The notes under the pieces were generated by a model. The model was not told the origin of the DNA. It searched no databases and saw only the letters and a list, made by a program, of their open reading frames with translations. A DNA stretch of 64,000 nt. It comes from Escherichia coli. Lineage in GTDB: Bacteria; Pseudomonadota; Gammaproteobacteria; Enterobacterales; Enterobacteriaceae. Numbering within the stretch: the stretch's first letter is position 1; each line of letters begins with the position of its first letter. The DNA lies in assembly GCF_002854065.1 (NCBI RefSeq), contig NZ_CP024147.1; one strand, written 5' to 3'. The position numbers and the translations under genes were made by a program. This document shows, in pieces, positions 1 to 64,000 of the stretch.

Positions 1-1
1 A

Positions 2-73
2 GGCATTTTTGAACGTGCGGACTGGGAAGCGTCTCTCCAGGGGCTGGAGCGTATTTTCCCGACAGTGTCATAA
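2..73 (+). CDS. fliI: 3' end of flagellar ATPase gene (partial; 5' part lies outside the window)
   Basis: Open frame from position 2 to TAA at 71-73 (…ERADWEASLQGLERIFPTVS), 18 bp upstream of fliJ; position fits the fliFGHIJK operon. Confidence 0.55.
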   Translation, partial: GIFERADWEASLQGLERIFPTVS

Positions 74-91
74 CCCAGGAGATAACGGCAG

Positions 92-535
92 ATGGCAGAA
101 CATGGCGCGCTGGCGACCCTGAAAGATCTGGCAGAAAAAGAGGTAGAGGATGCCGCGCGCCTGCTGGGTGAAATGCGTCGCGGGTGTCAGCAGGCGGAAG
201 AACAGCTCAAAATGCTGATCGATTATCAGAATGAATATCGCAATAACCTCAACAGCGATATGAGTGCCGGGATGACCAGCAACCGCTGGATCAACTATCA
301 GCAGTTTATCCAGACGCTGGAAAAAGCCATTACTCAGCATCGCCAGCAACTTAATCAGTGGACGCAGAAAGTTGACATTGCCCTGAACAGCTGGCGAGAA
401 AAGAAACAACGTTTGCAGGCCTGGCAGACACTGCAGGAACGGCAATCCACGGCGGCACTGCTTGCAGAAAACCGCCTCGATCAGAAAAAGATGGATGAGT
501 TCGCCCAGCGCGCCGCCATGAGGAAACCTGAATGA
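92..535 (+). CDS. fliJ: Flagellar export chaperone FliJ
   Basis: 147 aa ORF recognised as FliJ; overlaps fliK start by 4 bp (operon arrangement). Confidence 0.9.
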
Positions 536-1659
536 TTCGCTTAGCGCCCTTGATTACCGCCGACGTTGACACCACCACATTGCCTGGCGGCAAAGCCAGC
601 GATACTGCACAAGATTTTCTCGCGTTGTTGAGCGAAGCATTAGCAGGCGAGACAACTACCGACAAAGCGGCCCCCCAGGTGCTGGTGGCAACAGATAAAC
701 CCACGACAAAAGGCGAGCCGCTGATCAGCGATATTGTTTCCGACGCGCAACAAGCGGATTTACTGATCCCCGTGGATGAAACACTGCCTGTCATCAACGA
801 CGAACAATCCACATCAACACCGTTAACCACCGCTCAGACGATGACGTTGGCTGCGGTGGCTGACAAAAATACGACAAAAGACGAAAAAGCGGATGATCTG
901 AATGAAGACGTCACCGCAAGCCTGAGCGCCCTTTTTGCGATGTTGCCGGGTTTTGACAATACGCCCAAAGTGACTGATGTGCCGTCAACCGTGTTACCGG
1001 CAGAGAAACCAACGCTCTTCACTAAACTGACTTCTGCGCAACTCACAACAGCACAGCCTGATGACGCCCCCGGCACGCCAGCTCAGCCATTAACACCGCT
1101 GGTAGCAGAAGCCCAGAGTAAAGCGGAAGTCATCAGCACACCTTCACCGGTGACCGCTGCCGCCAGCCCGCTAATCACTCCACACCAGACACAGCCACTG
1201 CCCACCGTCGCCGCGCCTGTCTTGAGTGCACCGCTGGGTTCTCACGAATGGCAACAATCATTAAGCCAGCATATTTCGCTGTTCACCCGCCAGGGGCAAC
1301 AAAGTGCAGAGTTGCGTCTGCACCCGCAGGATTTAGGTGAAGTGCAAATCTCCCTCAAAGTGGATGATAACCAGGCGCAAATCCAGATGGTTTCACCGCA
1401 TCAGCACGTACGCGCCGCCCTGGAAGCAGCGCTGCCGGTACTGCGTACGCAGCTGGCCGAAAGTGGCATTCAGTTAGGGCAAAGCAACATCAGTGGCGAA
1501 AGCTTTAGTAGTCAGCAGCAGGCCGCTTCCCAACAACAGCAAAGCCAACGCACAGTAAACCGTGAACCTCTGGCGGGGGAAGACGACGATACGCTTCCGG
1601 TTCCCGTCTCTTTACAAGGGCGTGTAACAGGCAACAGCGGCGTTGATATTTTCGCCTAA
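532..1659 (+). CDS. fliK: Flagellar hook-length control protein FliK
   Basis: 375 aa Pro/Thr/Gln-rich ORF with conserved C-terminal domain, recognised as FliK. Confidence 0.9.
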
Positions 1660-1702
1660 CGTCAGAGGTAGCACCGTAATCCGCGTCTTTTCCCCGCTTT
1701 GT

Positions 1703-1734
1703 TGCGCTCAAGACGCAGGATAATTAGCCGATAA
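1703..1734 (+). promoter_or_regulatory. Putative sigma28 (FliA)-type promoter element upstream of fliL
   Basis: GCCGATAA at 1727-1734 matches the sigma28 -10 consensus, about 30 bp upstream of the fliL ATG; the -35 match is weak. Confidence 0.4.
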
Positions 1735-1763
1735 GCAGTAGCGACACAGGAAGACCGCAACAC

Positions 1764-2228
1764 ATGACTGATTACGCGATAAGCAAGAAAAGCAAGCGAT
1801 CGCTTTGGATCCCGATTCTGGTATTCATTACCCTCGCGGCCTGTGCCAGCGCAGGTTACAGCTACTGGCATTCGCATCAGGTTGCCGCTGACGACAAAGC
1901 GCAGCAACGCGTCGTGCCCTCACCGGTCTTCTACGCGCTGGATACCTTCACGGTCAATTTGGGCGATGCGGATCGCGTGCTTTATATCGGCATAACCCTG
2001 CGCCTGAAAGATGAAGCTACCCGCTCGCGGCTGAGTGAGTATTTGCCGGAAGTCCGTAGCCGTTTGCTGTTACTGTTTTCGCGTCAGGATGCTGCCGTAC
2101 TGGCGACAGAAGAAGGCAAGAAAAACCTGATTGCCGAGATTAAAACCACGCTTTCCACCCCGCTTGTTGCCGGGCAACCGAAACAGGATGTCACCGACGT
2201 GCTGTATACCGCTTTTATTCTGCGATAA
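1764..2228 (+). CDS. fliL: Flagellar basal-body-associated protein FliL
   Basis: 154 aa ORF with N-terminal transmembrane segment, recognised as FliL. Confidence 0.9.
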
Positions 2229-2232
2229 CGAC

Positions 2233-3237
2233 ATGGGCGATAGTATTCTTTCTCAAGCTGAAATTGATGCGCTGTTGAATGGCGACAGCGAAGTCAAAGA
2301 CGAACCGACAGCCAGTGTTAGCGGCGAAAGTGACATTCGTCCGTACGATCCGAATACCCAACGACGGGTTGTGCGCGAACGTTTGCAGGCGCTGGAAATC
2401 ATTAATGAGCGCTTTGCCCGCCATTTTCGTATGGGGCTGTTCAACCTGCTGCGTCGTAGCCCGGATATAACCGTCGGGGCCATCCGCATTCAGCCGTACC
2501 ATGAATTTGCCCGCAACCTGCCGGTGCCGACCAACCTGAACCTTATCCATCTGAAACCGCTGCGCGGCACAGGGCTGGTGGTGTTCTCGCCGAGTCTGGT
2601 GTTTATCGCCGTGGATAACCTGTTTGGCGGCGATGGACGCTTCCCGACCAAAGTGGAAGGTCGCGAGTTTACCCATACCGAACAGCGCGTCATCAACCGC
2701 ATGTTGAAACTGGCGCTTGAAGGCTATAGCGACGCATGGAAGGCGATTAATCCGCTGGAAGTTGAGTACGTGCGTTCGGAAATGCAGGTGAAATTTACCA
2801 ATATCACCACCTCGCCGAACGACATTGTGGTTAACACGCCGTTCCATGTGGAGATTGGCAACCTGACCGGCGAATTTAATATCTGCCTGCCTTTCAGCAT
2901 GATCGAGCCGCTACGGGAATTGTTGGTTAACCCGCCGCTGGAAAACTCGCGTAATGAAGATCAGAACTGGCGCGATAACCTGGTGCGCCAGGTGCAGCAT
3001 TCACAGCTGGAGCTGGTCGCCAACTTTGCCGATATCTCGCTACGCCTGTCGCAGATTTTAAAACTGAAACCCGGTGACGTCCTGCCGATAGAAAAACCCG
3101 ATCGCATCATCGCCCATGTTGACGGCGTCCCGGTGCTGACCAGTCAGTACGGCACCCTCAACGGTCAGTATGCGTTACGGATAGAACATTTGATTAACCC
3201 GATTTTAAATTCTCTGAACGAGGAACAGCCCAAATGA
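2233..3237 (+). CDS. fliM: Flagellar motor switch protein FliM
   Basis: Internal ATG (MGDSILSQAEIDALLNG…) gives the 334 aa FliM; the ORF track start at 2131 is an upstream extension overlapping fliL. Confidence 0.9.
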   Translation: MGDSILSQAEIDALLNGDSEVKDEPTASVSGESDIRPYDPNTQRRVVRERLQALEIINERFARHFRMGLFNLLRRSPDITVGAIRIQPYHEFARNLPVPTNLNLIHLKPLRGTGLVVFSPSLVFIAVDNLFGGDGRFPTKVEGREFTHTEQRVINRMLKLALEGYSDAWKAINPLEVEYVRSEMQVKFTNITTSPNDIVVNTPFHVEIGNLTGEFNICLPFSMIEPLRELLVNPPLENSRNEDQNWRDNLVRQVQHSQLELVANFADISLRLSQILKLKPGDVLPIEKPDRIIAHVDGVPVLTSQYGTLNGQYALRIEHLINPILNSLNEEQPK

Positions 3238-3647
3238 GTGACATGAATAATCCGGCCGATGACAACAACGGCGCAATGGACGATCTGTGGGCTGAAGCGT
3301 TGAGCGAACAAAAATCAACCAGCAGCAAAAGCGCTGCCGACTCGGTGTTCCAGCAATTTGGCGGTGGTGATGTCAGCGGAACGTTGCAGGATATCGACCT
3401 GATAATGGATATTCCGGTCAAGCTGACCGTCGAGCTGGGCCGTACGCGGATGACCATCAAAGAGCTGTTGCGTCTGACGCAAGGGTCCGTCGTGGCGCTG
3501 GACGGTCTGGCGGGCGAACCACTGGATATTCTGATCAACGGTTATTTAATCGCCCAGGGCGAAGTGGTGGTCGTTGCCGATAAATATGGCGTGCGGATCA
3601 CCGATATCATTACTCCGTCTGAGCGAATGCGCCGCCTGAGCCGTTAG
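3234..3647 (+). CDS. fliN: Flagellar motor switch protein FliN
   Basis: 137 aa ORF, 4-bp overlap with fliM stop, recognised as FliN. Confidence 0.9.
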   Translation: MSDMNNPADDNNGAMDDLWAEALSEQKSTSSKSAADSVFQQFGGGDVSGTLQDIDLIMDIPVKLTVELGRTRMTIKELLRLTQGSVVALDGLAGEPLDILINGYLIAQGEVVVVADKYGVRITDIITPSERMRRLSR

Positions 3648-4015
3648 TGATGAATAACCACGCTACTGTGCAATCTTCCGCGCCGGTTTCTGCTGCGCCA
3701 CTGCTGCAGGTGAGCGGCGCACTCATCGCCATTATTGCCCTGATCCTCGCTGCTGCCTGGCTGGTAAAACGGTTGGGATTTGCCCCTAAGCGCACAGGCG
3801 TTAACGGTCTGAAAATTAGCGCCAGTGCTTCGCTGGGCGCGCGTGAACGGGTTGTGGTGGTCGATGTGGATGATGCACGGCTGGTGCTCGGCGTTACCGC
3901 AGGGCAAATCAATCTGCTGCATAAACTTCCCCCTTCTGCACCAACGGAAGAGATACCGCAGACCGATTTTCAGTCGGTCATGAAAAATTTGCTTAAGCGT
4001 AGCGGGAGATCCTGA
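3647..4015 (+). CDS. fliO: Flagellar export apparatus protein FliO
   Basis: 122 aa ORF with one transmembrane helix, in operon position between fliN and fliP. Confidence 0.85.
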
Positions 4016-4752
4016 TGCGTCGTTTATTGTCTGTCGCACCTGTCCTTCTCTGGCTGATTACGCCCCTCGCCTTCGCGCAACTGCCGGGTATCACCAGCCA
4101 GCCGCTGCCTGGCGGTGGACAAAGCTGGTCGCTCCCGGTGCAGACGCTGGTGTTCATCACCTCGTTGACGTTTATTCCGGCAATTTTACTGATGATGACC
4201 AGTTTCACCCGCATCATCATTGTTTTTGGTTTATTGCGTAACGCGCTGGGAACACCCTCCGCGCCACCTAACCAGGTATTGCTGGGGCTGGCACTGTTTT
4301 TGACCTTTTTTATTATGTCACCGGTGATCGACAAAATTTATGTCGATGCGTACCAGCCATTCAGCGAAGAGAAAATATCAATGCAGGAGGCGCTGGAAAA
4401 AGGGGCGCAGCCGCTGCGTGAGTTTATGCTGCGTCAGACCCGTGAGGCAGATTTAGGGTTGTTTGCCAGACTGGCGAATACCGGCCCGTTGCAGGGACCT
4501 GAAGCCGTGCCGATGCGCATTTTGCTCCCGGCCTACGTGACCAGCGAGTTGAAAACCGCATTTCAGATAGGCTTCACGATTTTCATCCCTTTTTTGATTA
4601 TCGACCTGGTGATAGCCAGCGTGTTGATGGCATTGGGGATGATGATGGTTCCCCCCGCCACCATTGCTCTGCCCTTTAAACTGATGCTGTTTGTACTGGT
4701 GGATGGCTGGCAATTGCTTGTCGGTTCGCTGGCGCAGAGCTTTTACAGCTAG
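4015..4752 (+). CDS. fliP: Flagellar export apparatus protein FliP
   Basis: 245 aa polytopic membrane protein with signal peptide, recognised as FliP. Confidence 0.9.
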
Positions 4753-4761
4753 AGAGGCAAA

Positions 4762-5031
4762 ATGACACCTGAATCGGTCATGATGATGGGGACTGAAGCG
4801 ATGAAAGTCGCGCTGGCACTGGCTGCCCCGCTATTGTTGGTAGCGTTGGTCACGGGCCTTATCATCAGTATTTTGCAGGCCGCCACGCAGATTAACGAAA
4901 TGACGCTGTCGTTTATTCCGAAAATCATCGCCGTATTTATCGCCATTATTATTGCCGGACCGTGGATGCTCAATCTGTTGCTGGATTACGTCCGCACCTT
5001 GTTCACTAACCTGCCGTATATCATCGGGTAG
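4762..5031 (+). CDS. fliQ: Flagellar export apparatus protein FliQ
   Basis: 89 aa membrane protein, recognised as FliQ. Confidence 0.9.
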
Positions 5032-5038
5032 CCGTACT

Positions 5039-5824
5039 ATGTTGCAGGTGACAAGCGAACAATGGCTATCCTGGTTAAGCCTGTACTTCTGGCCGTTACT
5101 GCGCGTGCTGGCGCTGATCTCCACCGCACCAATTCTGAGCGAACGCAGCGTGCCGAAACGGGTAAAACTGGGGCTGGCAATGATGATCACGTTCGCCATT
5201 GCCCCATCATTACCTGCCAACGATGTTCCTGTTTTTTCGTTCTTTGCTCTGTGGCTGGCCGTACAGCAGATCCTGATCGGTATTGCGCTTGGTTTTACCA
5301 TGCAATTTGCCTTTGCCGCTGTGCGAACCGCTGGCGAAATTATCGGTCTGCAAATGGGGCTGTCATTTGCGACATTTGTCGATCCGGCCAGCCATCTTAA
5401 TATGCCCGTTTTAGCGCGTATCATGGATATGCTGGCGTTACTGCTGTTCCTGACATTTAACGGTCATTTATGGTTGATTTCACTGCTAGTCGATACCTTT
5501 CACACCCTGCCGATTGGTGGCGAACCGTTGAACAGCAATGCGTTTCTGGCACTCACCAAAGCAGGGAGTTTGATTTTCCTTAACGGGCTGATGCTGGCAT
5601 TACCGCTCATTACTCTGCTGCTGACCCTGAATCTGGCATTAGGCTTACTTAATCGTATGGCCCCGCAATTATCCATTTTTGTTATTGGATTTCCATTAAC
5701 TCTGACTGTCGGTATCTCTTTAATGGCGGCATTAATGCCGTTAATTGCGCCTTTTTGCGAACATTTATTCAGTGAAATTTTTAATTTGCTGGCTGATATT
5801 ATTAGTGAATTGCCATTAATATAA
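5039..5824 (+). CDS. fliR: Flagellar export apparatus protein FliR
   Basis: Internal ATG ([11 protein letters not shown]…) gives the 261 aa FliR; the ORF track start at 4952 overlaps fliQ and is rejected. Confidence 0.9.
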
Positions 5825-5849
5825 TTCCGTAACGTTTATCATGTTATCC

Positions 5850-5863
5850 TAAGGATTATCCGA
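5850..5863 (+). promoter_or_regulatory. Putative RcsAB box in the rcsA upstream region
   Basis: TAAGGATTATCCGA resembles the RcsAB box consensus (TaAGaatatTCctA), in the AT-rich region about 250 bp upstream of rcsA. Confidence 0.4.
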
Positions 5864-6113
5864 AAAATAATGCCTACGAACATCTTCCAGGATACTCCTG
5901 CAGCGAAATATTTGTTTTAAGCTCACTCACATATCGCAACATTTACTTTACTTTAAGACAATTCCAGGCAAATTATACAACACTTTACGGGATAGTAAGT
6001 CCGCCTGAAAAATCGCGAGAGTGGCGCATTAGGTGACCCATGTTGTTCCGTTTAGTCATGATGAAATATTCAGGTAAGGGGAATTATCGTTACGCATTGA
6101 GTGAGGGTATGCC

Positions 6114-6737
6114 ATGTCAACGATTATTATGGATTTATGTAGTTACACCCGACTAGGTTTAACCGGGTATCTGTTGAGTAGAGGGGTTAAAAAAAGAGAA
6201 ATCAACGACATTGAAACCGTTGATGACCTTGCCATAGCTTGTGATTCACAGCGCCCTTCAGTGGTGTTTATTAATGAGGACTGTTTCATCCATGATGCTT
6301 CTAACAGTCAGCACATCAAGCACATCATTAATCAACATCCCAATACGTTATTTATCGTTTTTATGGCAATTGCCAATGTTCATTTTGATGAATATCTATT
6401 GGTCAGAAAAAATTTATTGATCAGTTCTAAATCGATTAAACCGGAATCTCTCGACGATATCCTTGGCGATATTCTGAAAAAAGAGACAACGATAACCTCT
6501 TTTTTAAATATGCCGACGTTATCATTGAGCCGAACCGAATCGAGTATGTTGCGAATGTGGATGGCAGGTCAGGGAACCATTCAAATCTCTGACCAAATGA
6601 ATATCAAAGCCAAGACCGTTTCATCGCATAAAGGTAATATTAAACGTAAGATCAAAACGCATAATAAACAGGTTATCTACCATGTCGTCCGACTGACGGA
6701 TAATGTGACTAATGGTATTTTTGTCAACATGCGCTAA
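6114..6737 (+). CDS. rcsA: Capsule synthesis regulator RcsA (LuxR-type auxiliary regulator)
   Basis: 207 aa ORF recognised as RcsA. Confidence 0.9.
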
Positions 6738-6780
6738 CACATTCTGACTGGTGGTTTCCCACCAGTCAGGCTGAATAAGA

Positions 6781-7059
<279 letters not shown>

Positions 7060-7131
7060 CTATACTTAAAAGATGCCAGGCGGACTTAACGACTGGCGGC
7101 AACAACAGAGTAACGGTTGCGAGGAAAGATG

Positions 7132-7359
7132 ATGAAAACCGCAAAAGAGTACAGCGATACCGCAAAACGTGAGGTCAGCGTCGATGTCGATGCCCTGCTG
7201 GCGGCGATCAATGAAATTAGCGAAAGCGAAGTTCATCGCAGCCAGAACGATTCTGAACACGTTAGCGTCGATGGACGTGAATATCATACATGGCGTGAAT
7301 TGGCGGATGCCTTCGAACTGGATATTCATGACTTCAGCGTCTCTGAAGTGAATCGTTGA
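7132..7359 (+). CDS. yodD: Small stress-induced protein YodD
   Basis: 75 aa from internal ATG (MKTAKEYSDTAKREV…); SD GAGGAAAG lies upstream. Confidence 0.8.
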   Translation: MKTAKEYSDTAKREVSVDVDALLAAINEISESEVHRSQNDSEHVSVDGREYHTWRELADAFELDIHDFSVSEVNR

Positions 7360-7372
7360 ATGCACAATAAAA

Positions 7373-7459
7373 AAATCCCGACCCTGAGGGGGTCGGGATG
7401 AAACTTGCTTAAGCAAGAAGCACTTAAAAAATTCGTTACACCAGGAAATCTGATGTGTT
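7373..7459 (-). ncRNA. dsrA: DsrA small regulatory RNA (Hfq-dependent; activates rpoS translation, represses hns)
   Basis: Reverse complement reads AACACATCAGATTTCCTGGTGTAACGAATTTTTTAAGTGCTTCTTGCTTAAGCAAGTTTCATCCCGACCCCCTCAGGGTCGGGATTT, matching DsrA as I recall it, including the terminal GC hairpin plus U-tract. Confidence 0.9.
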
Positions 7460-7535
7460 CATCACCTTATCCGCAATTTTTTTCGCTGACAAGAAAATAT
7501 TCGCCATATGAATGATTAACGCTACTTATGAATAG

Positions 7536-10165
<2,630 letters not shown>

Positions 10166-10335
10166 CCTGACGACTCCCCACCTGCTTTTTTATGATTCTG
10201 GCATAACCTGGCGATAGCGTACCGCAAAACAGCGATAATTTTATAATGGTGGCATGATAAGACGCGACTATCATTCATTGCAGGCATTGGCACACCAGGC
10301 CGGATGTGATCCGGCCTGGTCTTAATGATACCCTT

Positions 10336-10518
10336 TCAAACTTCTTCCGCAGAACGACTCCCCTCCCCCGGAACAAGCTCGGTTTCATGAAAAGCTTCCC
10401 GCTTGACCCCGTAACCGTCATACCAACGACACTCAACCATACCGCTGGAGTATCCAGTGACAATCATCCGCGGGCCGCCCTCTTTAACCGTAACTTCCTC
10501 ACTAACCATAAAGCTCAT
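10336..10518 (-). CDS. yodC: Small protein YodC
   Basis: 60 aa ORF (MSFMVSEEVTVKEGGPRMIVTGY…), syntenic position. Confidence 0.7.
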   Translation of the reverse strand: MSFMVSEEVTVKEGGPRMIVTGYSSGMVECRWYDGYGVKREAFHETELVPGEGSRSAEEV

Positions 10519-10596
10519 ACTCGCCTCCTTTTTTCGAGTGAAACTTGTTCACCTTAGTTGAAGATGGCGAATTTTGCATAATAGCCTGTGCGAGTA

Positions 10597-11514
10597 TTAA
10601 TGTGCCTGACCGCGCATTTTCGCTACGGCTTTCACTCCCAGCACCACGATGCCGCCGATGATAAATCCAAGAATCAGATTTAAAACAGTCGGTAATATCA
10701 TCGCCACCACTGCACTTTGCTGCCCGGCGAAATGTTCAATGGCGTGATGCAGCGGCGCAATACCATGTACCACAATCCCGCCGCCGACGAGGAACATCGC
10801 CAGCGTGCCGACAATCGATAACGCTTTCATCAGCCAGGGCGCGATAATCAATAATCCTTTACCTAATGCCTGCATCAGCGCGCTGGATTTTTCCGCCAGC
10901 CAATACCCCAGGTCATCAATCTTAACGATAACCCCTACCAGACCGTAGACGCCCACGGTCACTACCAGCGCGATGCCTGAAAGCACCAGCACCTGATTAA
11001 GCAACGGCGCTTCGGCCACAATCCCCAGCGTGATGGCGACGATTTCGGCAGACAATATAAAATCGGTACGAATCGCCCCTTTTATTTTGTCCTTTTCAAA
11101 CTTCAGCGGATCCTGCGCCGCCAGCTTCTCCAGACGCTGCTGACTCTGCGCCGGATCTTCTTTATGTTTACGCGCCTCCAGCATATGCAGCACTTTCTCT
11201 ACCCCTTCAAAGCAGAGAAACGCGCCACCAATCATCAACAGAGGCGTAATCGCCCACGGGATAAACGCACTGATGATCAGCGCCAGTGGCACCAGAATCA
11301 CTTTATTAATCAGCGATCCTTTCGCCACGCCCCAGACCACGGGAAGTTCCCGGTTGGCCCGCACGCCTGAAACTTGTTGCGCATTGAGCGATAAGTCATC
11401 CCCTAATACACCGGCGGTTTTCTTCGCCGCCAGTTTGCCCATCACGGAGATATCGTCCAGCAGTGTGGCGATATCATCGAGCAACGTCAGTAAACTACTC
11501 CCGGCCAAAAGCAT
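10597..11514 (-). CDS. yedI: Inner membrane protein YedI (DUF808)
   Basis: 305 aa polytopic membrane ORF recognised as YedI. Confidence 0.85.
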
Positions 11515-11686
11515 TCCCTCTCATTTTTATTGTTGAAGGGTGTAAGTATGAAGCAAAAACGGCAGCTCTGATATTTGCTTCACAGGTCAACATTTTTTTA
11601 ACAATCAAGTGCAATTATATCTCTCGCCAGCAGAATGATTTTCACGTTTACTATGAACCACCTTTTTATTTCCACCGTGAGGGATT

Positions 11687-12607
11687 ATGCGTTTCCGCCA
11701 GTTATTACCGCTTTTTGGCGCGCTGTTTGCGTTGTATATCATTTGGGGCTCAACCTATTTTGTCATTCGGATTGGCGTGGAAAGCTGGCCTCCATTAATG
11801 ATGGCGGGCGTTCGATTCCTGGCAGCCGGTATTTTATTGCTGGCATTTTTGCTACTGCGCGGACACAAGCTCCCCCCGCTACGTCCGCTGCTCAATGCCG
11901 CGCTGATTGGCCTGTTATTGCTGGCTGTCGGTAATGGCATGGTGACGGTTGCCGAACATCAAAATGTTCCTTCCGGCATCGCCGCCGTAGTGGTTGCAAC
12001 CGTGCCCCTCTTTACCCTGTGCTTCAGCCGCCTGTTTGGCATTAAAACGCGCAAACTGGAATGGGTGGGTATTGCCATTGGGCTTGCCGGAATCATCATG
12101 CTCAATAGCGGTGGAAATTTAAGCGGCAATCCGTGGGGCGCGATTCTGATTTTAATCGGCTCGATTAGCTGGGCGTTTGGCTCAGTTTATGGCTCGCGCA
12201 TTACCTTACCTGTAGGGATGATGGCGGGTGCGATTGAGATGCTGGCGGCAGGCGTGGTGTTAATGATCGCGTCGATGATTGCGGGTGAAAAACTGACGGC
12301 GCTCCCTTCCCTTTCAGGCTTCCTTGCGGTCGGCTATCTGGCGCTGTTTGGTTCGATTATCGCCATTAACGCTTATATGTATTTAATCCGCAACGTCAGT
12401 CCGGCTCTCGCCACCAGTTACGCCTACGTTAACCCGGTGGTCGCGGTCTTGCTGGGTACGGGACTGGGCGGAGAAACGCTGTCGAAGATTGAATGGCTGG
12501 CGCTCGGCGTAATTGTCTTCGCGGTGGTACTGGTCACGTTGGGAAAATATCTCTTCCCGGCAAAACCCGTAGTTGCGCCAGTTATTCAGGACGCATCAAG
12601 CGAGTAA
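11687..12607 (+). CDS. yedA: EamA/DMT-family transporter YedA
   Basis: 306 aa ORF with about 10 transmembrane segments, recognised as YedA. Confidence 0.85.
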   Translation: MRFRQLLPLFGALFALYIIWGSTYFVIRIGVESWPPLMMAGVRFLAAGILLLAFLLLRGHKLPPLRPLLNAALIGLLLLAVGNGMVTVAEHQNVPSGIAAVVVATVPLFTLCFSRLFGIKTRKLEWVGIAIGLAGIIMLNSGGNLSGNPWGAILILIGSISWAFGSVYGSRITLPVGMMAGAIEMLAAGVVLMIASMIAGEKLTALPSLSGFLAVGYLALFGSIIAINAYMYLIRNVSPALATSYAYVNPVVAVLLGTGLGGETLSKIEWLALGVIVFAVVLVTLGKYLFPAKPVVAPVIQDASSE

Positions 12608-13066
12608 ATGAATCCCCTGCGTGTCGATCTGCGCGCTGGCACCTTCGCCGCAGATCCACTCTTCCAGACGCTCGCTAAGCGCTTCATCCGTCAGCTTCTC
12701 GCGCCCACGTAACGCGCACTCCCAGACAATCAATACGCGCCAGCCGAGTTCCTGCAAGCGACTGATATCGCGGCGATCGCGCTCAACATTTTTACCTATC
12801 TTCTCCAGCCAGAACTCGGTTCGAGTCGCAGGCACTTTAAACAGATAGCAGTGATGATGGTGCCAGAAGCAGCCGTGGGTAAATATCACGCAGCGATATT
12901 CATCAACGACAAAATCCGGGCGTCCGGGCAGACTGGCGTCCTGAACGCGAAACGCCAGGCCCTGCCCGGTTAACAGACTGGCGAGGCGCTTCTCAATCGC
13001 CGTATCACGCGTGGCAATCGCGCGCATATTTTTGCTGCGAGTGGCCTTATCGTGAACGTCGGCCAT
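12596..13066 (-). CDS. vsr: Very-short-patch repair endonuclease Vsr
   Basis: 156 aa from internal ATG ([18 protein letters not shown]…); its 5' end overlaps the 3' end of dcm by 20 bp in another frame, the arrangement known for dcm-vsr. Confidence 0.9.
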
Positions 13067-14465
13067 GTTGTGCCTCTTGCTGACGCAACGCCACCGCCTG
13101 TTTGATTTTTGGCTCAAGCAGTTTTGCCACCGCGGCAAAGACCGGCACGACCACCGAGTTACCGAACTGGCGATAGGCCTGAGTGTCCGAAACCGGAATG
13201 CGGAATTTCGCTTCTCCCGGCGCTTCAAAACCCATTAAGCGCGCGCATTCCCGAGGCGTTAACCGACGTGGACGATGTTGCTGATTCAGCGGATCGTCAA
13301 AGTCTTTTTCACCCGTGGCCATATCCCATCCGCGATCGATTAAAATTTCCGCGCCATCTTTGTAATAACGCGCAGACAGCGTACGGGTGACGCTTTGCGG
13401 ATTGTTCGGATAAACCATTCCATAACCGAAGCCGTTACCGCGCGCCTGATGTTTTTTCGCATATCGATAGAGGTACTTCCACAGTACCGGCGTCAGGATA
13501 TATTTCGCCTCGACCATCGGGTCCAGCAGCTGCGCCAGCGTCACTCGCTGCGCAGGGAAACATCCGCTGATATCACGCAGAGTAAAATCGGCTTTCAGAT
13601 TAAGATCGCGACGAAAACCCACCAGCACGATGCGTTCACGGTGCTGCGGCAGAAAATGTTTACCATCGATGATTTTCGGATCGTCCGGCCCGTTATCTTC
13701 TGCATCAGCCACGTCATAGCCCAGTTCGTCCAGCGTCTTCATGATGATGCGGAACGTTTTACCCTGGTCGTGGCTTTTCAGGTTTTTGACGTTTTCGAGC
13801 ACAAACATCGCCGGACGACGCGCGTCGATAATGCGCACCACATCAAAGAACAGCGTGCCCTGAGTATCGCAGGCAAAACCGTGCGCCCGCCCGAGCGAGT
13901 TCTTTTTCGATACGCCAGCCAGCGAAAATGGCTGACAAGGGAAACCGGCCAGTAAAACATCGTGTTCAGGAATGTGTTGACGAATATGTTCCGCCGCCGC
14001 CTCATCACTCACGCCTTCTTTATGGCTGAGGGTGATGTCGCGGATATCTTCATTAAAATGATGCGTCGCCGGGTCGCAATAATGGTTGGCTTTATAAGTG
14101 CGTACCGCATGTTTGTTCCATTCGCTGGTAAACACGCATTGTCCGCCAATCGATTCAAAACCGCGACGGATACCGCCAATTCCGGCAAATAGATCGATAA
14201 AGCGAAACGCATAATGCGGATGATGTGCCGGTGGTTTGGGTAACAACGTTTGCAGATGGGCGAACTCTTTCTCACTTAAACGGTGCCATGCCGAGTCATT
14301 CGTCAGCGCACGTTTTAAAATTGCCGCGCTCCAGTGATTCTCACCCACAACATTAAGCTGCGCCACCAGCGTTTTAACATCATAAATTTGCAGCAGTTTC
14401 TCCAGCATTGCCTGTGCGGCATTCCCGGTGCTGTATGAATCGGTTACTGATATATTTTCCTGCAT
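13047..14465 (-). CDS. dcm: DNA-cytosine C5 methyltransferase Dcm (CCWGG)
   Basis: 472 aa ORF with C5-MTase motifs (FAGIGG, PCQPFS, ENV), recognised as Dcm. Confidence 0.9.
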
Positions 14466-14531
14466 AGATTTAACCGGCCATCTGAGATGGTCGACAGGTT
14501 AACATAATTACAGCCATTTAGGGCCACGCGC

Positions 14532-15227
14532 TCAGCCCGCGGGTGAAAACGCATCTATCACCTTGTGATCGACACCTTCATTCTCCCCCGCCAGTTCGGC
14601 ACTGAGCTTCGCCATAAACTCGACTAAAAAATGCGCGTTGTGCTGCGCCAGCTGCTTGCCTCTTACGGTTTGCATGGTTTGCGGTAGCTTCAGCAACTTA
14701 GTCTGGAAATGATCCAGCGCGTAACGTTTATCATCAAGCGGGCGATGCTGTGCGAGCGGATCTTCGGCATCAAACAGCGCCACGCCCAATGCCCCTGAAA
14801 CGGCAAACACACGTGCCAGGCCAATCGCCCCCAGGGCTTCCAGCCGATCCGCATCCTGGACAATTTTAGCTTCCGTGGTTAAGGGGGCGATTTGCGCGCT
14901 GAAACTGTGAGCGGCAATGGCATGACAAACGGCCTCAATTTTCTCCGCCGGAAATTGCACGAACTCTTCACGGAGCAGGCGACGCGTCTCTTCTGCCGCC
15001 AGGATTGAAGAACGCTGCCGTTGCGGATGATTTTTCGCCAGGCTCACAATATCGTGGAAATAACAGGCTGTTAAAATCACCAGCATATCGACATCGTCAT
15101 CTGCCGCCAGCTTCTGTGCCGTAGCCCAGACGCGGCGAAAATGACACACGTCATGAGCCGCGTCCTGGTGCTGATGATGGTTTTTCAACCAGTTTTCGAA
15201 CTGTGCCTGCCAGTGTTGTAAGTCCAT
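14532..15227 (-). CDS. yedJ: HD-domain phosphohydrolase YedJ
   Basis: 231 aa ORF with an HD motif region, syntenic with dcm. Confidence 0.85.
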
Positions 15228-15266
15228 ACGCGCTCCGTTGCCAAAGAGTCGCCACCTTAGCAGTTT

Positions 15267-15650
15267 TTATTCATAGCGTCTGCTACGTGCGGGACGAGGT
15301 CGGGTGTACCAGGCAATGCTGCCTAACAATGCCCCGACCAGAGCCATAAATAAAAATCCGACCAGTGCCCCTAACCACTTTTCCGCGGTAGAGCCTAAAT
15401 CGCTTTCAAATCCCGACACGGGGGCATCGGGGATCCGGCTAATCACCCAGATGTAACGCGCCATTGCCCAGACGAAATAGCCACACCATGTATAGAAAGC
15501 CCACAAAGCCAGTTTGCCGCCAGGGCTGCGAGAGAGTCTCTCTTCCATCTTTGTCGAACCGTATTCCATTTTGAGATAACCCGGAAAATTCAGACTAAGC
15601 ACTATTATGTGATAAAAGTCACATTTTTCCACATTGAATGAGCCAGTCAA
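15267..15650 (-). CDS. yedR: Inner membrane protein YedR
   Basis: 127 aa ORF with two transmembrane helices; the exact start is uncertain (internal Met possible). Confidence 0.7.
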   Translation of the reverse strand: MTGSFNVEKCDFYHIIVLSLNFPGYLKMEYGSTKMEERLSRSPGGKLALWAFYTWCGYFVWAMARYIWVISRIPDAPVSGFESDLGSTAEKWLGALVGFLFMALVGALLGSIAWYTRPRPARSRRYE

Positions 15651-15860
15651 GACTCAATCATTTTTTGAACAAATAGATAAATTTTGCGCAACGGCAGTGA
15701 ATACAGGAAAAATCGTTTTGAGCGATTTTATTTATCTTTGATATCGGCTTTATTAATTCATTCAATCAATATATTAGCACTGATTACAATTATACCTTTT
15801 TATTATTCTGTGTCATGATGCCTCCGTTATTAGCCTTTTATCGTCTTGTTTATATTTTTT

Positions 15861-15890
15861 GGGCCGGCATGATGCCGGCTTTTTTTTATG
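15861..15890 (+). terminator. Orphan intrinsic-terminator-like hairpin (GGGCCGGCATGATGCCGGC plus T8)
   Basis: Perfect GC-rich stem followed by TTTTTTTT on the plus strand; no plus-strand gene is annotated upstream. Confidence 0.4.
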
Positions 15891-16199
15891 CCTTCATTAA
15901 TGTGCGCGTGATCACACCAGCCGTTTAGCGCATCAATCATTGATACCCCCTATCTTTCCGCTCAACTCATAACATATTGATATGCATTTATAATTTTCAT
16001 GAATATTTATATTTAGAATTCATAATTATGAATTATATTAAATAGATTAGAAACATTTTGAAATCTTTTAAATATATTTGTTACATGTAGTCCTTAAAAT
16101 AAAATGAACTTCATAGAATAGTATCCAAATGTGCTTTTTTTTTGGATAACGGCACTTATTGATATATTCATGAAGATTATAATCACAAGGGAATACATA

Positions 16200-17273
16200 A
16201 TGAAAAGAAAAGTTCTGGCAATGCTGGTCCCGGCGTTATTAGTTGCTGGCGCAGCAAATGCGGCTGAAATTTATAATAAAGATGGCAATAAAGTTGATTT
16301 CTACGGCAAGATGGTTGGCGAACGCATCTGGTCAAATACTGATGATAATAACAGCGAAAACGAAGATACCTCCTATGCTCGTTTCGGTGTTAAAGGTGAA
16401 ACCCAAATCACCAGCGAACTGACTGGTTTTGGTCAGTTTGAATACAACCTCGACGCCAGCAAGCCCGAAGGTGAAAACCAAGAAAAAACCCGTTTAACCT
16501 TCGCCGGTTTGAAATATAACGAGTTAGGATCATTTGACTATGGCCGTAACTACGGTGTTGCTTATGATGCCGCAGCTTATACCGATATGTTAGTTGAATG
16601 GGGTGGCGATTCCTGGGCTTCCGCTGACAACTTCATGAATGGTCGTACCAACGGTGTTGCAACCTACCGTAACTATGATTTCTTTGGCCTGGTTGATGGT
16701 CTTGATTTTGCGATTCAGTACCAAGGCAAAAACAGCAACCGTAGCACTAAGAAACAAAATGGTGACGGCTATGCGTTGTCTGTAGACTATAACATCAATG
16801 GTTTTGGTATCGTTGGTGCATATAGCAAATCTGATCGTACTAATGAACAAGCTAGTGACGGCTACGGTGATAACGCTGAAGTGTGGTCATTAGCAGCCAA
16901 GTATGATGCAAATAATATCTATGCAGCAATGATGTACGGTGAAACCCGCAACATGACCGTTTTGGCTAATGATCATTTTGCAAATAAAACCCAAAACTTT
17001 GAAGCTGTTGTACAGTATCAGTTCGACTTCGGTTTACGTCCGTCTTTAGGCTACGTATATTCCAAAGGCAAAGATCTTTATGCTCGTGATGGACATAAAG
17101 GTGTTGATGCTGACCGCGTAAATTATATCGAAGTTGGTACCTGGTACTACTTCAATAAGAACATGAACGTCTACACAGCATACAAATTCAACATGCTGGA
17201 TAAAGATGACGCCGCCATTACTGGCGCAGCAGCTGATGACCAGTTTGCAGTTGGTATCGTCTACCAGTTCTAA
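16200..17273 (+). CDS. yedS: OmpC/OmpF-family general porin, apparently intact YedS
   Basis: 358 aa from [21 protein letters not shown] (signal peptide), then [16 protein letters not shown]… and C-terminal …VGIVYQF typical of enterobacterial porins; SD AAGGGA upstream. Confidence 0.85.
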
Positions 17274-17315
17274 TCAGCCAACGCGCCGCGGCGTGTTACT
17301 GTAAAACTGAACACT

Positions 17316-17352
17316 AGCCTGAGTTCGTCCCTCATCGAACTCAGGCTTTTTT
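17316..17352 (+). terminator. Rho-independent terminator downstream of yedS
   Basis: AGCCTGAGTTCG…CGAACTCAGGCT hairpin followed by TTTTTTATT. Confidence 0.7.
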
Positions 17353-17864
17353 ATTGGCATTTCATCTCCATCTGCGGCACACGCAATTGCCGAAGCATAT
17401 CGATACAGCACCTTACCCTGCCCCTCCTGGCACAATAACATCAACCAGCTACTCTTCAAGCTAACACCCAAATGCATTTCTTTATAAATTAATCCGTAAC
17501 AAACACGCTTCCCATATAGAAATATTTGCAAAAATAGTGCATGAAATAAGCTTTTTCTCTACCAATCCGCGATATAAATATTCATCAGCACCACAATATT
17601 CCACAGCACTAAATCTCTCCCCGCCACCCCGTACCTCTGATAATGGTCTAAAATCATTGAGGCCACTTGCGACGACGTTACTCAATAAGGAAAATTTGGC
17701 GTGAATAATATTCAACACCAGTGCAGCATCATCATTACATACTTACACCCGCCGACTACCGCTTTCGATATATTGACTCAATTTTCCAGCCTGGTTAAAA
17801 ATAGCGACCAGCTCAGTCGCAAATATAGTGACTACCCTAACTAAGCAACAATAAGGAATACACT

Positions 17865-18716
17865 ATGACTGTTCAAACAAGTAAAAATCCGCAGGTCGAT
17901 ATTGCTGAAGATAATGCCTTCTTCCCTTCAGAATATTCGCTTAGCCAATATACCAGTCCTGTCTCTGATCTTGATGGCGTGGACTATCCAAAACCGTATC
18001 GCGGTAAACATAAAATTCTGGTGATCGCCGCGGACGAACGTTATTTGCCAACCGATAACGGAAAACTGTTCTCGACCGGTAACCATCCGATTGAAACGTT
18101 GCTGCCGTTGTATCATCTCCATGCTGCAGGTTTCGAATTCGAAGTGGCGACCATTTCCGGTCTGATGACCAAGTTTGAATACTGGGCTATGCCGCACAAA
18201 GATGAAAAAGTAATGCCATTCTTTGAGCAGCATAAATCGTTGTTCCGCAATCCGAAGAAACTCGCGGATGTTGTCGCCAGCCTCAACGCTGATAGCGAAT
18301 ATGCAGCAATCTTTGTTCCTGGTGGTCATGGCGCACTTATTGGTTTACCTGAAAGCCAGGACGTAGCTGCCGCTTTACAGTGGGCAATCAAAAATGACCG
18401 TTTTGTTATCTCCCTTTGCCACGGCCCGGCGGCTTTTCTGGCGCTTCGCCACGGCGATAACCCACTGAATGGTTATTCCATTTGCGCATTCCCAGACGCC
18501 GCAGACAAACAAACGCCAGAGATAGGCTATATGCCGGGTCATCTCACCTGGTACTTCGGCGAAGAGCTGAAGAAAATGGGCATGAACATCATTAATGACG
18601 ACATCACCGGGCGAGTACATAAGGACCGTAAAGTTCTCACCGGCGACAGTCCTTTCGCAGCGAATGCGTTGTGTAAACTGGCGGCGCAGGAAATGCTGGC
18701 AGCTTACGCGGGTTAA
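17865..18716 (+). CDS. hchA: Glyoxalase III / protein deglycase HchA (Hsp31)
   Basis: 283 aa ORF recognised as HchA (DJ-1/PfpI family). Confidence 0.9.
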   Translation: MTVQTSKNPQVDIAEDNAFFPSEYSLSQYTSPVSDLDGVDYPKPYRGKHKILVIAADERYLPTDNGKLFSTGNHPIETLLPLYHLHAAGFEFEVATISGLMTKFEYWAMPHKDEKVMPFFEQHKSLFRNPKKLADVVASLNADSEYAAIFVPGGHGALIGLPESQDVAAALQWAIKNDRFVISLCHGPAAFLALRHGDNPLNGYSICAFPDAADKQTPEIGYMPGHLTWYFGEELKKMGMNIINDDITGRVHKDRKVLTGDSPFAANALCKLAAQEMLAAYAG

Positions 18717-18822
18717 TCCCTGTTACGTTTGAATGTAAGCGCATAATCAATCGCAGCCGCGTTAGTACTCACGACGTGGCTGCGTTTTTCACGGTTAATT
18801 TATGGCGTACTGAAGCCCTATG

Positions 18823-20181
18823 TTAATTTCTTTGCGGTAACGTAATCCGGAACACATTATGCTTATTGAGATAGTGATACGTAGCACTTCCCCCATGCAA
18901 TTCGGCAATCGCTTTGACTAAAGAAAGGCCTAGTCCCTGACCTACGGAATGACGCGAATTATCTCCCCGCCAAAATCTACGGAAGAGTTTTTCAGGCTCA
19001 TTAATTTTCGTTCCAGGGCTGGCGATATCAATATTAAGAGATCCGTTGGTATCAAGAAAACTGGTTATATGAATACGCGATTTTTCTGGTGAATATCTAA
19101 TGGCATTAACAATAAGATTCGATAACATTCGTTGCAGTAAAATTTTATCCGCAAAGATTTGCTGATTGCACTCGACCTTAAAGCAAATCTCTTTCTCGTC
19201 TGAAAGATATTCAAGATAGTCCAACAAATTTTCGACTTCCTTATTGAGAGAAAGCGAGTCCAGTTTCACCAAAACATTGTTTTTATCTGCCCTGGCAAGA
19301 AACAGTATGTTCTCTGTTAACCGCGAAATATTTTCCAGCTCTTCAATGTTACCGGCAATTGTTTTTTGATATTCAGCGATACTTCTGGTTTGACTGAGCG
19401 TAACCTGATTCTGACCCAGTAATGCATTAATTGGCGTTCTAAGTTCATGAGCGAGATCGTCAGCAAACTGACTTAGACGCTCAAAATCTTTGACTAAAGC
19501 ATGATGCATTTTATTCAACGCCTGCCCAAGAGGTTTTAGTTCTCTCGGTAATGCGCTAACCTCAACAGGCTCTCGGCTATCGTTATAATTCAGCGCTTCC
19601 GTTACACCAATCAACTTTTTGATCTCTCGTAACCCCGTTTGGATTAACAGCGGACTTAATACTGAGCACAGTATAATGGCGACAATGCAAATTATAATGC
19701 TATTGATTTTATACTGTTCAAGCATGTTATGTCTGGCTGAAGCCAATTTAGCCACAGTAACCGTTAATGATGGCGAAACTTCATCAATATTAATTCGTAA
19801 AGCATCTATCTCTGTATCATTAATAATGCTTCTGTAAATACCAGCTGCACTGATTGTCTCACTAGCAGGTATGTTATTTAACATGCCATCACTGACATTT
19901 GTCCGGTTAACAATTTTATTGATGCTATCACCATGAATGATCAAGATATCCTGACTAACATCCATCATCCGGTTAAAGTATACAGGTAACGTATCTGGAT
20001 TTACCCCATCAATTAACAACTGCTTGATCTGCGCTGTCCGGTTAATGAGTGTTGTATCATCGCGCCATTTCAACTCACTTGCCAGGCCATTATAGAGAGT
20101 CCAGACAATTCCGGCGCCAGCAACAGACAGCAGCAATATAAAAAGCAAGGTTAAACGGACGGTTATAGATAATCTTTTCAT
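18823..20181 (-). CDS. hprS: Two-component sensor histidine kinase HprS (YedV)
   Basis: 452 aa ORF with two transmembrane segments, HAMP, HisKA (HELRTP) and HATPase domains. Confidence 0.9.
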   Translation of the reverse strand: MKRLSITVRLTLLFILLLSVAGAGIVWTLYNGLASELKWRDDTTLINRTAQIKQLLIDGVNPDTLPVYFNRMMDVSQDILIIHGDSINKIVNRTNVSDGMLNNIPASETISAAGIYRSIINDTEIDALRINIDEVSPSLTVTVAKLASARHNMLEQYKINSIIICIVAIILCSVLSPLLIQTGLREIKKLIGVTEALNYNDSREPVEVSALPRELKPLGQALNKMHHALVKDFERLSQFADDLAHELRTPINALLGQNQVTLSQTRSIAEYQKTIAGNIEELENISRLTENILFLARADKNNVLVKLDSLSLNKEVENLLDYLEYLSDEKEICFKVECNQQIFADKILLQRMLSNLIVNAIRYSPEKSRIHITSFLDTNGSLNIDIASPGTKINEPEKLFRRFWRGDNSRHSVGQGLGLSLVKAIAELHGGSATYHYLNKHNVFRITLPQRN

Positions 20182-20852
20182 TATTTTTTTACCGCTACGA
20201 ATGAATAGCCCATCCCCCGGATTGTAGCGATTAGCTTCTCAGGAAAAGGATCATCAACTTTTGCGCGGAGCCTGCGAATGGCAACATCCACCGTATTGGT
20301 ATCACTATCAAAGTTGATTCCCCAAATTTCACTCGCAATAACCGTTCTGGGTATAATTTCGCCAGCTCTGGAGGCCAGTAGCCAAAGTAACTGAAACTCC
20401 TTGCGCGTCAGTGTAATACTGATATTGTCCCTGCTCACACTTTGACTAACAGAGTCCATTCTTAAGCCGCTGATTTCTAATGTTGAATTCAAAGCGTGAT
20501 GTTGCCTTAATTGTGCCCGAACCCTTGCCAGCAACTCAGAAAATGAAAAAGGTTTTACCAGATAATCATTTGCTCCACTGTCCAGCCCTCTGACTCTGTC
20601 ATCGACAGAATCCCTTGCAGTAAGGCAAATAACAGGGGTTTGCTTTGCCGTTCTTAACGTTTGTAAGATCTGCCAGCCATCCATACCCGGAAGCATAATA
20701 TCCAGAATGATCAATGCATAATCATCCTTCAGCGCAAGATAAAGCCCATCTCTGCCATCAGAAACGGCATCAATGACATAACCCGCTTCGGAAAGCCCCT
20801 GCGTTACCCACTCCTGGGTCCTTTGATTATCTTCAATAAGTAAAATCTTCAT
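20181..20852 (-). CDS. hprR: OmpR-family response regulator HprR (YedW)
   Basis: 223 aa from internal ATG (MKILLIEDN…); receiver plus winged-helix domains; the ORF track start at 20963 is an extension. Confidence 0.9.
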   Translation of the reverse strand: MKILLIEDNQRTQEWVTQGLSEAGYVIDAVSDGRDGLYLALKDDYALIILDIMLPGMDGWQILQTLRTAKQTPVICLTARDSVDDRVRGLDSGANDYLVKPFSFSELLARVRAQLRQHHALNSTLEISGLRMDSVSQSVSRDNISITLTRKEFQLLWLLASRAGEIIPRTVIASEIWGINFDSDTNTVDVAIRRLRAKVDDPFPEKLIATIRGMGYSFVAVKK

Positions 20853-20897
20853 GAAAATAATATGCCATAAATTATATGTTATAGAAACAGCCTGGTT

Positions 20898-20915
20898 CAT
20901 TACAAAATTGTAATG
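20898..20915 (+). promoter_or_regulatory. Putative HprR/CusR-type box in the hprR-hiuH divergent region
   Basis: Inverted repeat CATTACAAAATTGTAATG (arms CATTAC/GTAATG) between the divergent hprR and hiuH genes. Confidence 0.5.
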
Positions 20916-20984
20916 CTGCTGTAAGGTTACCCTGGACGCTTTTTCGCTATCCTCAAAACTCATTCACATGACAAGGATATAAAC

Positions 20985-21398
20985 ATGTTAAAGCGTTATT
21001 TAGTACTCTCGGTAGCAACGGCAGCATTTTCATTACCTTCTTTGGTTAATGCCGCACAACAAAACATTCTTAGCGTGCACATTTTGAACCAGCAAACAGG
21101 AAAACCCGCTGCTGACGTGACAGTCACTCTTGAAAAGAAGGCGGATAACGGCTGGTTACAACTTAATACCGCCAAAACAGATAAGGATGGACGAATTAAG
21201 GCACTGTGGCCCGAGCAAACTGCAACTACGGGCGATTACCGTGTCGTATTTAAAACCGGGGACTATTTCAAGAAACAAAATCTTGAAAGTTTCTTCCCTG
21301 AGATCCCCGTTGAATTTCATATTAATAAAGTGAACGAGCATTATCATGTGCCTTTATTACTTAGCCAATATGGGTATTCAACCTATCGTGGCAGTTAA
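20985..21398 (+). CDS. hiuH: 5-hydroxyisourate hydrolase HiuH (YedX, transthyretin-like)
   Basis: 137 aa ORF with signal peptide and the C-terminal YRGS motif. Confidence 0.9.
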
Positions 21399-21500
21399 TG
21401 CATAAATATGTAAAAGCAGATCTCTGCTACTGTTAGGGAGGACACTCCCTGACAGATTAACAGTAAACGGCTCTTGCTGGCTAACGACAAAAAAGTGTGA

Positions 21501-22511
<1,011 letters not shown>

Positions 22512-23147
22512 ATGCGTCTGACAGCAAAACAGGTGACATGGCTGAAAGTTTGCCTGCATCTTGCCGGATTGTTGCCGTTTCTCTGGCTGGTCTGGGCGAT
22601 CAATCACGGTGGACTGGGTGCCGATCCGGTGAAAGATATTCAGCATTTTACCGGTCGCACTGCACTGAAATTTTTGCTGGCGACCTTGTTAATCACACCT
22701 CTGGCACGCTACGCAAAACAGCCGTTATTGATACGCACTCGCCGCCTGTTAGGCTTATGGTGCTTTGCCTGGGCGACACTGCATTTAACCAGTTACGCAT
22801 TGCTGGAGCTGGGCGTGAATAATCTGGCGTTATTAGGCAAGGAGTTAATTACCCGGCCTTATTTAACGTTAGGAATTATCAGCTGGGTTATTTTGCTTGC
22901 TTTAGCGTTTACTTCAACCCAGGCGATGCAGCGAAAACTCGGCAAGCACTGGCAACAGTTGCATAATTTCGTCTATCTTGTCGCGATCCTGGCCCCAATA
23001 CATTATCTGTGGTCGGTGAAGATTATTTCACCGCAGCCGCTCATCTACGCTGGGCTGGCTGTACTGCTTTTAGCCTTACGGTATAAGAAGTTGCGTTCCC
23101 TTTTTAACCGGTTACGCAAGCAGGTTCACAACAAATTATCTGTATAA
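22512..23147 (+). CDS. msrQ: Haem-binding membrane subunit MsrQ (YedZ)
   Basis: 211 aa polytopic membrane ORF immediately after msrP. Confidence 0.9.
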
Positions 23148-23180
23148 CTTCATATTGCCGACAAAGTACGCGTTATCCCT

Positions 23181-23214
23181 GCCGGATGTGGCGCGAGCGC
23201 CCTATCCGGCCTAC
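23181..23214. repeat. REP (repetitive extragenic palindromic) element
   Basis: GCCGGATGTGGCGCGAGCGCCCTATCCGGCCTAC matches the REP consensus; intergenic between msrQ and zinT. Confidence 0.6.
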
Positions 23215-23348
23215 GCAGATCACATCAGGTTATGTTTCGTTTGTCATCAACCTCAAATTATCAACATAATTCATTTTATTTCAATAAGATAGATAAGTAC
23301 ACCTGAGAAAACTATGCTCTCATCTCCTAAGAGTTGTTGCATTTTGTC

Positions 23349-23370
23349 ATATGTTACAATATAACATTAC
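23349..23370 (+). promoter_or_regulatory. Putative Zur box in the zinT promoter
   Basis: Near-palindrome ATGTTACAATATAACAT (TGTTA…TAACA arms) immediately upstream of zinT. Confidence 0.5.
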
Positions 23371-23403
23371 ACATCATATACAATGACTCTGGAGGAAACT
23401 GTT

Positions 23404-24054
23404 TTGGCGATTCGTCTTCACAAACTGGCTGTTGCTTTAGGTGTCTTTATTGTTAGCGTTCCTGCCTTTTCGCATGGTCATCACTCACACGGCAAACCCT
23501 TAACAGAGGTCGAACAAAAAGCTGCTAATGGTGTTTTTGATGATGCCAATGTACAAAACCGAACGCTCAGTGACTGGGATGGAGTCTGGCAATCCGTTTA
23601 TCCTTTACTGCAAAGTGGCAAACTTGACCCCGTCTTTCAGAAGAAAGCGGATGCAGATAAAACTAAAACATTTGCTGAAATTAAAGATTATTATCACAAA
23701 GGTTATGCAACAGATATCGAGATGATTGGCATTGAGGACGGCATTGTTGAATTCCATAGAAATAATGAAACAACATCCTGTAAATATGATTACGATGGAT
23801 ACAAAATACTCACCTATAAATCAGACAAGAAAGGCGTTCGTTACTTATTCGAATGTAAAGATCCTGAAAGCAAAGCCCCTAAATATATACAATTTAGCGA
23901 TCATATAATTGCACCACGAAAATCATCTCATTTTCACATTTTTATGGGTAATGATTCACAGCAATCTTTATTAAATGAAATGGAAAACTGGCCAACGTAT
24001 TATCCATATCAGTTGAGTAGCGAAGAAGTGGTCGAGGAAATGATGTCTCATTGA
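23404..24054 (+). CDS. zinT: Periplasmic zinc/cadmium-binding protein ZinT (YodA)
   Basis: Likely TTG start at 23404, preceded by GGAGG 8 nt upstream, giving a 216 aa product starting with signal peptide (M)[22 protein letters not shown] and the His-rich HGHHSHG; the ATG at 23383 is the alternative. Confidence 0.8.
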
Positions 24055-24396
24055 GTATTCTCATGATAACGCCTCGATGCCGCTTTAGTAAGTCATCATA
24101 ACTGCCTCTGGTCCATCCACAAACGCCACTGAACGCAAGCTAGCTACAGACACGCTCATCACTATGACGTGTCTGTATATTAATAAGCTAACCCGCATTG
24201 AGTTAACCAATAACGGATTCCATACACAATACGGCCAACAGAGAAAGATACCTGTGCTCACGCCATTGCTTATATTGGCTGGTTACAATGTGCACTATCA
24301 ATTTTTTAAATAACAAATTCTTAAAACCACATCTGTATAAGGAATTTTTAAGGTTCGTGGGATAGCTTGACTGTGAAAATTACAGGAGCTACAAAA

Positions 24397-24927
24397 ATGA
24401 ACCGATTCTCAAAAACTCAAATTTATTTACATTGGATAACGCTGCTTTTCGTTGCAATAACCTATGCCGCGATGGAACTCCGTGGCTGGTTTCCTAAAGG
24501 TAGTAGTACTTATCTGCTGATGCGAGAAACACATTACAATGCGGGTATATTCGTTTGGGTGTTAATGTTTTCACGCCTGATTATAAAACACCGTTATAGT
24601 GATCCTTCTATTGTGCCACCGCCACCTGCCTGGCAAATGAAAGCGGCTTCGCTAATGCACATCATGCTTTATATAACCTTCCTTGCACTTCCTCTGCTGG
24701 GGATTGCTTTGATGGCTTACAGTGGAAAATCGTGGAGTTTCCTTGGTTTCAATGTGTCTCCCTTTGTTACCCCAAACAGCGAAATTAAAGCACTGATAAA
24801 AAATATTCACGAAACCTGGGCAAATATAGGCTACTTTTTAATCGCAGCTCACGCTGGCGCAGCACTCTTTCATCACTACATTCAGAAAGATAATACTCTG
24901 TTACGAATGATGCCTCGCCGCAAATAA
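24397..24927 (+). CDS. yodB: Cytochrome b561-family protein YodB
   Basis: 176 aa from internal ATG (MNRFSKTQIYLHWITLL…), four transmembrane helices. Confidence 0.85.
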   Translation: MNRFSKTQIYLHWITLLFVAITYAAMELRGWFPKGSSTYLLMRETHYNAGIFVWVLMFSRLIIKHRYSDPSIVPPPPAWQMKAASLMHIMLYITFLALPLLGIALMAYSGKSWSFLGFNVSPFVTPNSEIKALIKNIHETWANIGYFLIAAHAGAALFHHYIQKDNTLLRMMPRRK

Positions 24928-25496
24928 GTCGATCCCCTGACAAGGAAATGTGAACCATGGACATCAACGCGTCATAAATGTTTACGCAAGTGCACAATGC
25001 ACCCTTTCCACTATCAACAAGGAGGAGCAGAAACTGTGTAAATCGTACAATGGTAAGACTTATCAAAAATACAGGTTAATTTTTGTATTTAAACCTTTTT
25101 TACTTGTTAGTATGATACAAAGGCTTTCAAAAAAGCTGGGAAATTCAACAACTCTTGGAAATTATGGACTTTGTCCCGCGGCTTTAATCTGACGGCCGCG
25201 TTACTTTTTTGACTCAATTATTGACCCCTTCTCTACGCAACTTCAGTTCCCACCACCAACTTTGCGGCAGTTTCATAGGATGAATGTCTAAAAGAATAAT
25301 GGTGAGCGATAAGAAAACGACTGAATAACTGCACATTTTCGCTCGAAAGCTTCCTGTCAGATCCATAGCGAATCAAGTGCTGAATGTCACAGTATCGAAC
25401 AGAAAACAGTGACGATCTACCCCTTCAAGAATATTCTACGATTGTTCTGTTTAGGAAAAGCAAGGCGGGAAGTCGGGAGATAAGTCATTGATAAAG

Positions 25497-25586
25497 TGGC
25501 GGAGAGAGGGGGATTTGAACCCCCGGTAGAGTTGCCCCTACTCCGGTTTTCGAGACCGGTCCGTTCAACCGCTCCGGCATCTCTCC
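25497..25586 (-). tRNA. serU: tRNA-Ser
   Basis: Reverse complement gives a 90-nt GGAGAGATGCCGGAGCGG…TTCAAATCCCCCTCTCTCCGCCA with long variable arm and encoded CCA. Confidence 0.9.
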
Positions 25587-25679
25587 GTTCAGATGGTTGC
25601 CATGATGCCAGGAAATTTGGCATTTTAACAGTCCCTGTCCGTGCAATTTTGTTCAAGTGACGAGTTTGCGAGCAAAACG

Positions 25680-26477
25680 ATGATTAAGTGGCCCTGGAAA
25701 GTACAAGAATCAGCACATCAAACTGCCCTTCCCTGGCAGGAAGCACTATCGATTCCTCTTTTAACGTGTCTGACAGAACAGGAACAAAGCAAATTAGCCA
25801 CTCTTGCCGAACGTTTTTTACAGCAAAAGCGGCTTGTTCCTTTACAGGGCTTTGAACTGGATTCATTAAGAAGCTGCCGGATAGCACTTCTATTTTGCCT
25901 GCCCGTTCTGGAGTTAGGACTGGAATGGCTGGATGGTTTTCATGAAGTCTTAATTTATCCTGCGCCATTTGTGGTCGATGATGAATGGGAAGACGATATC
26001 GGTCTGGTGCATAACCAACGTATTGTTCAGTCAGGTCAGAGCTGGCAGCAAGGGCCTATCGTTTTGAACTGGTTGGATATACAAGATTCTTTTGATGCTT
26101 CTGGTTTTAACCTGATTATTCATGAAGTCGCTCATAAGCTGGACACCCGTAACGGCGATCGCGCCAGCGGAGTTCCCTTTATTCCGTTGCGTGAGGTTGC
26201 TGGCTGGGAACACGATCTTCATGCTGCAATGAACAACATTCAGGAAGAAATCGAATTGGTTGGCGAGAATGCGGCGAGCATTGATGCTTATGCTGCCAGT
26301 GATCCTGCTGAATGTTTTGCCGTACTTTCTGAATATTTCTTTAGCGCCCCAGAACTTTTTGCTCCTCGTTTCCCTTCATTGTGGCAACGTTTCTGCCAAT
26401 TTTATCAACAAGATCCTTTGCAGAGACTGCATCACGCTAATGATACAGACTCGTTTTCGGCGACGAATGTTCATTAA
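25680..26477 (+). CDS. mtfA: Mlc titration factor MtfA (YeeI), zinc metallopeptidase-like
   Basis: 265 aa from internal ATG ([10 protein letters not shown]…) with an HEVAH motif. Confidence 0.85.
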
Positions 26478-26530
26478 TTAACAACTTTGCAGATTAATTA
26501 ACCAATTGAAATGACTTATGAAATTTAGTG

Positions 26531-26559
26531 TTGACAGACAAGGTACCGCTAAGTAATAT
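26531..26559 (+). promoter_or_regulatory. asnT promoter (sigma70 -35/-10)
   Basis: TTGACA, 17-bp spacer, TAATAT, then GC-rich discriminator GCGCCCC, about 20 bp upstream of the tRNA. Confidence 0.6.
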
Positions 26560-26577
26560 GCGCCCCGTTCACACGAT

Positions 26578-26653
26578 TCCTCTGTAGTTCAGTCGGTAGA
26601 ACGGCGGACTGTTAATCCGTATGTCACTGGTTCGAGTCCAGTCAGAGGAGCCA
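26578..26653 (+). tRNA. asnT: tRNA-Asn
   Basis: 76-nt TCCTCTGTAGTTCAGTCGGTAGAACGGCGGACTGTTAATCCGTATGTCACTGGTTCGAGTCCAGTCAGAGGAGCCA; anticodon GTT. Confidence 0.95.
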
Positions 26654-26740
26654 AATTCTAAAAATTCGCTTCTTAGCGCAATGTCACTGATCTTAGTTGA
26701 ACATTGTTTTTTAACGGATAGCGGGTTTTTAACATCTTAA

Positions 26741-26773
26741 GCGCCCTCGACCTTTATGGTTGAGGGCGTTTTG
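26741..26773 (+). terminator. Terminator hairpin downstream of asnT
   Basis: CGCCCTCGACC…GGTTGAGGGCG hairpin followed by TTTTG. Confidence 0.5.
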
Positions 26774-26965
26774 CTATGAACGCCATCACCATTTTCCCCT
26801 CGATTATAAAACTTGAGTTATTCAGTAGTCTCCCCTCTTGCAACTCACACCCAAAACTGCCTAACGAAAAGTTATTAATTTTCAATCATATTGCTATCAG
26901 GATTTACATTTTTTCGCTGTGCTAGAAAGGGCGCATTTATGTTAGCTCGTTCAGGGAAGGTAAGC

Positions 26966-34969
<8,004 letters not shown>

Positions 34970-34990
34970 TTTTTCGTTATAATTTCTTAA

Positions 34991-35020
34991 AGAGTGCTCC
35001 ATTCGGGGCACTCTTTTTTA
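34991..35020 (+). terminator. Rho-independent terminator downstream of yeeJ
   Basis: AGAGTGCTCC-ATTC-GGGGCACTCT hairpin followed by TTTTTT. Confidence 0.6.
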
Positions 35021-35230
35021 CATTCCCTCTATAGAGCTTGCTCTTCTCTCACCGAAAATGAATAAATAAAAATGCGATACCGCCAGATTCGCGTTCGGTG
35101 TGACTATGATCGTATCCGGTGAGTACAGCTTTGATCCAAAGGCTGGTTTTCTGTGATGATTGACCAGCCTCAGAGTATTGATGACACCACCGTTCATAAC
35201 AGATCGGCATTACTATGCATAAGTACTGTC

Positions 35231-36283
35231 TCATATTCTCGCCAAAACACTTTTTAATGCCTTTGCGAATTCATCCAGACTTATATTGTCAATTTTTTGC
35301 CCAACGACGACTGACTCCGAAACATCGGCCATTGCGGGCCATCGCGTTTTGTAATCAGCATAAATTGCAACAACGGGGGTATTATAGGCACTTGCCATAT
35401 GTAATATTGAGGTGTCAGGAGTTATTGCGATATAAGCATCTTTTATGATTGCTGCTGAACGTTTAATCGAGGGTGATAAGGATAAACGGTAGACATTATT
35501 ATAACAATCCACTAATACCCTGGCTTTATCTTCCCCTTTTGGTCCATGAACGATCACTATTGGTATATCTGTTTCACTTTGAATTTTTTCTATTAGATTT
35601 TCTGCAATCGATAGTGAAAATGTACGATCCTGCGAGCTACCTTCTAAATTAAGCGCAATGTAAGATCCTAACGATCGCATTTCCTCGCGCACCTCATCGA
35701 GTACATCCTCACTTAGTGGCAATTCATATATTGGCCTGACTGCTGGAAAACCCGCCTCACGCATCATAAATGCCCATGTCATGGGTACGGGAGCCCGGAG
35801 ATTCTGATCCATCCGGGACGCGTTCTTACACACAGGGGAATAGCACTTCATGGTTAAACCAACAACCTGAAAATTCGTTTTTGCTTTCAACTGACTGATA
35901 AATAACATCGTTTTCAGGTTCTTTTTACGCATCGCCTCTATACAAAGATCCGGAGTACCGTATTGCTGTGTTATGTTCTTCGCTAAATCTTTTATTTCTT
36001 TTAATGTTGCGTGATCCTGCATAGTCATTGTGACTAATGTTAATTTAGTCTGTTCAAGTTTGAGCGCATTAAAGACTTCTAAATTAATTATCGACGTAAC
36101 AATTAGTAGATGCTTAATTTTATGCAATTCAAGCGCCCGAATAACAGGAAAGATGGCCATAGCATCGCCAATCTGATCGGGAATATGGATGACAACAAAG
36201 TCTGTTTTTTCAATATTGAAATTATAAGCTTTATAATCGTAGTAACTAAATGCAATACGTCTCAACAATGATACTAAAAACAT
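35231..36283 (-). CDS. yeeL: Glycosyltransferase family 9 (heptosyltransferase-like) protein YeeL, apparently intact
   Basis: 351 aa from MFLVSLLRR…; strong SD GGGAGGCGAGG 6 nt upstream of this ATG; GT9 fold features. Confidence 0.75.
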   Translation of the reverse strand: MFLVSLLRRIAFSYYDYKAYNFNIEKTDFVVIHIPDQIGDAMAIFPVIRALELHKIKHLLIVTSIINLEVFNALKLEQTKLTLVTMTMQDHATLKEIKDLAKNITQQYGTPDLCIEAMRKKNLKTMLFISQLKAKTNFQVVGLTMKCYSPVCKNASRMDQNLRAPVPMTWAFMMREAGFPAVRPIYELPLSEDVLDEVREEMRSLGSYIALNLEGSSQDRTFSLSIAENLIEKIQSETDIPIVIVHGPKGEDKARVLVDCYNNVYRLSLSPSIKRSAAIIKDAYIAITPDTSILHMASAYNTPVVAIYADYKTRWPAMADVSESVVVGQKIDNISLDEFAKALKSVLARI

Positions 36284-36597
36284 AACTAACCTCGCCTCCC
36301 TACTGGTTATAATGCAATGCAGTCTATCAGAATCATCAGGGTGCAATTTTGTGCATATGCGGACTTTTATGTTTCATATCTCGAACCTGTGGGTCCTCTG
36401 CTTAATCCTTAAACAACACCAGCAACTCCCGCGCTTTCATCTTCCAGCGAATTTTTCATGTTGCCGCTAATCAGCCATAAAATCATTTGCAGATGCGCTC
36501 TGTCGAGGTAGTCTCATAAGGTTCGTTTATAGATCGACGGCAATGTGAGTTACCTTTTCCATACTAATTATAAAAAGACAGTACAAACAGGATCATT

Positions 36598-37914
36598 ATG
36601 GACTCCACGCTCATCTCCACTCGTCCCGATGAAAGGACGGTTTCGTTAAGTCGCGCCCGACGAGCTGCGTTAGGCAGTTTCGCTGGTGCCGTCGTCGACT
36701 GGTATGATTTTTTACTCTATGGCATCACCGCCGCACTGGTGTTTAATCGCGAGTTTTTCCCGCAAGTAAGCCCGGCGATGGGAACGCTCGCCGCATTTGC
36801 TACCTTTGGCGTCGGATTCCTTTTCCGTCCGCTCGGCGGTGTCATTTTCGGTCACTTTGGCGACCGACTGGGACGTAAGCGCATGTTAATGCTGACCGTC
36901 TGGATGATGGGCATCGCGACAGCCTTGATTGGTATTCTTCCTTCATTCTCGACCATTGGGTGGTGGGCACCTATTTTGCTGGTGACGCTGCGTGCCATTC
37001 AGGGATTTGCCGTCGGCGGCGAATGGGGAGGCGCGGCGTTGCTTTCCGTTGAAAGTGCACCGAAAAATAAAAAAGCCTTTTACAGTAGCGGTGTACAAGT
37101 TGGCTACGGTGTAGGTTTACTGCTTTCAACCGGACTGGTTTCATTGATCAGTATGATGACGACTGACGAACAGTTTTTAAGCTGGGGCTGGCGTATTCCT
37201 TTCCTGTTTAGCATCGTACTGGTACTGGGAGCATTGTGGGTGCGCAATGGCATGGAGGAGTCTGCGGAATTTGAACAACAGCAACATAATCAAGCGGCCG
37301 CGAAAAAACGCATCCCGGTTATCGAAGCGCTGTTACGACATCCCGGTGCTTTCCTGAAGATTATTGCGCTACGACTGTGCGAGTTGCTGACAATGTACAT
37401 CGTTACCGCGTTTGCACTTAATTATTCAACTCAGAATATGGGGTTACCGCGCGAACTTTTCCTTAATATTGGTTTGCTGGTAGGTGGATTAAGCTGCCTG
37501 ACAATTCCCTGTTTTGCCTGGCTTGCCGATCGTTTTGGTCGCCGCAGGGTTTATATCACAGGTGCGTTAATCGGAACGTTGAGCGCATTTCCTTTCTTTA
37601 TGGCGCTTGAAGCACAATCTATTTTCTGGATAGTTTTCTTCTCCATAATGCTGGCAAACATTGCGCATGACATGGTGGTGTGTGTGCAACAACCGATGTT
37701 TACCGAAATGTTTGGTGCCAGTTATCGCTATAGTGGCGCTGGAGTCGGTTATCAGGTTGCCAGTGTGGTTGGTGGTGGATTTACACCTTTTATTGCCGCT
37801 GCACTCATCACTTACTTTGCCGGGAACTGGCATAGCGTCGCCATTTATTTGCTGGCTGGATGCCTGATTTCCGCAATAACCGCTTTGTTGATGAAAGACA
37901 ATCAACGCGCTTGA
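36598..37914 (+). CDS. shiA: Shikimate:H+ symporter ShiA (MFS)
   Basis: 438 aa 12-TM MFS transporter recognised as ShiA. Confidence 0.9.
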   Translation: MDSTLISTRPDERTVSLSRARRAALGSFAGAVVDWYDFLLYGITAALVFNREFFPQVSPAMGTLAAFATFGVGFLFRPLGGVIFGHFGDRLGRKRMLMLTVWMMGIATALIGILPSFSTIGWWAPILLVTLRAIQGFAVGGEWGGAALLSVESAPKNKKAFYSSGVQVGYGVGLLLSTGLVSLISMMTTDEQFLSWGWRIPFLFSIVLVLGALWVRNGMEESAEFEQQQHNQAAAKKRIPVIEALLRHPGAFLKIIALRLCELLTMYIVTAFALNYSTQNMGLPRELFLNIGLLVGGLSCLTIPCFAWLADRFGRRRVYITGALIGTLSAFPFFMALEAQSIFWIVFFSIMLANIAHDMVVCVQQPMFTEMFGASYRYSGAGVGYQVASVVGGGFTPFIAAALITYFAGNWHSVAIYLLAGCLISAITALLMKDNQRA

Positions 37915-38015
37915 TAGTCTGGCGAAGATCATCCGATCTTCGCCTTGCACTTTTGTTTCACATTTCTGTGACATACTATCGGATGTGCGGTAATTGTATG
38001 GAACAGGAGACACAC

Positions 38016-39470
38016 ATGAATAATAAGGGCTCCGGTCTGACCCCAGCTCAGGCACTGGATAAACTCGACGCGCTGTATGAGCAATCTGTAGTCGCATTAC
38101 GCAACGCCATTGGCAACTATATTACAAGTGGCGAATTACCTGATGAAAACGCCCGCAAACAAGGTCTTTTTGTCTATCCATCTCTGACCGTAACCTGGGA
38201 CGGTAGCACAACCAATCCCCCTAAAACGCGCGCATTTGGTCGTTTTACTCACGCAGGCAGCTACACCACCACGATTACTCGCCCTACTCTCTTTCGTTCG
38301 TATCTCAATGAACAACTTACGTTGCTGTATCAGGATTATGGTGCGCATATCTCGGTGCAACCCTCGCAGCATGAAATCCCTTATCCTTATGTCATCGATG
38401 GCTCTGAATTGACACTTGATCGCTCAATGAGCGCTGGGTTAACTCGCTACTTCCCGACAACAGAACTGGCGCAAATTGGCGATGAAACTGCAGACGGCAT
38501 TTATCATCCAACTGAATTCTCCCCGCTATCGCATTTTGATGCGCGCCGCGTCGATTTTTCCCTCGCACGGTTGCGCCATTATACCGGTACGCCAGTTGAA
38601 CATTTTCAGCCGTTCGTCTTGTTTACCAACTACACACGTTATGTGGATGAATTCGTTCGTTGGGGATGCAGCCAGATCCTCGATCCTGATAGTCCCTACA
38701 TTGCCCTTTCTTGTGCTGGCGGGAACTGGATCACCGCCGAAACCGAAGCGCCAGAAGAAGCCATTTCCGACCTTGCATGGAAAAAACACCAGATGCCAGC
38801 ATGGCATTTAATTACCGCCGATGGTCAGGGTATTACTCTGGTGAATATTGGCGTGGGACCGTCAAATGCTAAAACCATCTGCGATCATCTGGCAGTGCTA
38901 CGCCCGGATGTCTGGTTGATGATTGGTCACTGTGGCGGATTACGTGAAAGTCAGGCCATTGGCGATTATGTACTTGCACACGCTTATTTACGCGATGACC
39001 ACGTTCTTGATGCGGTTCTGCCGCCCGATATTCCTATTCCGAGCATTGCTGAAGTGCAACGTGCGCTTTATGACGCCACCAAGCTGGTGAGCGGCAGGCC
39101 CGGTGAGGAAGTTAAACAGCGGCTACGTACTGGCACTGTAGTAACCACTGATGACAGGAACTGGGAATTACGTTACTCAGCTTCTGCACTTCGTTTTAAC
39201 TTAAGCCGGGCCGTAGCAATTGATATGGAAAGTGCAACCATTGCCGCGCAAGGATATCGTTTCCGCGTGCCATACGGGACACTACTGTGTGTTTCAGATA
39301 AACCGTTGCATGGCGAGATTAAACTTCCCGGCCAGGCTAACCGTTTTTATGAAGGTGCTATTTCCGAACACCTGCAAATTGGCATTAGGGCGATCGATTT
39401 GCTGCGCGCAGAAGGCGACCGACTGCATTCACGTAAATTACGAACCTTTAATGAGCCGCCGTTCCGATAA
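38016..39470 (+). CDS. amn: AMP nucleosidase
   Basis: 484 aa from internal ATG (MNNKGSGLTPAQALDKL…); the ORF track start at 37860 overlaps shiA. Confidence 0.9.
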   Translation: MNNKGSGLTPAQALDKLDALYEQSVVALRNAIGNYITSGELPDENARKQGLFVYPSLTVTWDGSTTNPPKTRAFGRFTHAGSYTTTITRPTLFRSYLNEQLTLLYQDYGAHISVQPSQHEIPYPYVIDGSELTLDRSMSAGLTRYFPTTELAQIGDETADGIYHPTEFSPLSHFDARRVDFSLARLRHYTGTPVEHFQPFVLFTNYTRYVDEFVRWGCSQILDPDSPYIALSCAGGNWITAETEAPEEAISDLAWKKHQMPAWHLITADGQGITLVNIGVGPSNAKTICDHLAVLRPDVWLMIGHCGGLRESQAIGDYVLAHAYLRDDHVLDAVLPPDIPIPSIAEVQRALYDATKLVSGRPGEEVKQRLRTGTVVTTDDRNWELRYSASALRFNLSRAVAIDMESATIAAQGYRFRVPYGTLLCVSDKPLHGEIKLPGQANRFYEGAISEHLQIGIRAIDLLRAEGDRLHSRKLRTFNEPPFR

Positions 39471-39812
39471 TAAGTTCTGAACCTTCTTATCAAAAATAGA
39501 TGTGAAGGATTAAGTAAGACATCTGGCAAATAGCCCGCAATAAACGCGGGCTGTTTGCTTCCTTGGGCGGATACGAGTTTTATTATCGTCTTAATGATTT
39601 CCACATATTAAAAGCAAGTATGCTTTCAAAACACAATTATAAAAAATCCCACCAACAATATAAGTTTTTATAAAATTAAATATAAGATTATGACTTTAGA
39701 ATATTTTTATTTCTAATAGACGAGATTTTTCCTGTTATGATATAATATGCCGAATTAACACATGTTAACGATTTACCAGTAATGTAAATAAATTTTCGAG
39801 GAGATCATTCCA

Positions 39813-40529
39813 GTGGGACGTAAATGGGCCAATATTGTTGCTAAAAAAACGGCTAAAGACGGTGCAACGTCTAAAATTTATGCAAAATTCGGTGTAGAAA
39901 TCTATGCTGCTGCTAAACAAGGTGAACCCGATCCAGAATTAAACACATCTTTAAAATTCGTTATTGAACGTGCAAAACAGGCACAAGTTCCAAAGCACGT
40001 TATTGATAAAGCAATTGATAAAGCCAAAGGCGGCGGAGATGAAACATTCGTGCAGGGCCGTTATGAAGGCTTTGGCCCTAATGGCTCAATGATTATCGCC
40101 GAGACATTGACTTCAAATGTTAACCGTACGATTGCTAACGTTCGCACAATTTTCAATAAAAAAGGCGGCAATATCGGAGCGGCAGGTTCTGTCAGCTATA
40201 TGTTTGACAATACGGGTGTGATTGTATTTAAAGGATCAGACCCTGACCATATTTTTGAAATTTTACTTGAAGCTGAAGTTGATGTTCGTGATGTGACTGA
40301 AGAAGAAGGTAACATTGTTATTTATACTGAACCTACTGACCTTCATAAAGGAATCGCGGCTCTAAAAGCAGCTGGAATCACTGAGTTCTCAACAACAGAA
40401 TTAGAAATGATTGCTCAATCTGAAGTTGAGCTTTCCCCAGAAGATTTAGAAATCTTTGAAGGGCTTGTTGATGCCCTTGAAGATGACGACGATGTACAAA
40501 AAGTTTATCATAACGTCGCAAATCTCTAA
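39813..40529 (+). CDS. yeeN: YebC/PmpR-family transcriptional regulator YeeN
   Basis: 238 aa, GTG start ([13 protein letters not shown]…); conspicuously AT-rich codon usage. Confidence 0.85.
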
Positions 40530-40649
40530 TTATATTTTAAAGAAATCTGTCTTTATGGCAGATTTCTTTAATCTCATATAATCCTTATAAAAAATATAAT
40601 GTTTAACTCGTCATATTGCTTATAAAAAATCCCCGGTAATGACTCCAAC

Positions 40650-41153
40650 TTATTGATAGTGTTTTATGTTCAGATAATGCCCGATGACTTTGTCATGCAG
40701 CTCCACCGATTTTGAGAACGACAGCGACTTCCGTCCCAGCCGTGCCAGGTGCTGCCTCAGATTCAGGTTATGCCGCTCAATTCGCTGCGTATATCGCTTG
40801 CTGATTACGTGCAGCTTTCCCTTCAGGCGGGATTCATACAGCGGCCAGCCATCCGTCATCCATATCACCACGTCAAAGGGTGACAGCAGGCTCATAAGAC
40901 GCCCCAGCGTCGCCATAGTGCGTTCACCGAATACGTGCGCAACAACCGTCTTCCGGAGCCTGTCATACGCGTAAAACAGCCAGCGCTGGCGCGATTTAGC
41001 CCCGACGTATCCCCACTGTTCGTCCATTTCCGCGCAGACGATGACGTCACTGCCCGGCTGTATGCGCGAGGTTACCGACTGCGGCCTGAGTTTTTTAAAT
41101 GGCGGAAAATCGTGTTGAGGCCAACGCCCATAATGCGGGCGGTTGCCCGGCAT
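40650..41153 (-). CDS. insB: IS1 InsB' (expressed as InsAB' transposase by -1 frameshift at the A6C motif)
   Basis: 167 aa ORF recognised as IS1 InsB; an AAAAAAC slippery site (reverse strand) lies in the insA/insB overlap near 41090. Confidence 0.9.
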
Positions 41154-41347
41154 CCAACGCCATTCATGGCCATATCAATGATTTTCTGGTGCGTACCGGG
41201 TTGAGAAGCGGTGTAAGTGAACTGCAGTTGCCATGTTTTACGGCAGTGAGAGCAGAGATAGCGCTGATGTCCGGCAGTGCTTTTGCCGTTACGCACCACC
41301 CCGTCAGTAGCTGAACAGGAGGGACAGCTGATAGAAACAGAAGCCAC
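41072..41347 (-). CDS. insA: IS1 InsA
   Basis: 91 aa ORF ([30 protein letters not shown]…) recognised as IS1 InsA. Confidence 0.9.
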
Positions 41348-41663
41348 TGGAGCACCTCAAAAACACCATCATACACTAAATCAGTAAGTTGGCAGCATCA
41401 CCAAAATCCCCGTTCTCAGAGAAATAATATTTATTAAAATGGCAGGTCTTCTTTTTCTGATTACCGAAGACAAAGTGGCAATTACGTATAGTTTCCCGAT
41501 AAAGACACGACAGCAACATCCCGCATAAGGCATTGTTCTCTTTATCTTTGTACGGTACTTCATGGAACAGAGATTTTGACCTTGCGAATCGTGATGTCTG
41601 TTGGGGGCAATTTGCTCACTGAAGCGTGAGACTCGATTAAACGCACGAAACACAGAAATCAAA

Positions 41664-41700
41664 AAACCCGGCCACTTTTTTACAAAGTGACCGGGTAAAA
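41664..41700 (-). terminator. Terminator hairpin downstream of asnW (bidirectional-looking)
   Basis: CCCGGTCACTTTG…AAAGTGGCCGGG hairpin followed by TTTTTT on the minus strand. Confidence 0.55.
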
Positions 41701-41757
41701 ATAATTTTTATTTTTTAACTGCCTTGAGACTCATAGAGATGTCTCAAAACTAAAATT

Positions 41758-41833
41758 TGGCTCCTCTGACTGGACTCGAACCAGTGACATACGGATTAAC
41801 AGTCCGCCGTTCTACCGACTGAACTACAGAGGA
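41758..41833 (-). tRNA. asnW: tRNA-Asn
   Basis: Reverse complement is identical to the 76-nt asnT sequence; TTGACA-17-TAATAT promoter on the minus strand at 41852-41880. Confidence 0.95.
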
Positions 41834-41933
41834 ATCGTGAGAACGAGGCGAATATTAGCGATGCCCACCCACAATGTCAAAGCCTGTTTTTTAAATTTGA
41901 AATCGTTTGCTGAAATAATCTGCATTTTGTCGT

Positions 41934-43421
41934 TTATTCCGACACAGCTGGCTTTTTTTCACACTTTTGCGGTTCGGGTCGAGGGTATTTCCACAGCCAA
42001 CGTCCAGTAACCATTCGCCAGTAAAACAGCACGGCCCGCACAGCCCAGTCGGCAAACATTCCCATCCAGACACCAACCACACCCCAGCCAAGCATGATGC
42101 CCAGCACATAACCGACGACAACCCGGCAACCCCACATGCTCAACATAGAAACCCACATAGCGTAACGGGCGTCACGAGCCCCCTTAAATCCAGCGGGTAG
42201 CACCCATGAAGCGGACCAAATAGGCATAAATAAAGCATTTAGCCAAACCAGAATCACAACGACATGTTTAACCTGTGGATCCTGGGTGTAAAACGATGCC
42301 ATAACCCCGGCAAAGGGAGCCGTTAGCCAGGCGATGGCCGTTAATCCAAGAGTGGAAAGCCAGAACACATGCCGCAACTGAATCTCTGCTTGCGCTATCT
42401 GCCCTACCCCCAACCTTCGGCCTGTAATGATCGTAGAAGCAGAGCCGAGCGCACTTCCGGGTAAGTTGATAAGAGCCGCAATTGAAAACGCGATAAAATT
42501 TCCGGCAATAACACTGGTCCCCATCCCGGCAACGAACATTTGGGTTAATAACCGACCACTGGTAAATAACACTGATTCGACACTCGCTGGAATACCAATC
42601 CCCATGACTTCCCAGATAATGCTAAAATTCAGCGGTTTAAAATAGCTCTTTAACGAAATCCTTAGCGCAGGATTAAAACCAATCGCCAACACCCACAAAA
42701 TTGCAACTGCGCCAATATAACGAGAAATGGTTAAACCCAACCCAGCCCCGACAAATCCCAGTCCCGGCCAGGAGAAAAGGCCGTAAATCAATATGCCGCT
42801 AATAATAATATTAAGAATATTCAGGCTACCGTTAATCAGTAGCGGTATTTTCGTATTCCCTGCACCACGAAGTGCCCCGCTACCAATTAGAGTGATGGCA
42901 GCTGCTGGATAACTGAGTACCGTCAGCTCCAGATAAGTCAACGCCAGTGCTTTAACTTCTGTCGTGGCATCACCCGCGACGAAATCAATAATTTGCTCGC
43001 CAAAATGATGAATAAGCGTTGCCAACAGTACGGCAAACAACGTCATGATCACCAATGACTGCCGCGTCGCCACCCTCGCTCGTCGTCGATCCCGCTTACC
43101 GAGACTAAATGCCACAACGACAGTAGTACCAAGATCGATAGCAGCAAAAAAAGCCATAATGACCATATTGAAGCTGTCCGCCAATCCCACGCCGGCCATC
43201 GCATCTTTTCCCAGCCAGCTGACCAGAAAAGTGCTCAGAACCCCCATCAACAGGACACAGGCATTCTCCATGAAGATAGGAACAGCAAGCGGGGTTATCT
43301 CGCGCCAGAACAACACTTTGTAGCTCTTGCGTTTAGCGTGCCAGCGAGTGCCGTGAACAACCTGGCGTAAAGCAGAGGAGATATTCAAAGCCGACCTTAA
43401 TTGCAGAAAGTGAAACCACAT
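41934..43421 (-). CDS. yeeO: MATE-family efflux transporter YeeO
   Basis: 495 aa from MWFHFLQLRS…; 12-TM MATE architecture; the ORF track extension to 43577 is probably not translated. Confidence 0.85.
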   Translation of the reverse strand: MWFHFLQLRSALNISSALRQVVHGTRWHAKRKSYKVLFWREITPLAVPIFMENACVLLMGVLSTFLVSWLGKDAMAGVGLADSFNMVIMAFFAAIDLGTTVVVAFSLGKRDRRRARVATRQSLVIMTLFAVLLATLIHHFGEQIIDFVAGDATTEVKALALTYLELTVLSYPAAAITLIGSGALRGAGNTKIPLLINGSLNILNIIISGILIYGLFSWPGLGFVGAGLGLTISRYIGAVAILWVLAIGFNPALRISLKSYFKPLNFSIIWEVMGIGIPASVESVLFTSGRLLTQMFVAGMGTSVIAGNFIAFSIAALINLPGSALGSASTIITGRRLGVGQIAQAEIQLRHVFWLSTLGLTAIAWLTAPFAGVMASFYTQDPQVKHVVVILVWLNALFMPIWSASWVLPAGFKGARDARYAMWVSMLSMWGCRVVVGYVLGIMLGWGVVGVWMGMFADWAVRAVLFYWRMVTGRWLWKYPRPEPQKCEKKPAVSE

Positions 43422-43537
43422 TTCAAATAATGAGGGAGAATCAGCAAAGCTGCAAAGATTTTCGCCAACAAATTGTCTGCAAATGCAACAAACTGTTGAT
43501 AGAAACGGCAAACAGTTGGGGAATTTAAAAATCGGGT

Positions 43538-43565
43538 TTGACAAAAGATTTTTCGCCGTTAAGAT
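43538..43565 (+). promoter_or_regulatory. asnU promoter (sigma70 -35/-10)
   Basis: TTGACA, 16-bp spacer, TAAGAT upstream of asnU. Confidence 0.55.
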
Positions 43566-43581
43566 GTGCCTCAACAACGAT

Positions 43582-43657
43582 TCCTCTGTAGTTCAGTCGG
43601 TAGAACGGCGGACTGTTAATCCGTATGTCACTGGTTCGAGTCCAGTCAGAGGAGCCA
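43582..43657 (+). tRNA. asnU: tRNA-Asn
   Basis: 76-nt sequence identical to asnT. Confidence 0.95.
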
Positions 43658-43666
43658 AATTCCTGA

Positions 43667-43695
43667 AAAGCCCGCTTTTATAGCGGGATTTTTGC
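43667..43695. terminator. Bidirectional terminator between asnU and cbl
   Basis: AAAAGCCCGCTTTTATAGCGGGATTTTTG: hairpin flanked by an A-run and a T-run. Confidence 0.6.
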
Positions 43696-44645
43696 TATAT
43701 CTGATAATCAATTTCCTCTTCACTGCTTTCCATCACCTGCCGCTTGATATCCTCAACTGACAGTCCTGCATTACAAAGTTCCAGAAAGCGCCAGACATAG
43801 TTACGCTGAAGTTGTCCTCGCTTCAGTCCCAACCAGACAGTATTAGCATCAAAAAGATGCCGCGTATCCAGGCGGATTAAATTCTCTTCCTCTTGTTCGC
43901 CACTGGATTGCTCGGCAACTAATCCGATCCCAAGCCCAAGAGCAACATAGGTTTTAATGACATCAGAATCCTGCGCACTTAATACAATATCTGCCAGCAA
44001 ACCTTTGCGGGCAAATGCGTCATCAATACGTGAGCGCCCCGTAATCCCCTGTCGGTAAGTGATTAACGGCCACTTCGCTATTGATTCCAGCGTCAATGGT
44101 GAAATTTGCGTCAAGGGATGATCGTGTGGAACAAGCAAACTATGGTGCCAACGAAACCACGGGAAGGCGACGAGCTGCGGGTCATTACTCAAACGCTCGC
44201 TGGCGATACCAATATCAGCTTCGCCATTTTGCAACAATGTCGCAATTTCCTGTGGCGTCCCCTGGATTAGCTCGAGCCGAACCTCCGGGAAAAGTTCGCG
44301 AAAAGCTTTAATGACCTCTGGCAAGCTATAACGTGCCTGAGTATGCGTCGTTGCAATAGTGAGAACGCCAGACGTATCGTTGGTAAACAGGTCTGCAAGC
44401 CGACGAACATTACTGGCTTCATTCAGAATACGTTCTGCAATGACCAGTAATGCTTTGCCCGGTTCAGTCATGCCCAGCAGTCGCTTACCTCGTCGAACAA
44501 ATATTTCGATGCCAAGTTCATCCTCCAGTTCCCGAATATGACGGCTGACGCCTGACTGTGAGGTAAAAAGCATATTCGCAACCTCTGTCAGGTTGTAATC
44601 CTGACGTGCAGCCTCGCGGATTATCTTTAGTTGTTGGAAATTCAC
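43695..44645 (-). CDS. cbl: LysR-family regulator Cbl (sulfonate/sulfur utilisation)
   Basis: 316 aa ORF (MNFQQLKIIREAARQDYNLTEVA…) recognised as Cbl. Confidence 0.9.
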   Translation of the reverse strand: MNFQQLKIIREAARQDYNLTEVANMLFTSQSGVSRHIRELEDELGIEIFVRRGKRLLGMTEPGKALLVIAERILNEASNVRRLADLFTNDTSGVLTIATTHTQARYSLPEVIKAFRELFPEVRLELIQGTPQEIATLLQNGEADIGIASERLSNDPQLVAFPWFRWHHSLLVPHDHPLTQISPLTLESIAKWPLITYRQGITGRSRIDDAFARKGLLADIVLSAQDSDVIKTYVALGLGIGLVAEQSSGEQEEENLIRLDTRHLFDANTVWLGLKRGQLQRNYVWRFLELCNAGLSVEDIKRQVMESSEEEIDYQI

Positions 44646-44746
44646 GGTAAACTCCGGGCAGTTCAGATTTCCCGTTATTGTTAAAGTCTAATGCCCGGCA
44701 TAACAAATAATAAAAACCCGCATCTTATTCCATCCCGATATAACAC

Positions 44747-45664
44747 TTAGCTCACCAATTGCCACTGCCTTTTTTCCATCACTGGAGAACTAATCACTGA
44801 CATTAACAACTCTTTCACTGCCTGTGCCTGTGGCGATAAGTTCGCTCTGGCGGGTAAATTTAATGACAAAGAGAGACTCATGGAAGGAGTGGTAATGCGT
44901 GACATCCACCCATTTACTGCGCCACATAACGAACGCGCGGCCGATTCGGGTAATACTGCAACGCCCATGCCGCTGGCAATCGCTGCGGTAAGCGTGGCAA
45001 TAGACTCAATTTCACCAATAACTTTTGCCGTGAGTCGCCGTAGGGAAAAAGCCTCATCAACACGAAGTCTAATAGCACTGTAATCACTGGGGAGAAAGAG
45101 GTTCATTTGCGCAATAGCATTCACATCAACGCTTTGCCCCGGGCAATCTTGAGTTCCTACCAGAAAAAGATCTTCTTTCAGCAAAGCCTGACTGGATACA
45201 CCAGCCACAGGGGAATGCTCATAAATCACCGCCATATCGAGTTGGTGATTTATCAATTTTTCGTTAAGCACTGCACCACTATTTTCATGAAGATAGATAA
45301 CGATCTCCGGAAATTCAGCGCGAACCGCCTGTAATAAGGGCATGGTGATGGATGACGCAGCGGTTCCTGGTGCAAAGCCAATCGAGACTTGCCCCGATAA
45401 TGCCTGACCAACGTTATGCACCGCCAGTTGGGCCTGTTCACACTGACGTAAAATGGCCCGCGCATGGGTATAGAGAATTTTTCCGGCGTCTGTTGGTGTA
45501 ACGCCCCGCTTTGTACGGATCAAAAGTTGTTGATTTAACTCACCTTCCAGTGTGGCAACCTGCTGGCTGAGCGCTGGTTGTGCGATATGCAATACTTCAG
45601 CAGCCTGGGTCAGGCTACCAATATCTACAATTTTTACGAAGTATTTCAGGCGTCTGAAGTTCAT
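44747..45664 (-). CDS. nac: LysR-family nitrogen assimilation control protein Nac
   Basis: 305 aa from internal ATG (MNFRRLKYFVKIVDIGSLTQAAE…). Confidence 0.9.
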   Translation of the reverse strand: MNFRRLKYFVKIVDIGSLTQAAEVLHIAQPALSQQVATLEGELNQQLLIRTKRGVTPTDAGKILYTHARAILRQCEQAQLAVHNVGQALSGQVSIGFAPGTAASSITMPLLQAVRAEFPEIVIYLHENSGAVLNEKLINHQLDMAVIYEHSPVAGVSSQALLKEDLFLVGTQDCPGQSVDVNAIAQMNLFLPSDYSAIRLRVDEAFSLRRLTAKVIGEIESIATLTAAIASGMGVAVLPESAARSLCGAVNGWMSRITTPSMSLSLSLNLPARANLSPQAQAVKELLMSVISSPVMEKRQWQLVS

Positions 45665-45943
45665 GTTGCCTCCGGTTTTTAAGAATCGGCCCAAGCGCCG
45701 CCATTACTTACAACCAGATTGCAAGATGCTTGCCAGTTTTATTTTGGTGTTGATGTACAAGCTAACCAACTGTCAAATAAGAGATTATGATAGATTCGTC
45801 ATTTGCTCCTTTAATCAGCTGTCGCGTTCCCCTGCCCTATAAAAGGAGGGTATGCACCACGATGGTTCATTACCCAATAAGATTGAAAGCTCACCACTTT
45901 GTTGAAATTGACAGCAAACAAACAAAAAAATGCATTTCACCCT

Positions 45944-45972
45944 TTGACATCACCATGCACTGCCATTAATAT
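45944..45972 (+). promoter_or_regulatory. asnV promoter (sigma70 -35/-10)
   Basis: TTGACA, 17-bp spacer, TAATAT, then GCGCCCC discriminator. Confidence 0.6.
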
Positions 45973-45990
45973 GCGCCCCGTTCACACGAT

Positions 45991-46066
45991 TCCTCTGTAG
46001 TTCAGTCGGTAGAACGGCGGACTGTTAATCCGTATGTCACTGGTTCGAGTCCAGTCAGAGGAGCCA
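45991..46066 (+). tRNA. asnV: tRNA-Asn
   Basis: 76-nt sequence identical to asnT. Confidence 0.95.
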
Positions 46067-46071
46067 AATTC

Positions 46072-46101
46072 AAAAAAGCCTGCTTTCTAGCAGGCTTTTT
46101 G
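46072..46101. terminator. Bidirectional terminator between asnV and ldtA
   Basis: AAAAAAGCCTGCTTTCTAGCAGGCTTTTTG. Confidence 0.6.
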
Positions 46102-46121
46102 CTTTCTAATTACCAACGCTC

Positions 46122-47054
46122 TTAAAACATCTGTCTTGAACCAGAACTAATTTGCACAGGCATTCCCGATCGACGTTGCAACGCAGCATTTGCGCGATTT
46201 ACATCAACTTCTTGCCCGTTGATAAACGCCCGCAAAGATGGGGTTACCGGCAATGGCACTTTTCGGTCAGACTCATATTCTGCACGATTGCGCGACAACG
46301 GCTCATGAACTTCCAGCCAGTTCGAGCCATCTGGTTCAGTGGTGTATTTTACTGGCTGGTCGATAATTTGCACACGCGTCCCAACAGGAACATTATCAAA
46401 CAGATATTTGATATCGTCATTGCGCAGACGAATACAGCCCTGACTTACCCGGAGCCCAATACCAAAATTGGCATTGGTACCATGGATGGCATACAACCTG
46501 CCAATATAAATCGCGTACAGCCCCATGGGATTATCGGGGCCCGCAGGAACAAATGCGGGCAAACTCTCCCCTCGTTTCGCATATTCGCGCCGAGTGTTCG
46601 GCGTTGGCGTCCAGGTTGGAGCTTCTTGTTTACGTTCAACGGTAGTCACCCAGTTACGCGGGGTTTCTCGCCCAGCCTGGCCGATACCAATAGGAAAGAC
46701 TTCCACAGTATTACTGTCTGGTGGGTAGTAATAAAGACGCATCTCAGCGACGTTAACAACAATCCCTTTACGAACAGTGTCGGGCAAAATCAGTTGCTGC
46801 GGAATGGTGAGTTGCGAGCCAGACTTCGGCAAAAAAACATCAGCGCCCGGGTTCGCTTCCAGCATGTTACTTAACCCTTGCCCGTATTGTGCGGCAAAAG
46901 TCTCCAGCGGCTGGGTATTGTGATCAGGAACAGTTACAGTAAACGACTGCCCCACTAAACGGCTACCCTCTGGAGGTAATGGATAAGTTACCGCCAGGCT
47001 AGTATGGCTGGCAAAAAGCAGAGCAAATGAGCAAAGAATATTTACACGACGCAT
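46122..47054 (-). CDS. ldtA: L,D-transpeptidase LdtA (ErfK)
   Basis: About 310 aa with signal peptide and YkuD-type catalytic domain, recognised as ErfK/LdtA. Confidence 0.85.
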
Positions 47055-47118
47055 CATGTCCCTTTCCTATGTCGCGAAAGCTATCCGTTAAGTATAGCTT
47101 TTATCAGACTTTTCGTTT

Positions 47119-48198
47119 TTAACTGTTCAAATCAGAAGTCGTATTCCCCGGTAGAACAATATTACTGGCAGCAAGTTCGCCCATGTTGTTGTATATCGCA
47201 CAGGCAGCTTCGATGATGGGCATCGCCAGAGCTGCGCCACTCCCCTCACCTAAACGCATCTCCATATTGAGATAAGGCTCCAGCCCCAAATGCGAGAGCG
47301 CTATACGCGCGCCTTTTTCTGCCGACAGGTGAGAAGGAATGAGATACGGTTTTATCGCAGGAGACATCTGGCAGGCTGCGAGCGCAGCAGCATAAGAAAG
47401 AAATCCATCCAGCAACACGGGTAAACCGCAGGAAGCAGCACCTAACATCACTCCAGCTATTCCGACCAAATCAAATCCACCCACTTTTGCCAGGACATCA
47501 ACACCATCCTGAGGATTTGGTTGATTCAACGTAATCGCCCGACGCACAACATCAATTTTATTAGCCAGTTTATCTGTCGGCAGGTTTGCGCCAATCCCAA
47601 CCACTTCTTCAGGATCCCGGCCAGTGATTGTGCTGACTATTGCTGCTGCCGGTGTCGTGTTTGCCATCCCCAGTTCACCTACACCAAACAGCGTGACACC
47701 GTTTTTTGCCAGCTCCTGCGTATAACATATGACGTCCAAAAGCAACTTTTCAGCCTGACGGCGACTCATTGCCGGAGCTGAAGCAATATTGCTGCTACCT
47801 CGTGCGACACGCATGTTGATAAGCCCGGGGATAGGCTCAGCAGTATCAATACCAACATCAATTACGTGGACGTTAGCGCCCGCTTGTTCTGCCAGCACAC
47901 ACACGCCGGTTGTTCCACGGGTCATATTTTCAGCCTGTATGGCTGTCACTTCTTTTGGAGAAATAGCGACCCCTTCCTCCCAGACGCCGTGATCGGCACA
48001 CATAACCAGTACCGCTTTTTTGCCCACATGCGGTATGCCATTCAACCCCGGCATTCCTGCCAGTTGTATGGCAAGCACCTCCAGCTTTCCCAGGCTACCA
48101 ACAGGTTTGAGTAACCCGTCAATATGCCGTTGTGCACGCGACATAGCGGTAGAATCGATGGCTGGGATCGTATTCAGTAAATCGGCAAGTATTTGCAT
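47119..48198 (-). CDS. cobT: Nicotinate-nucleotide:dimethylbenzimidazole phosphoribosyltransferase CobT
   Basis: 359 aa ORF recognised as CobT. Confidence 0.9.
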
Positions 48199-48209
48199 CT
48201 CACGTCTCT

Positions 48210-48953
48210 TTATAGCAGTGCCAGCAGGAAGACCAGTTCACCAAGCTCTATGGCTGCTCCCAGCGTATCGCCCGTTTGCCCGCCCAGCGTACGTTTGAGA
48301 AGCTGACCGAGGATGAAAATCGCCACCATCGTCACCACCATAGCAGCCACACCATGCATACCCGGCAATAATACGGCAGCAAAAATAGCGGCTAAGCCGA
48401 GTGTGACGCAGGTTTGTCGCCCATCAATTTTGCCAATGAACACATTGCCAAGCCCTTCTTCCCGCGCATAACGATGACGATACATCAATAATGCGGCAGT
48501 CCCGCGGCTGACCGCACATGCTGCCGCCAGCGATGCAAGGATCGATTCGCCACGCAGAGCCAACTCGCTTAACACCAGAATCTTTGCCAGTACCACAAAA
48601 ATCAATGCCAGACCGCCGTGGGTGCCTAAACGGCTATCACGCATGATTTCCAACATGCGATCGCGGCTACGTGCAGAAAATACGCCATCACAGGTATCAG
48701 CGAGGCCGTCCAGATGGAATCCCCCGGTCATCAGCACCAGCACAAGTACGCTAAACAGTGCCGCCAGTGGTGCGCCACACCATGCCTGCAGCACCATGAA
48801 GACCAGCCCGCTAATCGCGCCAAGCAATAATCCAATCAAAGGAAAAGTAATAATACCGCGAGAATAATGCTCGAAATCCAGTCCCTGGGACCAGCGACGC
48901 GGTACAGGCAGACGCGTAATAAATGAGAGCATCGCCCAAAATAATTTACTCAT
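48210..48953 (-). CDS. cobS: Cobalamin-5'-phosphate synthase CobS
   Basis: 247 aa from internal ATG ([18 protein letters not shown]…); overlaps the cobU stop by 4 bp. Confidence 0.9.
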
Positions 48954-49495
48954 TTGATTTTTACTCCAATACCCGAAACCACCAGCCATACTTCATTTGC
49001 CGCAGCGGCCAACTGCTGATTTACCCGCCCGGCAATATCACGAAAATGTCGTGCCAGACGACTCTCCGGCACAATCCCCATTCCCACTTCGTTAGTCACT
49101 AATACAACCTTTGCGGGGCAACGTTGGCAGGCAGCAATCAACGACTGAATCTCAGCATTAATCGCCTGTTCCATCGCCTGATAATCCCATTCATCAGGGT
49201 CTTTATCGCCGCCATAATCAAACAACAGATTAGTCACCATTGTGGTAACGCATTCAAGCAACACAACCTCATTCGGGTTAATGTCTGCATGAATTAATTC
49301 ATCAAGATGTTGCCAGCGCTCCACTGTGCGCCAGTGCTCCGGGCGGCCTTGCCGATGATGTTCTATCCGTGCAGCCATCTCATCATCAAGGATTTGCGAG
49401 GTAGCGATATACAGAACCTGTGAAGAGTCCCCAATAAGCGCCTCTGCGTGGCGACTCTTCCCGCTCCGTGCGCCCCCCGTCACCAAAATCATCAT
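48950..49495 (-). CDS. cobU: Adenosylcobinamide kinase / adenosylcobinamide-phosphate guanylyltransferase CobU
   Basis: 181 aa ORF with P-loop GGARSGKS. Confidence 0.9.
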
Positions 49496-50520
49496 ACCGA
49501 CTCCTGATTCAAATGTATGATGGTATTCATTGAACAGAACAATGGATCCCCCACCGTTGCTGACCGCAAAACATTTACGCGATTAATACTGCGCGTAATA
49601 TAATTAAAAATCCAGCATTCTCAATCCATTACGAAATAAGATGGCATTACGGAATAGCCAGACTTTCTCGTGTTAACGTCCGACAAAATGCGTCATTGAC
49701 AGCGGTTTCTGTGGATTGACACATTTCATTCAGATAATGAATTAATGCTACTGCCGGAACAACCAGCAAACGGGCATTGTGTTCTGAAATCCAGGCTATT
49801 GATTCAACGTCAGCGACAGATCTGCGCTGTAAAAGAACTTGTAAAACAACGTAATAGAATTATCCGGAATGGTGGCGACTATGCACTAGAACACCACAAT
49901 TTCGCTCTCTCGGTAAGGCACTGTCACAGCATTCAACAGAATGTGACTTGCCAGATTTATTAGCGCCACCAGATGTTTAACCGGGTAACCACGACCCAGT
50001 CGGGGATATATTCCATCTTCTCGCTGACATCATCAAGAATAAAAAGGTTTATCACACTCAGAGCAACGTTCTTCAGCAGGCGGGATAATTCTTCAACATT
50101 TAGAAGATGTGTTATTAAAGGCATACAAACTGGACGTATTGTATTTTCTTTTGGTGGTTGACCTAAGGTAGCAGTTTATCCTGATGCGCTGAGATTTCTG
50201 TAATATCTACGTCAACATTCTCCTCGAATAGAAAATGCAGCCCCGGCAAGTGATTCACATTTTTTAACAAAACGTTGTTAGCGTGCCATTTTCAGAAGCT
50301 CTCCAAGAAAGCGAATTCTTTTCTCAAATTCTGCATTCTCAGACACAGCTTTCTACTCCATGGTAATGGCCCAAATACGAAGTTGCTCAGGATCATTAGT
50401 GGTGCTGAGAAGTTAAATAACCATGCGGAGTACCACTCGTCATCACGTATTTATATATCATGAAGCTATTGTTGTGTTTTGTACATCAGTAGATATATTC
50501 TGATATACTCCTTTTGCTAG

Positions 50521-51715
<1,195 letters not shown>

Positions 51716-51819
51716 CTAATTTCGATAGGTTCTCAGATGAGAATGATGACGGTGATACACAGATAAGAATCAATGAGCAATGAGGGTTGCCGGGCAACCC
51801 TCATTGAATAAAACAGGAA

Positions 51820-52149
51820 TTACTTCGCTTCGCCGTTTTTCATTTCGCCCATAGCTTTCAGCTTTTTGGAGATATCGCGGCGTTCTTTGGAGAGCTCGGC
51901 ATTTTTGATGATGTAATCGTCAACGCGATCTTCATAGTCACCTTTCATGCTGGCGATGATGCCCTGGATTGCTTCAACGCTCATCCCGGGCTTGATGTAA
52001 TCGCTCAGGTTGTCCAGCAACAGGACGCGCTTCTGGTTGTCACGGATCTTTTTCTCAACGTCCTGAATTTCACGTTGCAGTTTGTTCTTACGACGGAACA
52101 GACGAACAAATTCCAGTACGTCCTGGAATGAAGGCTTGGTAGTTTCCAT
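51820..52149 (-). CDS. yeeX: UPF0265 / DUF496 protein YeeX
   Basis: 109 aa from [30 protein letters not shown]…. Confidence 0.85.
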
Positions 52150-52320
52150 TTTTATACCCCTGATAATGTGAGAGTCGGATTCGTTTAAGCAACCGCTATT
52201 CGTTAGGGCCAACATTACTCATAGCTGCCGCAGATGACAATGCTTTTATCCCTTTTCACTATCATACCCTTTATCCTTGCTGAATCGAAGCAGCAGCAAG
52301 ATGATTCTGAAGTTCAGGAA

Positions 52321-53379
52321 TTATTTGCGCAAGGCCCGGCAAATCAGATTCGATAGCAACTCAAGCTGATGTGCCGTTTCCATGTTCAGCCACACATAAC
52401 CATAGATTGGTGTTTCCACAACCTTCAGGTCATGGTGGTTATTCAGCAACTGACGCAGCTCTTCCACAGCATCGTTCAATTTTTCCGTATTGGCAAAAAC
52501 CGGCTGCGGATTACCTTCGTACAGCGCATGAACAAGGCTCAGCAGTATTTGCTGCATCATGTGCTGGGTATCACGAAGTTTTTGCGCGTTCAATAACACG
52601 AAATGGCTGGGGCGCGTGGCCCAGTATGCATTGATTTGCAACTCCAGCATACAAACCAGATTGCGGTTAATGGTCTGGATACCTTCATATATCGATTTTG
52701 GAATTCGAGTTTCTTTGCTGGCGGGCGCAATCAGCCCACGCATTTTCACGGCATCGGTCAGGAGTTTTTGTAGATGGCTTTCCAGACGTGGGCGTTCGAG
52801 TAAGTTTGGTGAGAATGCAGATTGATAAACCCGATTATACTCGGTCAGACTTTTCGCCAGTTGAATGCGCCAGTGGATGAACGCCCGTTGTGGCCAGATA
52901 CCGGTAAACAACATTGCCAGTAAAGAGCCGAGGATCACATCGCCGCTTCGCCATAACGCCGTATCAATTTCACCTGTCGGGGAACCCACAACAATTGCCA
53001 GCGTCACCCCAATCAATAATCCTTGATACGGTTTCTTGCCCAGTGCCAGCCAACCGCAAAGAAACATAGCCGCCGCGCACCAGACTAACATCAGCGGTAA
53101 CGAAATTAACTCCAGTTGCAGAGCGATAAGACCTAAAATCGAACCCAACACCGTACCGCCAATACGTTCGAAGGCGCGAGGAACAACGTTACCCCAGAAC
53201 GAGATTGGCCCCATAATCACCACCATGGTGACCAGCGGCCAGGTGCTTTCAGGGATAGTAAACAGGCGGATAATGAGAAAAGTGAGCAGGAATGCCAGCG
53301 CGACCCGAGTACCATGCACAATGCGGTAATGGCGGTATACCCGGATTTCAAACGGGCTTAATGACTTATCGGCACGCAC
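52321..53379 (-). CDS. yeeA: Inner membrane protein YeeA (FUSC-like putative transporter)
   Basis: 352 aa polytopic membrane ORF recognised as YeeA. Confidence 0.85.
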   Translation of the reverse strand: MRADKSLSPFEIRVYRHYRIVHGTRVALAFLLTFLIIRLFTIPESTWPLVTMVVIMGPISFWGNVVPRAFERIGGTVLGSILGLIALQLELISLPLMLVWCAAAMFLCGWLALGKKPYQGLLIGVTLAIVVGSPTGEIDTALWRSGDVILGSLLAMLFTGIWPQRAFIHWRIQLAKSLTEYNRVYQSAFSPNLLERPRLESHLQKLLTDAVKMRGLIAPASKETRIPKSIYEGIQTINRNLVCMLELQINAYWATRPSHFVLLNAQKLRDTQHMMQQILLSLVHALYEGNPQPVFANTEKLNDAVEELRQLLNNHHDLKVVETPIYGYVWLNMETAHQLELLSNLICRALRK

Positions 53380-53576
53380 GCAAAAACTCCGTAATGAAGA
53401 TTAAAAGCGCTCATAACTCATCTGTCGGCCAGAAGGCGCGCCTCTGAATTATCCGACGGACAAACCGGGAACAGTGTAATTTCCCGGCAGGAGCGAAAAA
53501 ATTGAAAGGCGCATCTTACTCTTTTCGCTTTCAAAAAAAGAGTGGTCATCGCGTTAACACACCGCCCTGAGATGAA

Positions 53577-54041
53577 TTAGTGATGTTTTGGCTGCACCGC
53601 AACATACATTTCGATATCCCAGTACCCATCTTCCGCGCCATTGTTCAAATAAACCTCGAAGCAGGGCTTTGGTAACATTTCATAAGCACTGTCCTGCAAG
53701 AGGCTATTAAAGAACTGATACCAGGGTTTAGCAAAATCATCACCGACTACACGAGCCACCGCCACCGCATACTGACCACCTGAAATTTCTGTCAGAATGA
53801 CGCCCTCACTGTTTTCGGGAAGCGTAAAGTTATTCGGTACCGTCACAACGGTGTCGCAGCGTAATTTTTCGGCGGGTCTTTCATCTGGATTGTCGTAATA
53901 GACAGCAACCCACTCAATATTTTTGTTATCTACCCACATCATCAACTGCTCAAAGCCTTTCTTTACCGTCTGTTCCCACGGGCCAACGAGATGGAAACCT
54001 GCAACGGTACGTTTCTCTTCCTGCTTAATCTCGTAGTTCAT
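53577..54041 (-). CDS. sbmC: DNA gyrase inhibitor SbmC (GyrI)
   Basis: 154 aa ORF ([24 protein letters not shown]…) recognised as SbmC. Confidence 0.9.
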
Positions 54042-54159
54042 GACGCCTCCATTAACACTGTTTTTATATACAGTATAGTTGCAAAATTAAAACCACAAGG
54101 AATGAGTGTTGATTATGCGAGCAGACTCGCACTCCTGCCAGTCTGCTGCAAAAGAAAGG

Positions 54160-55332
54160 TCAGGCCTTATGGTGGAAATAATCACTCAGGCGGGAAAACA
54201 TGCCGCCTTCCCCGACAGATTCCAGGGTAACCAGCGGCCAGTGCGCCACCTGTTTATCACGGTCGTAAAGTTCAATTTCCCCTACCCGCTGATGGGCGCT
54301 AATTGGCGCGGTGAGCTCTTTACCATCAAGGGTATATTTGGCTTTGATATGTGGAATTTCGGCTTTCGGTAGCACCATCCAGAACTCTTGTTCCGTTCCC
54401 AGGTCGATATTTTCTTTATCGCCATACCAGATGCGTTCCGTTCCGACCTTTTTCCCACGGTGCAAAATTTGCACCGTAGTAAAGTTTTGTTGCCCCCAAC
54501 GCAGTAATTTTCTTGCCTCTTCCTCACGACCTTTTGCACTGTCAGCCCCCATTACCACTGCAATGAGACGACGCTGCCCATCTACAGCCGAAGCAATGAG
54601 ATTAAACCCGGCACCAGAAGTATGACCCGTTTTCAGGCCGTCAACATTCATGGTTTTATCCCACAACAACCCGTTACGGTTTTGCTGGGTGATACCGTTC
54701 CAGGTGAGACTTTTCTCACTGTACATATGATAAAACTCGGGCTCGCCGTGGATGATAGCGCGAGAAAGCACAGCTAAATCATAAGCCGAGCTATGCTGGC
54801 CAGGTGCATCCAGACCATGCACTGTTTCAAAATGCGTATCCTTGAGATGCAGCTTCTCGGCATAGTTGTTCATCATTTCAACAAACTGCCGTTGCCCACC
54901 GGCAATATAGTCAGCCAGAGCAACACAAGCGTCATTTCCGGAATCCACAATTAAACCACGGCTTAAATCACGTACCGATACGCGATCGCCCTCTTTCAAA
55001 AACATCAGTGAAGAACCGACAAACACCGGATTATCTTTCGCCCACGCATCGCGCCCCACGGTGACAATATCGTCTGGCGTAATGCGATGACTATCGATAG
55101 CGCGATCCACGACATAACCCGTCATCAGCTTTGTCAGGCTGGCGGGATTGCGCTGTTGATGCTCATTACCCGCGGTGAGGATCTGTCCGGTGGTGTAATC
55201 CATCAGTACCCAGGACCCGGCTTGAATCTGTGGAGGCTGAGGTGAAAAAGGAATGTTTTCCGCCGCAAAACCAGACGATAAGTTAAAAACGAACAAAGAA
55301 GCAGCAATAATAAGACGGCGTTTCAACAGCAA
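54160..55332 (-). CDS. dacD: D-alanyl-D-alanine carboxypeptidase DacD (PBP6b)
   Basis: 390 aa with signal peptide and S11 peptidase motifs (SxxK: ASLTK; SGN). Confidence 0.9.
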   Translation of the reverse strand: MLLKRRLIIAASLFVFNLSSGFAAENIPFSPQPPQIQAGSWVLMDYTTGQILTAGNEHQQRNPASLTKLMTGYVVDRAIDSHRITPDDIVTVGRDAWAKDNPVFVGSSLMFLKEGDRVSVRDLSRGLIVDSGNDACVALADYIAGGQRQFVEMMNNYAEKLHLKDTHFETVHGLDAPGQHSSAYDLAVLSRAIIHGEPEFYHMYSEKSLTWNGITQQNRNGLLWDKTMNVDGLKTGHTSGAGFNLIASAVDGQRRLIAVVMGADSAKGREEEARKLLRWGQQNFTTVQILHRGKKVGTERIWYGDKENIDLGTEQEFWMVLPKAEIPHIKAKYTLDGKELTAPISAHQRVGEIELYDRDKQVAHWPLVTLESVGEGGMFSRLSDYFHHKA

Positions 55333-56045
55333 ACCCTCAGGAGTTTCAAATAGCTGTTCTTTTTACGGAAATACTTATGAACTGGCTGGAATAAAGTGCA
55401 AGAAAATGTGACTACCCTAGCATTTTTATCTGACATGATCTGTTGCCACTCGCTGCCAAATTGTGGCGCTAAAGCTGATTAGCACGGTGATATTTGATAC
55501 TCTGGCAGACAGCAGAAATAACGGATTTAACCTAATGATGAATGACGGTAAGCAACAATCTACCTTTTTGTTTCACGATTACGCGCAACACCCCTGAGAA
55601 CCGCCATGAATAAGGGTTTCATGATTTGTGATTTTAGTTTGGTACGCAATTTGGTACACAACACAATTTTCACTTCAGCGGGTAGTCATCAAACTCACCA
55701 TAACGAGCATCGTTGATGATGTATGTGATCACCACAAATATCACATCTGGACTAGTTCCGTCTTCATGCGCAGGTATCTGTTCACGCCTCCCTTTCTGCA
55801 AATCCTAAAGATGAGATTTTGGGGTTTTGGGATATCTTTTTATCCTCAGTTCTCTATCCATTCTACAAAGCAGTAATGAACCATCACTATGTGATAGTGA
55901 GGCATCCGCTACATTAAGCGCAGAGAAATGATGCAGTGGTGGTCGGACTGGATTGATGAAAAGGTGTGATCGGTTAGCGCAAGACGAATCACCACCCTCG
56001 CCAGTTTTGAGTTGTTTTGCGCTAATTTTTTACCCCACCTCTGCC

Positions 56046-56076
56046 CCATCAAAAGAAAACCCGCTCTAGCGGGTTC
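56046..56076 (-). terminator. Terminator hairpin immediately downstream of the acyltransferase gene
   Basis: On the minus strand, AACCCGCTAGAGCGGGTT hairpin followed by TTCTTTTG, right after the stop at 56082. Confidence 0.5.
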
Positions 56077-56081
56077 ATGTC

Positions 56082-57152
56082 TCAGGCCTCTTTGCCCTTC
56101 TCTATCGCTGAGGGCTTGTCAGGAAGCAATGCGCTTATACGTCCCTTAAGGTACTTGTACATTCTGACGTCGATGAATGCTGCGTATAAATACGCTAGCA
56201 CTATCGAGACAGCAATCATTTTTACCGCCCCCATAAATGGATCTCCCTCAACAATACCGGTAATCATCACAGGGAAATGGAGAAGGTACAGAGGGAAGCT
56301 GATAAACCCTAAAAACTGGACTGGTGCAGAGTAAAGGAACCGTTTAACCAGGGACTCATCATTCATGTAATCGACAGTTAGCAGGGGAAGAAATGCCACC
56401 ATGTAGAAATAATCCATCCTGTTGGTATGCGAAGGTTGAGCATAGAGCCCGGCAAAGCATACAAACAGACACATAGCCAAAAAAACATTCTTTTGAGGTA
56501 GTTTAGTGAAACTCTCGTACCATTTTAATTTTATGATCGAGTACATACCCGATCCCATCAAAAGACATGATGATGCAAAAACAAAATTGTACATCCCGAA
56601 AAGCTCTGGACTACCGAGCCCTCTGGCAGAAACAACAGCCAGATAAATAAATGCCAAAATAGAAATACATAACCTTGAAAGCGGCCCCATTCTCAAGAAC
56701 AGAACTGGAATCAACATGGACGCCCAAAATTCTATGCTGACACTCCACGAAGGTTCATTTATCAAATTGAATGATAATGGGGTAGACCCATGTATAAATG
56801 CTAAATTCGCTACCCATGTCCTGATACTAAATACGTAATCACCTGGCACATAACCACCATTAAGGCTATTTACGTAGTAAATGATTACCATTATCACTGA
56901 TGATATAAAGGTAAGAGGCCACAGTCTTGCCAGTCTATTCAAAAAATATGACGGGATAGACGCCCCATTTCTTACTGAGTGGGTAAGCACAAATCCCGAT
57001 ATGATGAAAAAATATGCAACAGCCAAGTGAGGGCCGTTGAATGGCCCATCATTTTTCCAACCAGTAACAGCATTGATGGCGTGATTTAGGAGCACTGCGC
57101 ATGCAAAAAGGCCGCGCAAACCATCAACAGCATAGAAGCGTTTAATTTCCAT
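56082..57152 (-). CDS. Acyltransferase family 3 integral membrane protein (OafA/Oac-like; candidate surface-polysaccharide O-acetyltransferase)
   Basis: 356 aa, about 10 transmembrane segments, N-terminal AVDGLRG…H motif typical of acyltransferase_3; lies downstream of tail-fibre genes where phage conversion genes commonly sit. Confidence 0.7.
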   Translation of the reverse strand: MEIKRFYAVDGLRGLFACAVLLNHAINAVTGWKNDGPFNGPHLAVAYFFIISGFVLTHSVRNGASIPSYFLNRLARLWPLTFISSVIMVIIYYVNSLNGGYVPGDYVFSIRTWVANLAFIHGSTPLSFNLINEPSWSVSIEFWASMLIPVLFLRMGPLSRLCISILAFIYLAVVSARGLGSPELFGMYNFVFASSCLLMGSGMYSIIKLKWYESFTKLPQKNVFLAMCLFVCFAGLYAQPSHTNRMDYFYMVAFLPLLTVDYMNDESLVKRFLYSAPVQFLGFISFPLYLLHFPVMITGIVEGDPFMGAVKMIAVSIVLAYLYAAFIDVRMYKYLKGRISALLPDKPSAIEKGKEA

Positions 57153-57271
57153 AACAATTTATTTAAAAAAAGAAAAATTATACTAGAAATATATCATCAA
57201 CATCTATGCCATTGATGATTAAGTGATGGTTGTCACGGTTTTGTGTTTCTGGCTGGAATGCTGGCAGTGCT

Positions 57272-57460
57272 TTACTCGCTTGACTCAGGATCGGTGAATA
57301 CTCCATCTTCATAAATCCATCCAATTCTGCATGGTATTCCGTCTATTTTAACAACCTGATAATCATCAAAAATATGCCCCTCACCATCCCATATAACAAT
57401 ATTTACAACTATTCCATCTGTAATTAATGCATATCTCATGCAAACTCCTCCACAAGACAA
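57272..57460 (-). CDS. Hypothetical small protein downstream of the tail fibre (possible tail-fibre-associated protein)
   Basis: 62 aa ORF overlapping the 3' end of the tail-fibre gene by 25 bp; no recognisable family. Confidence 0.3.
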
Positions 57461-58362
57461 ATACCATCAGCACCTTCACCACCATAAAAACGCGTGGAGA
57501 AGACCTGCGTGTCATATGCGCCAGCGCCGCCACCGCCAGGGACTAATGCTTTCGCAATTCTCGGTGAATATACAGTACACTGCCCCGCTCTTCGGCTGCC
57601 ACCCCAAAAGCTTGAACCGCCGTACCCATTAAGGAACCTAGTATTATTTTGGCCATCTCCGCCATCTCCGCCGGCTAGATTTACATCACCACCAGACCCG
57701 GCAACTCCAACGCCGCCTGATGCATATACAGTGGAAGCAGTGGACGGGTTTCCGCCTGTGGCAACCATCCCACTAAATGTTGAGTTACCGCCTTTTGTTG
57801 CCTCAGTTCCGCCAGCACCGATAACCACGGCAAAGTTTGTGATGTCAGCAATATTGAACCATTTGATACCTGTAGCGCCTGCAGCCCCCCCAGCACCGGA
57901 AAAGTTATCGGTTGGGGAACCACTATTAAAAGCGCCACCTCCGCCACCACCCCCTCCCGTTAGAGTTACTTTGATGCGCTTCGTCAGCGGGTTTAGCGTT
58001 ACTGTTTTTGATGAGGTGATCCACTGCTCGGCAATCTTCCTACCTACGTATCCGTTGGTATCTCCCAAATCAAGGTTTGCGAGAGCCGTTTTCACCGTGC
58101 CATCCGATTTGATATCGCCAAACGGATTCTTGCGGCTTAACAGCAGAGCACGAAGCGCGGTAAGCAACTGGTCGTGCCGCGCCTTCTCCAGACTGGCACC
58201 AGATGCCTCAACAACGCTACAAAGTTCTTCCTGCAACATGTCAAAGTAGTCATCATCCAGATCGGTGGCAGGCGTGCCAGTCTGGGGGTTACCACGGGTA
58301 AAACCGTTCTTACCCGCGCCGAACTTATCCTTCTGCGCGGTTTTCGTGTCTATACGATGCAT
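57436..58362 (-). CDS. Phage tail fibre protein (Gly-rich)
   Basis: 308 aa; conserved phage-fibre-like N-terminus then Gly-rich repeats including GGGGGGGG, at the fibre position of the module. Confidence 0.65.
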
Positions 58363-58365
58363 GGA

Positions 58366-58950
58366 TTACTCCGGATATTTAAAAATTACGTAGGTATGCG
58401 ACGGGCAGAGTTTGTTAAGCACACACTCGACAACGGTGTCGCCCCAGATACGCAGTGCGGAATCACAGGGATCGCCACATGTCATCCAGGTGGTGTTGGT
58501 GGTGGTTGGCATGTTGACATGCCAGTAATACCGCCATTCCGGCGCATTCACCGCGTCAGTACAGGCCGATGAGCAGGTGAACGTGCTTTTGTCGTATCGC
58601 GTGATGGTGGCATCTGGTCTGCCCAGGGCAGCAAGCTGTGCAAGATAAAAATCCTCGTTGATGCCGCCCGCCAGGTTAACCTTCGCATCCAGCCGTTGCT
58701 GACGCTGGCGAAGGGTCTGCGTTCCCGCCGGAATACATTCATCCGGCAGACCGCACAGACGCTCCCAGCGGTTTATCAGTTCAGTGGTGGTGCGCGGATC
58801 CAGCTCCCGCATCAGGGCATCCGCACGCTGATGAACACGGGTTAATGACGGTGCCGCACCGGCAATCGCCGGATCGCTGGCTGACCACGCCGGACCGGGC
58901 GGCAACAGTGCCGATAACAGGCGGATGTAATCATCGTTTGTCACGTCCAT
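58366..58950 (-). CDS. Phage tail protein, YmfQ / Mu gp48-like (DUF2313)
   Basis: 194 aa ([22 protein letters not shown]…), positioned between the baseplate J gene and the fibre gene. Confidence 0.6.
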
Positions 58951-59999
58951 GAAATCGTCCCCAGTACCGCCAGTTCGTTTTTCGCAATGGAGATATTGTC
59001 CACCGGTGCAAGCAACTGATGGCTGTATTCCCCGTTCGCACCGGAAATCGCCTCACTGATACGCGACACCTTCAGTTCTCCCTGCGGATAACCATCACGC
59101 AGCAGGAACGAACGCAACTCCGCGGTGATGGCAGCCCGTATTTCCGGTGTATCCGGCGTCACGCGGATATGAAAATCCACCGTATGTGCCACCGGCCTGA
59201 ACACATACAAGTCAGAACCTGCCACCGGGGCCAGTGGCCCGATATGTTGTATTGCCGCCGTTTCCGTTGATTCTTCCGGAATGGGATTAATCAGGTCACT
59301 GCTGGCAATCATCACACCGACAGTTCCCGTTCCCATCCAGTGACGGTATGTCCATGCGCGGGTAATGCCGGGCACTTCTTTAGCCCAGACGACATAGTCC
59401 CCGTCAGCCCCGCCCTGCGGCGTCCAGTAATACCGCTCAATGACGCGGGCGCGCCACGTTTCCAGATCTTCAGTATCGAATCCGCCAGTCAGGGTATCTG
59501 CAACACCGGAAGACGGCAGACCATTCACCGGCGTGACTAGGATTAATGCCGTACCGTCGTCAGCGTTACCGACCGCGCCTGCATTTGAGCAAGTGATCGG
59601 CACACGCAGGACACCACCGGAGCTGGTTGCATCGGCAGTTGCCGTGTACTGAACCAGGTCATCGCGCTGAATCACGCTCCCGGCAGTCACCTTCAGGCCA
59701 TCGCTGACACCTTCCCAGCGCATATACCCGCTGGCAGCCGTGGCCCCCTTGCGCGGACACCGTTTCATCGCAGCATGTCGCGCCAGCCAGGACTCATCGC
59801 ACAGGTCAGGCAGCATATTCATTGCCAGATAATCGATGTACCCGTAGACCGTATGCAGCGCCGCCGCATACACCTTTGCCCGCACGTCTTCATCCATGCG
59901 CCGGAGCGTGTTGCTGACGTCCAGCCTGGCGAATAAATCGTTACGGAGCATACTGATATTTTCTGCCAGCGTCGGGCGCTGAAATTCACTGTCCGCCAT
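58941..59999 (-). CDS. Baseplate J-like protein (Mu gp47-like)
   Basis: 352 aa with baseplate_J family features; overlaps neighbouring genes. Confidence 0.7.
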
Positions 60000-60414
60000 G
60001 CGTTATCGCACTCCACAGATCATCAAAAGAAATCATTACCGGTCCGTCACGACGCCAGAGAGTGATACTGTTACCCAGTTCATTAATCCCGGTACGGCGG
60101 ATATCCAGATCAATACGGGACACCACGCCGTCATCAATCATCCATTGCAGGCATTCGCGGATATATCCCCTTACCGTCTGCACCAGCTGATTGGTCAGTT
60201 TGCTGCGCTGAAGCAGCCACAGTCGGGAGCCGTAACGGTCATTCTGTACCGCAGGCCAGGTATCCCCCCACCATCCCATCGGGACGTCGGCGTTGTCATC
60301 AGGCTCCGCCCGCCGCCAGGTAAACAGGGAAATCACCACGGCGCGGGTCAGCGGATCCAGCGGTGCGCTGGCGCAGGTGCGTTTACCGTTCACCGTCAGC
60401 CACAGTTCCATCAT
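59986..60414 (-). CDS. Phage GP46-family baseplate protein (Mu gp46-like)
   Basis: 142 aa, position and size as for Mu gp46. Confidence 0.55.
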   Translation of the reverse strand: MMELWLTVNGKRTCASAPLDPLTRAVVISLFTWRRAEPDDNADVPMGWWGDTWPAVQNDRYGSRLWLLQRSKLTNQLVQTVRGYIRECLQWMIDDGVVSRIDLDIRRTGINELGNSITLWRRDGPVMISFDDLWSAITHGGQ

Positions 60415-60959
60415 GCCTCCATCGCTTTATCAGGTTTGTCGGTGTTACTGCCCTGACCGTTCTCTCTGTGACGATGCCCGTTATAGGCAAGCCGCATCGC
60501 TGACATGGTGGTGCCGCCGGAGTCGCACAGGTCTTTCACCTGTCCGGTCACTTCCAGGTCCATTTCAAAACGTGCTTTAGGTGAATTGCGAAACGTGATC
60601 GTTTTACCTGCACCGTCCACCACGATCCCCTCCCGGGTCAGCGTCACGGACTGCCCCTGATCGTCATAGACAGCCACCTCACCCGTCTGCAGCCCTTTCA
60701 GGCGGTAGCGCCGGTCCGACACCGTAACAACCACCGCATGAGAACGGTCGCCATCCGGAAACAACACCACCGCTTCCGCACCGCTGTTTGCCCTTGCGGT
60801 AAAACCGTAGGGTTCAAGATGTTCAACCCCGGCTTTGGGTTCACCGGCAATCAGGGACACATCCACGGTCTGACATTTCGTGGCGGCACTGATGCTTTTC
60901 ACCACGGCCCGCCCAATCAGGCCGAGGAGTTGTCGCTGCATGGCTTCAATCGTCCTCAT
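60411..60959 (-). CDS. Baseplate assembly protein V / spike (Mu gp45-like)
   Basis: 182 aa; gpV-type OB-fold N-terminus; 4-bp overlap with the downstream gene. Confidence 0.6.
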   Translation of the reverse strand: MRTIEAMQRQLLGLIGRAVVKSISAATKCQTVDVSLIAGEPKAGVEHLEPYGFTARANSGAEAVVLFPDGDRSHAVVVTVSDRRYRLKGLQTGEVAVYDDQGQSVTLTREGIVVDGAGKTITFRNSPKARFEMDLEVTGQVKDLCDSGGTTMSAMRLAYNGHRHRENGQGSNTDKPDKAMEA

Positions 60960-62038
60960 CAGAACGGGTCCTCCTGTACTCTGGCTTTTTTCTTTTTCCG
61001 CGCGCCGGGGGCTTCGGGTTCAGGCAGATAAGCATCAGGTGGGCCGACACGGATTTCCGTCAGGGTGCCGTTCTGGTCCTGAGTAAACGTGACTTCCGAA
61101 ACAAGCAGTTCGGTATTGTCGAAACCACAGACCGGATCAAAGACAATCACCCGCTGGTTGGGCTGCCACAGCGTACCGTTACACTGTCGCCAGCCCTGCA
61201 CCACATAGGTGGTTTCATCCGTCCGCGCCGCCCGTTGTCTGGCTTCAAAGTCCGCACGGGCAATACAGCCTGCCCCCGTAGCCTGCCCTGTCTGCCTGAT
61301 ATACATCGGACGGTAACGGGCAATAAATGCGTCCTCTGTGCGGGCCCGCAGCGCGGTGGTGGTGGCCTCACCGAAATCATCGTCGTTTCCGGCACGCTGC
61401 CCCGCCACCTGGTAAACAGAAAACCGCTCCCGGATACTCTTCTCCGTATCGCAGGAAAGGATGTTTTCCCCGAGTACCAGCGCAGTATGTGCCCGAGTTG
61501 AGCCAATACCGCCAATCACCAGCCTGCCGTGCGGGTCGTCGTAAGCCAGTGCCTGCTGCTGACCGAGTATTTTGTTGATTACCTCAATCACCGTTTCACC
61601 GTGATCAGGCTGAACATCAGGAATAACACCCGACGGCGCACCGCTGTTCACCACCTCAATGCCGAAAGGCGCAGCAAGCGCCTGCGCAATCTGCACCAGC
61701 GAGCGTCCGTTAAACTGTGTCGGTTCGGCTGCACAGTCAATCAGGTCAGCCGTCAGACTACGTCCGACAATACCGGTGCTGACCGAACGGGAATCGTAAC
61801 GAACGGGCGTCGCCTCCACCCAGCCGGTGATCACCAGCTCATCACCAATCAGCACTTCCACTTTTGAACCGTTTTTAATGCGCGGCTGAAGCGTGGTGAT
61901 ACCCTCATCTCCCGGCCACTGGCGGGTGATCTCCACACTGAAATCCCGCGCCAGCCGTTCAATACCGGCACCGATGCGCACCGATGTCCAGCCATTCCAC
62001 TCCCGGCCATTTACCCGTAGCGTGACATTGTCGTTCAT
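60959..62038 (-). CDS. Mu P-like tail/baseplate hub protein (Mu gp44-like)
   Basis: 359 aa (MNDNVTLRVNGREWNGW…), position and length as for Mu P. Confidence 0.6.
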   Translation of the reverse strand: MNDNVTLRVNGREWNGWTSVRIGAGIERLARDFSVEITRQWPGDEGITTLQPRIKNGSKVEVLIGDELVITGWVEATPVRYDSRSVSTGIVGRSLTADLIDCAAEPTQFNGRSLVQIAQALAAPFGIEVVNSGAPSGVIPDVQPDHGETVIEVINKILGQQQALAYDDPHGRLVIGGIGSTRAHTALVLGENILSCDTEKSIRERFSVYQVAGQRAGNDDDFGEATTTALRARTEDAFIARYRPMYIRQTGQATGAGCIARADFEARQRAARTDETTYVVQGWRQCNGTLWQPNQRVIVFDPVCGFDNTELLVSEVTFTQDQNGTLTEIRVGPPDAYLPEPEAPGARKKKKARVQEDPF

Positions 62039-63375
62039 TGCACTGGCACCTTCAGAGGGATCACCGGCACAAAGCCGGGATGCGTAATGGCATTACGCCG
62101 GATAATGTCCGCGTCACGCGCCGCGTTATCAAACCAGGTCGCCGCCAGCACCAGCGCGGGTAAAACCTCATCCGGTGTGCGCTGAATGATCCGTGCAGAC
62201 TGTTCAAGGCGCGTGTTGATATCCGCATTCAGATCTGCTTTCACCCGGCGCAGCGCCAGAAACAGCGCATCACTGGTTGTACGGGACAACTCCTTATCAA
62301 TTGCCGTATTCAGTGTGTCGCGAATGTCAGTCAGTTCTTCCCACGTCGGCAGGTCAACCGTGTTTTTCACCGCCGGTGCATTGTTCAGTGCCGGATGCGT
62401 GACGGAAGGCCAGCCAGTGCTCTGCGCGGGTGTTGTTGCCTGCCCCACTGCGGCATTCTGCATCACCGCGGAAGTTGTTGGCGCAGGCAATCGGGTGACG
62501 GCATACGCCGCTTCGCTGATTGCGGTCGTACGAAGGGTGCTGGCAACCACGTTACGCTGCTGCGTCGCCGTGGCGGTGGTTTTACTGTCCGTTTTCCAGA
62601 CGCCGCGCGGTTGCAGATCGCTGCCGAGGCTGACACCGGAAAGCGTTTTGATCATGGTGACCAGGTCGCTGGCGTTACCATAAAGGCGTTTCCCGGTACG
62701 CCACATTTTCTGCACCTGCTCAACGAAATTTTTGCCTGACGATGGCGGCGGCAGAAGTACCGAGATATCCCCCTGCAACAGCCTGGCGGCATCCGATACG
62801 GCAGAATCCACCACTTTCATCGCATCAGAAACATACCCCAGCATTATGCTGGCATTACCGATAACGTCGTTCTGCACGAAATCCGCAACACCATCGATAC
62901 TGAAACCGCTGAAGCTGTCACTGATGCAGTCATCCAGTGCAGAACAGGATGACATCAGCGTCTGCGCCGTCGCCGCACCTGATGTGGGGTAAGAGAGTTC
63001 TCCTGCTTCGACAAACTTCAGGTCAAAGCGGACAATACGCCCTTCACTTTTCGATGTGCTGACCCGAACTTCCCCGTCAACACAGACTTTCAGCTCACCA
63101 TATGTCGGGTGGACAAGCGTGCCTGGACCGGGTTTATTCAGCGCGTCAATCAGGCGATCGCGCTGGTCAAAGCAGTCATCTCCCACCACATAAGCTGTGA
63201 TGGACGGGCGGAAAGTGATTTTCCCCAGGTCTTCGGTATAGGGTTTGTCGCGGTTTGGGTATTCATGCGTTTCAACCCGACGTCCTACCGGGGCCCCTTC
63301 ATCTTCTACCTTGAACGGAACGCCGCGAAACGACGCTTCAACCAGTCTGTCTTTCCACGCCATTGTCTGCACCAA
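62035..63375 (-). CDS. DNA circulation protein N-like tail protein (Mu gp43-like)
   Basis: About 440 aa with conserved N-terminal …ASFRGVPFKVE…; start is ATG at 63363 or upstream TTG/GTG at 63375/63372. Confidence 0.6.
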   Translation of the reverse strand: MVQTMAWKDRLVEASFRGVPFKVEDEGAPVGRRVETHEYPNRDKPYTEDLGKITFRPSITAYVVGDDCFDQRDRLIDALNKPGPGTLVHPTYGELKVCVDGEVRVSTSKSEGRIVRFDLKFVEAGELSYPTSGAATAQTLMSSCSALDDCISDSFSGFSIDGVADFVQNDVIGNASIMLGYVSDAMKVVDSAVSDAARLLQGDISVLLPPPSSGKNFVEQVQKMWRTGKRLYGNASDLVTMIKTLSGVSLGSDLQPRGVWKTDSKTTATATQQRNVVASTLRTTAISEAAYAVTRLPAPTTSAVMQNAAVGQATTPAQSTGWPSVTHPALNNAPAVKNTVDLPTWEELTDIRDTLNTAIDKELSRTTSDALFLALRRVKADLNADINTRLEQSARIIQRTPDEVLPALVLAATWFDNAARDADIIRRNAITHPGFVPVIPLKVPVQ

Positions 63376-63465
63376 TATGATTTGTTATAAGCTACTCTGT
63401 TTCAGACGCTTCTTTCGAAGCGCCAGAGAACATTTACCTTTAAGGAGAGGTATAAATGGAAATGT

Positions 63466-63523
63466 TTTTGCCGTTAATACTGGGTTTGTTGCTAGCCGTT
63501 TTCATAGGACGGTGGGCTTGGTA
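63466..63523 (+). pseudogene. 5' fragment of a plus-strand gene interrupted by IS1 (hydrophobic N-terminus MEMFLPLILGLLLAVFIGRWAW)
   Basis: Strong SD AAGGAGAGG 6 nt upstream of the ATG at 63466; the frame runs into the IS1 end where TAA is created at the junction. Confidence 0.35.
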
Positions 63524-64000
63524 ATGACTCCAACTTATTGATAGTGTTTTATGTTCAGATAATGCCCGATGACTTTGTCATGCAGCTCCACCGATTTTGA
63601 GAACGACAGCGACTTCCGTCCCAGCCGTGCCAGGTGCTGCCTCAGATTCAGGTTATGCCGCTCAATTCGCTGCGTATATCGCTTGCTGATTACGTGCAGC
63701 TTTCCCTTCAGGCGGGATTCATACAGCGGCCAGCCATCCGTCATCCATATCACCACGTCAAAGGGTGACAGCAGGCTCATAAGACGCCCCAGCGTCGCCA
63801 TAGTGCGTTCACCGAATACGTGCGCAACAACCGTCTTCCGGAGCCTGTCATACGCATAAAACAGCCAGCGCTGGCGCGATTTAGCCCCGACATAGCCCCA
63901 CTGTTCGTCCATTTCCGCGCAGACGATGACGTCACTGCCCGGCTGTATGCGCGAGGTTACCGACTGCGGCCTGAGTTTTTTAAGTGACGTAAAATCGTGT
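63521..64000 (-). mobile_element. IS1 insertion sequence (partial; continues past the window end), same orientation as the IS1 at 40635
   Basis: Starts with GGTAATGACTCCAACTTATTGAT and is near-identical to 40635-41114 over the visible 480 bp; encodes the InsB' C-terminal portion (63535-63912 ORF). Confidence 0.9.

Follow-up and report, generated by a model that had tools for sequence, protein, structure and literature searches.

A truncated REP in the yodC 3' untranslated region of Escherichia coli as a candidate protective RNA hairpin

The REP between malE and malF was reportedly described by Newbury in 1987 as a stabiliser and attenuator acting between tandem genes, and Liang, Rudd and Deutscher are said to have found in 2015 that ribosomes stall at REPs lying no more than 15 nt from a stop codon, a point that is not used as evidence here. 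In a later study (bioRxiv 10.64898/2026.03.23.713779) a REP between tandem genes stabilised the upstream mRNA and acted as a partly Rho-dependent attenuator, and genome-wide the tandem pairs containing REPs had higher upstream/downstream expression ratios; counting against a general role of this kind, the same preprint found no uniform gain in mRNA half-life from REPs. Dar and Sorek (2018; PMC6061677) reported that Rho-dependent transcripts of E. coli end, at steady state, just past stable stem-loops without a U-tract, which stop trimming by PNPase and RNase II, and that terminators could switch mode in evolution merely through their uridine content. Intrinsic termination, according to the same paper, needs a U-rich tract.

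The features of E. coli REPs have been set out by Corneloup (2021; PMC8266576). They include a 5' GTAG tetranucleotide, in which TnpA_REP tolerates no mutation, a conserved AA/GC bulge that is needed for activity, unit lengths of 35 (y), 29 (z1) and 37 nt (z2), and a high copy number, often in BIMEs.

The yodC-dgcQ locus and its palindrome

The locus described here lies in a stretch of 64,000 nucleotides of E. coli chromosomal DNA, referred to below as the window. Its features, all on the minus strand, are as follows:

10518-10336, minus strand: yodC (60 aa), from ORFs and RefSeq annotations; its 3' UTR carries the hairpin
10321-10335, minus strand: spacer of 15 nt between the yodC stop and the base of the stem
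10294-10320, minus strand: perfect palindrome with a 12-bp stem, assigned from sequence, fold and alignment as a truncated proximal z-type REP
10249-10289, minus strand: distal y-type REP, decayed and inverted relative to the proximal unit, assigned from alignments A1 and A3
10166-10248, minus strand: dgcQ-proximal intergenic segment, nearly invariant across Escherichia (columns ~140-241 of alignment A3)
8471-10165, minus strand: dgcQ (yedQ), specifying a diguanylate cyclase of 564 aa; the downstream tandem gene

The first-pass annotation had placed the palindrome between the convergent ends of the two genes. Since yodC and dgcQ are both on the minus strand, in the ORFs as in the RefSeq annotations, they stand in tandem, and the palindrome is intercistronic, or promoter-proximal to dgcQ. 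Read along the minus strand, the hairpin is 15 nt past the yodC stop and 128 nt ahead of the GTG start of dgcQ; across E. coli alleles this distance is 13-15 nt, the commonest alleles, with a 14-bp stem, having 13. Of 80 orthologous loci in other Enterobacteriaceae, most keep the tandem arrangement.

The palindrome, CCAGGCCGGAT-GTG-ATCCGGCCTGG at 10295-10319, has the sequence originally ascribed to it. Its stem is perfect as claimed, and the length of 11 bp was a slight under-call, one further A-T pair giving 12 bp with arms at 10294-10305 and 10309-10320 around the loop GTG (plus strand). The yodC-sense (minus) strand reads ACCAGGCCGGAU-CAC-AUCCGGCCUGGU. Two parts can be distinguished, a lower stem (GCCGGAT/ATCCGGC) and an outer stem (ACCAG/CTGGT). 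As RNA the 27 nt fold with -22.5 kcal/mol (z = -6.3). The palindrome is not due to chance: perfect hairpins with a stem of at least 12 bp and a loop of 3-8 nt occupy four loci of the 64-kb window, whereas 200 shuffles that preserve dinucleotides give an expectation of 0.03 (~130-fold rarer in shuffled sequence). There is no T-tract at the palindrome on either strand, a terminator scan of window positions 9900-10800 gave no calls, and an Rfam scan of the region gave no family (best E = 0.58, 16.7 bits versus a gathering threshold of 97).

Other perfect hairpins of the window with stems of at least 11 bp are at 17316-17347, 46073-46100, 51778-51806 and 6744-6769; the one at 46073-46100 (AAAAAGCCTGCT-TTCT-AGCAGGCTTTTT) resembles a classic bidirectional intrinsic terminator. 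The stem at yodC holds two Dcm sites, CCAGG and CCTGG (10295-10299 and 10315-10319), and dcm itself (13047-14465, minus strand) and vsr (ending at 12596, minus strand) lie ~2-4 kb from the palindrome. A metagenomic allele (L120) carries CCTAG, as deamination of 5-methylcytosine on the opposite strand would produce.

REP ancestry and the two alleles

Using megablast the locus was found in 5,364 of 5,426 complete E. coli genomes, in some of them as a two-piece match. The short allele, that of the window and of K-12, is carried by 4,146 of the 5,364 (~77%) and a long allele by 1,216 (~23%). At the site of the palindrome the long alleles possess a full-length z-type REP together with an inverted y-type REP, which is a BIME. 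In strain KW21 a full-length REP-type hairpin, CACCCGACCGGATGTGGCGCTCACGTCGCATCCGGTCGGGTG on the sense strand, stands exactly at the palindrome site and is followed by a canonical inverted y-type REP, TGCCTGATGCGACGCTATCGCGTCTTATCATGCCTAC. Two gaps separate the short allele from the simplest long one (L6-21) in the full intergenic alignment (A3): one of 13 nt, which takes out the upper stem, the mismatch bubble and the loop of the proximal REP, and one of 12 nt, which falls in one arm of the distal REP. The remainder of the distal unit reads GTGG-GCATGATAAGACGCGAC...GCAGGCA on the plus strand, having GTGG instead of GTAG and an arm shortened by 12 nt; its counterpart in the alignment is the canonical TGCCTGATGCGACGC..GCGTCTTATCATGCCTAC of the long alleles and of other Escherichia.

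Full-length units are present in E. albertii, E. whittamii and 3-4 other Escherichia species-level representative genomes, the latter labelled Escherichia sp. or E. coli (six other Escherichia genomes in all). Since such units are found throughout the other sampled Escherichia, the long form is ancestral at the level of the genus and the palindrome is derived. By positional homology (alignments A1, A2 and A3) the palindrome is a truncated REP, a stump left in the yodC 3' UTR at a site where related genomes carry a full-length z-type unit and its inverted y-type partner; the earlier suggestion that it was REP-like is borne out in this sense. The lower stem is the same as that of the canonical REP at window positions 23181-23214.

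That unit, which serves as an in-window reference, is a z-type REP (TGCCGGATGTGGCGCGAGCGCCCTATCCGGCCTAC, with GTAG on the minus strand) located just past an msrQ-like ORF (22512-23147) and ahead of the next ORF. In some long alleles at yodC a 42-nt unit, made up of the linker and part of the y-type REP, is repeated once or twice more in tandem, a copy-number polymorphism typical of BIMEs, so that the yodC-dgcQ spacer measures 195 nt in L6-21, 237 nt in KW21 (L001) and 279 nt in UTAK-12 (L094). The missing REP annotation in NC_000913.3 was considered as counter-evidence and rejected, as the copy of this record that was used has no REP features anywhere: no REP or repeat_region is given even at the malE-malF or msrQ-zinT REP, and such an absence is uninformative.

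Compared with a z-type REP in a BIME (group 2 REPtron; Ton-Hoang 2012, PMC3333891; PMC8266576), the palindrome has the identical lower stem, is likewise extragenic and just 3' of a gene, and has an inverted y-type partner. The GTAG tetranucleotide is absent, CCAG being found on both strands of the palindrome, where it pairs with CTGG and lengthens the stem; none of the proximal units of Escherichia has an exact GTAG, the forms seen being GCAG, ATAG, CAAG, CCAA, CCAG and CCCG. There is no internal mismatch or bulge in the perfect 12-bp stem, the region of the AA/GC bubble being contained, with the upper stem and loop, in the 13-nt gap. At 25-27 nt in the window, and 31 nt in the allele found most often, the palindrome spans 25-31 rather than 29-37 nt. 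It is also single-copy, its form occurring once in the window and once per E. coli genome, and the search for the same palindrome elsewhere in the genome that the first-pass annotation had proposed gave no second copy; a second BLAST 'place' per genome was rejected as such, being the palindrome's own match on the reverse strand. With CCAG in place of GTAG, a perfect stem, a length of 25-31 nt and a single copy, the palindrome is, as read from these features, derived from a REP but has ceased to be one in functional terms, and RAYT is not expected to act on it. Tetranucleotide, bulge and copy number all led to the rejection of an active mobile REP.

The GCCGGAT...ATCCGGC lower stem is present here, but a REP cannot be recognised from this stem alone. 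When metagenomes were scanned for AGGCCGGAT-N3-9-ATCCGGCCT, more than 120 matches were obtained. Among the matches listed (contigs L096-L215), eight had the same loop and flanks, and all eight were the yodC locus; the remaining ones (contig GC 0.31-0.73) were from unrelated bacteria, many of them placing the stem between A- and T-tracts. Judged by this setting, the AGGCCGGAT...ATCCGGCCT stem is a generic intrinsic-terminator hairpin in many unrelated bacteria and not a REP signature. Since the stem is so common among unrelated bacteria, the core sequence is not diagnostic, and the REP ancestry of the palindrome rests on positional homology.

The ancestral terminator and the pairing of the stem

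In the wider Enterobacteriaceae a canonical intrinsic terminator stands within a few nt of the end of yodC and has the form AACGCCCGG-loop-CCGGGCGUUUUU. A GC-rich hairpin with a T-run was present at 63 of the 74 orthologous loci from outside Escherichia, beginning 6 nt (median) past the yodC stop and typically in the form AAACGCCCGG-loop-CCGGGCGTTTTT. Nine of the 11 exceptions belong to the Citrobacter freundii complex, in which dgcQ is no longer the neighbour. At these nine loci (L026, L027, L031-L033, L036, L045, L047 and L055) the conserved terminator has also gone, and a different, conserved AT-rich sequence lies downstream of yodC, which indicates a rearrangement of that lineage.

The yodC terminator of Citrobacter, Salmonella, Enterobacter, Kosakonia and other genera resembles the E. 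coli element in position, in lying between tandem yodC and dgcQ, and in the stability of its stem. Its stem, however, has an unrelated sequence (ACGCCCGG/CCGGGCGT), and the A- and U-tracts found there have no counterpart in the E. coli element. As in an intrinsic terminator, a GC-rich stem-loop stands directly after the gene, but the U-rich tract of 7-8 nt is missing from its 3' side, the sense tail GUGUGCCA having 2 U in 8. The terminator scanner made calls in the Citrobacter and Enterobacter mori orthologues but none at this site of the window and none in the long allele of E. coli, which agrees with the original remark that the palindrome has no T-tract and is not a strong intrinsic terminator.

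The flanks of the REP record intermediate states. On its 3' side two basal Escherichia loci (L008 and L010) have TGTTTTG, so that the REP is followed by GUUUU and obtains a terminator-like score. The same flank is TATTGTG, TGTTGTG or AGTTGTG among E. albertii, strain E69 and E. whittamii, CTGGTGTG in Escherichia sp. MOD1-EC7003 and the short E. coli alleles, and CGGGTGTG in the long ones. On the 5' side CAAAAGCAGG has become ACACCAGG. The U-tract has thus been lost by degrees within Escherichia while the flanks turned into an extension of the stem.

Pairing in the stem was studied with 13 distinct alleles (alignment A2), a small sample of related sequences, in which 91% of the cells of the proposed helix are paired as against 32-37% when the register is slid by 1-3 columns. 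At five pairs both partners have changed, and none of 500 shuffles reaches the covariation score observed. One pair forms a series from C-G through U·G, the K-12 type, to U-A. The exact alleles with C-G account for 1,243 and 1,069 genomes (two common alleles with a 14-bp stem; 2,312 together) and for another 873 with the window allele, that with U·G for 373, and that with U-A for 41. The stem pairing thus appears, in this alignment, to have been kept by compensatory changes, though symmetric changes could also arise without selection, by template switching at a quasi-palindrome. Rare alleles have a weaker stem: in that of the window, G in place of C at 10322 leaves 12 bp of the usual 14, and two others (L093 and L120) have one stem mismatch each.

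The two strands are not equivalent. The long allele folds with -40.0 kcal/mol in the sense and -32.0 kcal/mol in the antisense orientation, and the K-12 allele with -24.2 and -20.1 kcal/mol. Wobble pairs exist only in the yodC-sense RNA, and asymmetric alleles always fold better as yodC-sense.

Function and competing explanations

We consider it probable, though well short of assured, that the REP stump in the yodC 3' UTR works as a protective hairpin without a U-tract in the RNA of the yodC-sense strand. The proposal is made because the hairpin has the anatomy and the position of the stem-loops of Dar and Sorek and of the REPs between tandem genes. Like the former (PMC6061677) it has a stability comparable with that of intrinsic terminators, lacks a U-tract and lies just past a coding region; the C>G enrichment downstream of yodC is weak. 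Like the malE-malF REP and REP325 (yjdM-yjdN) it is a GC-rich hairpin without a U-tract between co-oriented genes; those are experimentally shown, canonical and often of several units, whereas the yodC element is a single truncated unit recognised from sequence alone. The effect expected by analogy would be the same: the upstream mRNA would be protected, and the downstream gene would be shielded by a leaky block that depends in part on Rho.

In the proposed sequence of events RNA polymerase would not be released efficiently at the hairpin, since there is no U-tract, and transcripts running past it would end further downstream, by Rho or otherwise. PNPase or RNase II would then trim them in the 3'-to-5' direction until halted by the hairpin, which would leave the yodC mRNA with a protected 3' end. 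The same hairpin may leakily attenuate read-through into dgcQ, as do REPs between tandem genes. A role as RNA stabiliser, by analogy with these systems, is our best guess as to function.

The first-pass annotation gave a lack of transcript 3' ends at the hairpin as its refuting condition, and published 3'-end data were consulted on this point. In the curated Term-seq tables of Adams et al. (2021), which are complete, yodC does not appear and no entry falls within K-12 positions 2028100-2028199, so that the condition nominally holds in this one dataset; in the TERMITe supplements, too, there is no yodC 3' end. The former negative result is a weak one, since the tables are thresholded and YodC is among the sigma-S-controlled small proteins of Salmonella; yodC may have been under-expressed in the samples used by Adams et al. 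(2021) and TERMITe, and the negative result stands. Downstream of the hairpin the C/G ratio is 1.1-1.4, a weak bias, and no clear rut site was found there by C/G composition. A Rho-dependent region has been reported inside dgcQ (K-12 2027287), which is compatible with a protective hairpin and not probative.

The alternative that survives best is that the palindrome is a neutral relic, the decaying fragment of an immobile REP with no present function, whose perfection and symmetric changes arose at the DNA level, through template switching or hairpin-templated repair, and not through selection on RNA. We regard this as rather unlikely, while giving it serious weight. The lack of GTAG and of the bulge cuts the palindrome off from REP dynamics, both REP units of the yodC-dgcQ locus have suffered deletions, E. 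coli maintains side by side two alleles as unlike as the short (77%) and the long (23%), and no Term-seq 3' end was called by Adams et al. (2021). The 3' flank differs from that of E. whittamii by three clustered changes, all of which improve complementarity and which look templated. BIMEs are, according to a reference cited in PMC3333891, a known major source of intergenic polymorphism. Against a relic, a strong hairpin fills the slot at the 63 of 74 non-Escherichia loci mentioned above and at seven of seven sampled Escherichia loci, and both deletions have spared the lower and outer stem. Only yodC-sense RNA can accommodate the U·G intermediate and the G·U pairs found in the long allele, and symmetrisation at the DNA level does not predict such a difference between strands.

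A non-canonical intrinsic terminator, in which the stable hairpin alone would release RNA polymerase and so replace the ancestral terminator, is improbable. The position is that of the ancestral terminator, the hairpin (-22.5 to -26.8 kcal/mol) is at least as stable as the Citrobacter terminator stem (-19.7 kcal/mol), and the REP of the two basal Escherichia still has its GUUUU and a terminator-like score. Weighing more heavily are the two U in the eight nt of the sense tail, the absence of scanner calls, the U-rich tract required according to PMC6061677, and the absence of a 3' end in the Term-seq data of Adams et al. (2021) and in TERMITe. Very improbable is an element acting at the level of DNA (an operator for a regulator of dgcQ, a BIME target of gyrase, IHF or Pol I, or an active REP substrate of RAYT), as suggested by the location 128 nt upstream of the dgcQ start, the perfect dyad with its CCAGG and CCTGG sites and the several proteins which REPs and BIMEs are reported to bind (PMC2817692): the long allele of 1,216 genomes inserts 13 nt at the dyad centre and would wreck the spacing of half-sites, on which ground an operator for a dimeric regulator was rejected, the site is occupied in other genera by an unrelated terminator sequence, TnpA_REP requires both an unmutated GTAG and the bulge (PMC8266576) where the palindrome has CCAG and a perfect stem, and the palindrome is single-copy.

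The 3' end of yodC may further record a complete stepwise switch from an intrinsic terminator, through a REP set between old A- and U-tracts and then a REP without U-tract, to a pruned hairpin that compensatory changes have kept paired, and the 77%/23% dimorphism might be a natural regulatory polymorphism. This fuller history is put forward tentatively and is itself unlikely. Were it true, the short/long dimorphism would tune how stable yodC mRNA is and how much transcription runs on into dgcQ, a gene for a c-di-GMP cyclase, and would thereby affect cellulose and biofilm behaviour. The palindrome itself is one more REP-derived hairpin and of modest importance. The interest of the locus lies in its being a worked example of an intrinsic terminator replaced by a selfish repeat, which was then apparently kept for its hairpin alone, in the common two-allele polymorphism adjoining the gene of a diguanylate cyclase that regulates biofilm, and in the natural test it offers of whether REP hairpins are stabilisers, terminators or nothing.

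On the dgcQ side, the segment 10166-10248 presumably holds a putative dgcQ promoter and 5' UTR; no sigma-70 consensus was found on the minus strand in a scan of this segment. In strain WY517-2 (L003) a 6-nt insertion (CTGCTT in the sense orientation) is located near window position ~10205, within the putative promoter/5' UTR. In strain KMi029 (L005) an IS1A abuts the yedI side and the yodC-dgcQ region has gone, 83 nt of the query being left. A promoter-like sequence, TTGTCA-16 nt-TATGGT (9/12 matches), is located at 10436-10463 on the minus strand, within the coding sequence of yodC; this candidate promoter could feed dgcQ through the hairpin, or its sequence may merely mirror codon conservation. 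The same site is also present in Enterobacter mori (positions 1256-1283 of L041), in which the yodC-dgcQ spacer is just 54 nt long and consists mostly of terminator.

Follow-up and report, generated by a model that had tools for sequence, protein, structure and literature searches.

The dcm-vsr gene pair of an Escherichia coli chromosomal region and its 20-bp overlap

The dcm and vsr genes present in the window (the whole stretch of 64,000 nucleotides of E. coli DNA analyzed here) are the standard chromosomal locus of the species, intact, nearly identical to that of K-12 and already known. The best explanation as a whole is that of a standard E. coli dcm-vsr pair in which the production of Vsr is linked to that of Dcm, a reading to which we assign a probability of about 0.93. 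In every testable respect the pair belongs to the known system, with five amino-acid substitutions overall relative to K-12, and no evidence contradicting its identification was found in the analysis. The value of the case lies in correct annotation only, since it brings nothing new on methylation-linked repair or on gene overlap.

The two genes and their products

The dcm gene occupies positions 13047..14465 on the minus strand. Both the ORF listing and direct reading place its ATG start codon at 14465, and its 472 codons are followed by a TAA stop (13049-13047), which is included in the coordinates. In profile searches the product, a DNA-cytosine C5 methyltransferase of 472 aa, matched Pfam PF00145 (DNA_methylase) with 1.3e-76 and 258.6 bits against a cut-off of 22, and NCBIfam NF007772 ('DNA cytosine methylase') with 948.4 bits against a cut-off of 710; a match to Pfam PF18284 (DNA_meth_N) was also obtained. 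The protein is identical to K-12 Dcm at 468 of 472 residues, the substitutions being G39V, A55T, Q243K and E301G, and it matches over its full length the PDB entry 3me5, which is one of the solved Dcm structures together with 3lx6. In C5-methylases the FxGxG motif binds AdoMet and PCQ holds the catalytic Cys, the other motifs being ENV, QxRxR, RE and GNxV. All of them are intact here, with FAGIGG at residues 93-98, PCQ at 176-178 (Cys177), ENV at 224-226, QHRER at 274-278, RE at 405-406 and GNSV at 435-438, and the ten conserved positions that were checked over the whole set of motifs are the same as in K-12 and Salmonella. Given its identity to K-12 Dcm, the protein would be expected to methylate CCWGG sites at their second C in vivo. 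The E. coli dcm is a solitary methylase gene, and there is no restriction gene beside it in the 64-kb window.

The vsr gene, also on the minus strand, extends over positions 12596..13066, from an ATG at 13066-13064 to a TGA stop at 12598-12596 (included), and its 156 codons were established from the ORF frame and by direct reading. It encodes the very-short-patch repair T:G mismatch endonuclease (156 aa), which in the profile searches matched Pfam PF03852 (1.2e-39, 134.4 bits; cut-off 27) and TIGR00632 (182.7 bits; cut-off 97.85). The identity to K-12 Vsr is 155/156, T131S being the sole change, and the same substitution is the only difference from PDB 1cw0 across residues 2-156; 1vsr and 1odg are further solved structures of the enzyme. 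In an alignment of eight sequences, with homologues down to 41% identity, residues D51, H64, C66, F67, W68, H69, H71, C73, W86, D97 and C117 were invariant. We take D51, H64, H69 and D97 to be the catalytic or metal-binding residues, C66, H71, C73 and C117 the zinc ligands, and F67, W68 and W86 the intercalating residues. Judging from its near-identity to the characterized K-12 enzyme, this Vsr would nick 5' of the T in T:G mismatches within CTWGG/CCWGG (PMC2715241).

At its 3' end, vsr converges with yedA (11687..12607, plus strand), an EamA-family exporter gene recognized as an ORF and by profile matches. The two genes overlap tail to tail by 12 bp at 12596-12607 (TCAAGCGAGTAA), an overlap that is likewise annotated in K-12 and Salmonella, so that vsr is overlapped at both ends.

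The overlap and its conservation

The overlap between dcm and vsr covers 20 bp at 13047..13066 on the minus strand (ATGGCCGACGTTCACGATAA), and by direct reading these bases are read in two frames. Of these, the first 17 belong to sense codons of dcm and the last three form its stop codon. Both genes lie on the same strand, and the start codon of the downstream one falls within the upstream ORF in another frame, the vsr ATG beginning at the second base of the dcm His467 codon (cAT Ggc), which places vsr in frame +1. The preliminary description had set the vsr start at 13066 inside dcm, with the dcm stop at 13047 and a 20-bp overlap in a different frame, and this proved exact to the base when compared with the ORF listing and the sequence itself; the span that it gave, 12596-13066, is exactly the vsr coding sequence with its stop. 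Its statement that both genes are intact also holds, as both are full ORFs that retain their motifs and the K-12 identities given above.

The arrangement in K-12 (b1961/b1960) is the same in its neighbors (yedA, yedJ, drpB and rseX), in the protein lengths (472 and 156 aa), in the 20-bp +1 overlap with an identical junction sequence, and in the 12-bp overlap between vsr and yedA. It differs by about 1.8% nucleotide divergence across both genes and by the four Dcm and one Vsr substitutions. The bases of the overlap are the same as in K-12, and over 161 nt around the junction a single difference was found, well downstream of the overlap. RefSeq annotates an equal 20-bp overlap in K-12 MG1655 (vsr 2030448-2030918, dcm 2030899-2032317), in E. 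coli strain 100416, and in two divergent E. coli lineages whose identity is 96.4% and 97.4%. Furthermore, when the 2.3-kb dcm-vsr region was used in megablast, the locus was found in 5367 of 5426 complete E. coli genomes, with dcm, vsr, yedA and yedJ annotated in every match listed, and the region was 100% identical in two genomes of the collection, strain 100416 among them. All 39 full-length E. coli matches sampled, which spread from 100% down to 96.4% identity, span exactly 1870 bp, and hence there are no net indels.

In Salmonella enterica the synteny drpB-yedJ-dcm-vsr, the convergent yedA and an annotated 20-bp overlap are all present. The overlap bases are identical to those of E. coli at 19 of 20 positions (95%), compared with 76.7% for the whole of dcm and 79.2% for vsr, a conservation that fits a dual-coding constraint in what is a small sample. 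Unlike the pair described here, the Salmonella Dcm has 476 aa and is 84% identical, Vsr is 87% identical, the Shine-Dalgarno (SD) region reads GAGAGA..., and a TAG in frame with vsr stands directly before its ATG.

This last difference bears on the length of the Vsr product. Mechanically, the vsr-frame ORF extends to a TTG at 13228, which would give 210 aa, and in the four E. coli sequences examined (4/4) no stop interrupts the frame over the 56 codons that precede the ATG within dcm. Vsr could on these grounds be made partly as a longer product, either through upstream initiation in its frame or through a +1 frameshift yielding a Dcm-Vsr fusion. However, by a simple estimate about 7% of random 54-codon off-frame stretches are free of stops, and in Salmonella the TAG leaves no upstream codons open, so the extension is not conserved. 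In addition, both the Vsr profile and the 1cw0 chain have their first residue at position 1-2 of the 156-aa protein, the crystallized Vsr beginning at Ala2. With the Salmonella stop and the start of the structure against them, an N-terminal extension and a Dcm-Vsr fusion were rejected as very unlikely, and we consider them the least probable of the alternatives discussed here.

The 20-bp overlap that goes with a vsr start at 13066 is the longest co-directional overlap in the equivalent region of about 64 kb as annotated in strain 100416. The other co-directional overlaps annotated there (hprR/hprS, fliO/fliP, fliM/fliN, fliJ/fliK and cobU/cobS) are of 1 or 4 bp. Chance is not at issue, since the overlap is an orthologous and conserved arrangement. 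Plasmids of Neorhizobium petrolearium and Acidithiobacillus ferrooxidans carry a vsr homologue (41-43% identical) next to and downstream of a C5-methylase gene in the same orientation, and here too the vsr start overlaps the stop of the methylase gene, but there the overlap is of 8 bp (ATGGCTGA / GTGCCTGA) and not of 20 bp. Moreover, those plasmid cassettes are complete type II restriction-modification systems with the restriction gene next to the pair, whereas the E. coli dcm is solitary. The presence of 8-bp overlaps on unrelated plasmids makes the overlap of a methylase stop with a vsr start a recurrent theme of variable geometry.

Among the genomes sampled, only E. coli CM13 (NZ_CP114893.1, 3982-4071) has vsr without dcm. 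We considered it as a natural uncoupling of vsr from dcm and rejected this, as the sequence there is a Keio-type scar end (…TAAGGAGGATATTCATATG) joined to the last 72 nt of dcm; the engineered delta-dcm leaves the overlap in place, together with the start codon and the SD of vsr. It should also be mentioned that two matches to dcm-vsr in the E. coli collection come from records described as plasmids, and that PLSDB holds a 4.8-Mb E. coli 'plasmid' and a 500-kb Salmonella 'plasmid' with the chromosomal dcm-vsr neighborhood. Such labels are probably wrong, the records being chromosomes or fragments.

Relation of vsr translation to dcm translation

Upstream of dcm and in the same orientation is yedJ (14532..15227, minus strand), an HD-domain phosphohydrolase gene identified by Pfam PF01966, NCBIfam NF007515 and annotation. 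Further upstream is drpB (yedR; 15267..15548, minus strand), mapped over from the annotation of strain 100416 and the first gene of the reported operon. Full-length transcripts obtained by SMRT-Cappable-seq have shown yedR(drpB)-yedJ-dcm-vsr to be one operon, and dcm and vsr have been described as co-transcribed (PMC4924334; PMC12907096 citing Sohail 1990). A sequence scan of the coding strand found no terminator-like site between dcm and vsr. As candidate promoter of the operon, a consensus scan gave as its best match upstream of drpB a sigma-70-like ATGACA-16-TATAAT (11/12) at 15789..15816 on the minus strand. This consensus match sits antisense inside the 5' part of the rseX small-RNA gene (15797-15886, plus strand; Rfam, 99 bits), which is divergent from drpB. 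From yedI through rseX the stretch is colinear with K-12 at 98.4%, and the upstream control region is therefore K-12-like.

The proposed mechanism starts from the drpB-yedJ-dcm-vsr mRNA that carries both genes. On it, the vsr start and a Shine-Dalgarno-like AAGAGG (13073..13078, minus strand; a match to consensus-type sequence, 6 nt upstream of the vsr ATG) lie within the last dcm codons, with the dcm stop 17 nt downstream of the vsr AUG, and a ribosome terminating on dcm would cover or adjoin the vsr initiation region. With the terminating ribosome on or near the vsr start, the synthesis of Vsr would be tied to that of Dcm, and cells making the mutagenic methylase could then make the matching repair enzyme too. 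The coupling itself would operate through ribosome hand-over or through unmasking at the junction.

Support for such a link comes from the dcm-6 allele, whose effect on Vsr Dar and Bhagwat reportedly ascribed, in 1993, to dcm having to be translated, in other words to translational coupling. This nonsense mutation in dcm codon 45 also abolishes Vsr activity, and the overlap has been reported too (PMC4444293 citing Dar & Bhagwat 1993). The preliminary description had called the arrangement known and translationally coupled; the coupling finds support through that paper, while the term "translationally" goes back to a secondary citation. A literature search combining vsr/dcm with translational coupling returned no match, the older primary papers being beyond its reach. 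The polarity of dcm-6 could in principle be transcriptional (Rho-dependent) and not translational.

Masking of a ribosome-binding site by mRNA structure that is opened by upstream ribosomes is one common mechanism of coupling, although not an obligatory one. A possible imperfect hairpin of 56 nt (13040..13095, minus strand; MFE -21.3 kcal/mol) spans the vsr SD, the AUG and the dcm stop. The junction, folded in a 120-nt context, was no better than shuffled sequence (z = -1.13), and in the comparison with Salmonella the outer stem was broken, with no compensating changes. A hairpin masking the vsr start is thus unsupported as the coupling device.

These results have to be weighed against an alternative in which the overlap would be a compact operon junction only, with vsr translated mainly de novo from its own SD and its dependence on dcm due to Rho-dependent polarity. 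The putative vsr SD, with its 6-nt spacing, pairs with the anti-SD at -5.8 kcal/mol, which ranks third among the 31 ATGs inside dcm, and the lack of a significant or conserved masking structure at the junction points in the same direction. Since this SD is respectable by itself, some initiation at vsr independent of dcm is plausible. In the same sense, the 72 nt of dcm kept before vsr in the engineered deletion reflect a design that assumes vsr to be expressible. Furthermore, stationary phase has been reported as the main period of VSP repair (PMC2715241 citing Macintyre 1999). This implies that Vsr is subject to further control, so that the coupling is not the sole control on it. Against this alternative stands the dcm-6 nonsense mutant, which has lost Vsr activity and for which Dar and Bhagwat reportedly invoked a requirement for dcm translation. 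The 19 of 20 overlap bases conserved between E. coli and Salmonella and the recurrence of start/stop overlaps in unrelated methylase-vsr pairs speak against it as well, as both would be expected if the geometry of the junction matters. On balance we regard a merely compact junction as unlikely, although it is the strongest of the competing explanations, and we retain the reading in which Vsr production is linked to that of Dcm.

Expected methylation status and other features of the window

Dcm methylates the inner C of CCWGG, and when 5mC is deaminated a T:G mismatch results. In very-short-patch repair Vsr nicks the DNA 5' of this T, after which the C:G pair is restored by Pol I and ligase (PMC2715241, PMC3467078). 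The link between cytosine methylation and T/G mismatch repair, which had been pointed out from the start, is therefore well established. When vsr was added to dcm, methylation-induced reversion fell from about 55-fold to about 4-fold over the control (PMC3467078), and a benefit of having vsr next to dcm has been reported (PMC3467078, PMC2715241).

The strain is presumably Dcm+ Vsr+, as indicated by intact K-12-like genes, unchanged motifs and a K-12-like upstream region. The genes could nevertheless be intact in a strain that is Dcm-negative or weak, either through the four Dcm substitutions or through poor expression of the operon. Three of these substitutions (G39V, A55T and Q243K) are absent from all four other sequences compared, and the start of dcm itself has a poor SD, with an anti-SD duplex of -3.3 kcal/mol. 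However, the ten conserved motif positions are all unchanged, and the substitutions affect either the N-terminal accessory domain or variable positions and leave the conserved catalytic motifs untouched, with G301 common to another natural lineage. The colinearity with K-12 upstream, through rseX, and the presence of 5mC at CCWGG in the three field isolates (3/3) of one methylome study (PMC11963381) also argue against a defect, and we consider it improbable. Slightly less probable still is that the Dcm of this lineage differs quantitatively in activity or partners, or that Vsr output is set otherwise than by ribosome hand-over. A candidate for such other control is the best promoter match of the operon, which, being antisense to rseX, could link dcm-vsr expression to rseX transcription. 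No data arguing for an altered Dcm or for rseX-linked expression were seen in this analysis. An intact and standard Dcm/Vsr pair predicts 5-methylcytosine at CCWGG, which is relevant to cloning, to restriction-enzyme sensitivity and to the interpretation of methylomes.

The window contains 146 CCWGG sites, of which those at 12955 and 13763 fall within dcm-vsr. Against a maximal-order Markov expectation, the observed/expected ratios in the window were 0.76 for CCWGG, 0.50 for CTAG and 0.8-0.9 for CTWGG. As an oligonucleotide footprint of VSP repair or of Dcm, these values are uninformative in 64 kb and have no bearing on the Dcm status.

As for the window in its entirety, its counterpart in the E. 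coli chromosome is the fliI-to-sbcB side. Where it aligns with strain 100416 the identity is 98.8-99.9%, but the placement of IS1 is different. Copies of this element are found at 40634-41402 and at 63520-64000, the latter cut by the end of the window, and strain 100416, the closest genome, instead carries an IS1 between drpB and the porin gene (around position 15748 of the window), where the window has none. The DNA of the window is therefore that of a near relative of strain 100416 and does not belong to the 100416 assembly itself. At 57436-63375 (minus strand) there is a block of tightly packed genes with Mu-like phage tail and baseplate domains (DNA_circ_N, GpP/gp44-like hub, Mu Gp45, GP46, Baseplate_J, Mu Gp48 and a glycine-rich fibre-like protein). 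The block abuts IS1, has no counterpart at that place in strain 100416 and is probably what remains of a prophage.

In addition, a single uninterrupted ORF of 2692 aa at 26891-34969 (plus strand) encodes a YeeJ-like adhesin, with internal repeats of about 88% identity around 30001-31299. At this position strain 100416 is annotated as having fragmented or frameshifted inverse-autotransporter and Ig-like-domain pseudogenes, and the adhesin gene appears intact in the window. Four tRNA genes with identical Rfam scores lie at 26578-26650, 41761-41833, 43582-43654 and 45991-46063, and correspond to tRNA-Asn in the annotation of a related genome; one of them directly adjoins the IS1 at 40634-41402. 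A tRNA-Ser is located at 25500-25586, and the DsrA small RNA (7373-7459, minus strand; Rfam, 102.5 bits) lies between the dsrB/rcsA-side genes, as in K-12. The G+C content of the whole window is 48.7%, a value to which the adhesin, the IS copies and the prophage-derived segments may contribute.

Follow-up and report, generated by a model that had tools for sequence, protein, structure and literature searches.

The hairpin upstream of a yedS-type porin gene in Escherichia coli as the intrinsic terminator of the small RNA gene rseX

The AT-rich region between drpB (yedR) and a yedS-type porin gene in Escherichia coli contains a GC-rich hairpin followed by a run of T residues on the plus strand. 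We analyzed this feature within a stretch of 64,000 nucleotides (contig NZ_CP024147.1 of assembly GCF_002854065.1), hereafter the window. Our results make it very probable (roughly 97%) that the hairpin and T-run form the intrinsic terminator of rseX. This known gene, which stands on its own at positions 15797 to 15887 (+), encodes a 91-nt small RNA that acts in trans and depends on Hfq. The locus has already been annotated and published, so that no new gene is described here. The identity, boundaries, conservation, and synteny of rseX, together with its missing coding signatures, are established in the present analysis. The Hfq dependence of RseX, its targets, and its silencing by H-NS come from the K-12 literature and would apply to the strain studied here by analogy; we infer that rseX behaves in this strain much as it does in K-12.

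A first-pass annotation of this DNA had described the hairpin and the plus-strand T8, and both are present (stem-loop core at 15863 to 15879; T8 at 15880 to 15887, after the hairpin). It had also called the terminator an orphan, a description that fails because the hairpin ends an annotated small RNA gene. Among the possibilities it raised was an unannotated small RNA. The small RNA is indeed there, but it is annotated as b4603 in K-12 and is represented by a dedicated Rfam family. What makes the hairpin seem an orphan is that PGAP annotation leaves rseX unlabelled: in all 30 PGAP-annotated genomes among the matches listed, no feature is given at rseX. Readers who work from sequence only will therefore go on flagging rseX as an orphan in E. 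coli genomes annotated in this way.

To assign the locus, we rely on an Rfam covariance-model scan of positions 15200 to 16400 and on alignment with K-12. The scan returned a full-length match to RF01401 (rseX Hfq binding RNA) at 15797 to 15886 on the plus strand, covering model positions 1 to 94 of 94, with a score of 99 bits (E = 3.6e-14) against a gathering score of 50 bits. The same match recurs when the whole window is scanned. Four sub-threshold matches (STnc430, RyhB, Esr41, and mmgR) were discarded; they align the terminator hairpin alone, with scores far under their cut-offs. At 15797 to 15887, the window shares 90 of 91 bases with the annotated rseX of K-12 MG1655 (b4603; NC_000913.3, 2033649-2033739). 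The sole difference, C in the window for T in K-12 at 15822, falls in the 5' stem-loop, within its loop; the terminators agree base for base. Across the locus, the alignment with K-12 reaches 98% over 221 nt. Gene order also agrees: the K-12 reference reads dcm (-), yedJ (-), drpB (-), the ncRNA gene rseX (+), the yedS pseudogene (+), and hchA (+), and the window likewise has drpB (-), rseX (+), and yedS (+), with rseX on the strand of yedS. The minus-strand placement of yedR in the first-pass annotation is confirmed, the gene being drpB.

It is the 99-bit covariance-model match that marks the feature as non-random, unlike the hairpin or an open reading frame (ORF) taken alone. A simple terminator scan of 15200 to 16400 found one terminator-like site, whereas shuffled sequences yield 0.9 +/- 1.0; the hairpin by itself is thus not statistically remarkable, as the site count equals chance expectation. 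Similarly, the fold of the whole RNA is not unusually stable (z = -1.03) and is uninformative, and the promoter scan, at its threshold, did not call a plus-strand promoter for rseX. None of these three results contradicts the identification.

The window holds other RNA genes. The gene for the small RNA DsrA lies at 7373 to 7459 (-), with a full-length match to RF00014 of 102.5 bits; it and rseX are approximately 8.4 kb apart, as they are in K-12. Four tRNA genes, scoring 72.6 bits each in Rfam, are found at 26578 to 26650 (+), 41761 to 41833 (-), 43582 to 43654 (+), and 45991 to 46063 (+); the genes occupy both strands within a 20-kb span, and their equal scores make it likely that all four are copies of a single tRNA. 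One longer tRNA gene is located at 25500 to 25586 (-).

The anatomy of RseX can be followed along the sequence. A hexamer at 15785 to 15790 (+), TACAAT, precedes the annotated 5' end by 6 nt and is taken here as the putative -10 element of rseX; the corresponding -35 element is poor (TTCAAT, with three of six consensus matches). For K-12 rseX, a sigma-70 promoter and a primary 5' end mapped by 5'-RACE have been described (Douchin 2006, as relayed by PMC8313858). The RNA begins with a U-rich 5' end, which is followed by a weak stem-loop, a near-invariant core, a U-rich stretch, and the terminator. According to the Rfam consensus structure and the minimum free energy fold, the stem-loop spans 15810 to 15834 (+). 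Its loop at 15820 to 15825 is the most variable part of RseX, corresponding to alignment columns 24 to 29, which vary among homologues. The core, CGUUAUUAGCCUUUUAUCGUC (15825-15845, +), is identical in 12 of 12 homologues save for one base in one sequence, a degree of constancy that makes it a candidate segment for target pairing and contact with Hfq. Directly 5' of the terminator, UUUAUAUUUUUU forms a U-rich single-stranded stretch of the kind expected at the terminators of Hfq-binding small RNAs. The Rho-independent terminator itself occupies 15861 to 15887 (+) and consists of a stem-loop (15861-15881) and a U8 tail (15880-15887). Its core, GCCGGCATGATGCCGGC, at 15863 to 15879 (GCCGGCA-UGA-UGCCGGC), has seven Watson-Crick pairs and a 3-nt loop; with two G-U pairs included, the stem comprises nine pairs over 15861 to 15881.

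We next consider how the locus is distributed. The window is chromosomal DNA of E. coli. The drpB-yedS intergenic region was matched in 4,901 of 5,426 complete E. coli genomes, leaving about 525 without a match; it is 100% identical to that of strain CUWW06 and 97.8% identical to that of a K-12 MG1655 assembly. Beyond these genomes, a single homologue scan, based on a pattern of the conserved core plus the terminator and run on contigs representing one genome per species, recovered seven loci: those of Escherichia albertii, Escherichia whittamii, three more Escherichia lineages, E. coli, and Citrobacter amalonaticus. All seven, as well as divergent E. coli strains, pass the RF01401 cut-off, with scores from 70.9 to 97.8 bits, and C. 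amalonaticus keeps the gene order yedJ-drpB-rseX-porin. Compared with the window, the Escherichia species are 67% identical upstream, 89% within rseX, and 79% downstream; in Citrobacter, the corresponding values are 47%, 76%, and 36%. Conservation peaks on the RNA and not on the ORF that crosses its terminator. All 12 homologues retain the terminator stem, and Citrobacter shows a single compensatory change, from G-C to A-U, at the base of the stem.

The presence of rseX is nevertheless uneven. Papenfort et al. could not detect RseX in Salmonella (PMC1804206), and its presence varies within E. coli and Shigella (PMC3318445). In E. coli EH10-18-47, an IS1 element (IS1A) stands between drpB and hchA in place of both rseX and the porin gene (L015 3501-4298), a loss consistent with this variable presence within E. 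coli/Shigella (PMC3318445). The drpB gene of the same strain is split into two coding sequences.

What is known of the function of RseX comes from K-12. First predicted computationally, the RNA was then recovered because, in multicopy, it suppresses the essentiality of rseP (PMC8313858). Its repression of ompA and ompC depends on Hfq, and fimB and ihfB are also bound and repressed by it (PMC8313858); repression of fepA is lost upon changes to the terminator loop (PMC11979758). The repression of ompA, ompC, fimB, ihfB, and fepA was seen on overexpression (PMC8313858, PMC11979758). Native RseX remained undetected for years, and species of approximately 91 nt and 75 nt appear only in hns mutants, with levels that climb further in hns stpA double mutants; H-NS and StpA silence RseX and its surroundings in K-12 (PMC8313858).

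Together with the sequence features described above, these reports suggest how rseX may work in the present strain. Transcription would start about 6 nt downstream of the TACAAT element and end at the GC hairpin and U8. The hairpin, its U tail, and the preceding U-rich stretch would act as the usual Hfq-binding 3' module, and the conserved single-stranded core may pair imperfectly with target mRNAs, leading to their repression, while repression of fepA would act via the terminator loop. The AT-rich DNA that carries rseX is presumably kept silent by H-NS and StpA, and for this reason the RNA would hardly be made under laboratory conditions. The composition of the locus agrees with the earlier description of a very AT-rich region: G+C content falls to 0.21-0.31 across approximately 15600 to 16200, compared with about 0.5 in the flanking genes, and the intergenic region that holds rseX (15570-16199) is at this low level over most of its length. 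The accompanying remark that such DNA is typical of silencing by H-NS fits the published silencing of RseX by H-NS and StpA (PMC8313858).

Other explanations have been proposed for the hairpin and for the short ORF that spans it. This ORF of 37 codons (15815-15928, +) is present, and its translation, MMPPLLAFYRLVYIFWAGMMPAFFYAFINVRVITPAV, is exactly that first reported. One could imagine a dual-function RNA, in which the rseX transcript also encodes this 37-residue hydrophobic peptide as a small membrane protein. Dual-function small RNAs do occur in E. coli, SgrS/SgrT and AzuCR being examples, and such precedents count for this reading, as do the ATG start, the hydrophobicity of the peptide, and an ORF that is intact in the window, CUWW06, O157:H7 FRIK804, and E. 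coli 20332 and that in K-12, where TGG replaces the TAG stop of the window, extends to 42 amino acids. Against it, anti-Shine-Dalgarno pairing upstream of both ATGs of the ORF reveals no Shine-Dalgarno sequence, the duplexes reaching -1.0 and -1.6 kcal/mol compared with -5.3 kcal/mol for the porin gene and -6.2 kcal/mol for hchA. The stop codon lies 41 nt past the 3' end of RseX, beyond the terminator, and the terminated RNA would consequently be a non-stop message. Nor are the frame, start, and stop conserved across the 14 homologous loci in which they were judged. Of seven E. coli strains sampled, three have a T7 tail instead of T8, and this indel at 15880 shifts the frame and yields unrelated C-termini within E. 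coli. Four other Escherichia lineages have a 1-nt deletion at 15855 that cuts the ORF to 18 codons, and in Citrobacter, ATT and ATC replace both ATGs and leave no start codon. Five further ORFs of 34 to 44 codons share the same 545 nt, making six in all; sequence conservation falls after the terminator; and our search of the literature combining RseX with small-protein or ribosome-profiling terms returned no report of such a peptide. Hence, the ORF is almost certainly accidental, a by-product of the sequence. The weak Shine-Dalgarno energies, the unconserved frame, start, and stop, and the overrun of the terminator lead us to reject a conventional small-protein gene, and a second, coding function of the rseX transcript is highly improbable.

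The terminator of rseX might instead serve its neighbors. In one reading, its main role would be insulation or attenuation of the porin gene, either blocking upstream read-through into yedS or forming part of a long regulated yedS leader, with the short transcript as a by-product. The terminator does lie 312 nt upstream of the porin start on the same strand, rseX and its porin neighbor remain linked in Escherichia as well as Citrobacter, and both are deleted together in EH10-18-47, with IS1 in their place. Yet the most conserved part of the intergenic region, 15811 to 15845, is upstream of the terminator, where a mere insulator would not need it, and RseX expressed alone in trans represses defined targets (PMC11979758, PMC8313858). 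Moreover, promoter-like sites for the porin gene are found downstream of the terminator, at 16012 to 16039 and 16078 to 16105, and a search for duplexes between RseX and yedS did no better than shuffled controls. We regard this reading as unlikely; the transcriptional insulator envisaged earlier survives only trivially, inasmuch as rseX transcripts end at the terminator before they reach the porin gene. A bidirectional terminator serving yedR (drpB), which had also been suggested, has a negligible chance of being correct. Proximity alone speaks for it. The drpB gene (15267-15569, -; placed by alignment of the K-12 annotation and the ORF list) is the divergent upstream neighbor and lies outside the small RNA. 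Its 3' end is at 15267, so the intergenic region is on its 5' side and the gene is transcribed away from the hairpin. After the hairpin, the minus strand reads CCAAAAAA; these bases past the stem, also given as CCAAAAAATAT, contain no T-run. Mapping has located the promoter of drpB far from the hairpin, in the interval from the old GTG-1 to ATG-22 (PMC7648144). The orientation of drpB and the missing minus-strand T-run likewise refute a terminator for a convergent gene. An intrinsic terminator ending rseX therefore remains our preferred explanation for the hairpin.

Annotations disagree about the start of drpB: K-12 RefSeq gives a protein of 100 amino acids (start at 15569), PGAP gives 93 amino acids in CUWW06 (start at 15548), and the longest ORF encodes 127 amino acids from a TTG at 15650 (15267-15650, -). 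Published work supports the 100-amino-acid form, with the start at ATG-22 and the promoter inside the old 5' extension (PMC7648144). Positions 15789 to 15816 on the minus strand closely resemble a consensus sigma-70 promoter facing drpB (ATGACA-16 nt-TATAAT; 11 of 12 matches). This site overlaps the putative -10 element of rseX and the first 20 nt of RseX, and all 12 rseX homologues share its -35 half without change (TGTCAT as read on the plus strand). We rejected this site (15816 to 15789) as the promoter of drpB, given that the mapped one lies elsewhere (PMC7648144); it might give rise to a divergent or an interfering RNA.

The porin gene downstream of rseX deserves separate consideration. 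In the window it is an intact yedS-type gene for 357 amino acids (16200-17273, +; from the ORF list), and CUWW06, which shares the intergenic region of the window base for base, has it annotated as "porin". In contrast, yedS is frameshifted in O157:H7 FRIK804 and FDAARGOS_403, and K-12, where RseX was studied, has a yedS pseudogene only. With an intact yedS-type porin gene beside rseX, the present strain is better suited than K-12 to questions about the natural expression of RseX and its co-regulation with the porin. RNAduplex pairs RseX with the translation-initiation region of yedS at -30.4 kcal/mol, whereas dinucleotide shuffles of RseX give -25.5 +/- 3.4 kcal/mol; by this method, which ignores accessibility, 49 of 500 shuffles and 80 of 500 random window segments equal the observed value. 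Regulation of yedS by pairing at this region is thus unsupported, as the score falls within those of the controls. A more speculative idea, doubtful at present, is that RseX and the YedS-type porin form a single "porin-swap" cassette silenced by H-NS. It is still tenable given the conserved linkage of rseX to the porin gene, the joint deletion in EH10-18-47, and the AT-rich block that both share. If it were true, lifting the silencing would allow RseX to lower OmpC and OmpA while an intact alternative porin is produced.

RseX can be compared with other small RNAs linked to outer membrane proteins. MicF, which adjoins ompC, and MicC, which adjoins ompN, are likewise short, Hfq-dependent, porin-linked RNAs with a Rho-independent terminator, and all three repress mRNAs of major outer membrane proteins. 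MicF and MicC have no sequence relationship to RseX, however, and their arrangement is divergent, whereas rseX is in tandem with and upstream of its porin gene. Unlike MicF and MicC, RseX has its native expression silenced by H-NS/StpA, with no inducing signal known (PMC8313858). With SdsR and ArrS, RseX shares an unusual way of repressing fepA, which requires the terminator loop and apparently no pairing (PMC11979758); the terminator loop of RseX in the window is identical to that of K-12, the one tied to this effect. SdsR and ArrS differ from RseX in having unrelated sequences and other primary targets. The closest counterpart is RseX of K-12 itself (b4603; RF01401), which has the same drpB-rseX-yedS locus, the same length, and an identical terminator. 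It differs in the one loop substitution at 15822 and in its neighbor, a yedS pseudogene in K-12 and an intact porin gene in the present strain.

Follow-up and report, generated by a model that had tools for sequence, protein, structure and literature searches.

The porin gene yedS (b4496) of Escherichia coli K-12 carries a pseudogene annotation, and one in-frame TAG and one frameshift interrupt its translation. The stretch of E. coli DNA analyzed here (64,000 nucleotides; hereafter the window) carries an unbroken porin gene at the corresponding position, which raises the question of what kind of gene it is: the K-12 gene before it was damaged, a porin of a different type, or a reading frame that is intact in name only. 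An initial annotation had taken it for an intact, OmpC-family yedS, and had rightly described the K-12 gene as a fragmented pseudogene. The analysis presented here indicates that the window gene is very probably an intact allele of an OmpK35/OmpF-like porin class (class I below) at a conserved Escherichia position, drpB-rseX-[porin]-hchA, which is occupied by yedS in K-12.

An intact general porin gene at the yedS position

The open reading frame (16200–17273, + strand) extends from an ATG start to a TAA stop over 358 codons. Because this count includes the stop codon, the porin precursor has 357 aa; the protein is complete, as had been proposed, but not the 358 residues long that it was said to be. 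A Shine-Dalgarno sequence, AAGGGAA, can be read 7 nt before the ATG (16187–16193, +), and the same CDS is called by PGAP in E. coli CUWW06, where the locus is 100% identical (WP_032281084.1, “porin”). Pfam Porin_1 (PF00267) was matched along its full length (residues 27–357 against model positions 1–337 of 337; E = 5e-122; 407.9 bits, cut-off 23.7), and alignment with OmpK35, OmpF and orthologues from other genera identified no frameshift or premature stop in the window porin. Judged by this domain match, the protein belongs with the general bacterial porins of the OmpF/OmpC/PhoE type. The surrounding gene order, vsr-dcm-yedJ-drpB-rseX-[porin]-hchA-hprS-hprR, is that of the K-12 yedS position, and the marks of a yedS-locus porin, namely its place between drpB-rseX and hchA and the shared promoter region, signal peptide and terminator, are all present. 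With a complete reading frame, a full-length Porin_1 domain and neighbors that match K-12, the proposal of an intact gene at the yedS locus was confirmed.

Both ends of the protein are as initially described, with a signal peptide and a C-terminal YQF. The signal peptide is cleavable and ends in AxA, and the mature chain begins AEIYNK (family pattern AE(I/V)YNK) at residue 22, from which the mature chains of solved porins align. The mature protein of 336 aa is Sec-exported. The C-terminus reads ...GIVYQF and thereby includes the terminal Phe, the family’s C-terminal aromatic for outer-membrane assembly. The porin signature that had also been claimed fits at all positions except the last, which is T and not V in the pattern that we take to define it (PROSITE-type, [LIVMFYW]-x2-G-x2-Y-x-F-x-K-x2-[SN]-[STAV]-[LIVMFYW]-V); solved OmpK35 deviates there too (A), which makes the pattern too strict to settle family membership. 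The residues of the constriction zone, a basic cluster (K16, R42, R82 and R132) and the acidic L3 residues D113 and E117 (OmpF numbering), are all kept together with the GG turn of loop 3, and loop L3 reads VEWGG rather than PEFGG, as it does in solved OmpK35. Since the protein shares 67% full-length identity with solved OmpK35, a 16-stranded trimeric barrel can be inferred, and on the simplest reading the gene would encode a functional, non-specific trimeric channel of the OmpF/OmpK35 type.

Downstream of the gene, the terminator of its own that had been placed at 17316–17352 was recovered as a stem followed by a T-run (Table 1), and this terminator is identical in K-12. The sRNA gene rseX, annotated at the same place in K-12, likewise has its own terminator (stem 15861–15881). 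It lies 313 nt upstream of the porin start, another instance of a porin-regulating sRNA encoded beside a porin gene. The upstream region of the E. fergusonii locus contains a divergent rseX-like stretch (about 4600–4700 of that locus sequence). Between its yedS-type porin and hchA (6663–9688 of the same sequence), E. fergusonii also has a TrkH-family gene and a second porin gene, whose 369-aa product begins with a signal peptide of NmpC/OmpD-like sequence (MKKLTVAVSAVAAS...); neither gene is present at the E. coli locus.

Table 1. Coordinates of the porin gene and of observed or candidate elements around it in the window.
Feature	Position	Strand	Basis
rseX sRNA gene	15797–15886	+	Rfam RF01401, 99 bits (gathering score 50), full model 1–94
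Candidate CRP-like palindrome TGTGC-N6-TCACA, TGTGCGCGTGATCACA	15901–15916		Read from sequence; right after the rseX terminator
Four putative OmpR-box-like half-sites, 10-bp phased: GAAACATTTT GAAATCTTTT AAATATATTT GTTACATGTA	16050–16089	+	Putative
Candidate promoter TTGTTA-16-TAAAAT	16078–16105	+	Consensus scan; such sites not above chance number
Candidate alternative -10, TAGAAT	16114–16119	+	Within invariant block CATAGAATAGTAT, four-genus footprint
Signal-peptide coding part, 21 aa	16200–16262	+	Alignment with solved mature porins begins at residue 22
Mature porin, 336 aa and stop, class I (OmpK35-like) allele	16263–17273	+	Pfam Porin_1; OmpK35 best solved match
Candidate MicF site, +81 to +121, codons 27–41	16280–16320	+	RNAduplex, MicF nt 1–32, dG -21.9
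Recombinant patch, about aa 213–326	16838–17177	+	Informative sites match the O121:H19-type 357-aa allele
Intrinsic terminator	17316–17353	+	12-bp stem (7 GC pairs) 17316–17347, 8-nt loop, then TTTTTAT

The mature protein is not that of K-12 yedS

Nucleotide identity between the window and K-12 is 97.4% upstream of the gene, 100% in the signal-peptide part, 66.4% in the mature part (with 139 gapped columns) and 97.9% over the 3' end and downstream DNA. The near-identity stops at the signal-peptide cleavage site and resumes from the last four codons. At the protein level, the window porin shares 67% of its residues with Klebsiella OmpK35, 61% with OmpF, 60% with a reconstructed K-12 YedS and 58% with OmpC. 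OmpF and OmpC, at 65% identity, are about as distant from each other as the window porin is from K-12 YedS. When compared to solved structures, the window protein scored highest with OmpK35 (505 bits), followed by OmpF (401), PhoE (378) and OmpC (about 340), whereas K-12 YedS scored highest with OmpK37 (494) and then with OmpK36/OmpC (410–450). Its NCBIfam scores lie below the cut-offs for OmpF (452 against 583; NF007446, equivalog), OmpC (429.1 against 484; NF007841) and PhoE (426 against 599). By these curated thresholds and by its alignments, the window porin is neither OmpC, OmpF nor PhoE, nor is it a K-12-type YedS. Of the initial “OmpC-family” label, the assignment to general diffusion porins can be kept, but the protein falls below the OmpC cut-off and its nearest relatives are of the OmpK35/OmpF type.

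Three allele classes share the locus in E. coli

The distribution of the alleles was surveyed by megablast of the mature parts alone against 5426 complete E. coli genomes. Window-like sequences (class I) were found at ≥90% identity in about 1650 genomes, although only 5 of the 5426 reached ≥99%. A second class (class II, 352 aa; e.g., F11 and IAI39) was present at ≥95% identity in about 1500 genomes, and a third (class III, K-12/OmpS1-like) at ≥80% coverage in 1662. There are roughly three deeply divergent allele classes at the locus, each in about one third of complete genomes. Their boundaries are sharp, with nucleotide identities of 97% upstream, 66–70% in the mature part and 96–98% downstream, and the signal-peptide coding part is 100% identical across all three.

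Among twelve sampled genomes, five (K-12, rl0044, CX08, LAM_HS and E2386) have loci disrupted by stops, frameshifts or insertion sequences, a proportion which suggests that the gene is dispensable. Intact loci were found in O121:H19 FWSEC0006 (357 aa), in 2014C-3307 and WP4-S17 (371 aa) and in GPEC484 and F11 (352 aa), and an intact class III example of 395 aa occupies the same locus. The locus is a frequent IS target: in four strains unrelated to each other, the porin gene is cut short or bordered by IS30, IS2, IS3-family and IS1 insertions. Intact versions of 357, 371, 352 and 395 aa are each carried on at least 1000 public contigs, so that an intact porin is the rule and K-12 is among the exceptions; the suggestion that intactness sets this strain apart was not upheld. 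The exact window protein occurs on 139 public contigs. PGAP names the K-12-type allele “ompC: porin OmpC” and the other two classes merely “porin”. Many RefSeq E. coli therefore carry two genes called ompC, a nomenclature that hides alleles of one locus. The name “outer membrane protein S1” is also in use for some class III proteins of E. coli.

That porin genes of E. coli recombine and are under diversifying selection is well established. It is conceivable, though we hold it only tentatively and with more doubt than conviction, that the locus is a long-lived polymorphism of three porin cassettes that are exchanged by recombination and kept by selection from phages, colicins or immunity. Under such a model the cassettes (58–68% at the amino-acid level) would differ from each other as the paralogues OmpF, OmpC and PhoE do. 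Each cassette would be bounded exactly by the cleavage site of the signal peptide and by the final four codons, and exchange would proceed through these universally conserved porin sequences. A literature search of incomplete coverage returned no description of a three-class cassette polymorphism. An origin of the classes from tandem paralogues was also considered and rejected, as the second porin of E. fergusonii has a signal peptide of the NmpC/OmpD type and is only 63% identical to K-12 YedS.

Descent and mosaic structure of the window allele

The corresponding position downstream of yedJ is taken by class I-like porins in E. fergusonii (85% aa identity to the window porin), Citrobacter (80%), Enterobacter hormaechei (80%) and the K. 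oxytoca group (73%). Because this gradient tracks phylogeny, class I looks like a vertically inherited resident of the locus and not like a recent import. Within class I, informative sites divide the window allele into three segments: from 16125 to 16814 all 38 of 38 agree with the 371-aa sub-allele, from 16838 to 17177 all 128 of 128 agree with the O121:H19-type 357-aa sub-allele, and from 17189 to 17232 all 11 of 11 agree with the 371-aa sub-allele again. The window allele, as these sites show, arose by recombination between two class I sub-alleles and consists of three segments. The exchanged patch spans the stretch in which the 371-aa allele has a 14-residue insertion and holds most of the variable, indel-rich stretches; on the OmpF loop map it presumably corresponds to external loops L5–L7. 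In terms of the cassette model, the window allele would represent exchange at a finer scale, with a single internal segment swapped.

Upstream region and candidate regulators

The 200 bp before the porin gene have a GC content of 21%. A search for OmpR boxes in the interval 16000–16199 had been proposed in the initial annotation, and four OmpR-box-like half-sites can indeed be read there (Table 1). The 11-mer ACATTTTGAAA is identical to the core of the C1 box region of ompC, which in K-12 lies 176 nt before the ompC start codon (ATG); it occurs once in the window against 0.06 occurrences expected by chance. Across E. coli, E. fergusonii, Citrobacter and E. hormaechei, GAAAyATTTTGnAAT and TTACA do not vary, whereas the DNA around them diverges. 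Three invariant blocks stand out in this four-genus alignment: the OmpR-box-like block, CATAGAATAGTAT with its good -10 hexamer TAGAAT, and the Shine-Dalgarno sequence. This layout is that of OmpR-activated porin promoters, from which we infer OmpR binding. A run of nine T lies between the candidate promoter and the start codon (16137–16145); it has eight T in K-12 and is shorter or interrupted in other genera. For the CRP-like palindrome, a 2026 preprint (PMC12871828) lists the K-12 counterpart (2033766, “yedS”) among CRP footprints obtained in vitro.

Two precedents bear on silencing. The neighboring rseX is repressed by H-NS (PMC8313858), and Salmonella OmpS1 is a quiescent porin that is silenced by H-NS/StpA and relieved by LeuO (PMC4264507). 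The combination of conserved OmpR-box-like repeats and AT-rich upstream DNA suggests a silenced, OmpS1-style porin here as well, and the window porin is probably quiescent in the same manner and silent under laboratory conditions. OmpS1 itself is said, after Oropeza et al. 1999, to depend on OmpR. By analogy and from the sequence features, control of the window porin may involve OmpR, H-NS and LeuO: H-NS/StpA would silence the very AT-rich DNA ahead of the gene, and transcription would need OmpR on the conserved phased boxes at 16050–16089, possibly together with LeuO or CRP. Once expressed, the porin would offer small hydrophilic solutes, beta-lactams among them, a non-specific channel, and its variable surface loops would be displayed to phages, colicins and antibodies.

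Pairing with sRNAs was assessed by duplex folding. Warner et al. 2013 reportedly described a functional YedS that affects carbapenem resistance and is under MicF-dependent control. In the control, MicF nt 1–33 paired with ompF (-50 to +40) at dG -27.1 (z = -5.9), and with the same MicF segment no pairing was detected at the start of the window porin (-50 to +40; dG -10.2, z = +0.4). Full-length duplex folding carried no information, since even the control fell short of significance. A MicF site within the coding sequence (Table 1) may be considered a weak lead only: its energy was reached by 1 of 100 mononucleotide shuffles of the region from -100 to +300, and the other allele classes give similar energies. 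Pairing of RseX with the neighboring porin mRNA was no better than chance.

Alternative explanations for the intact gene

If the window gene were the un-mutated ancestor of the K-12 pseudogene, it should encode the K-12 protein, only free of the stop and the frameshift. The shared locus, the identical signal peptide and a promoter region and terminator that are 97–98% identical to K-12 agree with this, and it is what the initial annotation had supposed. However, the mature part agrees at only 66% of nucleotides and 60% of residues and has numerous indels in its variable regions, the window porin has its nearest solved structure in OmpK35 and K-12 YedS in OmpK37/OmpC, and real intact counterparts of K-12 YedS exist at the same locus (395–397 aa, 86–97% identical). 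These alignments refute a direct ancestry, given that a few mutations cannot turn the window allele into the K-12 allele, and we assign it next to no probability. Scarcely more credible is a cassette newly imported from another genus such as Klebsiella or Enterobacter in place of the native yedS. The best solved match is a Klebsiella protein, OmpK35, the CDS has a GC content (about 40–46%) below that of its neighbors, and the boundaries fall on sequences conserved in all porins, all of which would suit an import. The closest relatives are nevertheless E. coli alleles (96% and 90–94% aa), found in about 1650 of 5426 genomes, and they are followed by E. fergusonii at the same locus (85%), Citrobacter and Enterobacter (80%) and only then by OmpK35 (67%), in the order of the phylogeny; moreover, OmpK35 itself resides at the asnS-aspC (ompF) locus.

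A further possibility concerns function and not origin, namely that the reading frame is intact yet a relic, never meaningfully expressed and decaying toward the pseudogene state seen in K-12. Insertion sequences, frameshifts or stops in K-12, rl0044, CX08, LAM_HS and E2386 are compatible with decay, the upstream DNA is very AT-rich, as is typical of silenced genes, and homologues have been described as “quiescent” porins (PMC4264507). Against this stand the conservation of every pore-lining and assembly residue, the retention of the gene at the same position across at least five genera, the conserved promoter and Shine-Dalgarno footprints, and the shuffling of variable stretches by recombination, which fits selection on an exposed protein. 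In addition, a surface proteome of an O26:H11 strain included a porin “50% homologous to K-12 YedS” (PMC9731836), putatively from the yedS locus; if it is encoded there, it hints that non-K-12-type alleles can be expressed. On balance we consider a relic unlikely and retain the reading of an intact class I allele, which is orthologous by position to the porins of E. fergusonii, Citrobacter, Enterobacter and K. oxytoca.

Implications

In addition to OmpC, OmpF and PhoE, the strain has a further potential general porin, which is of the OmpK35/OmpF type with a wide channel. Were it de-repressed, more beta-lactams and carbapenems could enter cells deficient in ompC/ompF, and phages or colicins could use it as a receptor. 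The name yedS covers at least three non-equivalent proteins, and treating them as one gene would lead to wrong predictions of resistance or receptors. Nothing here is unexpected for E. coli, as class I is carried by many wild E. coli. The finding itself is already known, since public databases contain this very protein along with thousands of close relatives, and a report of a functional YedS has reportedly been published. The more interesting by-product is the putative three-class cassette polymorphism, which would fit the pattern known for surface proteins of E. coli, namely recombination together with diversifying selection.

Comparison with known porins

The closest characterized protein is K. 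pneumoniae OmpK35 (PDB 9hn1, 5o77), which aligns end to end with the window porin (505 bits, 67% aa) and shares its unusual L3 motif LVEWGGD, a common 13-residue block and loops of similar length. In contrast, one third of the residues differ, and OmpK35 is encoded at a locus of its own (pncB-asnS-[porin]-aspC, i.e., ompF) rather than beside drpB. OmpK35 is also a major expressed porin, whereas the window porin is probably quiescent. Despite its place at the ompF locus, OmpK35 is nearer to the class I porins of the yedS locus (67%) than to E. coli OmpF (60%), for which gene conversion between loci or mis-assigned orthology are possibilities.

K-12 YedS and its intact relatives of 395–397 aa have in common with the window porin their position, an identical signal-peptide coding sequence and flanks of 97–98% identity, but they agree with it at only 60% of residues, are about 40 aa longer in the variable regions, have PEFGG in loop L3 and are nearest to OmpK37/OmpC. 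The E. coli porins OmpF, OmpC and PhoE belong to the same Pfam family and have the same pore-lining residues and N- and C-terminal motifs; they differ by their other loci, by identities of 58–61% and by NCBIfam cut-offs that the window porin does not reach. Salmonella OmpS1 serves as a regulatory model only, likened through its published regulation. The E. coli proteins named after it belong to the K-12-type class, which the porin studied in Salmonella probably resembles, yet the upstream DNA is common to all classes.

Follow-up and report, generated by a model that had tools for sequence, protein, structure and literature searches.

The divergently transcribed genes hprR and hiuH of Escherichia coli are separated by a short spacer with a palindrome, and this locus raises the question which regulators use the palindrome, which genes they control through it and how much of the surrounding DNA belongs to the functional operator. 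The analysis covered a 64-kb stretch of DNA, referred to here as the window, and all positions are those of the window. The 132-bp spacer (20853-20984), which is bounded by hprR at 20852 and by the hiuH ATG at 20985, houses the 18-mer CATTACAAAATTGTAATG, found by sequence search of the window at 20898-20915. The genes and elements discussed here are the following:

18823-20181, minus strand: hprS (yedV), sensor kinase partner; heavy-metal sensor kinase subfamily TIGR01386, RefSeq name HprS
20181-20852, minus strand: hprR (yedW), OmpR-family response regulator; NCBIfam equivalog NF008567, RefSeq
20898-20915: HprR/CusR box, palindrome CATTACAA-AA-TTGTAATG; identical to the published YedW/HprR/CusR box and at the published position
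20899-20904 and 20909-20914: half-sites of the box, ATTACA and TGTAAT
20920-20925, plus strand: candidate third half-site TGTAAG, repeating the right arm in the same orientation 11 bp further downstream
20948-20953, plus strand: candidate hiuH -10 hexamer TATCCT, 32 nt after the box
20985-21398, plus strand: hiuH, promoter-proximal gene of the regulated operon; NCBIfam equivalog NF011610, RefSeq
21507-22511, plus strand: msrP, periplasmic methionine sulfoxide reductase catalytic subunit; NCBIfam NF003767
22512-23147, plus strand: msrQ, haem-binding membrane subunit; NCBIfam NF003831

The box in the hprR-hiuH spacer

The identity of the neighbouring genes is well founded: hprR, hiuH, msrP and msrQ exceed the cut-offs of their NCBIfam equivalog models, hprS exceeds that of its subfamily model, and RefSeq names all five genes alike. 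HprR scores 483 bits against NF008567 (cut-off 353, aligned over 1-223) and, with 381.8 bits against TIGR01387 (cut-off 279.2), it is also a member of the heavy-metal response-regulator subfamily. It is 52% identical to K-12 CusR, and the recognition helix TNxxDVAxxRLRxK is common to both proteins. A 260-aa open reading frame on the minus strand (20181-20963), starting from an upstream ATG, spans the whole spacer including the box; its extension was rejected as non-coding because the HprR model aligns over 1-223 from the MKILLIED start and RefSeq gives 223 aa. A 1401-bp query from this part of the E. coli chromosome (20100-21500) matches 5417 of 5426 complete E. coli genomes and is 100% identical to strain 100416.

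The initial annotation had described a perfect palindrome with 6-bp arms. Its position and the limits of the spacer were confirmed by sequence search, whereas the inverted arms proved to be perfect over 8 bp, with a centre of 2 nt. Within the window the 18-mer is single-copy at up to three mismatches, the other match being its own reverse strand, with 0.07 matches expected. Perfect palindromes with 8-bp arms and spacers of 0-6 nt gave 26 listings, about 17 distinct sites, in the window, compared with about 8 in Markov-simulated sequence. Palindromy by itself is therefore weak evidence and was dropped as a statistical argument, and the weight for the box comes from its exact match, in both sequence and position, to an operator already described, from its conservation and from its recurrence beside homologous regulators. 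Further perfect palindromes with arms of at least 8 bp are present at 16017-16034, 51782-51802, 54457-54477, 7718-7735 and 58507-58524, e.g., AATTCATAATTATGAATT and ACGGTGCAAAATTTGCACCGT.

The box is already known as the HprR/CusR operator and is not new. Two papers print the exact 18-mer as YedW/HprR and CusR box, both citing Urano et al. (2015); one of the two, Vergnes et al. (2022), terms it "the CusR and HprR boxes". The published position is -87 to -70 from the hiuH ATG, in exact agreement with the window (20985-87 = 20898; 20985-70 = 20915). The initial annotation had recognised an HprR/CusR-type element and judged it to be expected rather than novel, and both statements are borne out by the printed sequence and its place.

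Within Escherichia the box is strongly conserved. Seven spacers were aligned, among them those of a cryptic Escherichia species and of E. albertii; 27 of the 132 columns vary, none of them among the 18 columns of the box, and CTGTAAGGT is invariant. Of 5417 E. coli records, 5335 agree in every base of the 32-nt segment that holds the box and the third half-site; in the adjoining 32 nt, full identity is seen in 1293 of 5415, a contrast that is mostly due to one common SNP. EPEC O127:H6 carries A in place of G20915, the outermost base of the box, and T in place of G20918 in the spacer before the third half-site, while TGTAAG is intact; since only the outermost base of the box is altered, the conserved core is the 16-mer ATTACAAAATTGTAAT. 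In E. coli NT1W25 (L124, about 2530-3960) an IS3-family element is inserted at the equivalent of window position ~20939, i.e., between the box with its third half-site and the candidate hiuH -10, which would part the operator from the core promoter. A cus-type half-site, ATGACAA, is found at 20968-20974 just before the hiuH Shine-Dalgarno region; it is invariant in the Escherichia alignment and may be a coincidence or reflect conservation of the ribosome-binding region.

Recurrence of the 18-mer and proposed layout of the hiuH promoter

The exact 18-mer was scanned for in one genome per species and found in at least 120 stretches, compared with a rough prior chance estimate of ~30; the matches are well above this estimate and their contexts are non-random. 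Class A comprises at least 22 loci, namely 20 with CusR-like regulators that are 67-72% identical to E. coli CusR and two Escherichia hprR-hiuH loci. The box is located 54-262 bp upstream of the regulator gene in at least about 20 other proteobacterial species and faces genes for a multicopper oxidase, a CusC-like outer-membrane (OEP-family) protein, DUF326 or YHS proteins. Among the matches listed, the same operator is thus present beside CusR-type regulators in other genomes. Class B encompasses at least nine loci in Verrucomicrobia and spirochaetes with regulators that are 47-54% identical; here the box follows the regulator-kinase pair and is neighboured by genes for a DegP/HtrA-like protease or outer-membrane-like proteins. 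Two further alphaproteobacterial loci, e.g., L045, share the class B gene set, with the box beside the protease gene upstream of the regulator. Class C contains at least 35 Firmicutes loci (L006-L117) with BceRS/BceAB-like modules and regulators that are 28-36% identical. In this class the box is positioned at the stop codon of a gene for a small histidine kinase, and 70-76 bp separate it from a downstream gene for an ABC ATPase with an FtsX-type permease (e.g., L063 2145-2162); it is accompanied by a further TGTAAT 10 bp on and by TAnAAT 41 nt after the box. Class C fits the published GraR/BceR palindromes.

In spirochaete and alphaproteobacterial loci (L023 6924, L045 4500, L085 1323) the 18-mer lies directly upstream of genes for DegP/HtrA-like periplasmic proteases, adjoining a CusR-like two-component pair with 47-49% identity; these loci constitute another link of the box to periplasmic protein quality control. 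Two exact boxes 245-900 bp apart were observed in L003 (10624/10869), L083 (4853/5696) and L088 (3033/3930), which are Verrucomicrobia and Methylotenera-type; the paired boxes surround small genes of unknown function.

The flanks of the box on the hiuH side show a further regularity. The right arm and the third half-site form the direct repeat TGTAAT-gctgc-TGTAAG (20909-20925), and the cusC promoter has the same arrangement with TGTCAT-ttttc-TGTCAC. Among the matches listed, 90 of the 246 outward flanks have GT[AC]A at offset 4-5 from the box, compared with 0-5 flanks at nearly all other offsets. A simple sigma-70 scan of 20780-21060 found no consensus promoter, in keeping with dependence on an activator. 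The candidate hiuH -10 was therefore placed by comparison with related promoters: nAnnnT occurs exactly 32 nt after the box in 28 of 33 non-redundant related flanks in the 11-bp register (among the matches listed), and cusC has TAAAGT at the same offset. With TATCCT as -10, the hiuH transcription start is predicted at about 20959-20961, so that the box would be centred near -53.5, with the third half-site between about -40 and -35.

The layout of palindrome, third half-site and -10 is common to E. coli hiuH and cusC and to about 30 CopR/CusR-type promoters elsewhere, with a 10-bp variant in BceR-like Firmicutes promoters. In other proteobacteria (class A) a mirrored fourth half-site is often added, giving ~40 bp with four half-sites and -10 elements equidistant on both sides; E. 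coli retains the third half-site and the -10 layout only on the structural-gene side. The functional operator may quite possibly exceed the published 18-mer and consist of the inverted repeat together with the direct-repeat TGTAAG over the -35 region, 22 nt from the -10, an extension that we put forward tentatively. If it holds, activation would require a third or fourth regulator protomer, and the "palindromic" boxes of this clade would be reconciled with the head-to-tail binding typical of the OmpR family. Secondary sites have been described in the case of BceR-like regulators; in the HprR/CusR literature searched, none were found for HprR or CusR. The composite layout with three half-sites would be a modest addition to the known site.

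On the hprR side, both a fourth half-site and a symmetric -10 as in other proteobacteria were sought and are absent in E. coli. Candidates for the hprR -10 are TATAAT at 20876-20871 (TATGAT in K-12, TATGAC in E. albertii), TAACAT at 20881-20876 and CATATT at 20864-20859; they are not kept in E. albertii, and the sequence gives no ranking among them and no promoter placement. The window carries T at 20873, where K-12, O157:H7, ST131, MRSN346355, EPEC, Escherichia sp. MOD1-EC7003 and E. albertii carry C, and this T turns the minus-strand TATGAT into a perfect TATAAT upstream of hprR. It could be a promoter-strength variant of hprR.

Regulation through the shared operator

Almost certainly, the 18-bp palindrome is a shared operator of the paralogous regulators HprR and CusR, either of which activates the rightward hiuH-msrPQ operon. 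HprS senses HOCl or other reactive chlorine species, and H2O2 less well, and CusS senses copper or silver; each kinase would phosphorylate its own regulator, which would then bind the box and switch on hiuH-msrPQ, with products that act in urate-product hydrolysis and in periplasmic methionine-sulfoxide repair. A protomer on the third half-site TGTAAG could replace the poor -35 element, in analogy to PhoB-type activation. The published data agree with the main parts of this scheme. It was reported that hiuH-msrPQ is a tricistronic operon, msrP being co-transcribed with hiuH by RT-PCR, and that HOCl induces it in a YedVW (HprSR)-dependent manner, in line with the initial annotation, which had found the box consistent with HprSR control of hiuH-msrPQ as a redox/HOCl-stress module. 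In O157:H7, where the box is identical according to the Escherichia spacer alignment, HprR was found on the hiuH promoter by ChIP-qPCR and EMSA. By gSELEX, HprR was shown to bind the hprRS/hiuH spacer with lower affinity than the cusRS/cusCFBA spacer, its only strong peak falling on the cus spacer and a minor peak on the hprRS/hiuH spacer, and in that study HprR and CusR were said to recognise the same sequence. Induction of msrP by copper was reported to depend on CusSR. Through the box, the sensing of chlorine/oxidative stress and of copper is tied in E. coli to protein repair in the periplasm, and the box represents a textbook-style case of one operator serving two paralogous two-component systems. 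What the comparison adds is the reuse of the 18-mer across phyla and a fixed layout of palindrome, third half-site and -10, which makes a testable prediction of the contact between regulator and promoter.

The alternatives differ in the regulator, in the direction of control and in the way the protein would sit on the DNA. It is very unlikely that the box is chiefly a copper (CusR) operator at which HprR binding is secondary cross-talk. The relative peak heights in gSELEX would be in line with it, as would the CusSR dependence of msrP induction by copper and the presence of the identical 18-mer beside copper genes and CusR-like regulators in many species. However, msrP is induced ~60-fold by HOCl and copper on top adds nothing, the box adjoins hprR itself, and a purely CusR-dedicated site is improbable because of the HOCl/HprSR dependence and the HprR ChIP result, to which the EMSA adds. 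The leftward hprRS genes are very probably activated through the box as well, i.e., autoregulated. Repression of hprRS by overlap of the box with the hprR promoter, a negative autoregulation, is suggested by the RefSeq label "dual regulator" for K-12 HprR and by the centre of the box, which, depending on which -10 candidate is the true one, would fall at about -37 to -43 relative to the hprR promoter. Since HOCl raises the yedW and yedV transcripts of the wild type ~20-fold, such repression is unlikely, and published accounts describe self-upregulation of hprRS. That the palindrome arose by chance, or forms an RNA hairpin or terminator, and takes no part in regulation can practically be dismissed: the window does contain a fair number of perfect palindromes with 8-bp arms, but the exact match to a published operator, its conservation and the published binding and expression data refute this reading. 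The hairpin or terminator version was ruled out by a terminator scan with no terminator-like site at the box, which is AT-rich and has no T-run, by a fold energy that is not unusual (z = -1.57) and by an Rfam search of 18000-24000 with no family match.

A further alternative concerns the geometry and would refine the shared-operator explanation, not replace it. Here the unit that activates hiuH would be a PhoB/OmpR-like head-to-tail pair on TGTAAT-N5-TGTAAG and not a symmetric dimer on the palindrome, and a second dimer or the divergent hprR promoter would make use of the left arm. The 11-bp direct-repeat register, which is kept at hiuH, cusC and most related promoters, and the class A loci with their mirrored fourth half-site argue for this geometry. 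The solved DNA complexes of the OmpR-family proteins PmrA/BasR, KdpE and PhoP sit on direct repeats, which also counts in its favour. A structure search found no solved HprR- or CusR-DNA complex, only the DNA-binding domain of PcoR. The head-to-tail arrangement nevertheless is rather doubtful, with the published boxes of CusR, HprR and Pseudomonas CusR/CopR/CzcR being described as palindromes and a 4-bp mutation in the Pseudomonas palindrome abolishing activation of both divergent promoters (PMC11195947).

Comparison with known systems

Among the closest known systems is the CusR box of the cusRS/cusCFBA spacer in E. coli, for which PMC11195947 quotes the sequence AAAATGACAAnnTTGTCATTTT from Yamamoto and Ishihama (2005). 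In K-12 the cus box reads AAAATGACAATTTTGTCATTTT, and its opposite strand shares the core ATnACAA-AA-TTGTnAT with the hiuH box. Both are located in a divergent spacer between regulator and target genes, both are reported to be bound by CusR and HprR, and, on the side of the structural genes, cusC and hiuH are alike in that a third half-site follows 11 bp further on and a -10-like hexamer follows the box at 32 nt. The two boxes differ in one base per half-site (T in hiuH, G in cusC) and in their outer bases; the arms of the cus palindrome extend to 10 bp, and the reported affinity of HprR is higher for the cus spacer than for the hprRS/hiuH spacer. In Pseudomonas paraeruginosa the palindrome of CusR/CopR/CzcR, printed as ATTCATnnATGTAAT, is located in the pcoA2-cusR spacer (PMC11195947). 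Similar to the hiuH box it ends in TGTAAT and is common to several paralogous response regulators, and it drives divergent operons with an outcome that differs by regulator. Unlike in the hiuH box, its central bases differ and its targets are copper resistance genes and not a methionine-sulfoxide repair operon.

The operators of the GraR/BceR type in Firmicutes are described as AAGTGACA-N4-TGTCATTT and ACAAATTTGT (PMC3128592). These OmpR-family regulators use inverted repeats of the type TGACA/TTACA-N4-TGTCA/TGTAA at the end of a kinase gene and upstream of an ABC transporter, and the exact E. coli 18-mer is found in at least 35 loci of this type. In contrast to HprR, with which they share only 28-36% identity, GraR/BceR-type regulators possess a different recognition helix, and their promoters have the third half-site at 10 bp instead of 11 and the -10 at offset 41 instead of 32. 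The pho box of PhoB consists of direct repeats with 11-bp periodicity that replace the -35 element, and it has no inverted arm. The TGTAAT-N5-TGTAAG register of the hiuH promoter and its promoter-proximal repeat over the -35 region would, by analogy, resemble this arrangement.

Follow-up and report, generated by a model that had tools for sequence, protein, structure and literature searches.

The region immediately upstream of zinT in the window (the whole 64,000-nucleotide stretch of Escherichia coli DNA that was analysed) is best read as the promoter-operator and translation start of E. coli zinT, in which Zur would act at 23352-23371 and translation would initiate at the TTG at 23404, a reading to which we assign a probability of roughly 0.93. 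The evidence obtained here consists of the identity of the operator with that of K-12, matches to Zur patterns, genome annotation, the energetics of Shine-Dalgarno pairing, conservation and the point at which the 193-residue ZinT chains in the PDB begin. Both the Zur operator of zinT, which belongs to textbook zinc homeostasis, and the TTG start are already known, and neither is novel. The consequence is instead one of annotation quality, in that a longest-ORF rule over-extends zinT by seven codons in strains that carry a particular upstream ATG allele.

The zinT locus and its Zur operator

The genes are ordered msrP-msrQ-zinT-yodB, which is also the order in K-12. A 951-nt region containing zinT, 100% identical to that of E. 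coli strain 100416, is found in 5417 of 5426 complete E. coli genomes, and in each genome with the region the annotation reads zinT, metal-binding protein ZinT (formerly yodA in E. coli). The coding sequence is as follows.

23404..24054, plus strand: zinT coding sequence, TTG start, 216 codons, TGA stop, placed by RefSeq, NCBIfam and the alignment to PDB 1S7D

The encoded protein scores 428.8 bits against the NCBIfam equivalog NF007639, above the curated cut-off of 300, and aligns over residues 1-216 with the 216-residue YodA/ZinT chain of PDB 1S7D, from which it departs by three substitutions, H6Y, V19A and D141G.

The original prediction had placed a Zur-box-like palindrome, ATGTTACAATATAACAT, at 23351-23367, just upstream of the gene. 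This position is exact, the arms being ATGTTA and TAACAT, of 6 nt each, separated by a 5-nt spacer. The Zur-box reading is borne out by identity with K-12 over a 20-bp box and by matches to both the Gilston 2014 pattern and the Panina consensus, the palindrome forming the central and left part of the box.

23352..23371, no strand assigned: Zur box core TGTTACAATATAACATTACA, matching the Gilston 2014 pattern at 20/20 positions, identical in K-12 and conserved

The structure of Zur on DNA has been solved, and from the znuABC, zinT and ykgM operators it yielded a two-dimer pattern, TGWNAYRWTATAWYRTNWCA, with the skeleton RNNNYRNNRYNNYRNNNY (Gilston et al. 2014, PMC4219657). In the window the pattern is matched at all 20 positions at 23352-23371, the sole zero-mismatch match in the 64 kb (matches with two or fewer mismatches are expected by chance 0.21 times over the whole window), and the skeleton lies inside the box at 23353-23370. 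The older 23-bp pseudo-palindromic consensus GAAATGTTATA-N-TATAACATTTC, as quoted in PMC4219657, is matched at 23348-23370 in 18 of its 22 specified positions. The box lies 33-52 nt 5' of the zinT start. As to the register of the operator, TGTTACAATATAACATTACA at 23352-23371, centred between 23361 and 23362, is on the sequences compared a better description than the 17-mer, since the first A of the 17-mer varies within Escherichia (ATG, GTG), whereas the 20-mer is invariant in nine carriers, comprising eight E. coli haplotypes and Escherichia sp. MOD1-EC7003 of the cryptic clade. The identity extends to K-12 MG1655. More widely, all 28 of the closest sequences, made up of the window and 27 species from Escherichia, Salmonella, Atlantibacter, Enterobacter, Serratia, Yokenella and others, have a Zur-box match of 16-21 out of 22 centred 36-45 nt 5' of the zinT start, and scores are similar or higher upstream of zinT in many further genera.

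The biochemistry of the site is taken from published work on K-12, where two Zur dimers bind PzinT cooperatively and protect ~30 bp, with an apparent Kd of 0.053e-18 M^2 that is among the two tightest in the regulon and represents an affinity ~150 times tighter than that for znuC; in vivo, Zur represses zinT 984-fold, with the corresponding derepression in a zur mutant (PMC4219657). Gilston et al. 2014 credit the PzinT operator to Panina et al. 2003. Since the exact PzinT sequence is absent from the text of the former paper, the link to it is made through the published pattern and the K-12 identity. By these comparisons the palindrome represents the core of the Zur operator already described for zinT, and zinc-loaded Zur would be expected to bind and to repress in a zinc-dependent manner at the window site as published for the identical K-12 box.

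Other readings of the site have to be weighed against this one. The palindrome could be an AT-rich promoter element, in other words part of a -10 region, or a chance inverted repeat that no regulator recognises; it does overlap -10-like hexamers, and a bare 6-5-6 palindrome is only modestly unlikely, occurring once in the window against an expectation of 0.12 and at least once in 12 of 100 shuffles of the window. We nevertheless give this reading next to no credence, given the complete match of the region to the structure-derived Zur pattern, the identity of the site with a K-12 box for which binding and repression by Zur have been measured, and the recurrence of the Zur-box match at a similar distance from zinT in every one of the 28 sequences. 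It might also be supposed that the site serves mainly as an operator of Fur or of another metal-stress regulator rather than of Zur. Fur and Zur boxes are both AT-rich repeats of the 7-1-7 or 9-1-9 type and, in early work on yodA, mutations in fur and soxS reportedly affected its induction by cadmium. Here, however, the Zur-specific RNNNY spacing is present at every position and PzinT is one of the sites in the regulon that Zur binds most tightly (PMC4219657), which makes a principal role for another regulator highly improbable.

Elsewhere in the window, the sequence TGTTATGATATAATATGCCG at 39733-39752, in the amn-yeeN spacer, matches the Zur pattern with two mismatches and lies over a -10-like GATATAAT upstream of yeeN; it was considered as a second Zur site and set aside as most probably a chance or promoter resemblance. 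Among the orthologous loci, four contigs of a single Serratia sp. DD3 assembly (L060-L063) are indistinguishable in the start-region scan, both in their N-terminal translation and in their weak best Zur-box match of 13/22, which suggests a multi-copy or mobile context.

Putative promoter elements

The promoter elements set out below were read from the sequence and are putative.

23337..23342, plus strand: putative -35 hexamer TTGCAT, separated by 17 nt from the TATAAC that follows and unchanged among eight E. coli haplotypes
23360..23365, plus strand: putative -10 hexamer TATAAC, lying within the Zur box
23352-23360, plus strand: alternative, likewise putative, extended -10 element TGTTACAAT

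In most related genera a TTGNNN stands just 5' of the Zur box, and several of these genera have TATAAC or TAACAT 17 nt further on, as counted by eye. In the window, a putative -10 read from the sequence as TATAAC or TACAAT overlaps the box. Both readings of the -10 element would place it beneath Zur, which suggests repression by promoter occlusion, and the corresponding transcription start is predicted at about 23372. The accessible literature, including the supplements of Mendoza-Vargas 2009, yielded no mapped zinT transcription start. A scan with the sigma-70 consensus, which demands a T at the last position of the -10 hexamer (position 6), for that reason called no promoter at the Zur box; the scan is in any case uninformative, as it returned 5 sites against 4.9 expected.

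Two further features lie upstream, in the spacer. A 14-nt inverted repeat at 23181-23210, GCCGGATGTGGCGC / GCGCCCTATCCGGC, follows the msrQ stop and precedes the zinT promoter; it resembles a REP (repetitive extragenic palindrome) element. A sigma-70-like TTGTCA-18-CATAAT is present at 23241-23270, some 130 nt upstream of the zinT start. For the yedZ-zinT spacer, Shimada et al. 2014 (PMC3946193) list a 'constitutive promoter' TTGTCA-18-AATAAT, with which this sequence coincides, and it may represent an additional promoter ahead of the Zur box.

The translation start and the upstream ATG

Two in-frame candidate starts seven codons apart, an ATG at 23383 and a TTG at 23404, together with a GGAGG at 23391-23395, had been pointed out in the original prediction, which preferred the TTG and judged the ORF-track start to be seven codons too long. 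All of these coordinates are exact.

23383..23385, plus strand: in-frame ATG ahead of the TTG, polymorphic and not conserved, probably unused, +2.7 kcal/mol
23391..23395, plus strand: Shine-Dalgarno GGAGG, -9.3 kcal/mol with the 3' end of 16S rRNA, 8-nt gap to the TTG
23404..23472, plus strand: Sec signal peptide of 23 codons, cleaved before HGHHSHG, from PDB chains and translation

The preference for the TTG holds on several grounds, namely RefSeq, the PDB chains, the Shine-Dalgarno energy and conservation across genera. The duplex energy with 16S rRNA is -9.3 kcal/mol for the TTG, as against +2.7 kcal/mol (that is, no pairing) for the ATG, and the GGAGG is invariant in the E. coli haplotypes sampled. 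Comparison with curated ZinT sequences, which had been proposed as a check, gives the same answer: the RefSeq coding sequence begins at the equivalent of 23404 in all eight genomes inspected (the identical strain, K-12 and six strains chosen for their different haplotypes), as against the ATG at which the mechanical ORF of 223 residues begins in the window, and the full-length 216-residue PDB chains (1S7D) begin MAIRL, the first residue being that encoded by the TTG. Moreover, the NCBIfam ZinT profile aligns from residue 11 of the 223-residue form, leaving the seven-residue extension outside it, and the primer zinT18_up numbers zinT from the TTG (Gilston et al. 2014, PMC4219657). The literature otherwise contributed little, as a search on the zinT start codon and TTG returned only irrelevant papers and a search for initiation-profiling data on zinT returned none.

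Conservation of the start was surveyed at the zinT orthologue loci L009-L088, in which the start lies at about position 701. Of the 28 closest sequences, 26 have TTG and two have GTG at the homologous position, supported by a Shine-Dalgarno sequence; over the 77 callable loci the start so supported is ATG in 44, TTG in 25 and GTG in 8, the ATG being found in Yersinia, Proteus, Providencia, Buttiauxella and Pantoea. In four species there is an in-frame stop at -21 or -15, exactly at -21 in Salmonella arizonae and in an Enterobacter genome and at -15 in Atlantibacter; a conserved N-terminal extension is therefore impossible. In K-12-type genomes the TTG is the sole possible start after an in-frame TAA inside the Zur box. 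Masking of either start by leader structure can be dismissed, as the leader RNA is no more structured than its shuffles and is, if anything, less so (z = +1.44). Taken on these comparisons, the TTG at 23404 is very probably the real start of zinT.

The signal peptide that follows from the TTG has an n-region with R and K, a 12-residue hydrophobic core and A-F-S at -3 to -1, and the 193-residue chains of PDB 1OEE and 5AQ6 begin at residue 24, with HGHHSHG. Initiation at the ATG would prepend MTLEETV, adding two glutamates and bringing the net charge of the n-region to zero. The mature protein is identical from either start once the signal peptide has been cleaved, such that ordinary N-terminal proteomics is unable to discriminate between them. 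The choice of start accordingly leaves ZinT function unaffected, with a possible effect on the efficiency of export.

The ATG itself varies within the species. An exact 43-mer containing it is shared by 2338 of the 5426 complete E. coli genomes (~43%), including O157:H7 and E. coli B, and, as only these carry the ATG, the ambiguity over the start is confined to them. Among the Escherichia sequences sampled, the codon at 23383 is ATG only in the window, APEC O78 and strain 38; it is TTA in K-12, K-15KW01, E50 and EC21Z-151, and ATA in RMDEC465 and Escherichia sp. MOD1-EC7003. K-12 reads CATTAAC where the window reads CAATGAC, so that two substitutions create the ATG, and the outgroup CAATAAC differs from CAATGAC by a single A-to-G change, which suggests that the ATG is derived. 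The codon is thus probably a derived polymorphism within E. coli.

In carrier strains the ATG might yet be the true start, or one used alongside the TTG, giving a 223-residue precursor whose signal peptide begins MTLEETV. ATG is a stronger start codon than TTG; this one comes first after the in-frame stop and is probably included in the transcript, the predicted transcription start at about 23372 being compatible with its use; the allele is common; and the 223-residue form is found in public annotations on 146 contigs. Against this, the ATG has no Shine-Dalgarno pairing, is missing from five of the E. coli haplotypes sampled, K-12 among them, with ATA or a stop in its place in the outgroups, would add two glutamates to a signal peptide whose n-region then carries no net charge, and is never used by RefSeq in the genomes inspected. 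Its use as a start is consequently very unlikely, and initiation at the TTG remains the preferred reading.

On this reading the longer zinT ORF is an artefact of the longest-ORF rule. Deposits of the exact ZinT protein include the 223-residue form (23383-24051) on 146 contigs and the 216-residue form (23404-24051) on 121; since both stand in the public databases, some pipelines evidently choose the ATG, and annotation is inconsistent between submissions. The same artefact appears in the neighbouring yodB (cytochrome b, 24367-24927), for which the mechanical ORF runs from a TTG at 24367 and the RefSeq gene from an ATG at 24397 (MNRFSK...), ten codons later.

It is mildly interesting that so rare a start as TTG is retained across many Enterobacterales, and that an allele common in E. 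coli introduces a decoy ATG. One conjecture, which we consider very unlikely, is that in the ATG-allele lineages (~43%) a minor fraction of ribosomes starts at the AUG 21 nt upstream and produces a 223-residue pre-ZinT. Were this so, the acidic, charge-neutral n-region would make for poorer export, and the ATG-allele lineages would differ slightly in the output or localisation of ZinT. A related and equally speculative idea is that the weak TTG, kept in at least 25 Enterobacterales species, is under selection because it throttles translation from a promoter whose dynamic range is 1000-fold.

Proposed mechanism and comparison with known systems

The preferred reading, with Zur at 23352-23371 and initiation at the TTG, leads to the following model. 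When zinc is sufficient, two zinc-loaded Zur dimers would occupy the 20-bp box, in keeping with the published binding and footprint size. The box covers the putative -10 element, and RNA polymerase would thereby be excluded and zinT held off, by a factor of ~1000 in K-12 according to the published repression; the -35 and -10 hexamers, the transcription start and the occlusion are our own deductions from the sequence. Under zinc starvation, Zur would leave the DNA and a transcript with an unstructured leader of about 30 nt would be made, on which the ribosome would pair with the GGAGG at 23391-23395 and initiate at the TTG. The resulting 216-residue precursor would lose its 23-residue Sec signal peptide to give a 193-residue periplasmic zinc-binding protein that assists ZnuABC. 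In this scheme the ATG at 23383 would be a polymorphism with no ribosome-binding site of its own, and not a start.

In comparison with known systems, the nearest relative is the K-12 zinT operator, which has the same 20-bp core, the same flanking -35-like block, the same Shine-Dalgarno sequence and the same TTG; over a 191-nt region the two differ by 11 substitutions, none of which falls in the operator itself. The Zur operators of znuABC and ykgM (L31p) share with that of zinT the dimer-of-dimers pattern RNNNYRNNRYNNYRNNNY and the repressor mechanism, and differ from it in the genes that they control. At the level of the protein, the ZinT of the window differs from the known ZinT/YodA protein only by its three allelic substitutions, and it has in common with the ZinT/YodA structures (PDB 1OEE, 1S7D, 1TXL and 5AQ6) the histidine-rich mature N-terminus HGHHSHG.

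Follow-up and report, generated by a model that had tools for sequence, protein, structure and literature searches.

An intact yeeL of Escherichia coli encodes a divergent GT9 glycosyltransferase that is often lost and is uncoupled from the adjoining adhesin gene yeeJ

The yeeL gene of the Escherichia coli genome analysed here is intact and encodes a genuine member of glycosyltransferase family 9 (GT9), an inverting GT-B enzyme that, to judge from its sequence, is probably active and forms part of a separate, divergent subfamily with signatures of its own. An intact copy is the ordinary wild-type state of the gene, already annotated by RefSeq, and K-12 is one of many lineages that carry a dead copy. 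The picture that emerges is of a functional but dispensable accessory gene, often lost in E. coli, whose position next to the adhesin gene yeeJ looks incidental. By a small measure, we favor the view that YeeL acts on the lipopolysaccharide (LPS) core, or at least on a lipid-linked glycan.

The stretch of DNA analysed, hereafter the window, comprises 64,000 nucleotides of contig NZ_CP024147.1 (assembly GCF_002854065.1). As had been proposed from the sequence, yeeL is convergent with yeeJ, and it is divergent from shiA (36598-37914). The relevant features are as follows.

26578..26650, plus strand: asnT, a tRNA-Asn gene immediately upstream of yeeJ (Rfam)
26966..34969, plus strand: yeeJ, intact, encoding an inverse autotransporter adhesin of 2667 aa that begins MATKKR (open reading frame and ortholog annotation)
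34989..35016, no strand assigned: hairpin AAAGAGTGCTCC-ATTC-GGGGCACTCTTT between the convergent yeeJ and yeeL (terminator scan)
35231..36283, minus strand: yeeL coding sequence for a divergent GT9 (GT-B fold) glycosyltransferase, intact, 350 codons plus TGA
35399..35416, minus strand: codons for YeeL D290-T291-S-I-L-H295, the GT9 donor-site motif D-T-(G/S)-x-x-H (alignments)
35579..35581, minus strand: yeeL codon 235, CAA (Gln) here and TAA in K-12 (direct comparison)
36164..36169, minus strand: codons for YeeL G39-D40, the family-invariant N-terminal G-D motif (alignments)
36284..36306, minus strand: yeeL ribosome-binding region, GGGAGGCGAGG, then TTAGTT, then ATG (read from the sequence)

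On re-translation yeeL is a single uninterrupted frame of 1053 nt, free of stops and frameshifts, which agrees with the intact gene described in an earlier sequence-only reading; the 351 aa given there include the stop codon, and the protein has 350 residues. The listing of open reading frames stretches the gene to 35231..36346 on the minus strand (371 aa) by way of an upstream TTG. Biological evidence supports the ATG at 36283, not the TTG at 36346, as the start; RefSeq annotates this ATG in every genome examined, and alignment places the same initiating methionine in all homologs from other genera. The start is preceded by GTAGGGAGGCGAGGTTAGTT (also given as GGGAGGCGAGGTTAGTT), in which the Shine-Dalgarno motif that had been pointed out is present as GAGG, 6 nt before the ATG, with a second motif, GGAGG, 11 nt away, further upstream.

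The gene is AT-rich, with a GC content of 38.8% and a GC3 of 35.6% compared to ∼50% in its neighbors. A promoter scan 5′ of yeeL returned no convincing or sigma-70-like site and fewer sites than shuffled sequence, and an Rfam scan gave no match inside or beside the gene. The hairpin between yeeJ and yeeL has a perfect 12-bp stem flanked by runs of A and T and lies 20 nt past the yeeJ stop codon. Its form suggests that it is likely a terminator for yeeJ and possibly, as a bidirectional intrinsic terminator, for both genes.

In K-12 MG1655 the gene carries a pseudogene annotation with the remark “internal stop”. The split K-12 pseudogene of the sequence-only reading is borne out, its cause being one nonsense codon. 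Between the K-12 gene and that of the window, Q235* (CAA to TAA) is the sole nonsense change, and there are 14 amino-acid differences and 0 frameshifts.

The yeeL locus was found in 5283 of 5426 complete E. coli genomes (97%). To sample this population, 30 records evenly spaced along the ranked list of 5,284 matches were each inspected, revealing 16 intact and 14 disrupted copies (47% dead). The K-12 allele Q235* is present in five of the 30 records, K-12 among them, K153* in one and a 10-bp deletion in another. Insertions of IS5-family elements break the gene in two records and IS1 insertions in three, a further record holds a partial copy, and in one an IS1-mediated deletion has taken yeeL together with most of yeeJ. 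These represent at least nine distinct, though not necessarily independent, lesions on differing allelic backgrounds. Because 47% of the sampled genomes have a dead copy, the function of yeeL must be dispensable. Where intact, the gene is under moderate purifying selection, with a dN/dS of ∼0.19 among 13 distinct intact alleles; the same calculation gives 0.04-0.12 for shiA. The best megablast match to the window, strain CUWW06 (100% identity), has an IS5 within yeeL.

The assignment of YeeL to GT9, made earlier from the sequence, holds: the protein matches Pfam PF01075 (Glyco_transf_9) with 29.9 bits against a cut-off of 22, over residues 207-321 only, and carries invariant catalytic motifs. 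A search of the PDB with the single sequence returned WaaF only (E 1.6), and a profile of the YeeL family reaches WaaC at E 9e-4. In the profile alignment “GPSWVGDMMM” of YeeL is set against “IPDQIGDAMA” of WaaF, with G39-D40 corresponding to WaaF G12-D13, and D40 thereby aligns with Asp13, the catalytic base of WaaF/WaaC. Likewise, D290-T291-S-I-L-H295 aligns with D261-T262-G-L-S-H266 of WaaC. Residues G39-D40, D290, T291 and H295 are invariant in 45 relatives (30 close and 15 distant). Since the motifs align with those of WaaF/WaaC and are invariant among relatives, we consider YeeL a real GT9 enzyme. The modelled structure is predicted to open with a helix (residues 2-13), followed by a Rossmann beta-alpha-beta unit from residue 29, and to adopt a GT-B fold, with two Rossmann-like domains, whose nearest solved structures are those of GT9 enzymes.

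It had also been allowed that YeeL might align to ordinary LPS heptosyltransferases. As an equivalog of LPS heptosyltransferase I, II or III (WaaC, WaaF or WaaQ) the protein was rejected, with scores far under the curated NCBIfam cut-offs (TIGR02193, 39.7 against 185.3; TIGR02195, 19.5 against 134.6; TIGR02201, 17.2 against 170.2). YeeL is only 12-15% identical to E. coli WaaC (HepI) and WaaF (HepII) and to an uncharacterised GT9 of Veillonella parvula (PDB 2gt1/2h1h/6dfe, 1psw, 3tov). Unlike WaaC and WaaF, it is extended at the N terminus by 27 residues with an invariant D16-Y17 and has a conserved loop with cysteines (141-162), and its gene is solitary and often inactivated, lying close to asnT between yeeJ and shiA and not in the waa (rfa) cluster for core biosynthesis. 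A GT9-like subunit of the chloroplast NDH complex, PnsB1 (NDF1; PDB 7wff, 9grx), is a eukaryotic structural protein with no known transferase role and shows that the fold by itself is no proof of activity; YeeL, for its part, retains the catalytic motifs.

The signatures of the subfamily are an N-terminal helix followed by an invariant D16-Y17, P111-D112-x-C114, N212-x-x-G215-S216-x-x-x-R220 and W315. The loop at residues 141-162, with C147 and C152, is conserved yet poorly modelled. Within it, the segment VGLTMKCYSPVCKNASRMDQ (residues 141-160, window 35804-35863; pLDDT <50) has C147, C152 and S156-R157-M158-D159-Q160 conserved in the close family, and may bind the acceptor, contact the membrane, or form a metal or disulfide site.

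Homologs of yeeL occur in only a few Enterobacterales (E. coli, E. albertii, Pseudocitrobacter, Erwinia, Rosenbergiella and some others) at 53-72% identity, those of the Erwiniaceae being 53-67% identical to YeeL across its full length. Every homolog outside E. coli is a solitary gene. In Pseudocitrobacter cyperus the order serU-mtfA-asnT-yeeL-shiA-amn is that of E. coli without yeeJ, and tRNA-Asn lies 50 bp from the yeeL stop (ARAGORN) with no yeeJ in between. The E. albertii homolog (67% identity; locus L007 10001-11059, CP117647.1) resides in the yciI-yciA interval, and a 72%-identical variant (P0044) bears an E. coli label in NCBI. Either yeeL has moved, or two divergent lineages exist within Escherichia. 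In one further genome the homolog lies between maeB and the eut operon. The Erwinia and Rosenbergiella homologs follow an upstream gene of the major facilitator superfamily (MFS) on the same strand, and a conserved MFS partner was considered and rejected. ShiA, the MFS protein encoded divergently from yeeL in E. coli, and the Erwinia and Rosenbergiella transporters are mutually unrelated (BLASTP E ∼1), so the association appears coincidental.

Outside E. coli, no locus has an autotransporter within 10 kb of the yeeL homolog, and yeeJ is absent beside the homologs in five other genomes (Pseudocitrobacter, E. albertii, Erwinia, Rosenbergiella and one more). The tRNA gene directly before yeeJ, asnT, is a recognised insertion hot spot (PMC5595812). 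Given this hot spot, and given that Pseudocitrobacter has asnT next to yeeL without yeeJ, the best explanation for yeeL and yeeJ being neighbors is that yeeJ has taken the slot at asnT. The presence of yeeL itself between asnT and shiA does not depend on yeeJ. The window has four identical tRNA-Asn genes (asnT, asnW, asnU and asnV), at 26578-26650, 41761-41833, 43582-43654 and 45991-46063, and its asnT is free of the yersiniabactin island.

The integrity of the two genes is likewise decoupled. All four genomes with an intact yeeL that were examined for it have a degraded yeeJ, and K-12 shows the reverse, its yeeJ being intact and its yeeL dead. In three sampled genomes the yersiniabactin island is inserted at asnT, and there yeeJ is a frameshifted remnant and yeeL is intact. 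Previous studies found yeeJ intact in 35-40% of strains (PMC5595812, PMC6714894), and the K-12 protein is exposed at the surface at its expected 246 kDa and promotes biofilm formation (PMC5595812). The yeeJ of the window is an intact long variant of 2667 aa, compared to the 2358-2359 aa implied by the 7,077-bp K-12-type gene. The additional length lies in the repeated Ig-like domains, and near-identical repeat blocks are seen in the translation.

The sequence-only reading had suggested that a heptosyltransferase-like enzyme beside a giant adhesin might glycosylate it. By analogy with Aah/AIDA-I and TibC/TibA, YeeL would then be a protein O-heptosyltransferase that modifies YeeJ or other adhesins in the cytoplasm before export. 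The bacterial autotransporter heptosyltransferases (BAHTs; TibC and Aah, PDB 4rap) have a distant GT-B catalytic core in common with YeeL, whose putative ADP-heptose chemistry would match theirs, and in E. coli yeeL also adjoins an adhesin gene. However, yeeL is convergent with yeeJ and has no conserved linkage to a substrate autotransporter.

TibC is distinguished by an N-terminal beta-barrel (residues 1-97), a beta-hairpin thumb, a dodecameric ring and an iron finger in which four conserved cysteines (C339, C342, C358 and C370) lie in a C-lobe insertion (PMC4358343). The YeeL model lacks the barrel and is predicted to have a helix and a standard Rossmann unit in its place, and no protruding hairpin insertion is apparent in its DSSP string. 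Cysteines occur in YeeL at 114, 147, 152 and 260 only; none lies beyond 260, and the iron-finger motif is missing. BAHTs are not the closest structural relatives of YeeL, and the YeeL-family profile did not recover TibC even at E≤10. A tblastn search of plasmids for Aah/TibC found only generic GT9 genes and mislabelled chromosomes, with no BAHT among them. Membership of YeeL in the BAHTs is rejected on the missing beta-barrel and four-Cys iron finger and on the failed profile match.

A dedicated adhesin-glycosylation module of yeeJ and yeeL is thus unsupported on structure, synteny and gene integrity, and with the TibC/Aah hallmarks lacking and the two genes decoupled we consider O-heptosylation of YeeJ or other adhesins very unlikely. 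It is also highly improbable that YeeL modifies proteins, either the Ig-like domains of YeeJ or unlinked targets, with a canonical monomeric LPS-type GT9 fold. If true, E. coli would have a second route to the heptosylation of adhesins or surface proteins, structurally unlike the first and so far invisible since K-12 lacks YeeL.

Evidence on the acceptor is indirect and comes in part from distant relatives, which were collected by an exhaustive HMM search over 1.84 billion representatives. The full-length relatives are 24-35% identical to YeeL and have its subfamily signatures in common, and all five informative gene contexts contain glycan-assembly genes. The relatives from Carnimonas bestiolae (P0108) and from a metagenomic contig syntenic with it (P0109) are surrounded by two Wzy_C genes of ligase or polymerase type, two GT2 genes, a GT4, a second GT9, Bac_transf, WecG and GLF. 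Two others (P0114 and P0116) each adjoin a GT8 gene that best matches LPS 3-alpha-galactosyltransferase. Another relative (P0135) is a 777-aa fusion of an N-terminal Wzy_C membrane domain of the O-antigen ligase/polymerase type to a YeeL-like GT9 (residues 434-775). It is encoded on metagenomic contig SRR5023860_205744 (locus L034 1955-4288) beside a GT4-polysaccharide deacetylase fusion. An nr entry labelled “glutathione transporter [Rattus norvegicus]” (P0075) shares 75% identity with YeeL over 88% of its length and is almost certainly bacterial contamination or a chimeric mis-annotation.

The N-terminal (acceptor) domain is basic in all 30 family members assessed (pI 8.7-10.2), and in most of them (26 of 30, pI 4.9-7.5) the C-domain is acidic or neutral, as expected for an enzyme that docks on anionic lipid A-core at the membrane. 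We propose that YeeL is an inverting GT-B glycosyltransferase of its distinct GT9 subfamily that would work in the cytoplasm. Its C-terminal Rossmann domain would bind a nucleotide sugar, most likely ADP-L-glycero-beta-D-manno-heptose as judged from motif conservation, using the invariant D290-T291-x-x-x-H295 motif together with the N212-x-x-G215-S216-x-x-x-R220 loop. In the N-terminal domain, the invariant Asp40 would serve as general base on the acceptor hydroxyl. The basic N-domain would dock onto a lipid-linked glycan that is anionic and membrane-bound, in all likelihood the LPS core, where the inner membrane faces the cytoplasm. YeeL would thereby add an accessory and probably non-stoichiometric decoration that K-12 cannot make.

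Single-gene core decorations of this kind have precedents. WaaH/YibD, which adds GlcUA to HepIII, and the plasmid-borne WabB of O157 are orphan transferases that modify the LPS core and whose genes lie apart from the main waa operons. These accessory, conditionally used activities are the model that we propose for YeeL by analogy, although they belong to other GT families and their products have been demonstrated, whereas YeeL is a GT9 whose product we infer.

Modification of the LPS core had been offered earlier as the second possible function, and it is the mechanism best supported by the glycan-gene contexts of relatives and by the basic N-domain; the low equivalog scores and the position outside waa count against it. 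Moreover, the glycan-cluster contexts belong to relatives only 24-35% identical to YeeL, and some of these clusters could make O-antigen, capsule or protein-glycosylation glycans instead of core. To our knowledge, a transferase has been assigned to each of the sugars known in the E. coli core, which leaves no “missing” activity for YeeL to supply. Enhanced motility is also an unusual outcome of LPS core defects, which counts against the LPS-core reading in light of the phenotype described below. A more specific version, in which YeeL gives the inner core a sugar not seen before that varies between strains, and in which selection through phage, motility or immunity drives its repeated loss, is more likely than the modification of proteins but still less likely than not.

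It is unlikely that YeeL acts on something other than the core, such as an undecaprenyl (Und)-linked intermediate of O-antigen, enterobacterial common antigen (ECA) or capsule, or that its donor is not ADP-heptose. The Bac_transf, WecG, GLF and paired Wzy_C genes of the Carnimonas-type clusters are typical of Und-PP-linked glycan assembly and also of general O-glycosylation, YeeL is not an equivalog of any LPS heptosyltransferase, and no counterpart has been assigned to its conserved loop 141-162 (C147, C152), which is modelled with low confidence. Against this, the top-ranked characterised GT9 enzymes with the fold and the D-T-G/S-x-x-H motif of YeeL are all ADP-heptose:LPS transferases, and the GT8 neighbors of distant relatives best match an LPS core galactosyltransferase. 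The presence of yeeL in E. coli of many O and K types also argues for a conserved acceptor, for example the inner core. That yeeL is a decaying relic without present function, of which the window holds a copy merely not yet hit, is quite improbable. Such decay would fit the 14 disrupted copies and at least nine distinct lesions among 30 genomes, the lack of a promoter-like site upstream, a dN/dS of 0.19 above the 0.04-0.12 of shiA, and a GC content of 38.8%, which suggests a foreign, possibly silenced gene. However, dN/dS among intact alleles is well below 1, the protein is conserved over its full length with invariant catalytic residues from Escherichia to the Erwiniaceae, and intact alleles persist where the adjoining yeeJ was long ago destroyed. 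In addition, a transposon-sequencing phenotype implies that yeeL is expressed.

This phenotype is the only one for yeeL that we found in the literature. In a TraDIS study of ST131 strain EC958, insertions in yeeL (EC958_2299) were enriched in the hypermotile pool (logFC 7.46), a result that was not individually validated (PMC5425062). The view that yeeL is functionally uncharacterised was also confirmed, as our literature search found no functional study of the gene; mentions are confined to K-12 pseudogene integration sites, an Rhs table and the TraDIS table. The family itself is known already, since RefSeq lists a “glycosyltransferase family 9 protein” in thousands of genomes, and it is the specificity of YeeL that is uncharacterised.

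Knowledge of E. coli LPS biosynthesis comes mostly from K-12, where yeeL is dead, and about half of E. coli genomes encode an intact enzyme of an uncharacterised GT9 subfamily that is invisible in K-12 biology. If YeeL adds a sugar to the core or another envelope glycan, the cell surface would differ between strains in this modification, with possible effects on phage susceptibility, motility (as the TraDIS result hints) and innate immune recognition. The repeated inactivation of yeeL would then be a case of recurrent gene loss, adaptive or neutral. Elsewhere in the window, Rfam identifies the sRNA genes dsrA (7373-7459, 102.5 bits) and rseX (15797-15886, 99 bits), which are ordinary E. coli chromosomal content.

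Follow-up and report, generated by a model that had tools for sequence, protein, structure and literature searches.

The yeeN gene of Escherichia coli is very probably a foreign gene, derived from a Lactococcus-like member of the Streptococcaceae as a unit of ~1 kb with its own promoter and terminator, and maintained as a working translation factor whose promoter region is bound by H-NS. Horizontal acquisition, which the earlier note on this DNA had suggested from composition, has strong support from composition, from phylogeny, from gene order in the donor and from the non-homologous sites at which yeeN lies in other enterobacteria.

The window (the whole stretch of DNA analysed here, 64,000 nt, from NZ_CP024147.1) is a segment of the E. 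coli chromosome running from fliK through yeeJ, yeeL, shiA, amn, yeeN, IS1, asnW, yeeO, cbl, nac and cobUST into a prophage. K-12 MG1655 has the same gene order, but lacks IS1 after yeeN. Strain CUWW06 is 99.97–100% identical over most of the window (98.5% in the last 13.5 kb), but the IS insertions differ, so that near-identical strains have unlike IS content: CUWW06 has an additional IS5 between the GT9 gene and shiA (window position 36,286–36,289) and an additional IS1 at the cobU end, both missing from the window, which carries an IS5-like copy at ~50,517–51,719.

Composition of the yeeN locus

The G+C content of yeeN plus its upstream region (39,480–40,529) is 36.6%, whereas the window averages 48.7%. 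A value this low occurs in just 0.67% of 1050-bp windows, the minimum for the 64 kb being in the one that starts at 39,578. The yeeN CDS itself has 39.7% G+C and a GC3 of 0.273, the lowest among the 41 CDS of the window and well below the values for the neighbouring amn (0.457) and shiA (0.514). The striking AT-richness described in the earlier note, and the difference in composition from these two neighbours, are therefore confirmed. AAA, GAA, ATT and TTA, the codons said to dominate the gene, make up 24% of yeeN codons versus 11.5% in other window genes, although TTA contributes only five. CTG (0 of 13 Leu codons), CCG and ACC are absent. The Karlin codon bias of yeeN against the other window genes (B 0.49) is the highest among genes of at least 200 aa, and is slightly lower against a Lactococcus gene pool (B 0.42), a modest preference that counts as weak evidence.

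Of the two measures by which the earlier note proposed to check itself, G+C content is far outside the local range, but the codon adaptation index (CAI; Sharp-Li weights, with yebC, 0.64, as a sanity check) is not low: at 0.344, yeeN is among the higher-scoring genes of the window, above amn (0.29) and shiA (0.24), so that codon adaptation alone would miss yeeN as foreign. The donor-type A/T-ending codons favoured in yeeN (GAA, AAA, GTT, GCT and CGT among them) are largely also optimal in E. coli.

The amn-yeeN spacer (39,474–39,812; 339 bp) has 30.1% G+C, at the 0.55th percentile, and its core (39,590–39,812; 223 bp) 24.2%. The earlier description of ~330 bp of extremely AT-rich DNA upstream of yeeN thus fits the spacer overall and its core, but not the first ~90 bp, which are not AT-rich because the G+C-rich amn terminator lies there. 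Other low-G+C patches are found at 15,584–16,300, 6,114–6,737 (rcsA), 18,823–20,852 (hprSR), 23,404–24,054 (zinT) and 35,231–36,283 (a yeeL-like GT9 gene). G+C content is 0.38–0.40 in rcsA, hprS, zinT and the family-9 glycosyltransferase gene, and the 339-bp window of lowest G+C content (26.5%) starts at 15,962, ahead of a porin gene.

Organization of the amn-yeeN-asnW interval

The features identified between amn and asnW are listed in Table 1. Counterparts of the yeeN cassette are found, each time in chromosomal surroundings different from those here, in Citrobacter, Superficieibacter, Kluyvera, Raoultella, Salmonella and another Escherichia. In the preceding spacer (39,560–39,650) no homology to the other enterobacterial yeeN loci examined was detected, and an extension of cassette homology upstream of 39,651 was not supported. 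In an Rfam search of 39,300–42,000 tRNA-Asn alone reached the gathering score; matches to Thr and Trp leaders correspond simply to the amn terminator.

Table 1 Features of the amn-yeeN-asnW interval and of related enterobacterial loci. Positions are those of the window unless a locus (L) is named.
Feature	Position	Strand	Details
amn, AMP nucleosidase, native upstream neighbour	38016..39470	+	GC 0.50, GC3 0.457
amn intrinsic terminator hairpin, GCCCGC stem	39525..39559	+	-25.7 kcal/mol, z -4.5
AT-rich spacer, ending in left TTATAAAAAATCCC repeat (39637-39650)	39560..39650		homology search
yeeN cassette, common to other enterobacterial yeeN loci	39651..40633	+	strong homology from 39701, weak but collinear from 39651
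Sigma-70 promoter TAGACG-N18-TATAAT, extended -10 TG at 39738-39739	39717..39746	+	14 enterobacterial copies
yeeN 5' UTR (start inferred from -10 position)	39753..39812	+	Shine-Dalgarno GAGGAG, 39798-39803
5' UTR stem-loop	39758-39780; L004-L016, ~3940-3965 (e.g. L008, 3948-3964)
yeeN CDS, GTG start, 238 aa, YebC_II-type TACO1/YebC protein	39813..40529	+	domain and homology searches
yeeN terminator hairpin, 13-bp perfect arms	40537..40571	+	-20.2 kcal/mol, z -7.7; homologous to terminator after L. taiwanensis yeeN
Right copy of 14-nt direct repeat TTATAAAAAATCCC, at end of shared cassette	40620..40633		reads TTATACCCCCCC in K-12
IS1, 768 bp, insA and insB'	40635..41402	-	23-nt terminal inverted repeats, 9-bp target duplication
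asnW, tRNA-Asn, convergent with yeeN	41758..41833	-	IS1 between 3' ends of yeeN and asnW
Hydrophobic ORF upstream of promoter	L004, 3724-3792; L008, 3726-3806; L010, 3729-3791; L013, 3679-3795; L015, 3737-3793

The IS1 noted earlier just downstream of yeeN is intact, lies 105 bp past the gene and is flanked by a 9-bp target duplication (AAAATCCCC; 40,626–40,634 and 41,403–41,411) that overlaps the right copy of TTATAAAAAATCCC. Its length, terminal inverted repeats, insA/insB' with programmed frameshift and duplication of 9 bp in AT-rich DNA are all known features of IS1, and nothing about it is unusual: it is a strain-variable insertion between convergent genes. At least 80% of a query spanning the IS1 junction is present in some 227 of the 5426 complete E. 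coli genomes. IS1 presumably inserted later, in a minority lineage, into AT-rich DNA past the terminator, leaving yeeN untouched.

YeeN protein

YeeN belongs to the TACO1/YebC family, subfamily YebC_II. It matches Pfam PF20772 (89.7 bits, cutoff 36) and PF01709 (174.6 bits, cutoff 27) over residues 3–235, and NCBIfam NF009044 (PRK12378 subfamily; 352 bits, cutoff 196), while its score for the YebC_I equivalog NF001030 (240.4 bits) is just under the cutoff of 243. In these full-length domain matches it resembles other YebC_II proteins (S. pyogenes YebC; B. subtilis YebC2/YeeI), from which YeeN differs in having a gammaproteobacterial host that also has a native YebC_I. S. pyogenes YebC, studied as a polyproline anti-stalling factor, is ~79% identical to YeeN. 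E. coli YebC (YebC_I, PDB 1KON) shares the fold family and is the best match by sequence among solved structures (E 3.8e-45), but is only 39–41% identical to YeeN and its gene has a CAI of 0.64 versus 0.34. yebC and yeeN are not recent duplicates; their common ancestor is older than the YebC_I/YebC_II split.

YebC_II proteins are expected to bind the ribosome near the peptidyl-transferase centre and to relieve polyproline stalling. In the PURE system, stalling on pentaproline is partly relieved by purified E. coli YeeN, though YebC does this more efficiently, and a Y84A mutant was inactive in the same study, which used E. coli YeeN itself (PMC12234827); Tyr84 is present in YeeN of the window (RYEGFGP). 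YeeN also improves the incorporation of amino acids with an altered backbone (PMC12234827, PMC13284719). In Salmonella, yeeN is not redundant with efp (PMC12234827).

The gene is under strong purifying selection and fixed in E. coli rather than decaying: dN/dS is 0.02–0.09 against every other copy in a set of 16 enterobacterial copies, and yeeN occupies this site beside amn in 99.5% of complete E. coli genomes (5399 of 5426).

Relationship to Streptococcaceae

A scan of species-representative genomes identified a YeeN in Lactococcus taiwanensis that is 93% identical to E. coli YeeN, within the range of enterobacterial copies (90–95% in Citrobacter, Superficieibacter, Kluyvera, Shimwellia and a Raoultella MAG). 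In a large-database search, L. kimchii (89%), L. termiticola (84%) and S. pyogenes/S. equi (~79%) came directly after the enterobacterial matches. Identity is 84–85% to the L. garvieae group, 57–61% to Bacillus/Listeria and 44–47% to YebC_II of Vibrio/Pseudoalteromonas.

In trees of this one 238-aa protein (neighbour-joining, Kimura distance, custom bootstrap with 200 replicates, two taxon sets), YeeN groups with Streptococcaceae, Listeria and Bacillus, far from YebC. The enterobacterial sequences are monophyletic (85% and 100% bootstrap in the two taxon sets) and nested (98%) in a subset of Lactococcus made up of the L. garvieae group, L. taiwanensis, L. kimchii, L. termiticola and L. fujiensis; this larger clade itself lies inside the Streptococcaceae (96%). 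Placement as sister to L. taiwanensis specifically is weakly supported (31% bootstrap). The comparison with YebC homologues proposed in the earlier note thus bears out its suggestion of a horizontal origin.

In 16 Streptococcaceae loci the G+C content of yeeN equals that of its flanks, whereas in all of 15 enterobacterial loci it is 5–15 points lower (0.38–0.44 vs 0.45–0.59), which indicates transfer from the former group to the latter. One conserved housekeeping gene order surrounds yeeN in both L. taiwanensis and L. kimchii (nadD-yqeK-GNAT-rsfS-methyltransferase-tmcAL-yeeN-GyrI-like-ung), and in one Citrobacter (L008) a remnant of the GyrI-like N-terminus follows yeeN (tblastn 4e-7). A corresponding remnant beyond IS1 in E. 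coli was not supported (alignment to the Citrobacter locus, p ~0.056; nothing by tblastn). At the nucleotide level E. coli and L. taiwanensis are homologous (82% identity) from just before the start codon through the terminator hairpin, and the AAATTTTCGA-GGAG segment ahead of the start has a Lactococcus counterpart. The start codon is GTG in all enterobacterial copies and ATG in all Streptococcaceae copies, and this shared GTG is consistent with a single entry into the Enterobacteriaceae. Synonymous sites are near saturation between the Lactococcus and E. coli copies (dS ~1.4), which limits how closely donor and date can be placed.

It is scarcely credible that yeeN is instead an old, vertically inherited paralogue of yebC, kept AT-rich by selection (e.g. 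for H-NS binding or expression level). A CAI in the normal range, core status in E. coli and strong purifying selection would all fit such a history, but 93% identity to Lactococcus, against 44–47% to gammaproteobacterial YebC_II and ~40% to YebC, would not, nor would the nesting of the enterobacterial clade in Lactococcus with 96–98% support, a promoter and terminator common to Streptococcaceae, or the non-homologous yeeN sites in E. coli, Salmonella, Citrobacter, Kluyvera and others. Transfer in the reverse direction, from Enterobacteriaceae into the L. taiwanensis/L. kimchii lineage, or contamination of the Lactococcus assemblies, is very improbable, although L. taiwanensis YeeN is as close to E. 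coli YeeN as are some enterobacterial copies. Contamination is ruled out by the limited nucleotide identity and the dS given above. Against reverse transfer, yeeN matches the G+C content of its Lactococcus flanks and not of its enterobacterial flanks, the Lactococcus copies have the conserved housekeeping gene order around them, in contigs of 0.37 and 2.1 Mb, the enterobacterial clade is surrounded by Lactococcus and Streptococcus lineages of increasing distance, and S. pyogenes encodes only the YebC_II subtype (PMC12234827).

On the most probable reading, an ancestor within the Enterobacteriaceae acquired yeeN from a Lactococcus-like donor as a ~1-kb unit complete with intrinsic terminator, Gram-positive-style promoter (TAGACG-N18-TGaTATAAT), 5' UTR and Shine-Dalgarno sequence, and the low G+C content, GC3 above all, is a donor signature, shifted only slightly toward the host. 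In E. coli the unit lies between the amn terminator and asnW and is fixed in the species. YeeN would act as a YebC_II-type ribosome-associated factor that relieves stalls at polyproline and other slow peptide bonds, as published in vitro work on E. coli YeeN shows, and strong purifying selection keeps it beside the native paralogue YebC (YebC_I).

Location of yeeN in other Enterobacteriaceae

Among Enterobacteriaceae, yeeN is found in at least eight different, non-homologous contexts that have only ~0.9–1.1 kb of DNA in common, and at the other enterobacterial loci yeeN is never adjacent to amn, shiA, yeeO or a tRNA. A divergent Escherichia (L003; NZ_JAATUR010000009.1, labelled E. coli SCPM-O-B-8794) has yeeN in the icd-pdeG interval. 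With flanks only 81–94% identical to E. coli, this strain probably represents a cryptic lineage of the genus and not E. coli itself. In E. coli the same interval has undergone rearrangement (IS1, ymgC), and comparison with it as the empty site gave no clean junction. In one Citrobacter yeeN is downstream of arsC. In Salmonella it corresponds to STM4499 (LT2), within STM4498-4505 and not beside amn, and is therefore not a positional orthologue of E. coli yeeN; the literature treats both as the same gene. In Salmonella Infantis SARB27, yeeN (L088, 6,115–6,831) is between yjhP-like STM4500 and STM4498, adjoining type IIS restriction genes.

Synonymous divergence from E. coli yeeN is 0.29 for Citrobacter sp. 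R56, 0.46 for Salmonella and 0.50 for the other Escherichia, and that between Salmonella and Citrobacter R56 is 0.14. The genome-wide average between E. coli and Salmonella is around 0.9. Enterobacterial yeeN dS values are star-like (0.14–0.66) and do not follow host relationships, which suggests that yeeN, once imported, went on to move from genus to genus.

A perfect 14-nt direct repeat (TTATAAAAAATCCC; P ~0.0005 by shuffling) flanks the cassette in the strain analysed, and homology to other loci starts right after its left copy (Table 1). No comparable direct repeats were found at other enterobacterial yeeN loci, and the cassette ends have neither visible terminal inverted repeats nor, by eye, an integron core site. 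The repeat could be an insertion scar or chance, and hints at insertion via an att-like or microhomology core (TTATAAAAAAT). Searches for a plasmid or phage that might carry the cassette were negative, the only close matches being chromosomes or contigs mislabelled as plasmid or phage: several PLSDB 'plasmid' records of 1–5 Mb and a 501-kb Salmonella contig in a phage collection are chromosomal and give no evidence of mobility. That the ~1-kb unit (promoter, structured 5' UTR, gene, terminator) is a self-contained single-gene cassette, repeatedly relocated or re-acquired among Enterobacteriaceae with no linked mobility gene, is a tentative and rather unlikely reading.

Promoter region and H-NS binding

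The promoter, whose extended -10 is close to consensus, is nearly invariant, TG included, in all 14 aligned enterobacterial upstream regions, and the promoter of the window is exactly the published yeeN promoter, TAGACG-18-TATAAT, which carries an HNS flag and is listed as constitutive for RpoD holoenzyme (Shimada et al., PMC3946193). In most copies (Citrobacter, Superficieibacter, Kluyvera, Raoultella) the 5' UTR includes a stem-loop of 7–8 bp (GCAGGTT-ATT-AACCTGC), with compensatory changes in four of eight pairs and 87% of cells paired, versus 23–47% when the partners are slid. This stem is degenerate in E. coli, where the UTR folds no better than shuffled sequences. No Rfam family matches the conserved upstream segment or stem-loop of the other enterobacterial loci; the conserved stem-loop could be an mRNA-stabilising or regulatory element.

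In cassettes from enterobacteria other than E. coli, the promoter is preceded by ~150 bp of additional conserved DNA that the E. coli copy lacks and that contains a recurrent hydrophobic ORF of 18–38 codons (e.g. LPGLLLLILLSYLLLLLRQC; Table 1), reminiscent of a type I toxin. This segment also had no match in Rfam.

The amn/yeeN spacer is itself one of 78 K-12 'promoter islands' (Panyukov and Ozoline 2013), bound by H-NS in the Kahramanoglou and Oshima datasets (code K; PMC3661553, Table 1) and tied to adjoining genes predicted as foreign by IslandViewer, GIST, Nakamura 2004, Lawrence and Ochman 1998 and Price 2008 (PMC3661553). By coordinate conversion the published island would correspond to ~39,569–39,942 in the window. 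The AT tract fits an H-NS target, with 24–30% G+C over 220–340 bp. A scan of the window for the H-NS motif TCGATAAATT was uninformative, with 90 matches versus 74 ± 10 expected, those near the promoter all having two mismatches. yeeN differs from other promoter islands in having one dominant, donor-inherited promoter conserved across genera rather than a post-transfer promoter cluster, and from other H-NS-bound acquired AT-rich genes in being under strong purifying selection.

The silencing by H-NS considered possible in the earlier note would, in its strictest form, make yeeN a transcriptionally silent, H-NS-repressed passenger in E. coli. This seems improbable, even though published ChIP data place H-NS over the spacer, the promoter-island class is reported to yield little full-length RNA (PMC3661553) and deletion of Salmonella yeeN had no growth phenotype (PMC12234827). 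The low dN/dS and 99.5% retention argue for regular use, and neither the near-invariant extended -10 promoter, listed as constitutive for RpoD (PMC3946193), nor the activity of E. coli YeeN as a translation factor in vitro (PMC12234827, PMC13284719) is expected of a silent gene. Because a strong promoter is conserved and the gene is under purifying selection, H-NS probably dampens the imported yeeN promoter rather than abolishing expression, i.e. acts as a modulator and not a full silencer.

Implications

The description of yeeN as AT-rich, atypical, probably foreign and H-NS-bound is correct and already published. A literature search combining YebC, YeeN and Lactococcus found no paper, and the Lactococcus donor and multi-site ~1-kb cassette may be undescribed details, refinements of a known kind of event rather than a novel type of system.

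YeeN has lately drawn attention as the second translation factor of YebC type that E. coli and Salmonella possess, and comparisons between the paralogues are affected by its origin, as YeeN is essentially a Lactococcus/Streptococcus protein (93% identity to L. taiwanensis, ~79% to the mechanism-defining YebC of S. pyogenes). E. coli YebC and YeeN would thus represent a native factor plus a selected Gram-positive import, not a local duplication. This import may explain the functional divergence of YebC and YeeN and the non-redundancy of YeeN and EF-P, and yeeN would provide a clean textbook case of a foreign gene that arrives with a host-functional promoter, then overlaid by H-NS.

Follow-up and report, generated by a model that had tools for sequence, protein, structure and literature searches.

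The stretch of Escherichia coli DNA analyzed here (64 kb in all, hereafter the window) carries an intact IS1 element in the AT-rich, noncoding spacer toward which yeeN and asnW converge. A simple insertion accounts for the element and its surroundings, and we put the probability of this reading at about 96%. The finding is real, ordinary and already known—a textbook IS1 simple insertion, which is also already annotated in a public genome, that of strain CUWW06, by PGAP according to the collection description. As a routine, clean and probably harmless event, it is of small biological importance in itself.

A complete IS1 between two copies of a 9-bp target

A first-pass annotation, made from the sequence alone, had placed an IS1 between yeeN and asnW and flanked it with a 9-bp target duplication; a script run on the window sequence confirmed both, and every one of its coordinates is right. 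The 9-mer AAAATCCCC lies at 40626-40634 and again at 41403-41411, in both cases directly abutting an end of the element, and the interval between the two copies, 40635-41402, measures exactly 768 bp. Across its junctions the window reads ...TTGCTTATAAAAAATCCCC / GGTAATGACTCC...(IS1)...GGCAGCATCACC / AAAATCCCCGTTCTCAG.... Leftward extension of the repeat is impossible, position 40625 being A and position 41402 being C, and the G at 41412, identical to the first base of IS1, introduces a trivial one-base ambiguity. Identity over 9 bp at two fixed positions has a chance probability of ~4e-6 (4^-9). The element and its flanking duplication comprise the following features.

40626-40634, no strand: target-site duplication, left copy AAAATCCCC, found as a single copy in empty-site genomes
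40635-41402, minus strand: complete IS1, 768 bp, with IRR at the left in the window, IRL at the right, and insA and insB on the minus strand
40635-40657, plus strand: IRR, 23-bp terminal inverted repeat GGTAATGACTCCAACTTATTGAT, with which IS1 begins
40650-41153, minus strand: insB open reading frame alone, 167 aa, from the ORF list
40650-41347, minus strand: InsAB' transposase coding region, 232 aa after a -1 frameshift, by translation
41072-41347, minus strand: insA, 91 aa, GTG start, from the ORF list
41090-41098, minus strand: A6C frameshift motif TTAAAAAAC in the overlap of insA and insB, read in the insA frame
41380-41402, minus strand: IRL, 23-bp terminal inverted repeat GGTGATGCTGCCAACTTACTGAT, with whose reverse complement IS1 ends
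41403-41411, no strand: target-site duplication, right copy AAAATCCCC, as read from the sequence

The element at 40635-41402 has every sequence-level defining feature of IS1. Its two terminal repeats match each other at 18 of 23 positions, and the translated InsAB' is matched by three Pfam domains: Zn_ribbon_InsA at residues 1-36 (PF03811, E = 7.9e-21), HTH_Tnp_IS1 at 43-86 (PF12759, 6.3e-28) and DDE_Tnp_IS1 at 102-232 (PF03400, 3.7e-78). Each of the three passes its curated cut-off and spans the whole, or nearly the whole, of its profile. Set against E. coli IS1, the element has the same length, terminal repeats, insA and insB arrangement, A6C site, InsAB' domains and AT-rich 9-bp duplication; we found no difference between the two, which makes the copy an ordinary family member. 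Its 768 bp are 100% identical to copies in strain LR-31 (L007) and beside cobU in CUWW06, and the CUWW06 record names the matching coding sequence “IS1-like element IS1B family transposase” (WP_095033700.1), with the remark “programmed frameshift”. The intact sequence, together with the differing positions of IS1 in CUWW06, suggests that this copy may be capable of transposition.

The established biology of IS1 supplies a plausible course of events. Ribosomes shifting by -1 at the A6C motif would produce InsAB', which would bind the two 23-bp terminal repeats and join the element to staggered target cuts 9 bp apart; repair of the resulting gaps would then yield the direct AAAATCCCC duplication. 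The element may have arrived by direct insertion or by way of a cointegrate that was later resolved, and both routes fit the sequence.

The target itself is poor in GC, with 25% within +-50 bp of the site and 34% over the spacer, as opposed to 49% for the window. IS1 is known to prefer AT-rich targets of 8 or 9 bp, with 9 bp duplicated in 78% of events (PMC10359306), and the AT-rich target and 9-bp duplication found here agree with that reported preference. A search for the IHF consensus WATCAANNNNTTR with 0 or 1 mismatch, which is a weak test of targeting, gave no match within +-150 bp of the site.

The empty site in IS1-free relatives

The first-pass annotation had proposed a check: delete 40635-41411 in silico and compare the rejoined sequence with genomes that are free of IS1 at this site. 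The check succeeds, since the rejoined sequence occurs unbroken and at 100% identity in two IS1-free genomes. The query consisted of 800 bp of rejoined sequence, searched against 5,426 complete E. coli genomes from RefSeq, and it aligned without interruption at 100% to NZ_CM128593.1 (strain 100416, from human stool, Gambia) and to NZ_CP135595.1 (GDSC2227PM, from a vegetable, China). In NZ_CP182139.1 (CUWW06, from wastewater, Thailand) it matched in two pieces, with IS1 between them. The regional allele is a rare one: six records are at least 99% identical to the 800-bp query, and most records fall between 95 and 99%.

Strain 100416 offers the more extended comparison. When 12.8 kb surrounding the site was compared by local BLAST, the left 6,401 bp aligned with the window at 100% and the right 6,409 bp with 1 mismatch, and the two alignments overlap by the 9-mer and the ambiguous G only. 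The IS1 and the duplicated 9-mer are thus the sole structural difference from strain 100416, which excludes both a recombination junction and a chance repeat. The view that the element arose by transposition, and is not a recombination product, is likewise borne out here: the flanks are contiguous in strain 100416 over the 12.8 kb, and the same duplication stands at both ends. No later IS1–IS1 recombination has taken place at the insertion.

A small deletion-like difference also characterizes the local allele. Relative to the form common elsewhere, the spacer of the window is without 4 nt (GGAG in a G run) at 41604-41605, corresponding to alignment columns 299-302. Among the loci examined, this 4-nt-less allele is common to the window, CUWW06, GDSC2227PM and strain 100416 only.

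Carriers of the insertion and other explanations of its origin

A query of the IS1 with its 300-bp flanks found a single-piece 100% match in CUWW06 only among the 5,426 complete E. coli genomes, as did a 100-bp query across the right junction. Two more single-piece matches to the right junction, at 96%, are insertions 2-3 bp away. CUWW06 (transposase coding sequence at 2845909-2846606 of NZ_CP182139.1) has its element at the same site, in the same orientation, with the same duplication and the same IS1 sequence as the window, and across the 11.5 kb surrounding the site the two genomes agree at 99.99%. Among complete RefSeq genomes, then, the insertion event appears to be recent and confined to one clone.

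The two genomes nonetheless differ in their other insertion sequences. CUWW06 has an IS5 upstream of shiA (equivalent to window 36286-36289) that the window is without, whereas the IS5 copy of the window lies at 50517-51719; CUWW06 also has the IS1 beside cobU (equivalent to 49736-49744), identical to the copy studied here and absent from the window, and it is without the second IS1 of the window at 63520. From these differing IS sets it follows that the window genome and CUWW06 are sister strains and not one genome, and from 99.99% identity combined with a different IS set, that the insertion is shared by descent within a small clone. At least 40 places in CUWW06 match IS1, and the clone has seen recent IS traffic, its elements having kept moving. 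The insertion could serve as a marker for this one small E. coli clone, composed of the window genome and CUWW06.

Identity to CUWW06 is at least 99.99% at 36286-49744 and then 98.56% (188 mismatches in 13.8 kb) at 49736-63519, whose CUWW06 counterpart holds tmaR, yeeA, sbmC and dacD, followed by phage tail and baseplate genes. The drop in identity beyond the cob genes is likely a recombination boundary or a prophage difference.

An alternative origin for the element is import: the IS1 would have been acquired through homologous recombination as part of a piece of donor chromosome that already contained it, with the transposition itself having occurred in another lineage. The region is recombinogenic, as illustrated by GDSC2227PM, which is 99.89% identical on the left flank and 98.89% on the right, and by the fall of CUWW06 to 98.56% from window position 49736 onward. 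Against this stand the 12.8 kb around the site, which are identical, bar one SNP, to the IS1-free strain 100416, and the rarity of the allele (the six records noted above at 99% identity or more), which means that any donor would have to belong to the same clone. Moreover, the exact junction occurs in no genome of the collection other than CUWW06. We therefore regard import as very improbable, and favor insertion by transposition within the clone itself.

A second IS1 in the same orientation begins 22 kb away, at 63520-64000, where it is cut by the window end, and it invites the question of whether the copy at 40635 forms an arm of a composite transposon or of a product of recombination with its neighbor. 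The right end of a like-oriented element at this distance speaks for such an arrangement, but the copy at 40635 is flanked by a matching duplication of its own, the two copies differ at 6 of 481 positions (the second being another variant), and CUWW06 has the 40635 copy without the 63520 copy. Furthermore, up to position 47811 the DNA lying between the two copies belongs to the core chromosome (asnW, yeeO, asnU, cbl, nac, asnV, ldtA and part of cobT) and is collinear with IS1-free genomes. Own duplication, variant difference, collinearity and CUWW06 together led us to reject a composite transposon, the chances of which we hold to be negligible. As direct repeats, the two IS1 copies could in principle recombine, thereby deleting asnW, yeeO, asnU, cbl, nac, asnV, ldtA and the cob genes. 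Equally negligible is the notion that the 9-mers match by coincidence or belong to the native sequence, for which the sole argument is the low complexity of the motif (an A run, then a C run), and against which the empty-site genomes carry one copy of the 9-mer, while on either strand of the 64-kb window it has no copies further to the two that abut the IS1 ends.

Neighboring genes and likely effect

The gene names of the first-pass annotation hold, in that K-12 MG1655 and the RefSeq annotation agree on the order yeeN, tRNA-Asn (asnW in K-12) and yeeO. The features on either side of the insertion are these.

39813-40529, plus strand: yeeN (YebC/PmpR family), intact, ending 105 bp before IS1
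40537-40571, plus strand: hairpin 3' of yeeN, a probable intrinsic terminator, intact (-18.7 kcal/mol, z = -8.05)
41381-41662, minus strand: 93-aa open reading frame with a TTG start, running 22 nt into IS1
41666-41696, minus strand: terminator-like hairpin of asnW with a T run, intact (-22.5 kcal/mol, z = -6.59)
41758-41833, minus strand: tRNA-Asn(GUU), asnW by K-12 synteny, intact, called by ARAGORN

On the yeeN side the hairpin ends 63 nt before IS1 and was not flagged by a terminator consensus scan; on the asnW side, 263 bp separate the hairpin from the IS1 end. The distance from the IS1 end to the tRNA-Asn, earlier estimated at about 350 bp, measures 355 bp. Neither K-12 MG1655 nor the RefSeq annotation has an annotated feature between yeeN and asnW, and an Rfam scan of the empty-site locus (E <= 1) gave tRNAs and sub-threshold matches only, with no family at its gathering score in the spacer. 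A known RNA at the target was accordingly rejected, the nearest Rfam family, manA-II, reaching 30 bits vs a gathering score of 100. Judged from position alone, the insertion is probably selectively neutral, because IS1 sits in AT-rich DNA beyond the terminators of both convergent genes.

The 93-aa open reading frame had been called a chimeric artefact. It does cross the right junction, and it is not a gene, but it was not created by the insertion, which merely swapped its end codons: the last six codons and the stop codon are IS1 sequence, whereas at the empty site the same frame continues uninterrupted for 103 aa. The 93-aa frame has no Pfam match and no annotation in the K-12 or RefSeq records examined, and in other strains an indel falls inside the frame, of 4 nt in most and 3 nt in one. 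With no Pfam match, no annotation and a frame-breaking indel elsewhere, both the 93-aa frame and its 103-aa empty-site form were rejected as genes.

More widely, the window contains four tRNA-Asn(GUU) genes and one tRNA-Ser(CGA) gene, at 25497-25586, 26578-26653, 41758-41833, 43582-43657 and 45991-46066. The tRNA-Asn genes at 41758, 43582 and 45991 reproduce the K-12 arrangement asnW, asnU and asnV, and that at 26578 is presumably asnT, going by the K-12 map.

Other IS1 insertions in the same spacer

The 450-bp spacer (window 40530-40634 plus 41412-41757) has received IS1 repeatedly. Across the strains we found at least eight distinct IS1 events at six places, with duplications of 8 or 9 bp. 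A stretch of 12 bp, TAAAAAATCCCC, accounts for four of the events, which come from unrelated strains and include both orientations, and three insertions in other strains fall within 1-3 bp of the site used in the window. Strains, duplications and orientations are as follows.

JKHS016: duplication TATAATTCT, same orientation as the window
PC-NDM34: duplication TAAAAAATC, same orientation as the window
DFL.5: duplication AAAAATCCC, same orientation as the window
CP53: duplication AAAAATCC (8 bp), opposite orientation to the window
Window and CUWW06: duplication AAAATCCCC, the reference orientation
ATCC 43886: duplication CGAAGACAA, opposite orientation to the window
Strain 64, 23CRST007 and GZ04-0086: duplication TAGTTTCC (8 bp), same orientation as the window
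BEC1-S17-ESBL-09: duplication CGGTACTTC, same orientation as the window
J31: duplication CGGTACTTC, opposite orientation to the window

Compared with the window, the other spacer insertions differ in target position and in flanking allele, and some also in orientation or in IS1 variant. These differences in position, orientation, variant and flanking allele identify them as independent events. One 9-mer, CGGTACTTC, served as the target in each of two strains (L005 and L014), the two elements facing opposite ways.

Three further events within 3 bp among ~5,400 genomes lie far above the expectation for uniform insertion, and this holds even with the bias introduced by our queries, which were centered on the window site and so found nearby events preferentially. 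IS1 has a known regional specificity, with which the clustering in the spacer is consistent, and no new phenomenon need be invoked. On balance, the yeeN–asnW spacer is quite likely a natural hot spot for IS1 insertion, with TAAAAAATCCCC as its preferred target. If so, it would provide a natural test case for IS1 target choice, for which the candidate causes include DNA that is AT-rich or bent, bound nucleoid proteins, or simply a tolerance of insertions between convergent terminators. The repeated use of the spacer illustrates both the AT preference of IS1 and the tolerance for insertions of intergenic DNA between convergent terminators.

The insertion with duplication TAGTTTCC (L003 986-1753; equivalent to window 41488/41489) lies 85 bp to the right of the window site. 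Among the matches listed for its junction, 60 of 60 are single pieces at 100%. Up to 195 of the 5,426 genomes reach 80% coverage with the junction query, and 100-bp junction counts at “>=80% covered” include, besides exact junctions, IS1 copies lying as much as a few hundred bp off; exact sites were set by fetching the loci and then locating the IS1 ends and duplications directly. Most carriers of the TAGTTTCC insertion probably share it by descent within a large lineage. Beyond the spacer, more IS1 insertions occur at the very end of the yeeN coding sequence (its last codons), in the DNA upstream of that gene, in the asnW–yeeO interval and within yeeO, and one strain, GZ04-0086, combines the TAGTTTCC copy with a second IS1 that interrupts the last yeeN codons.
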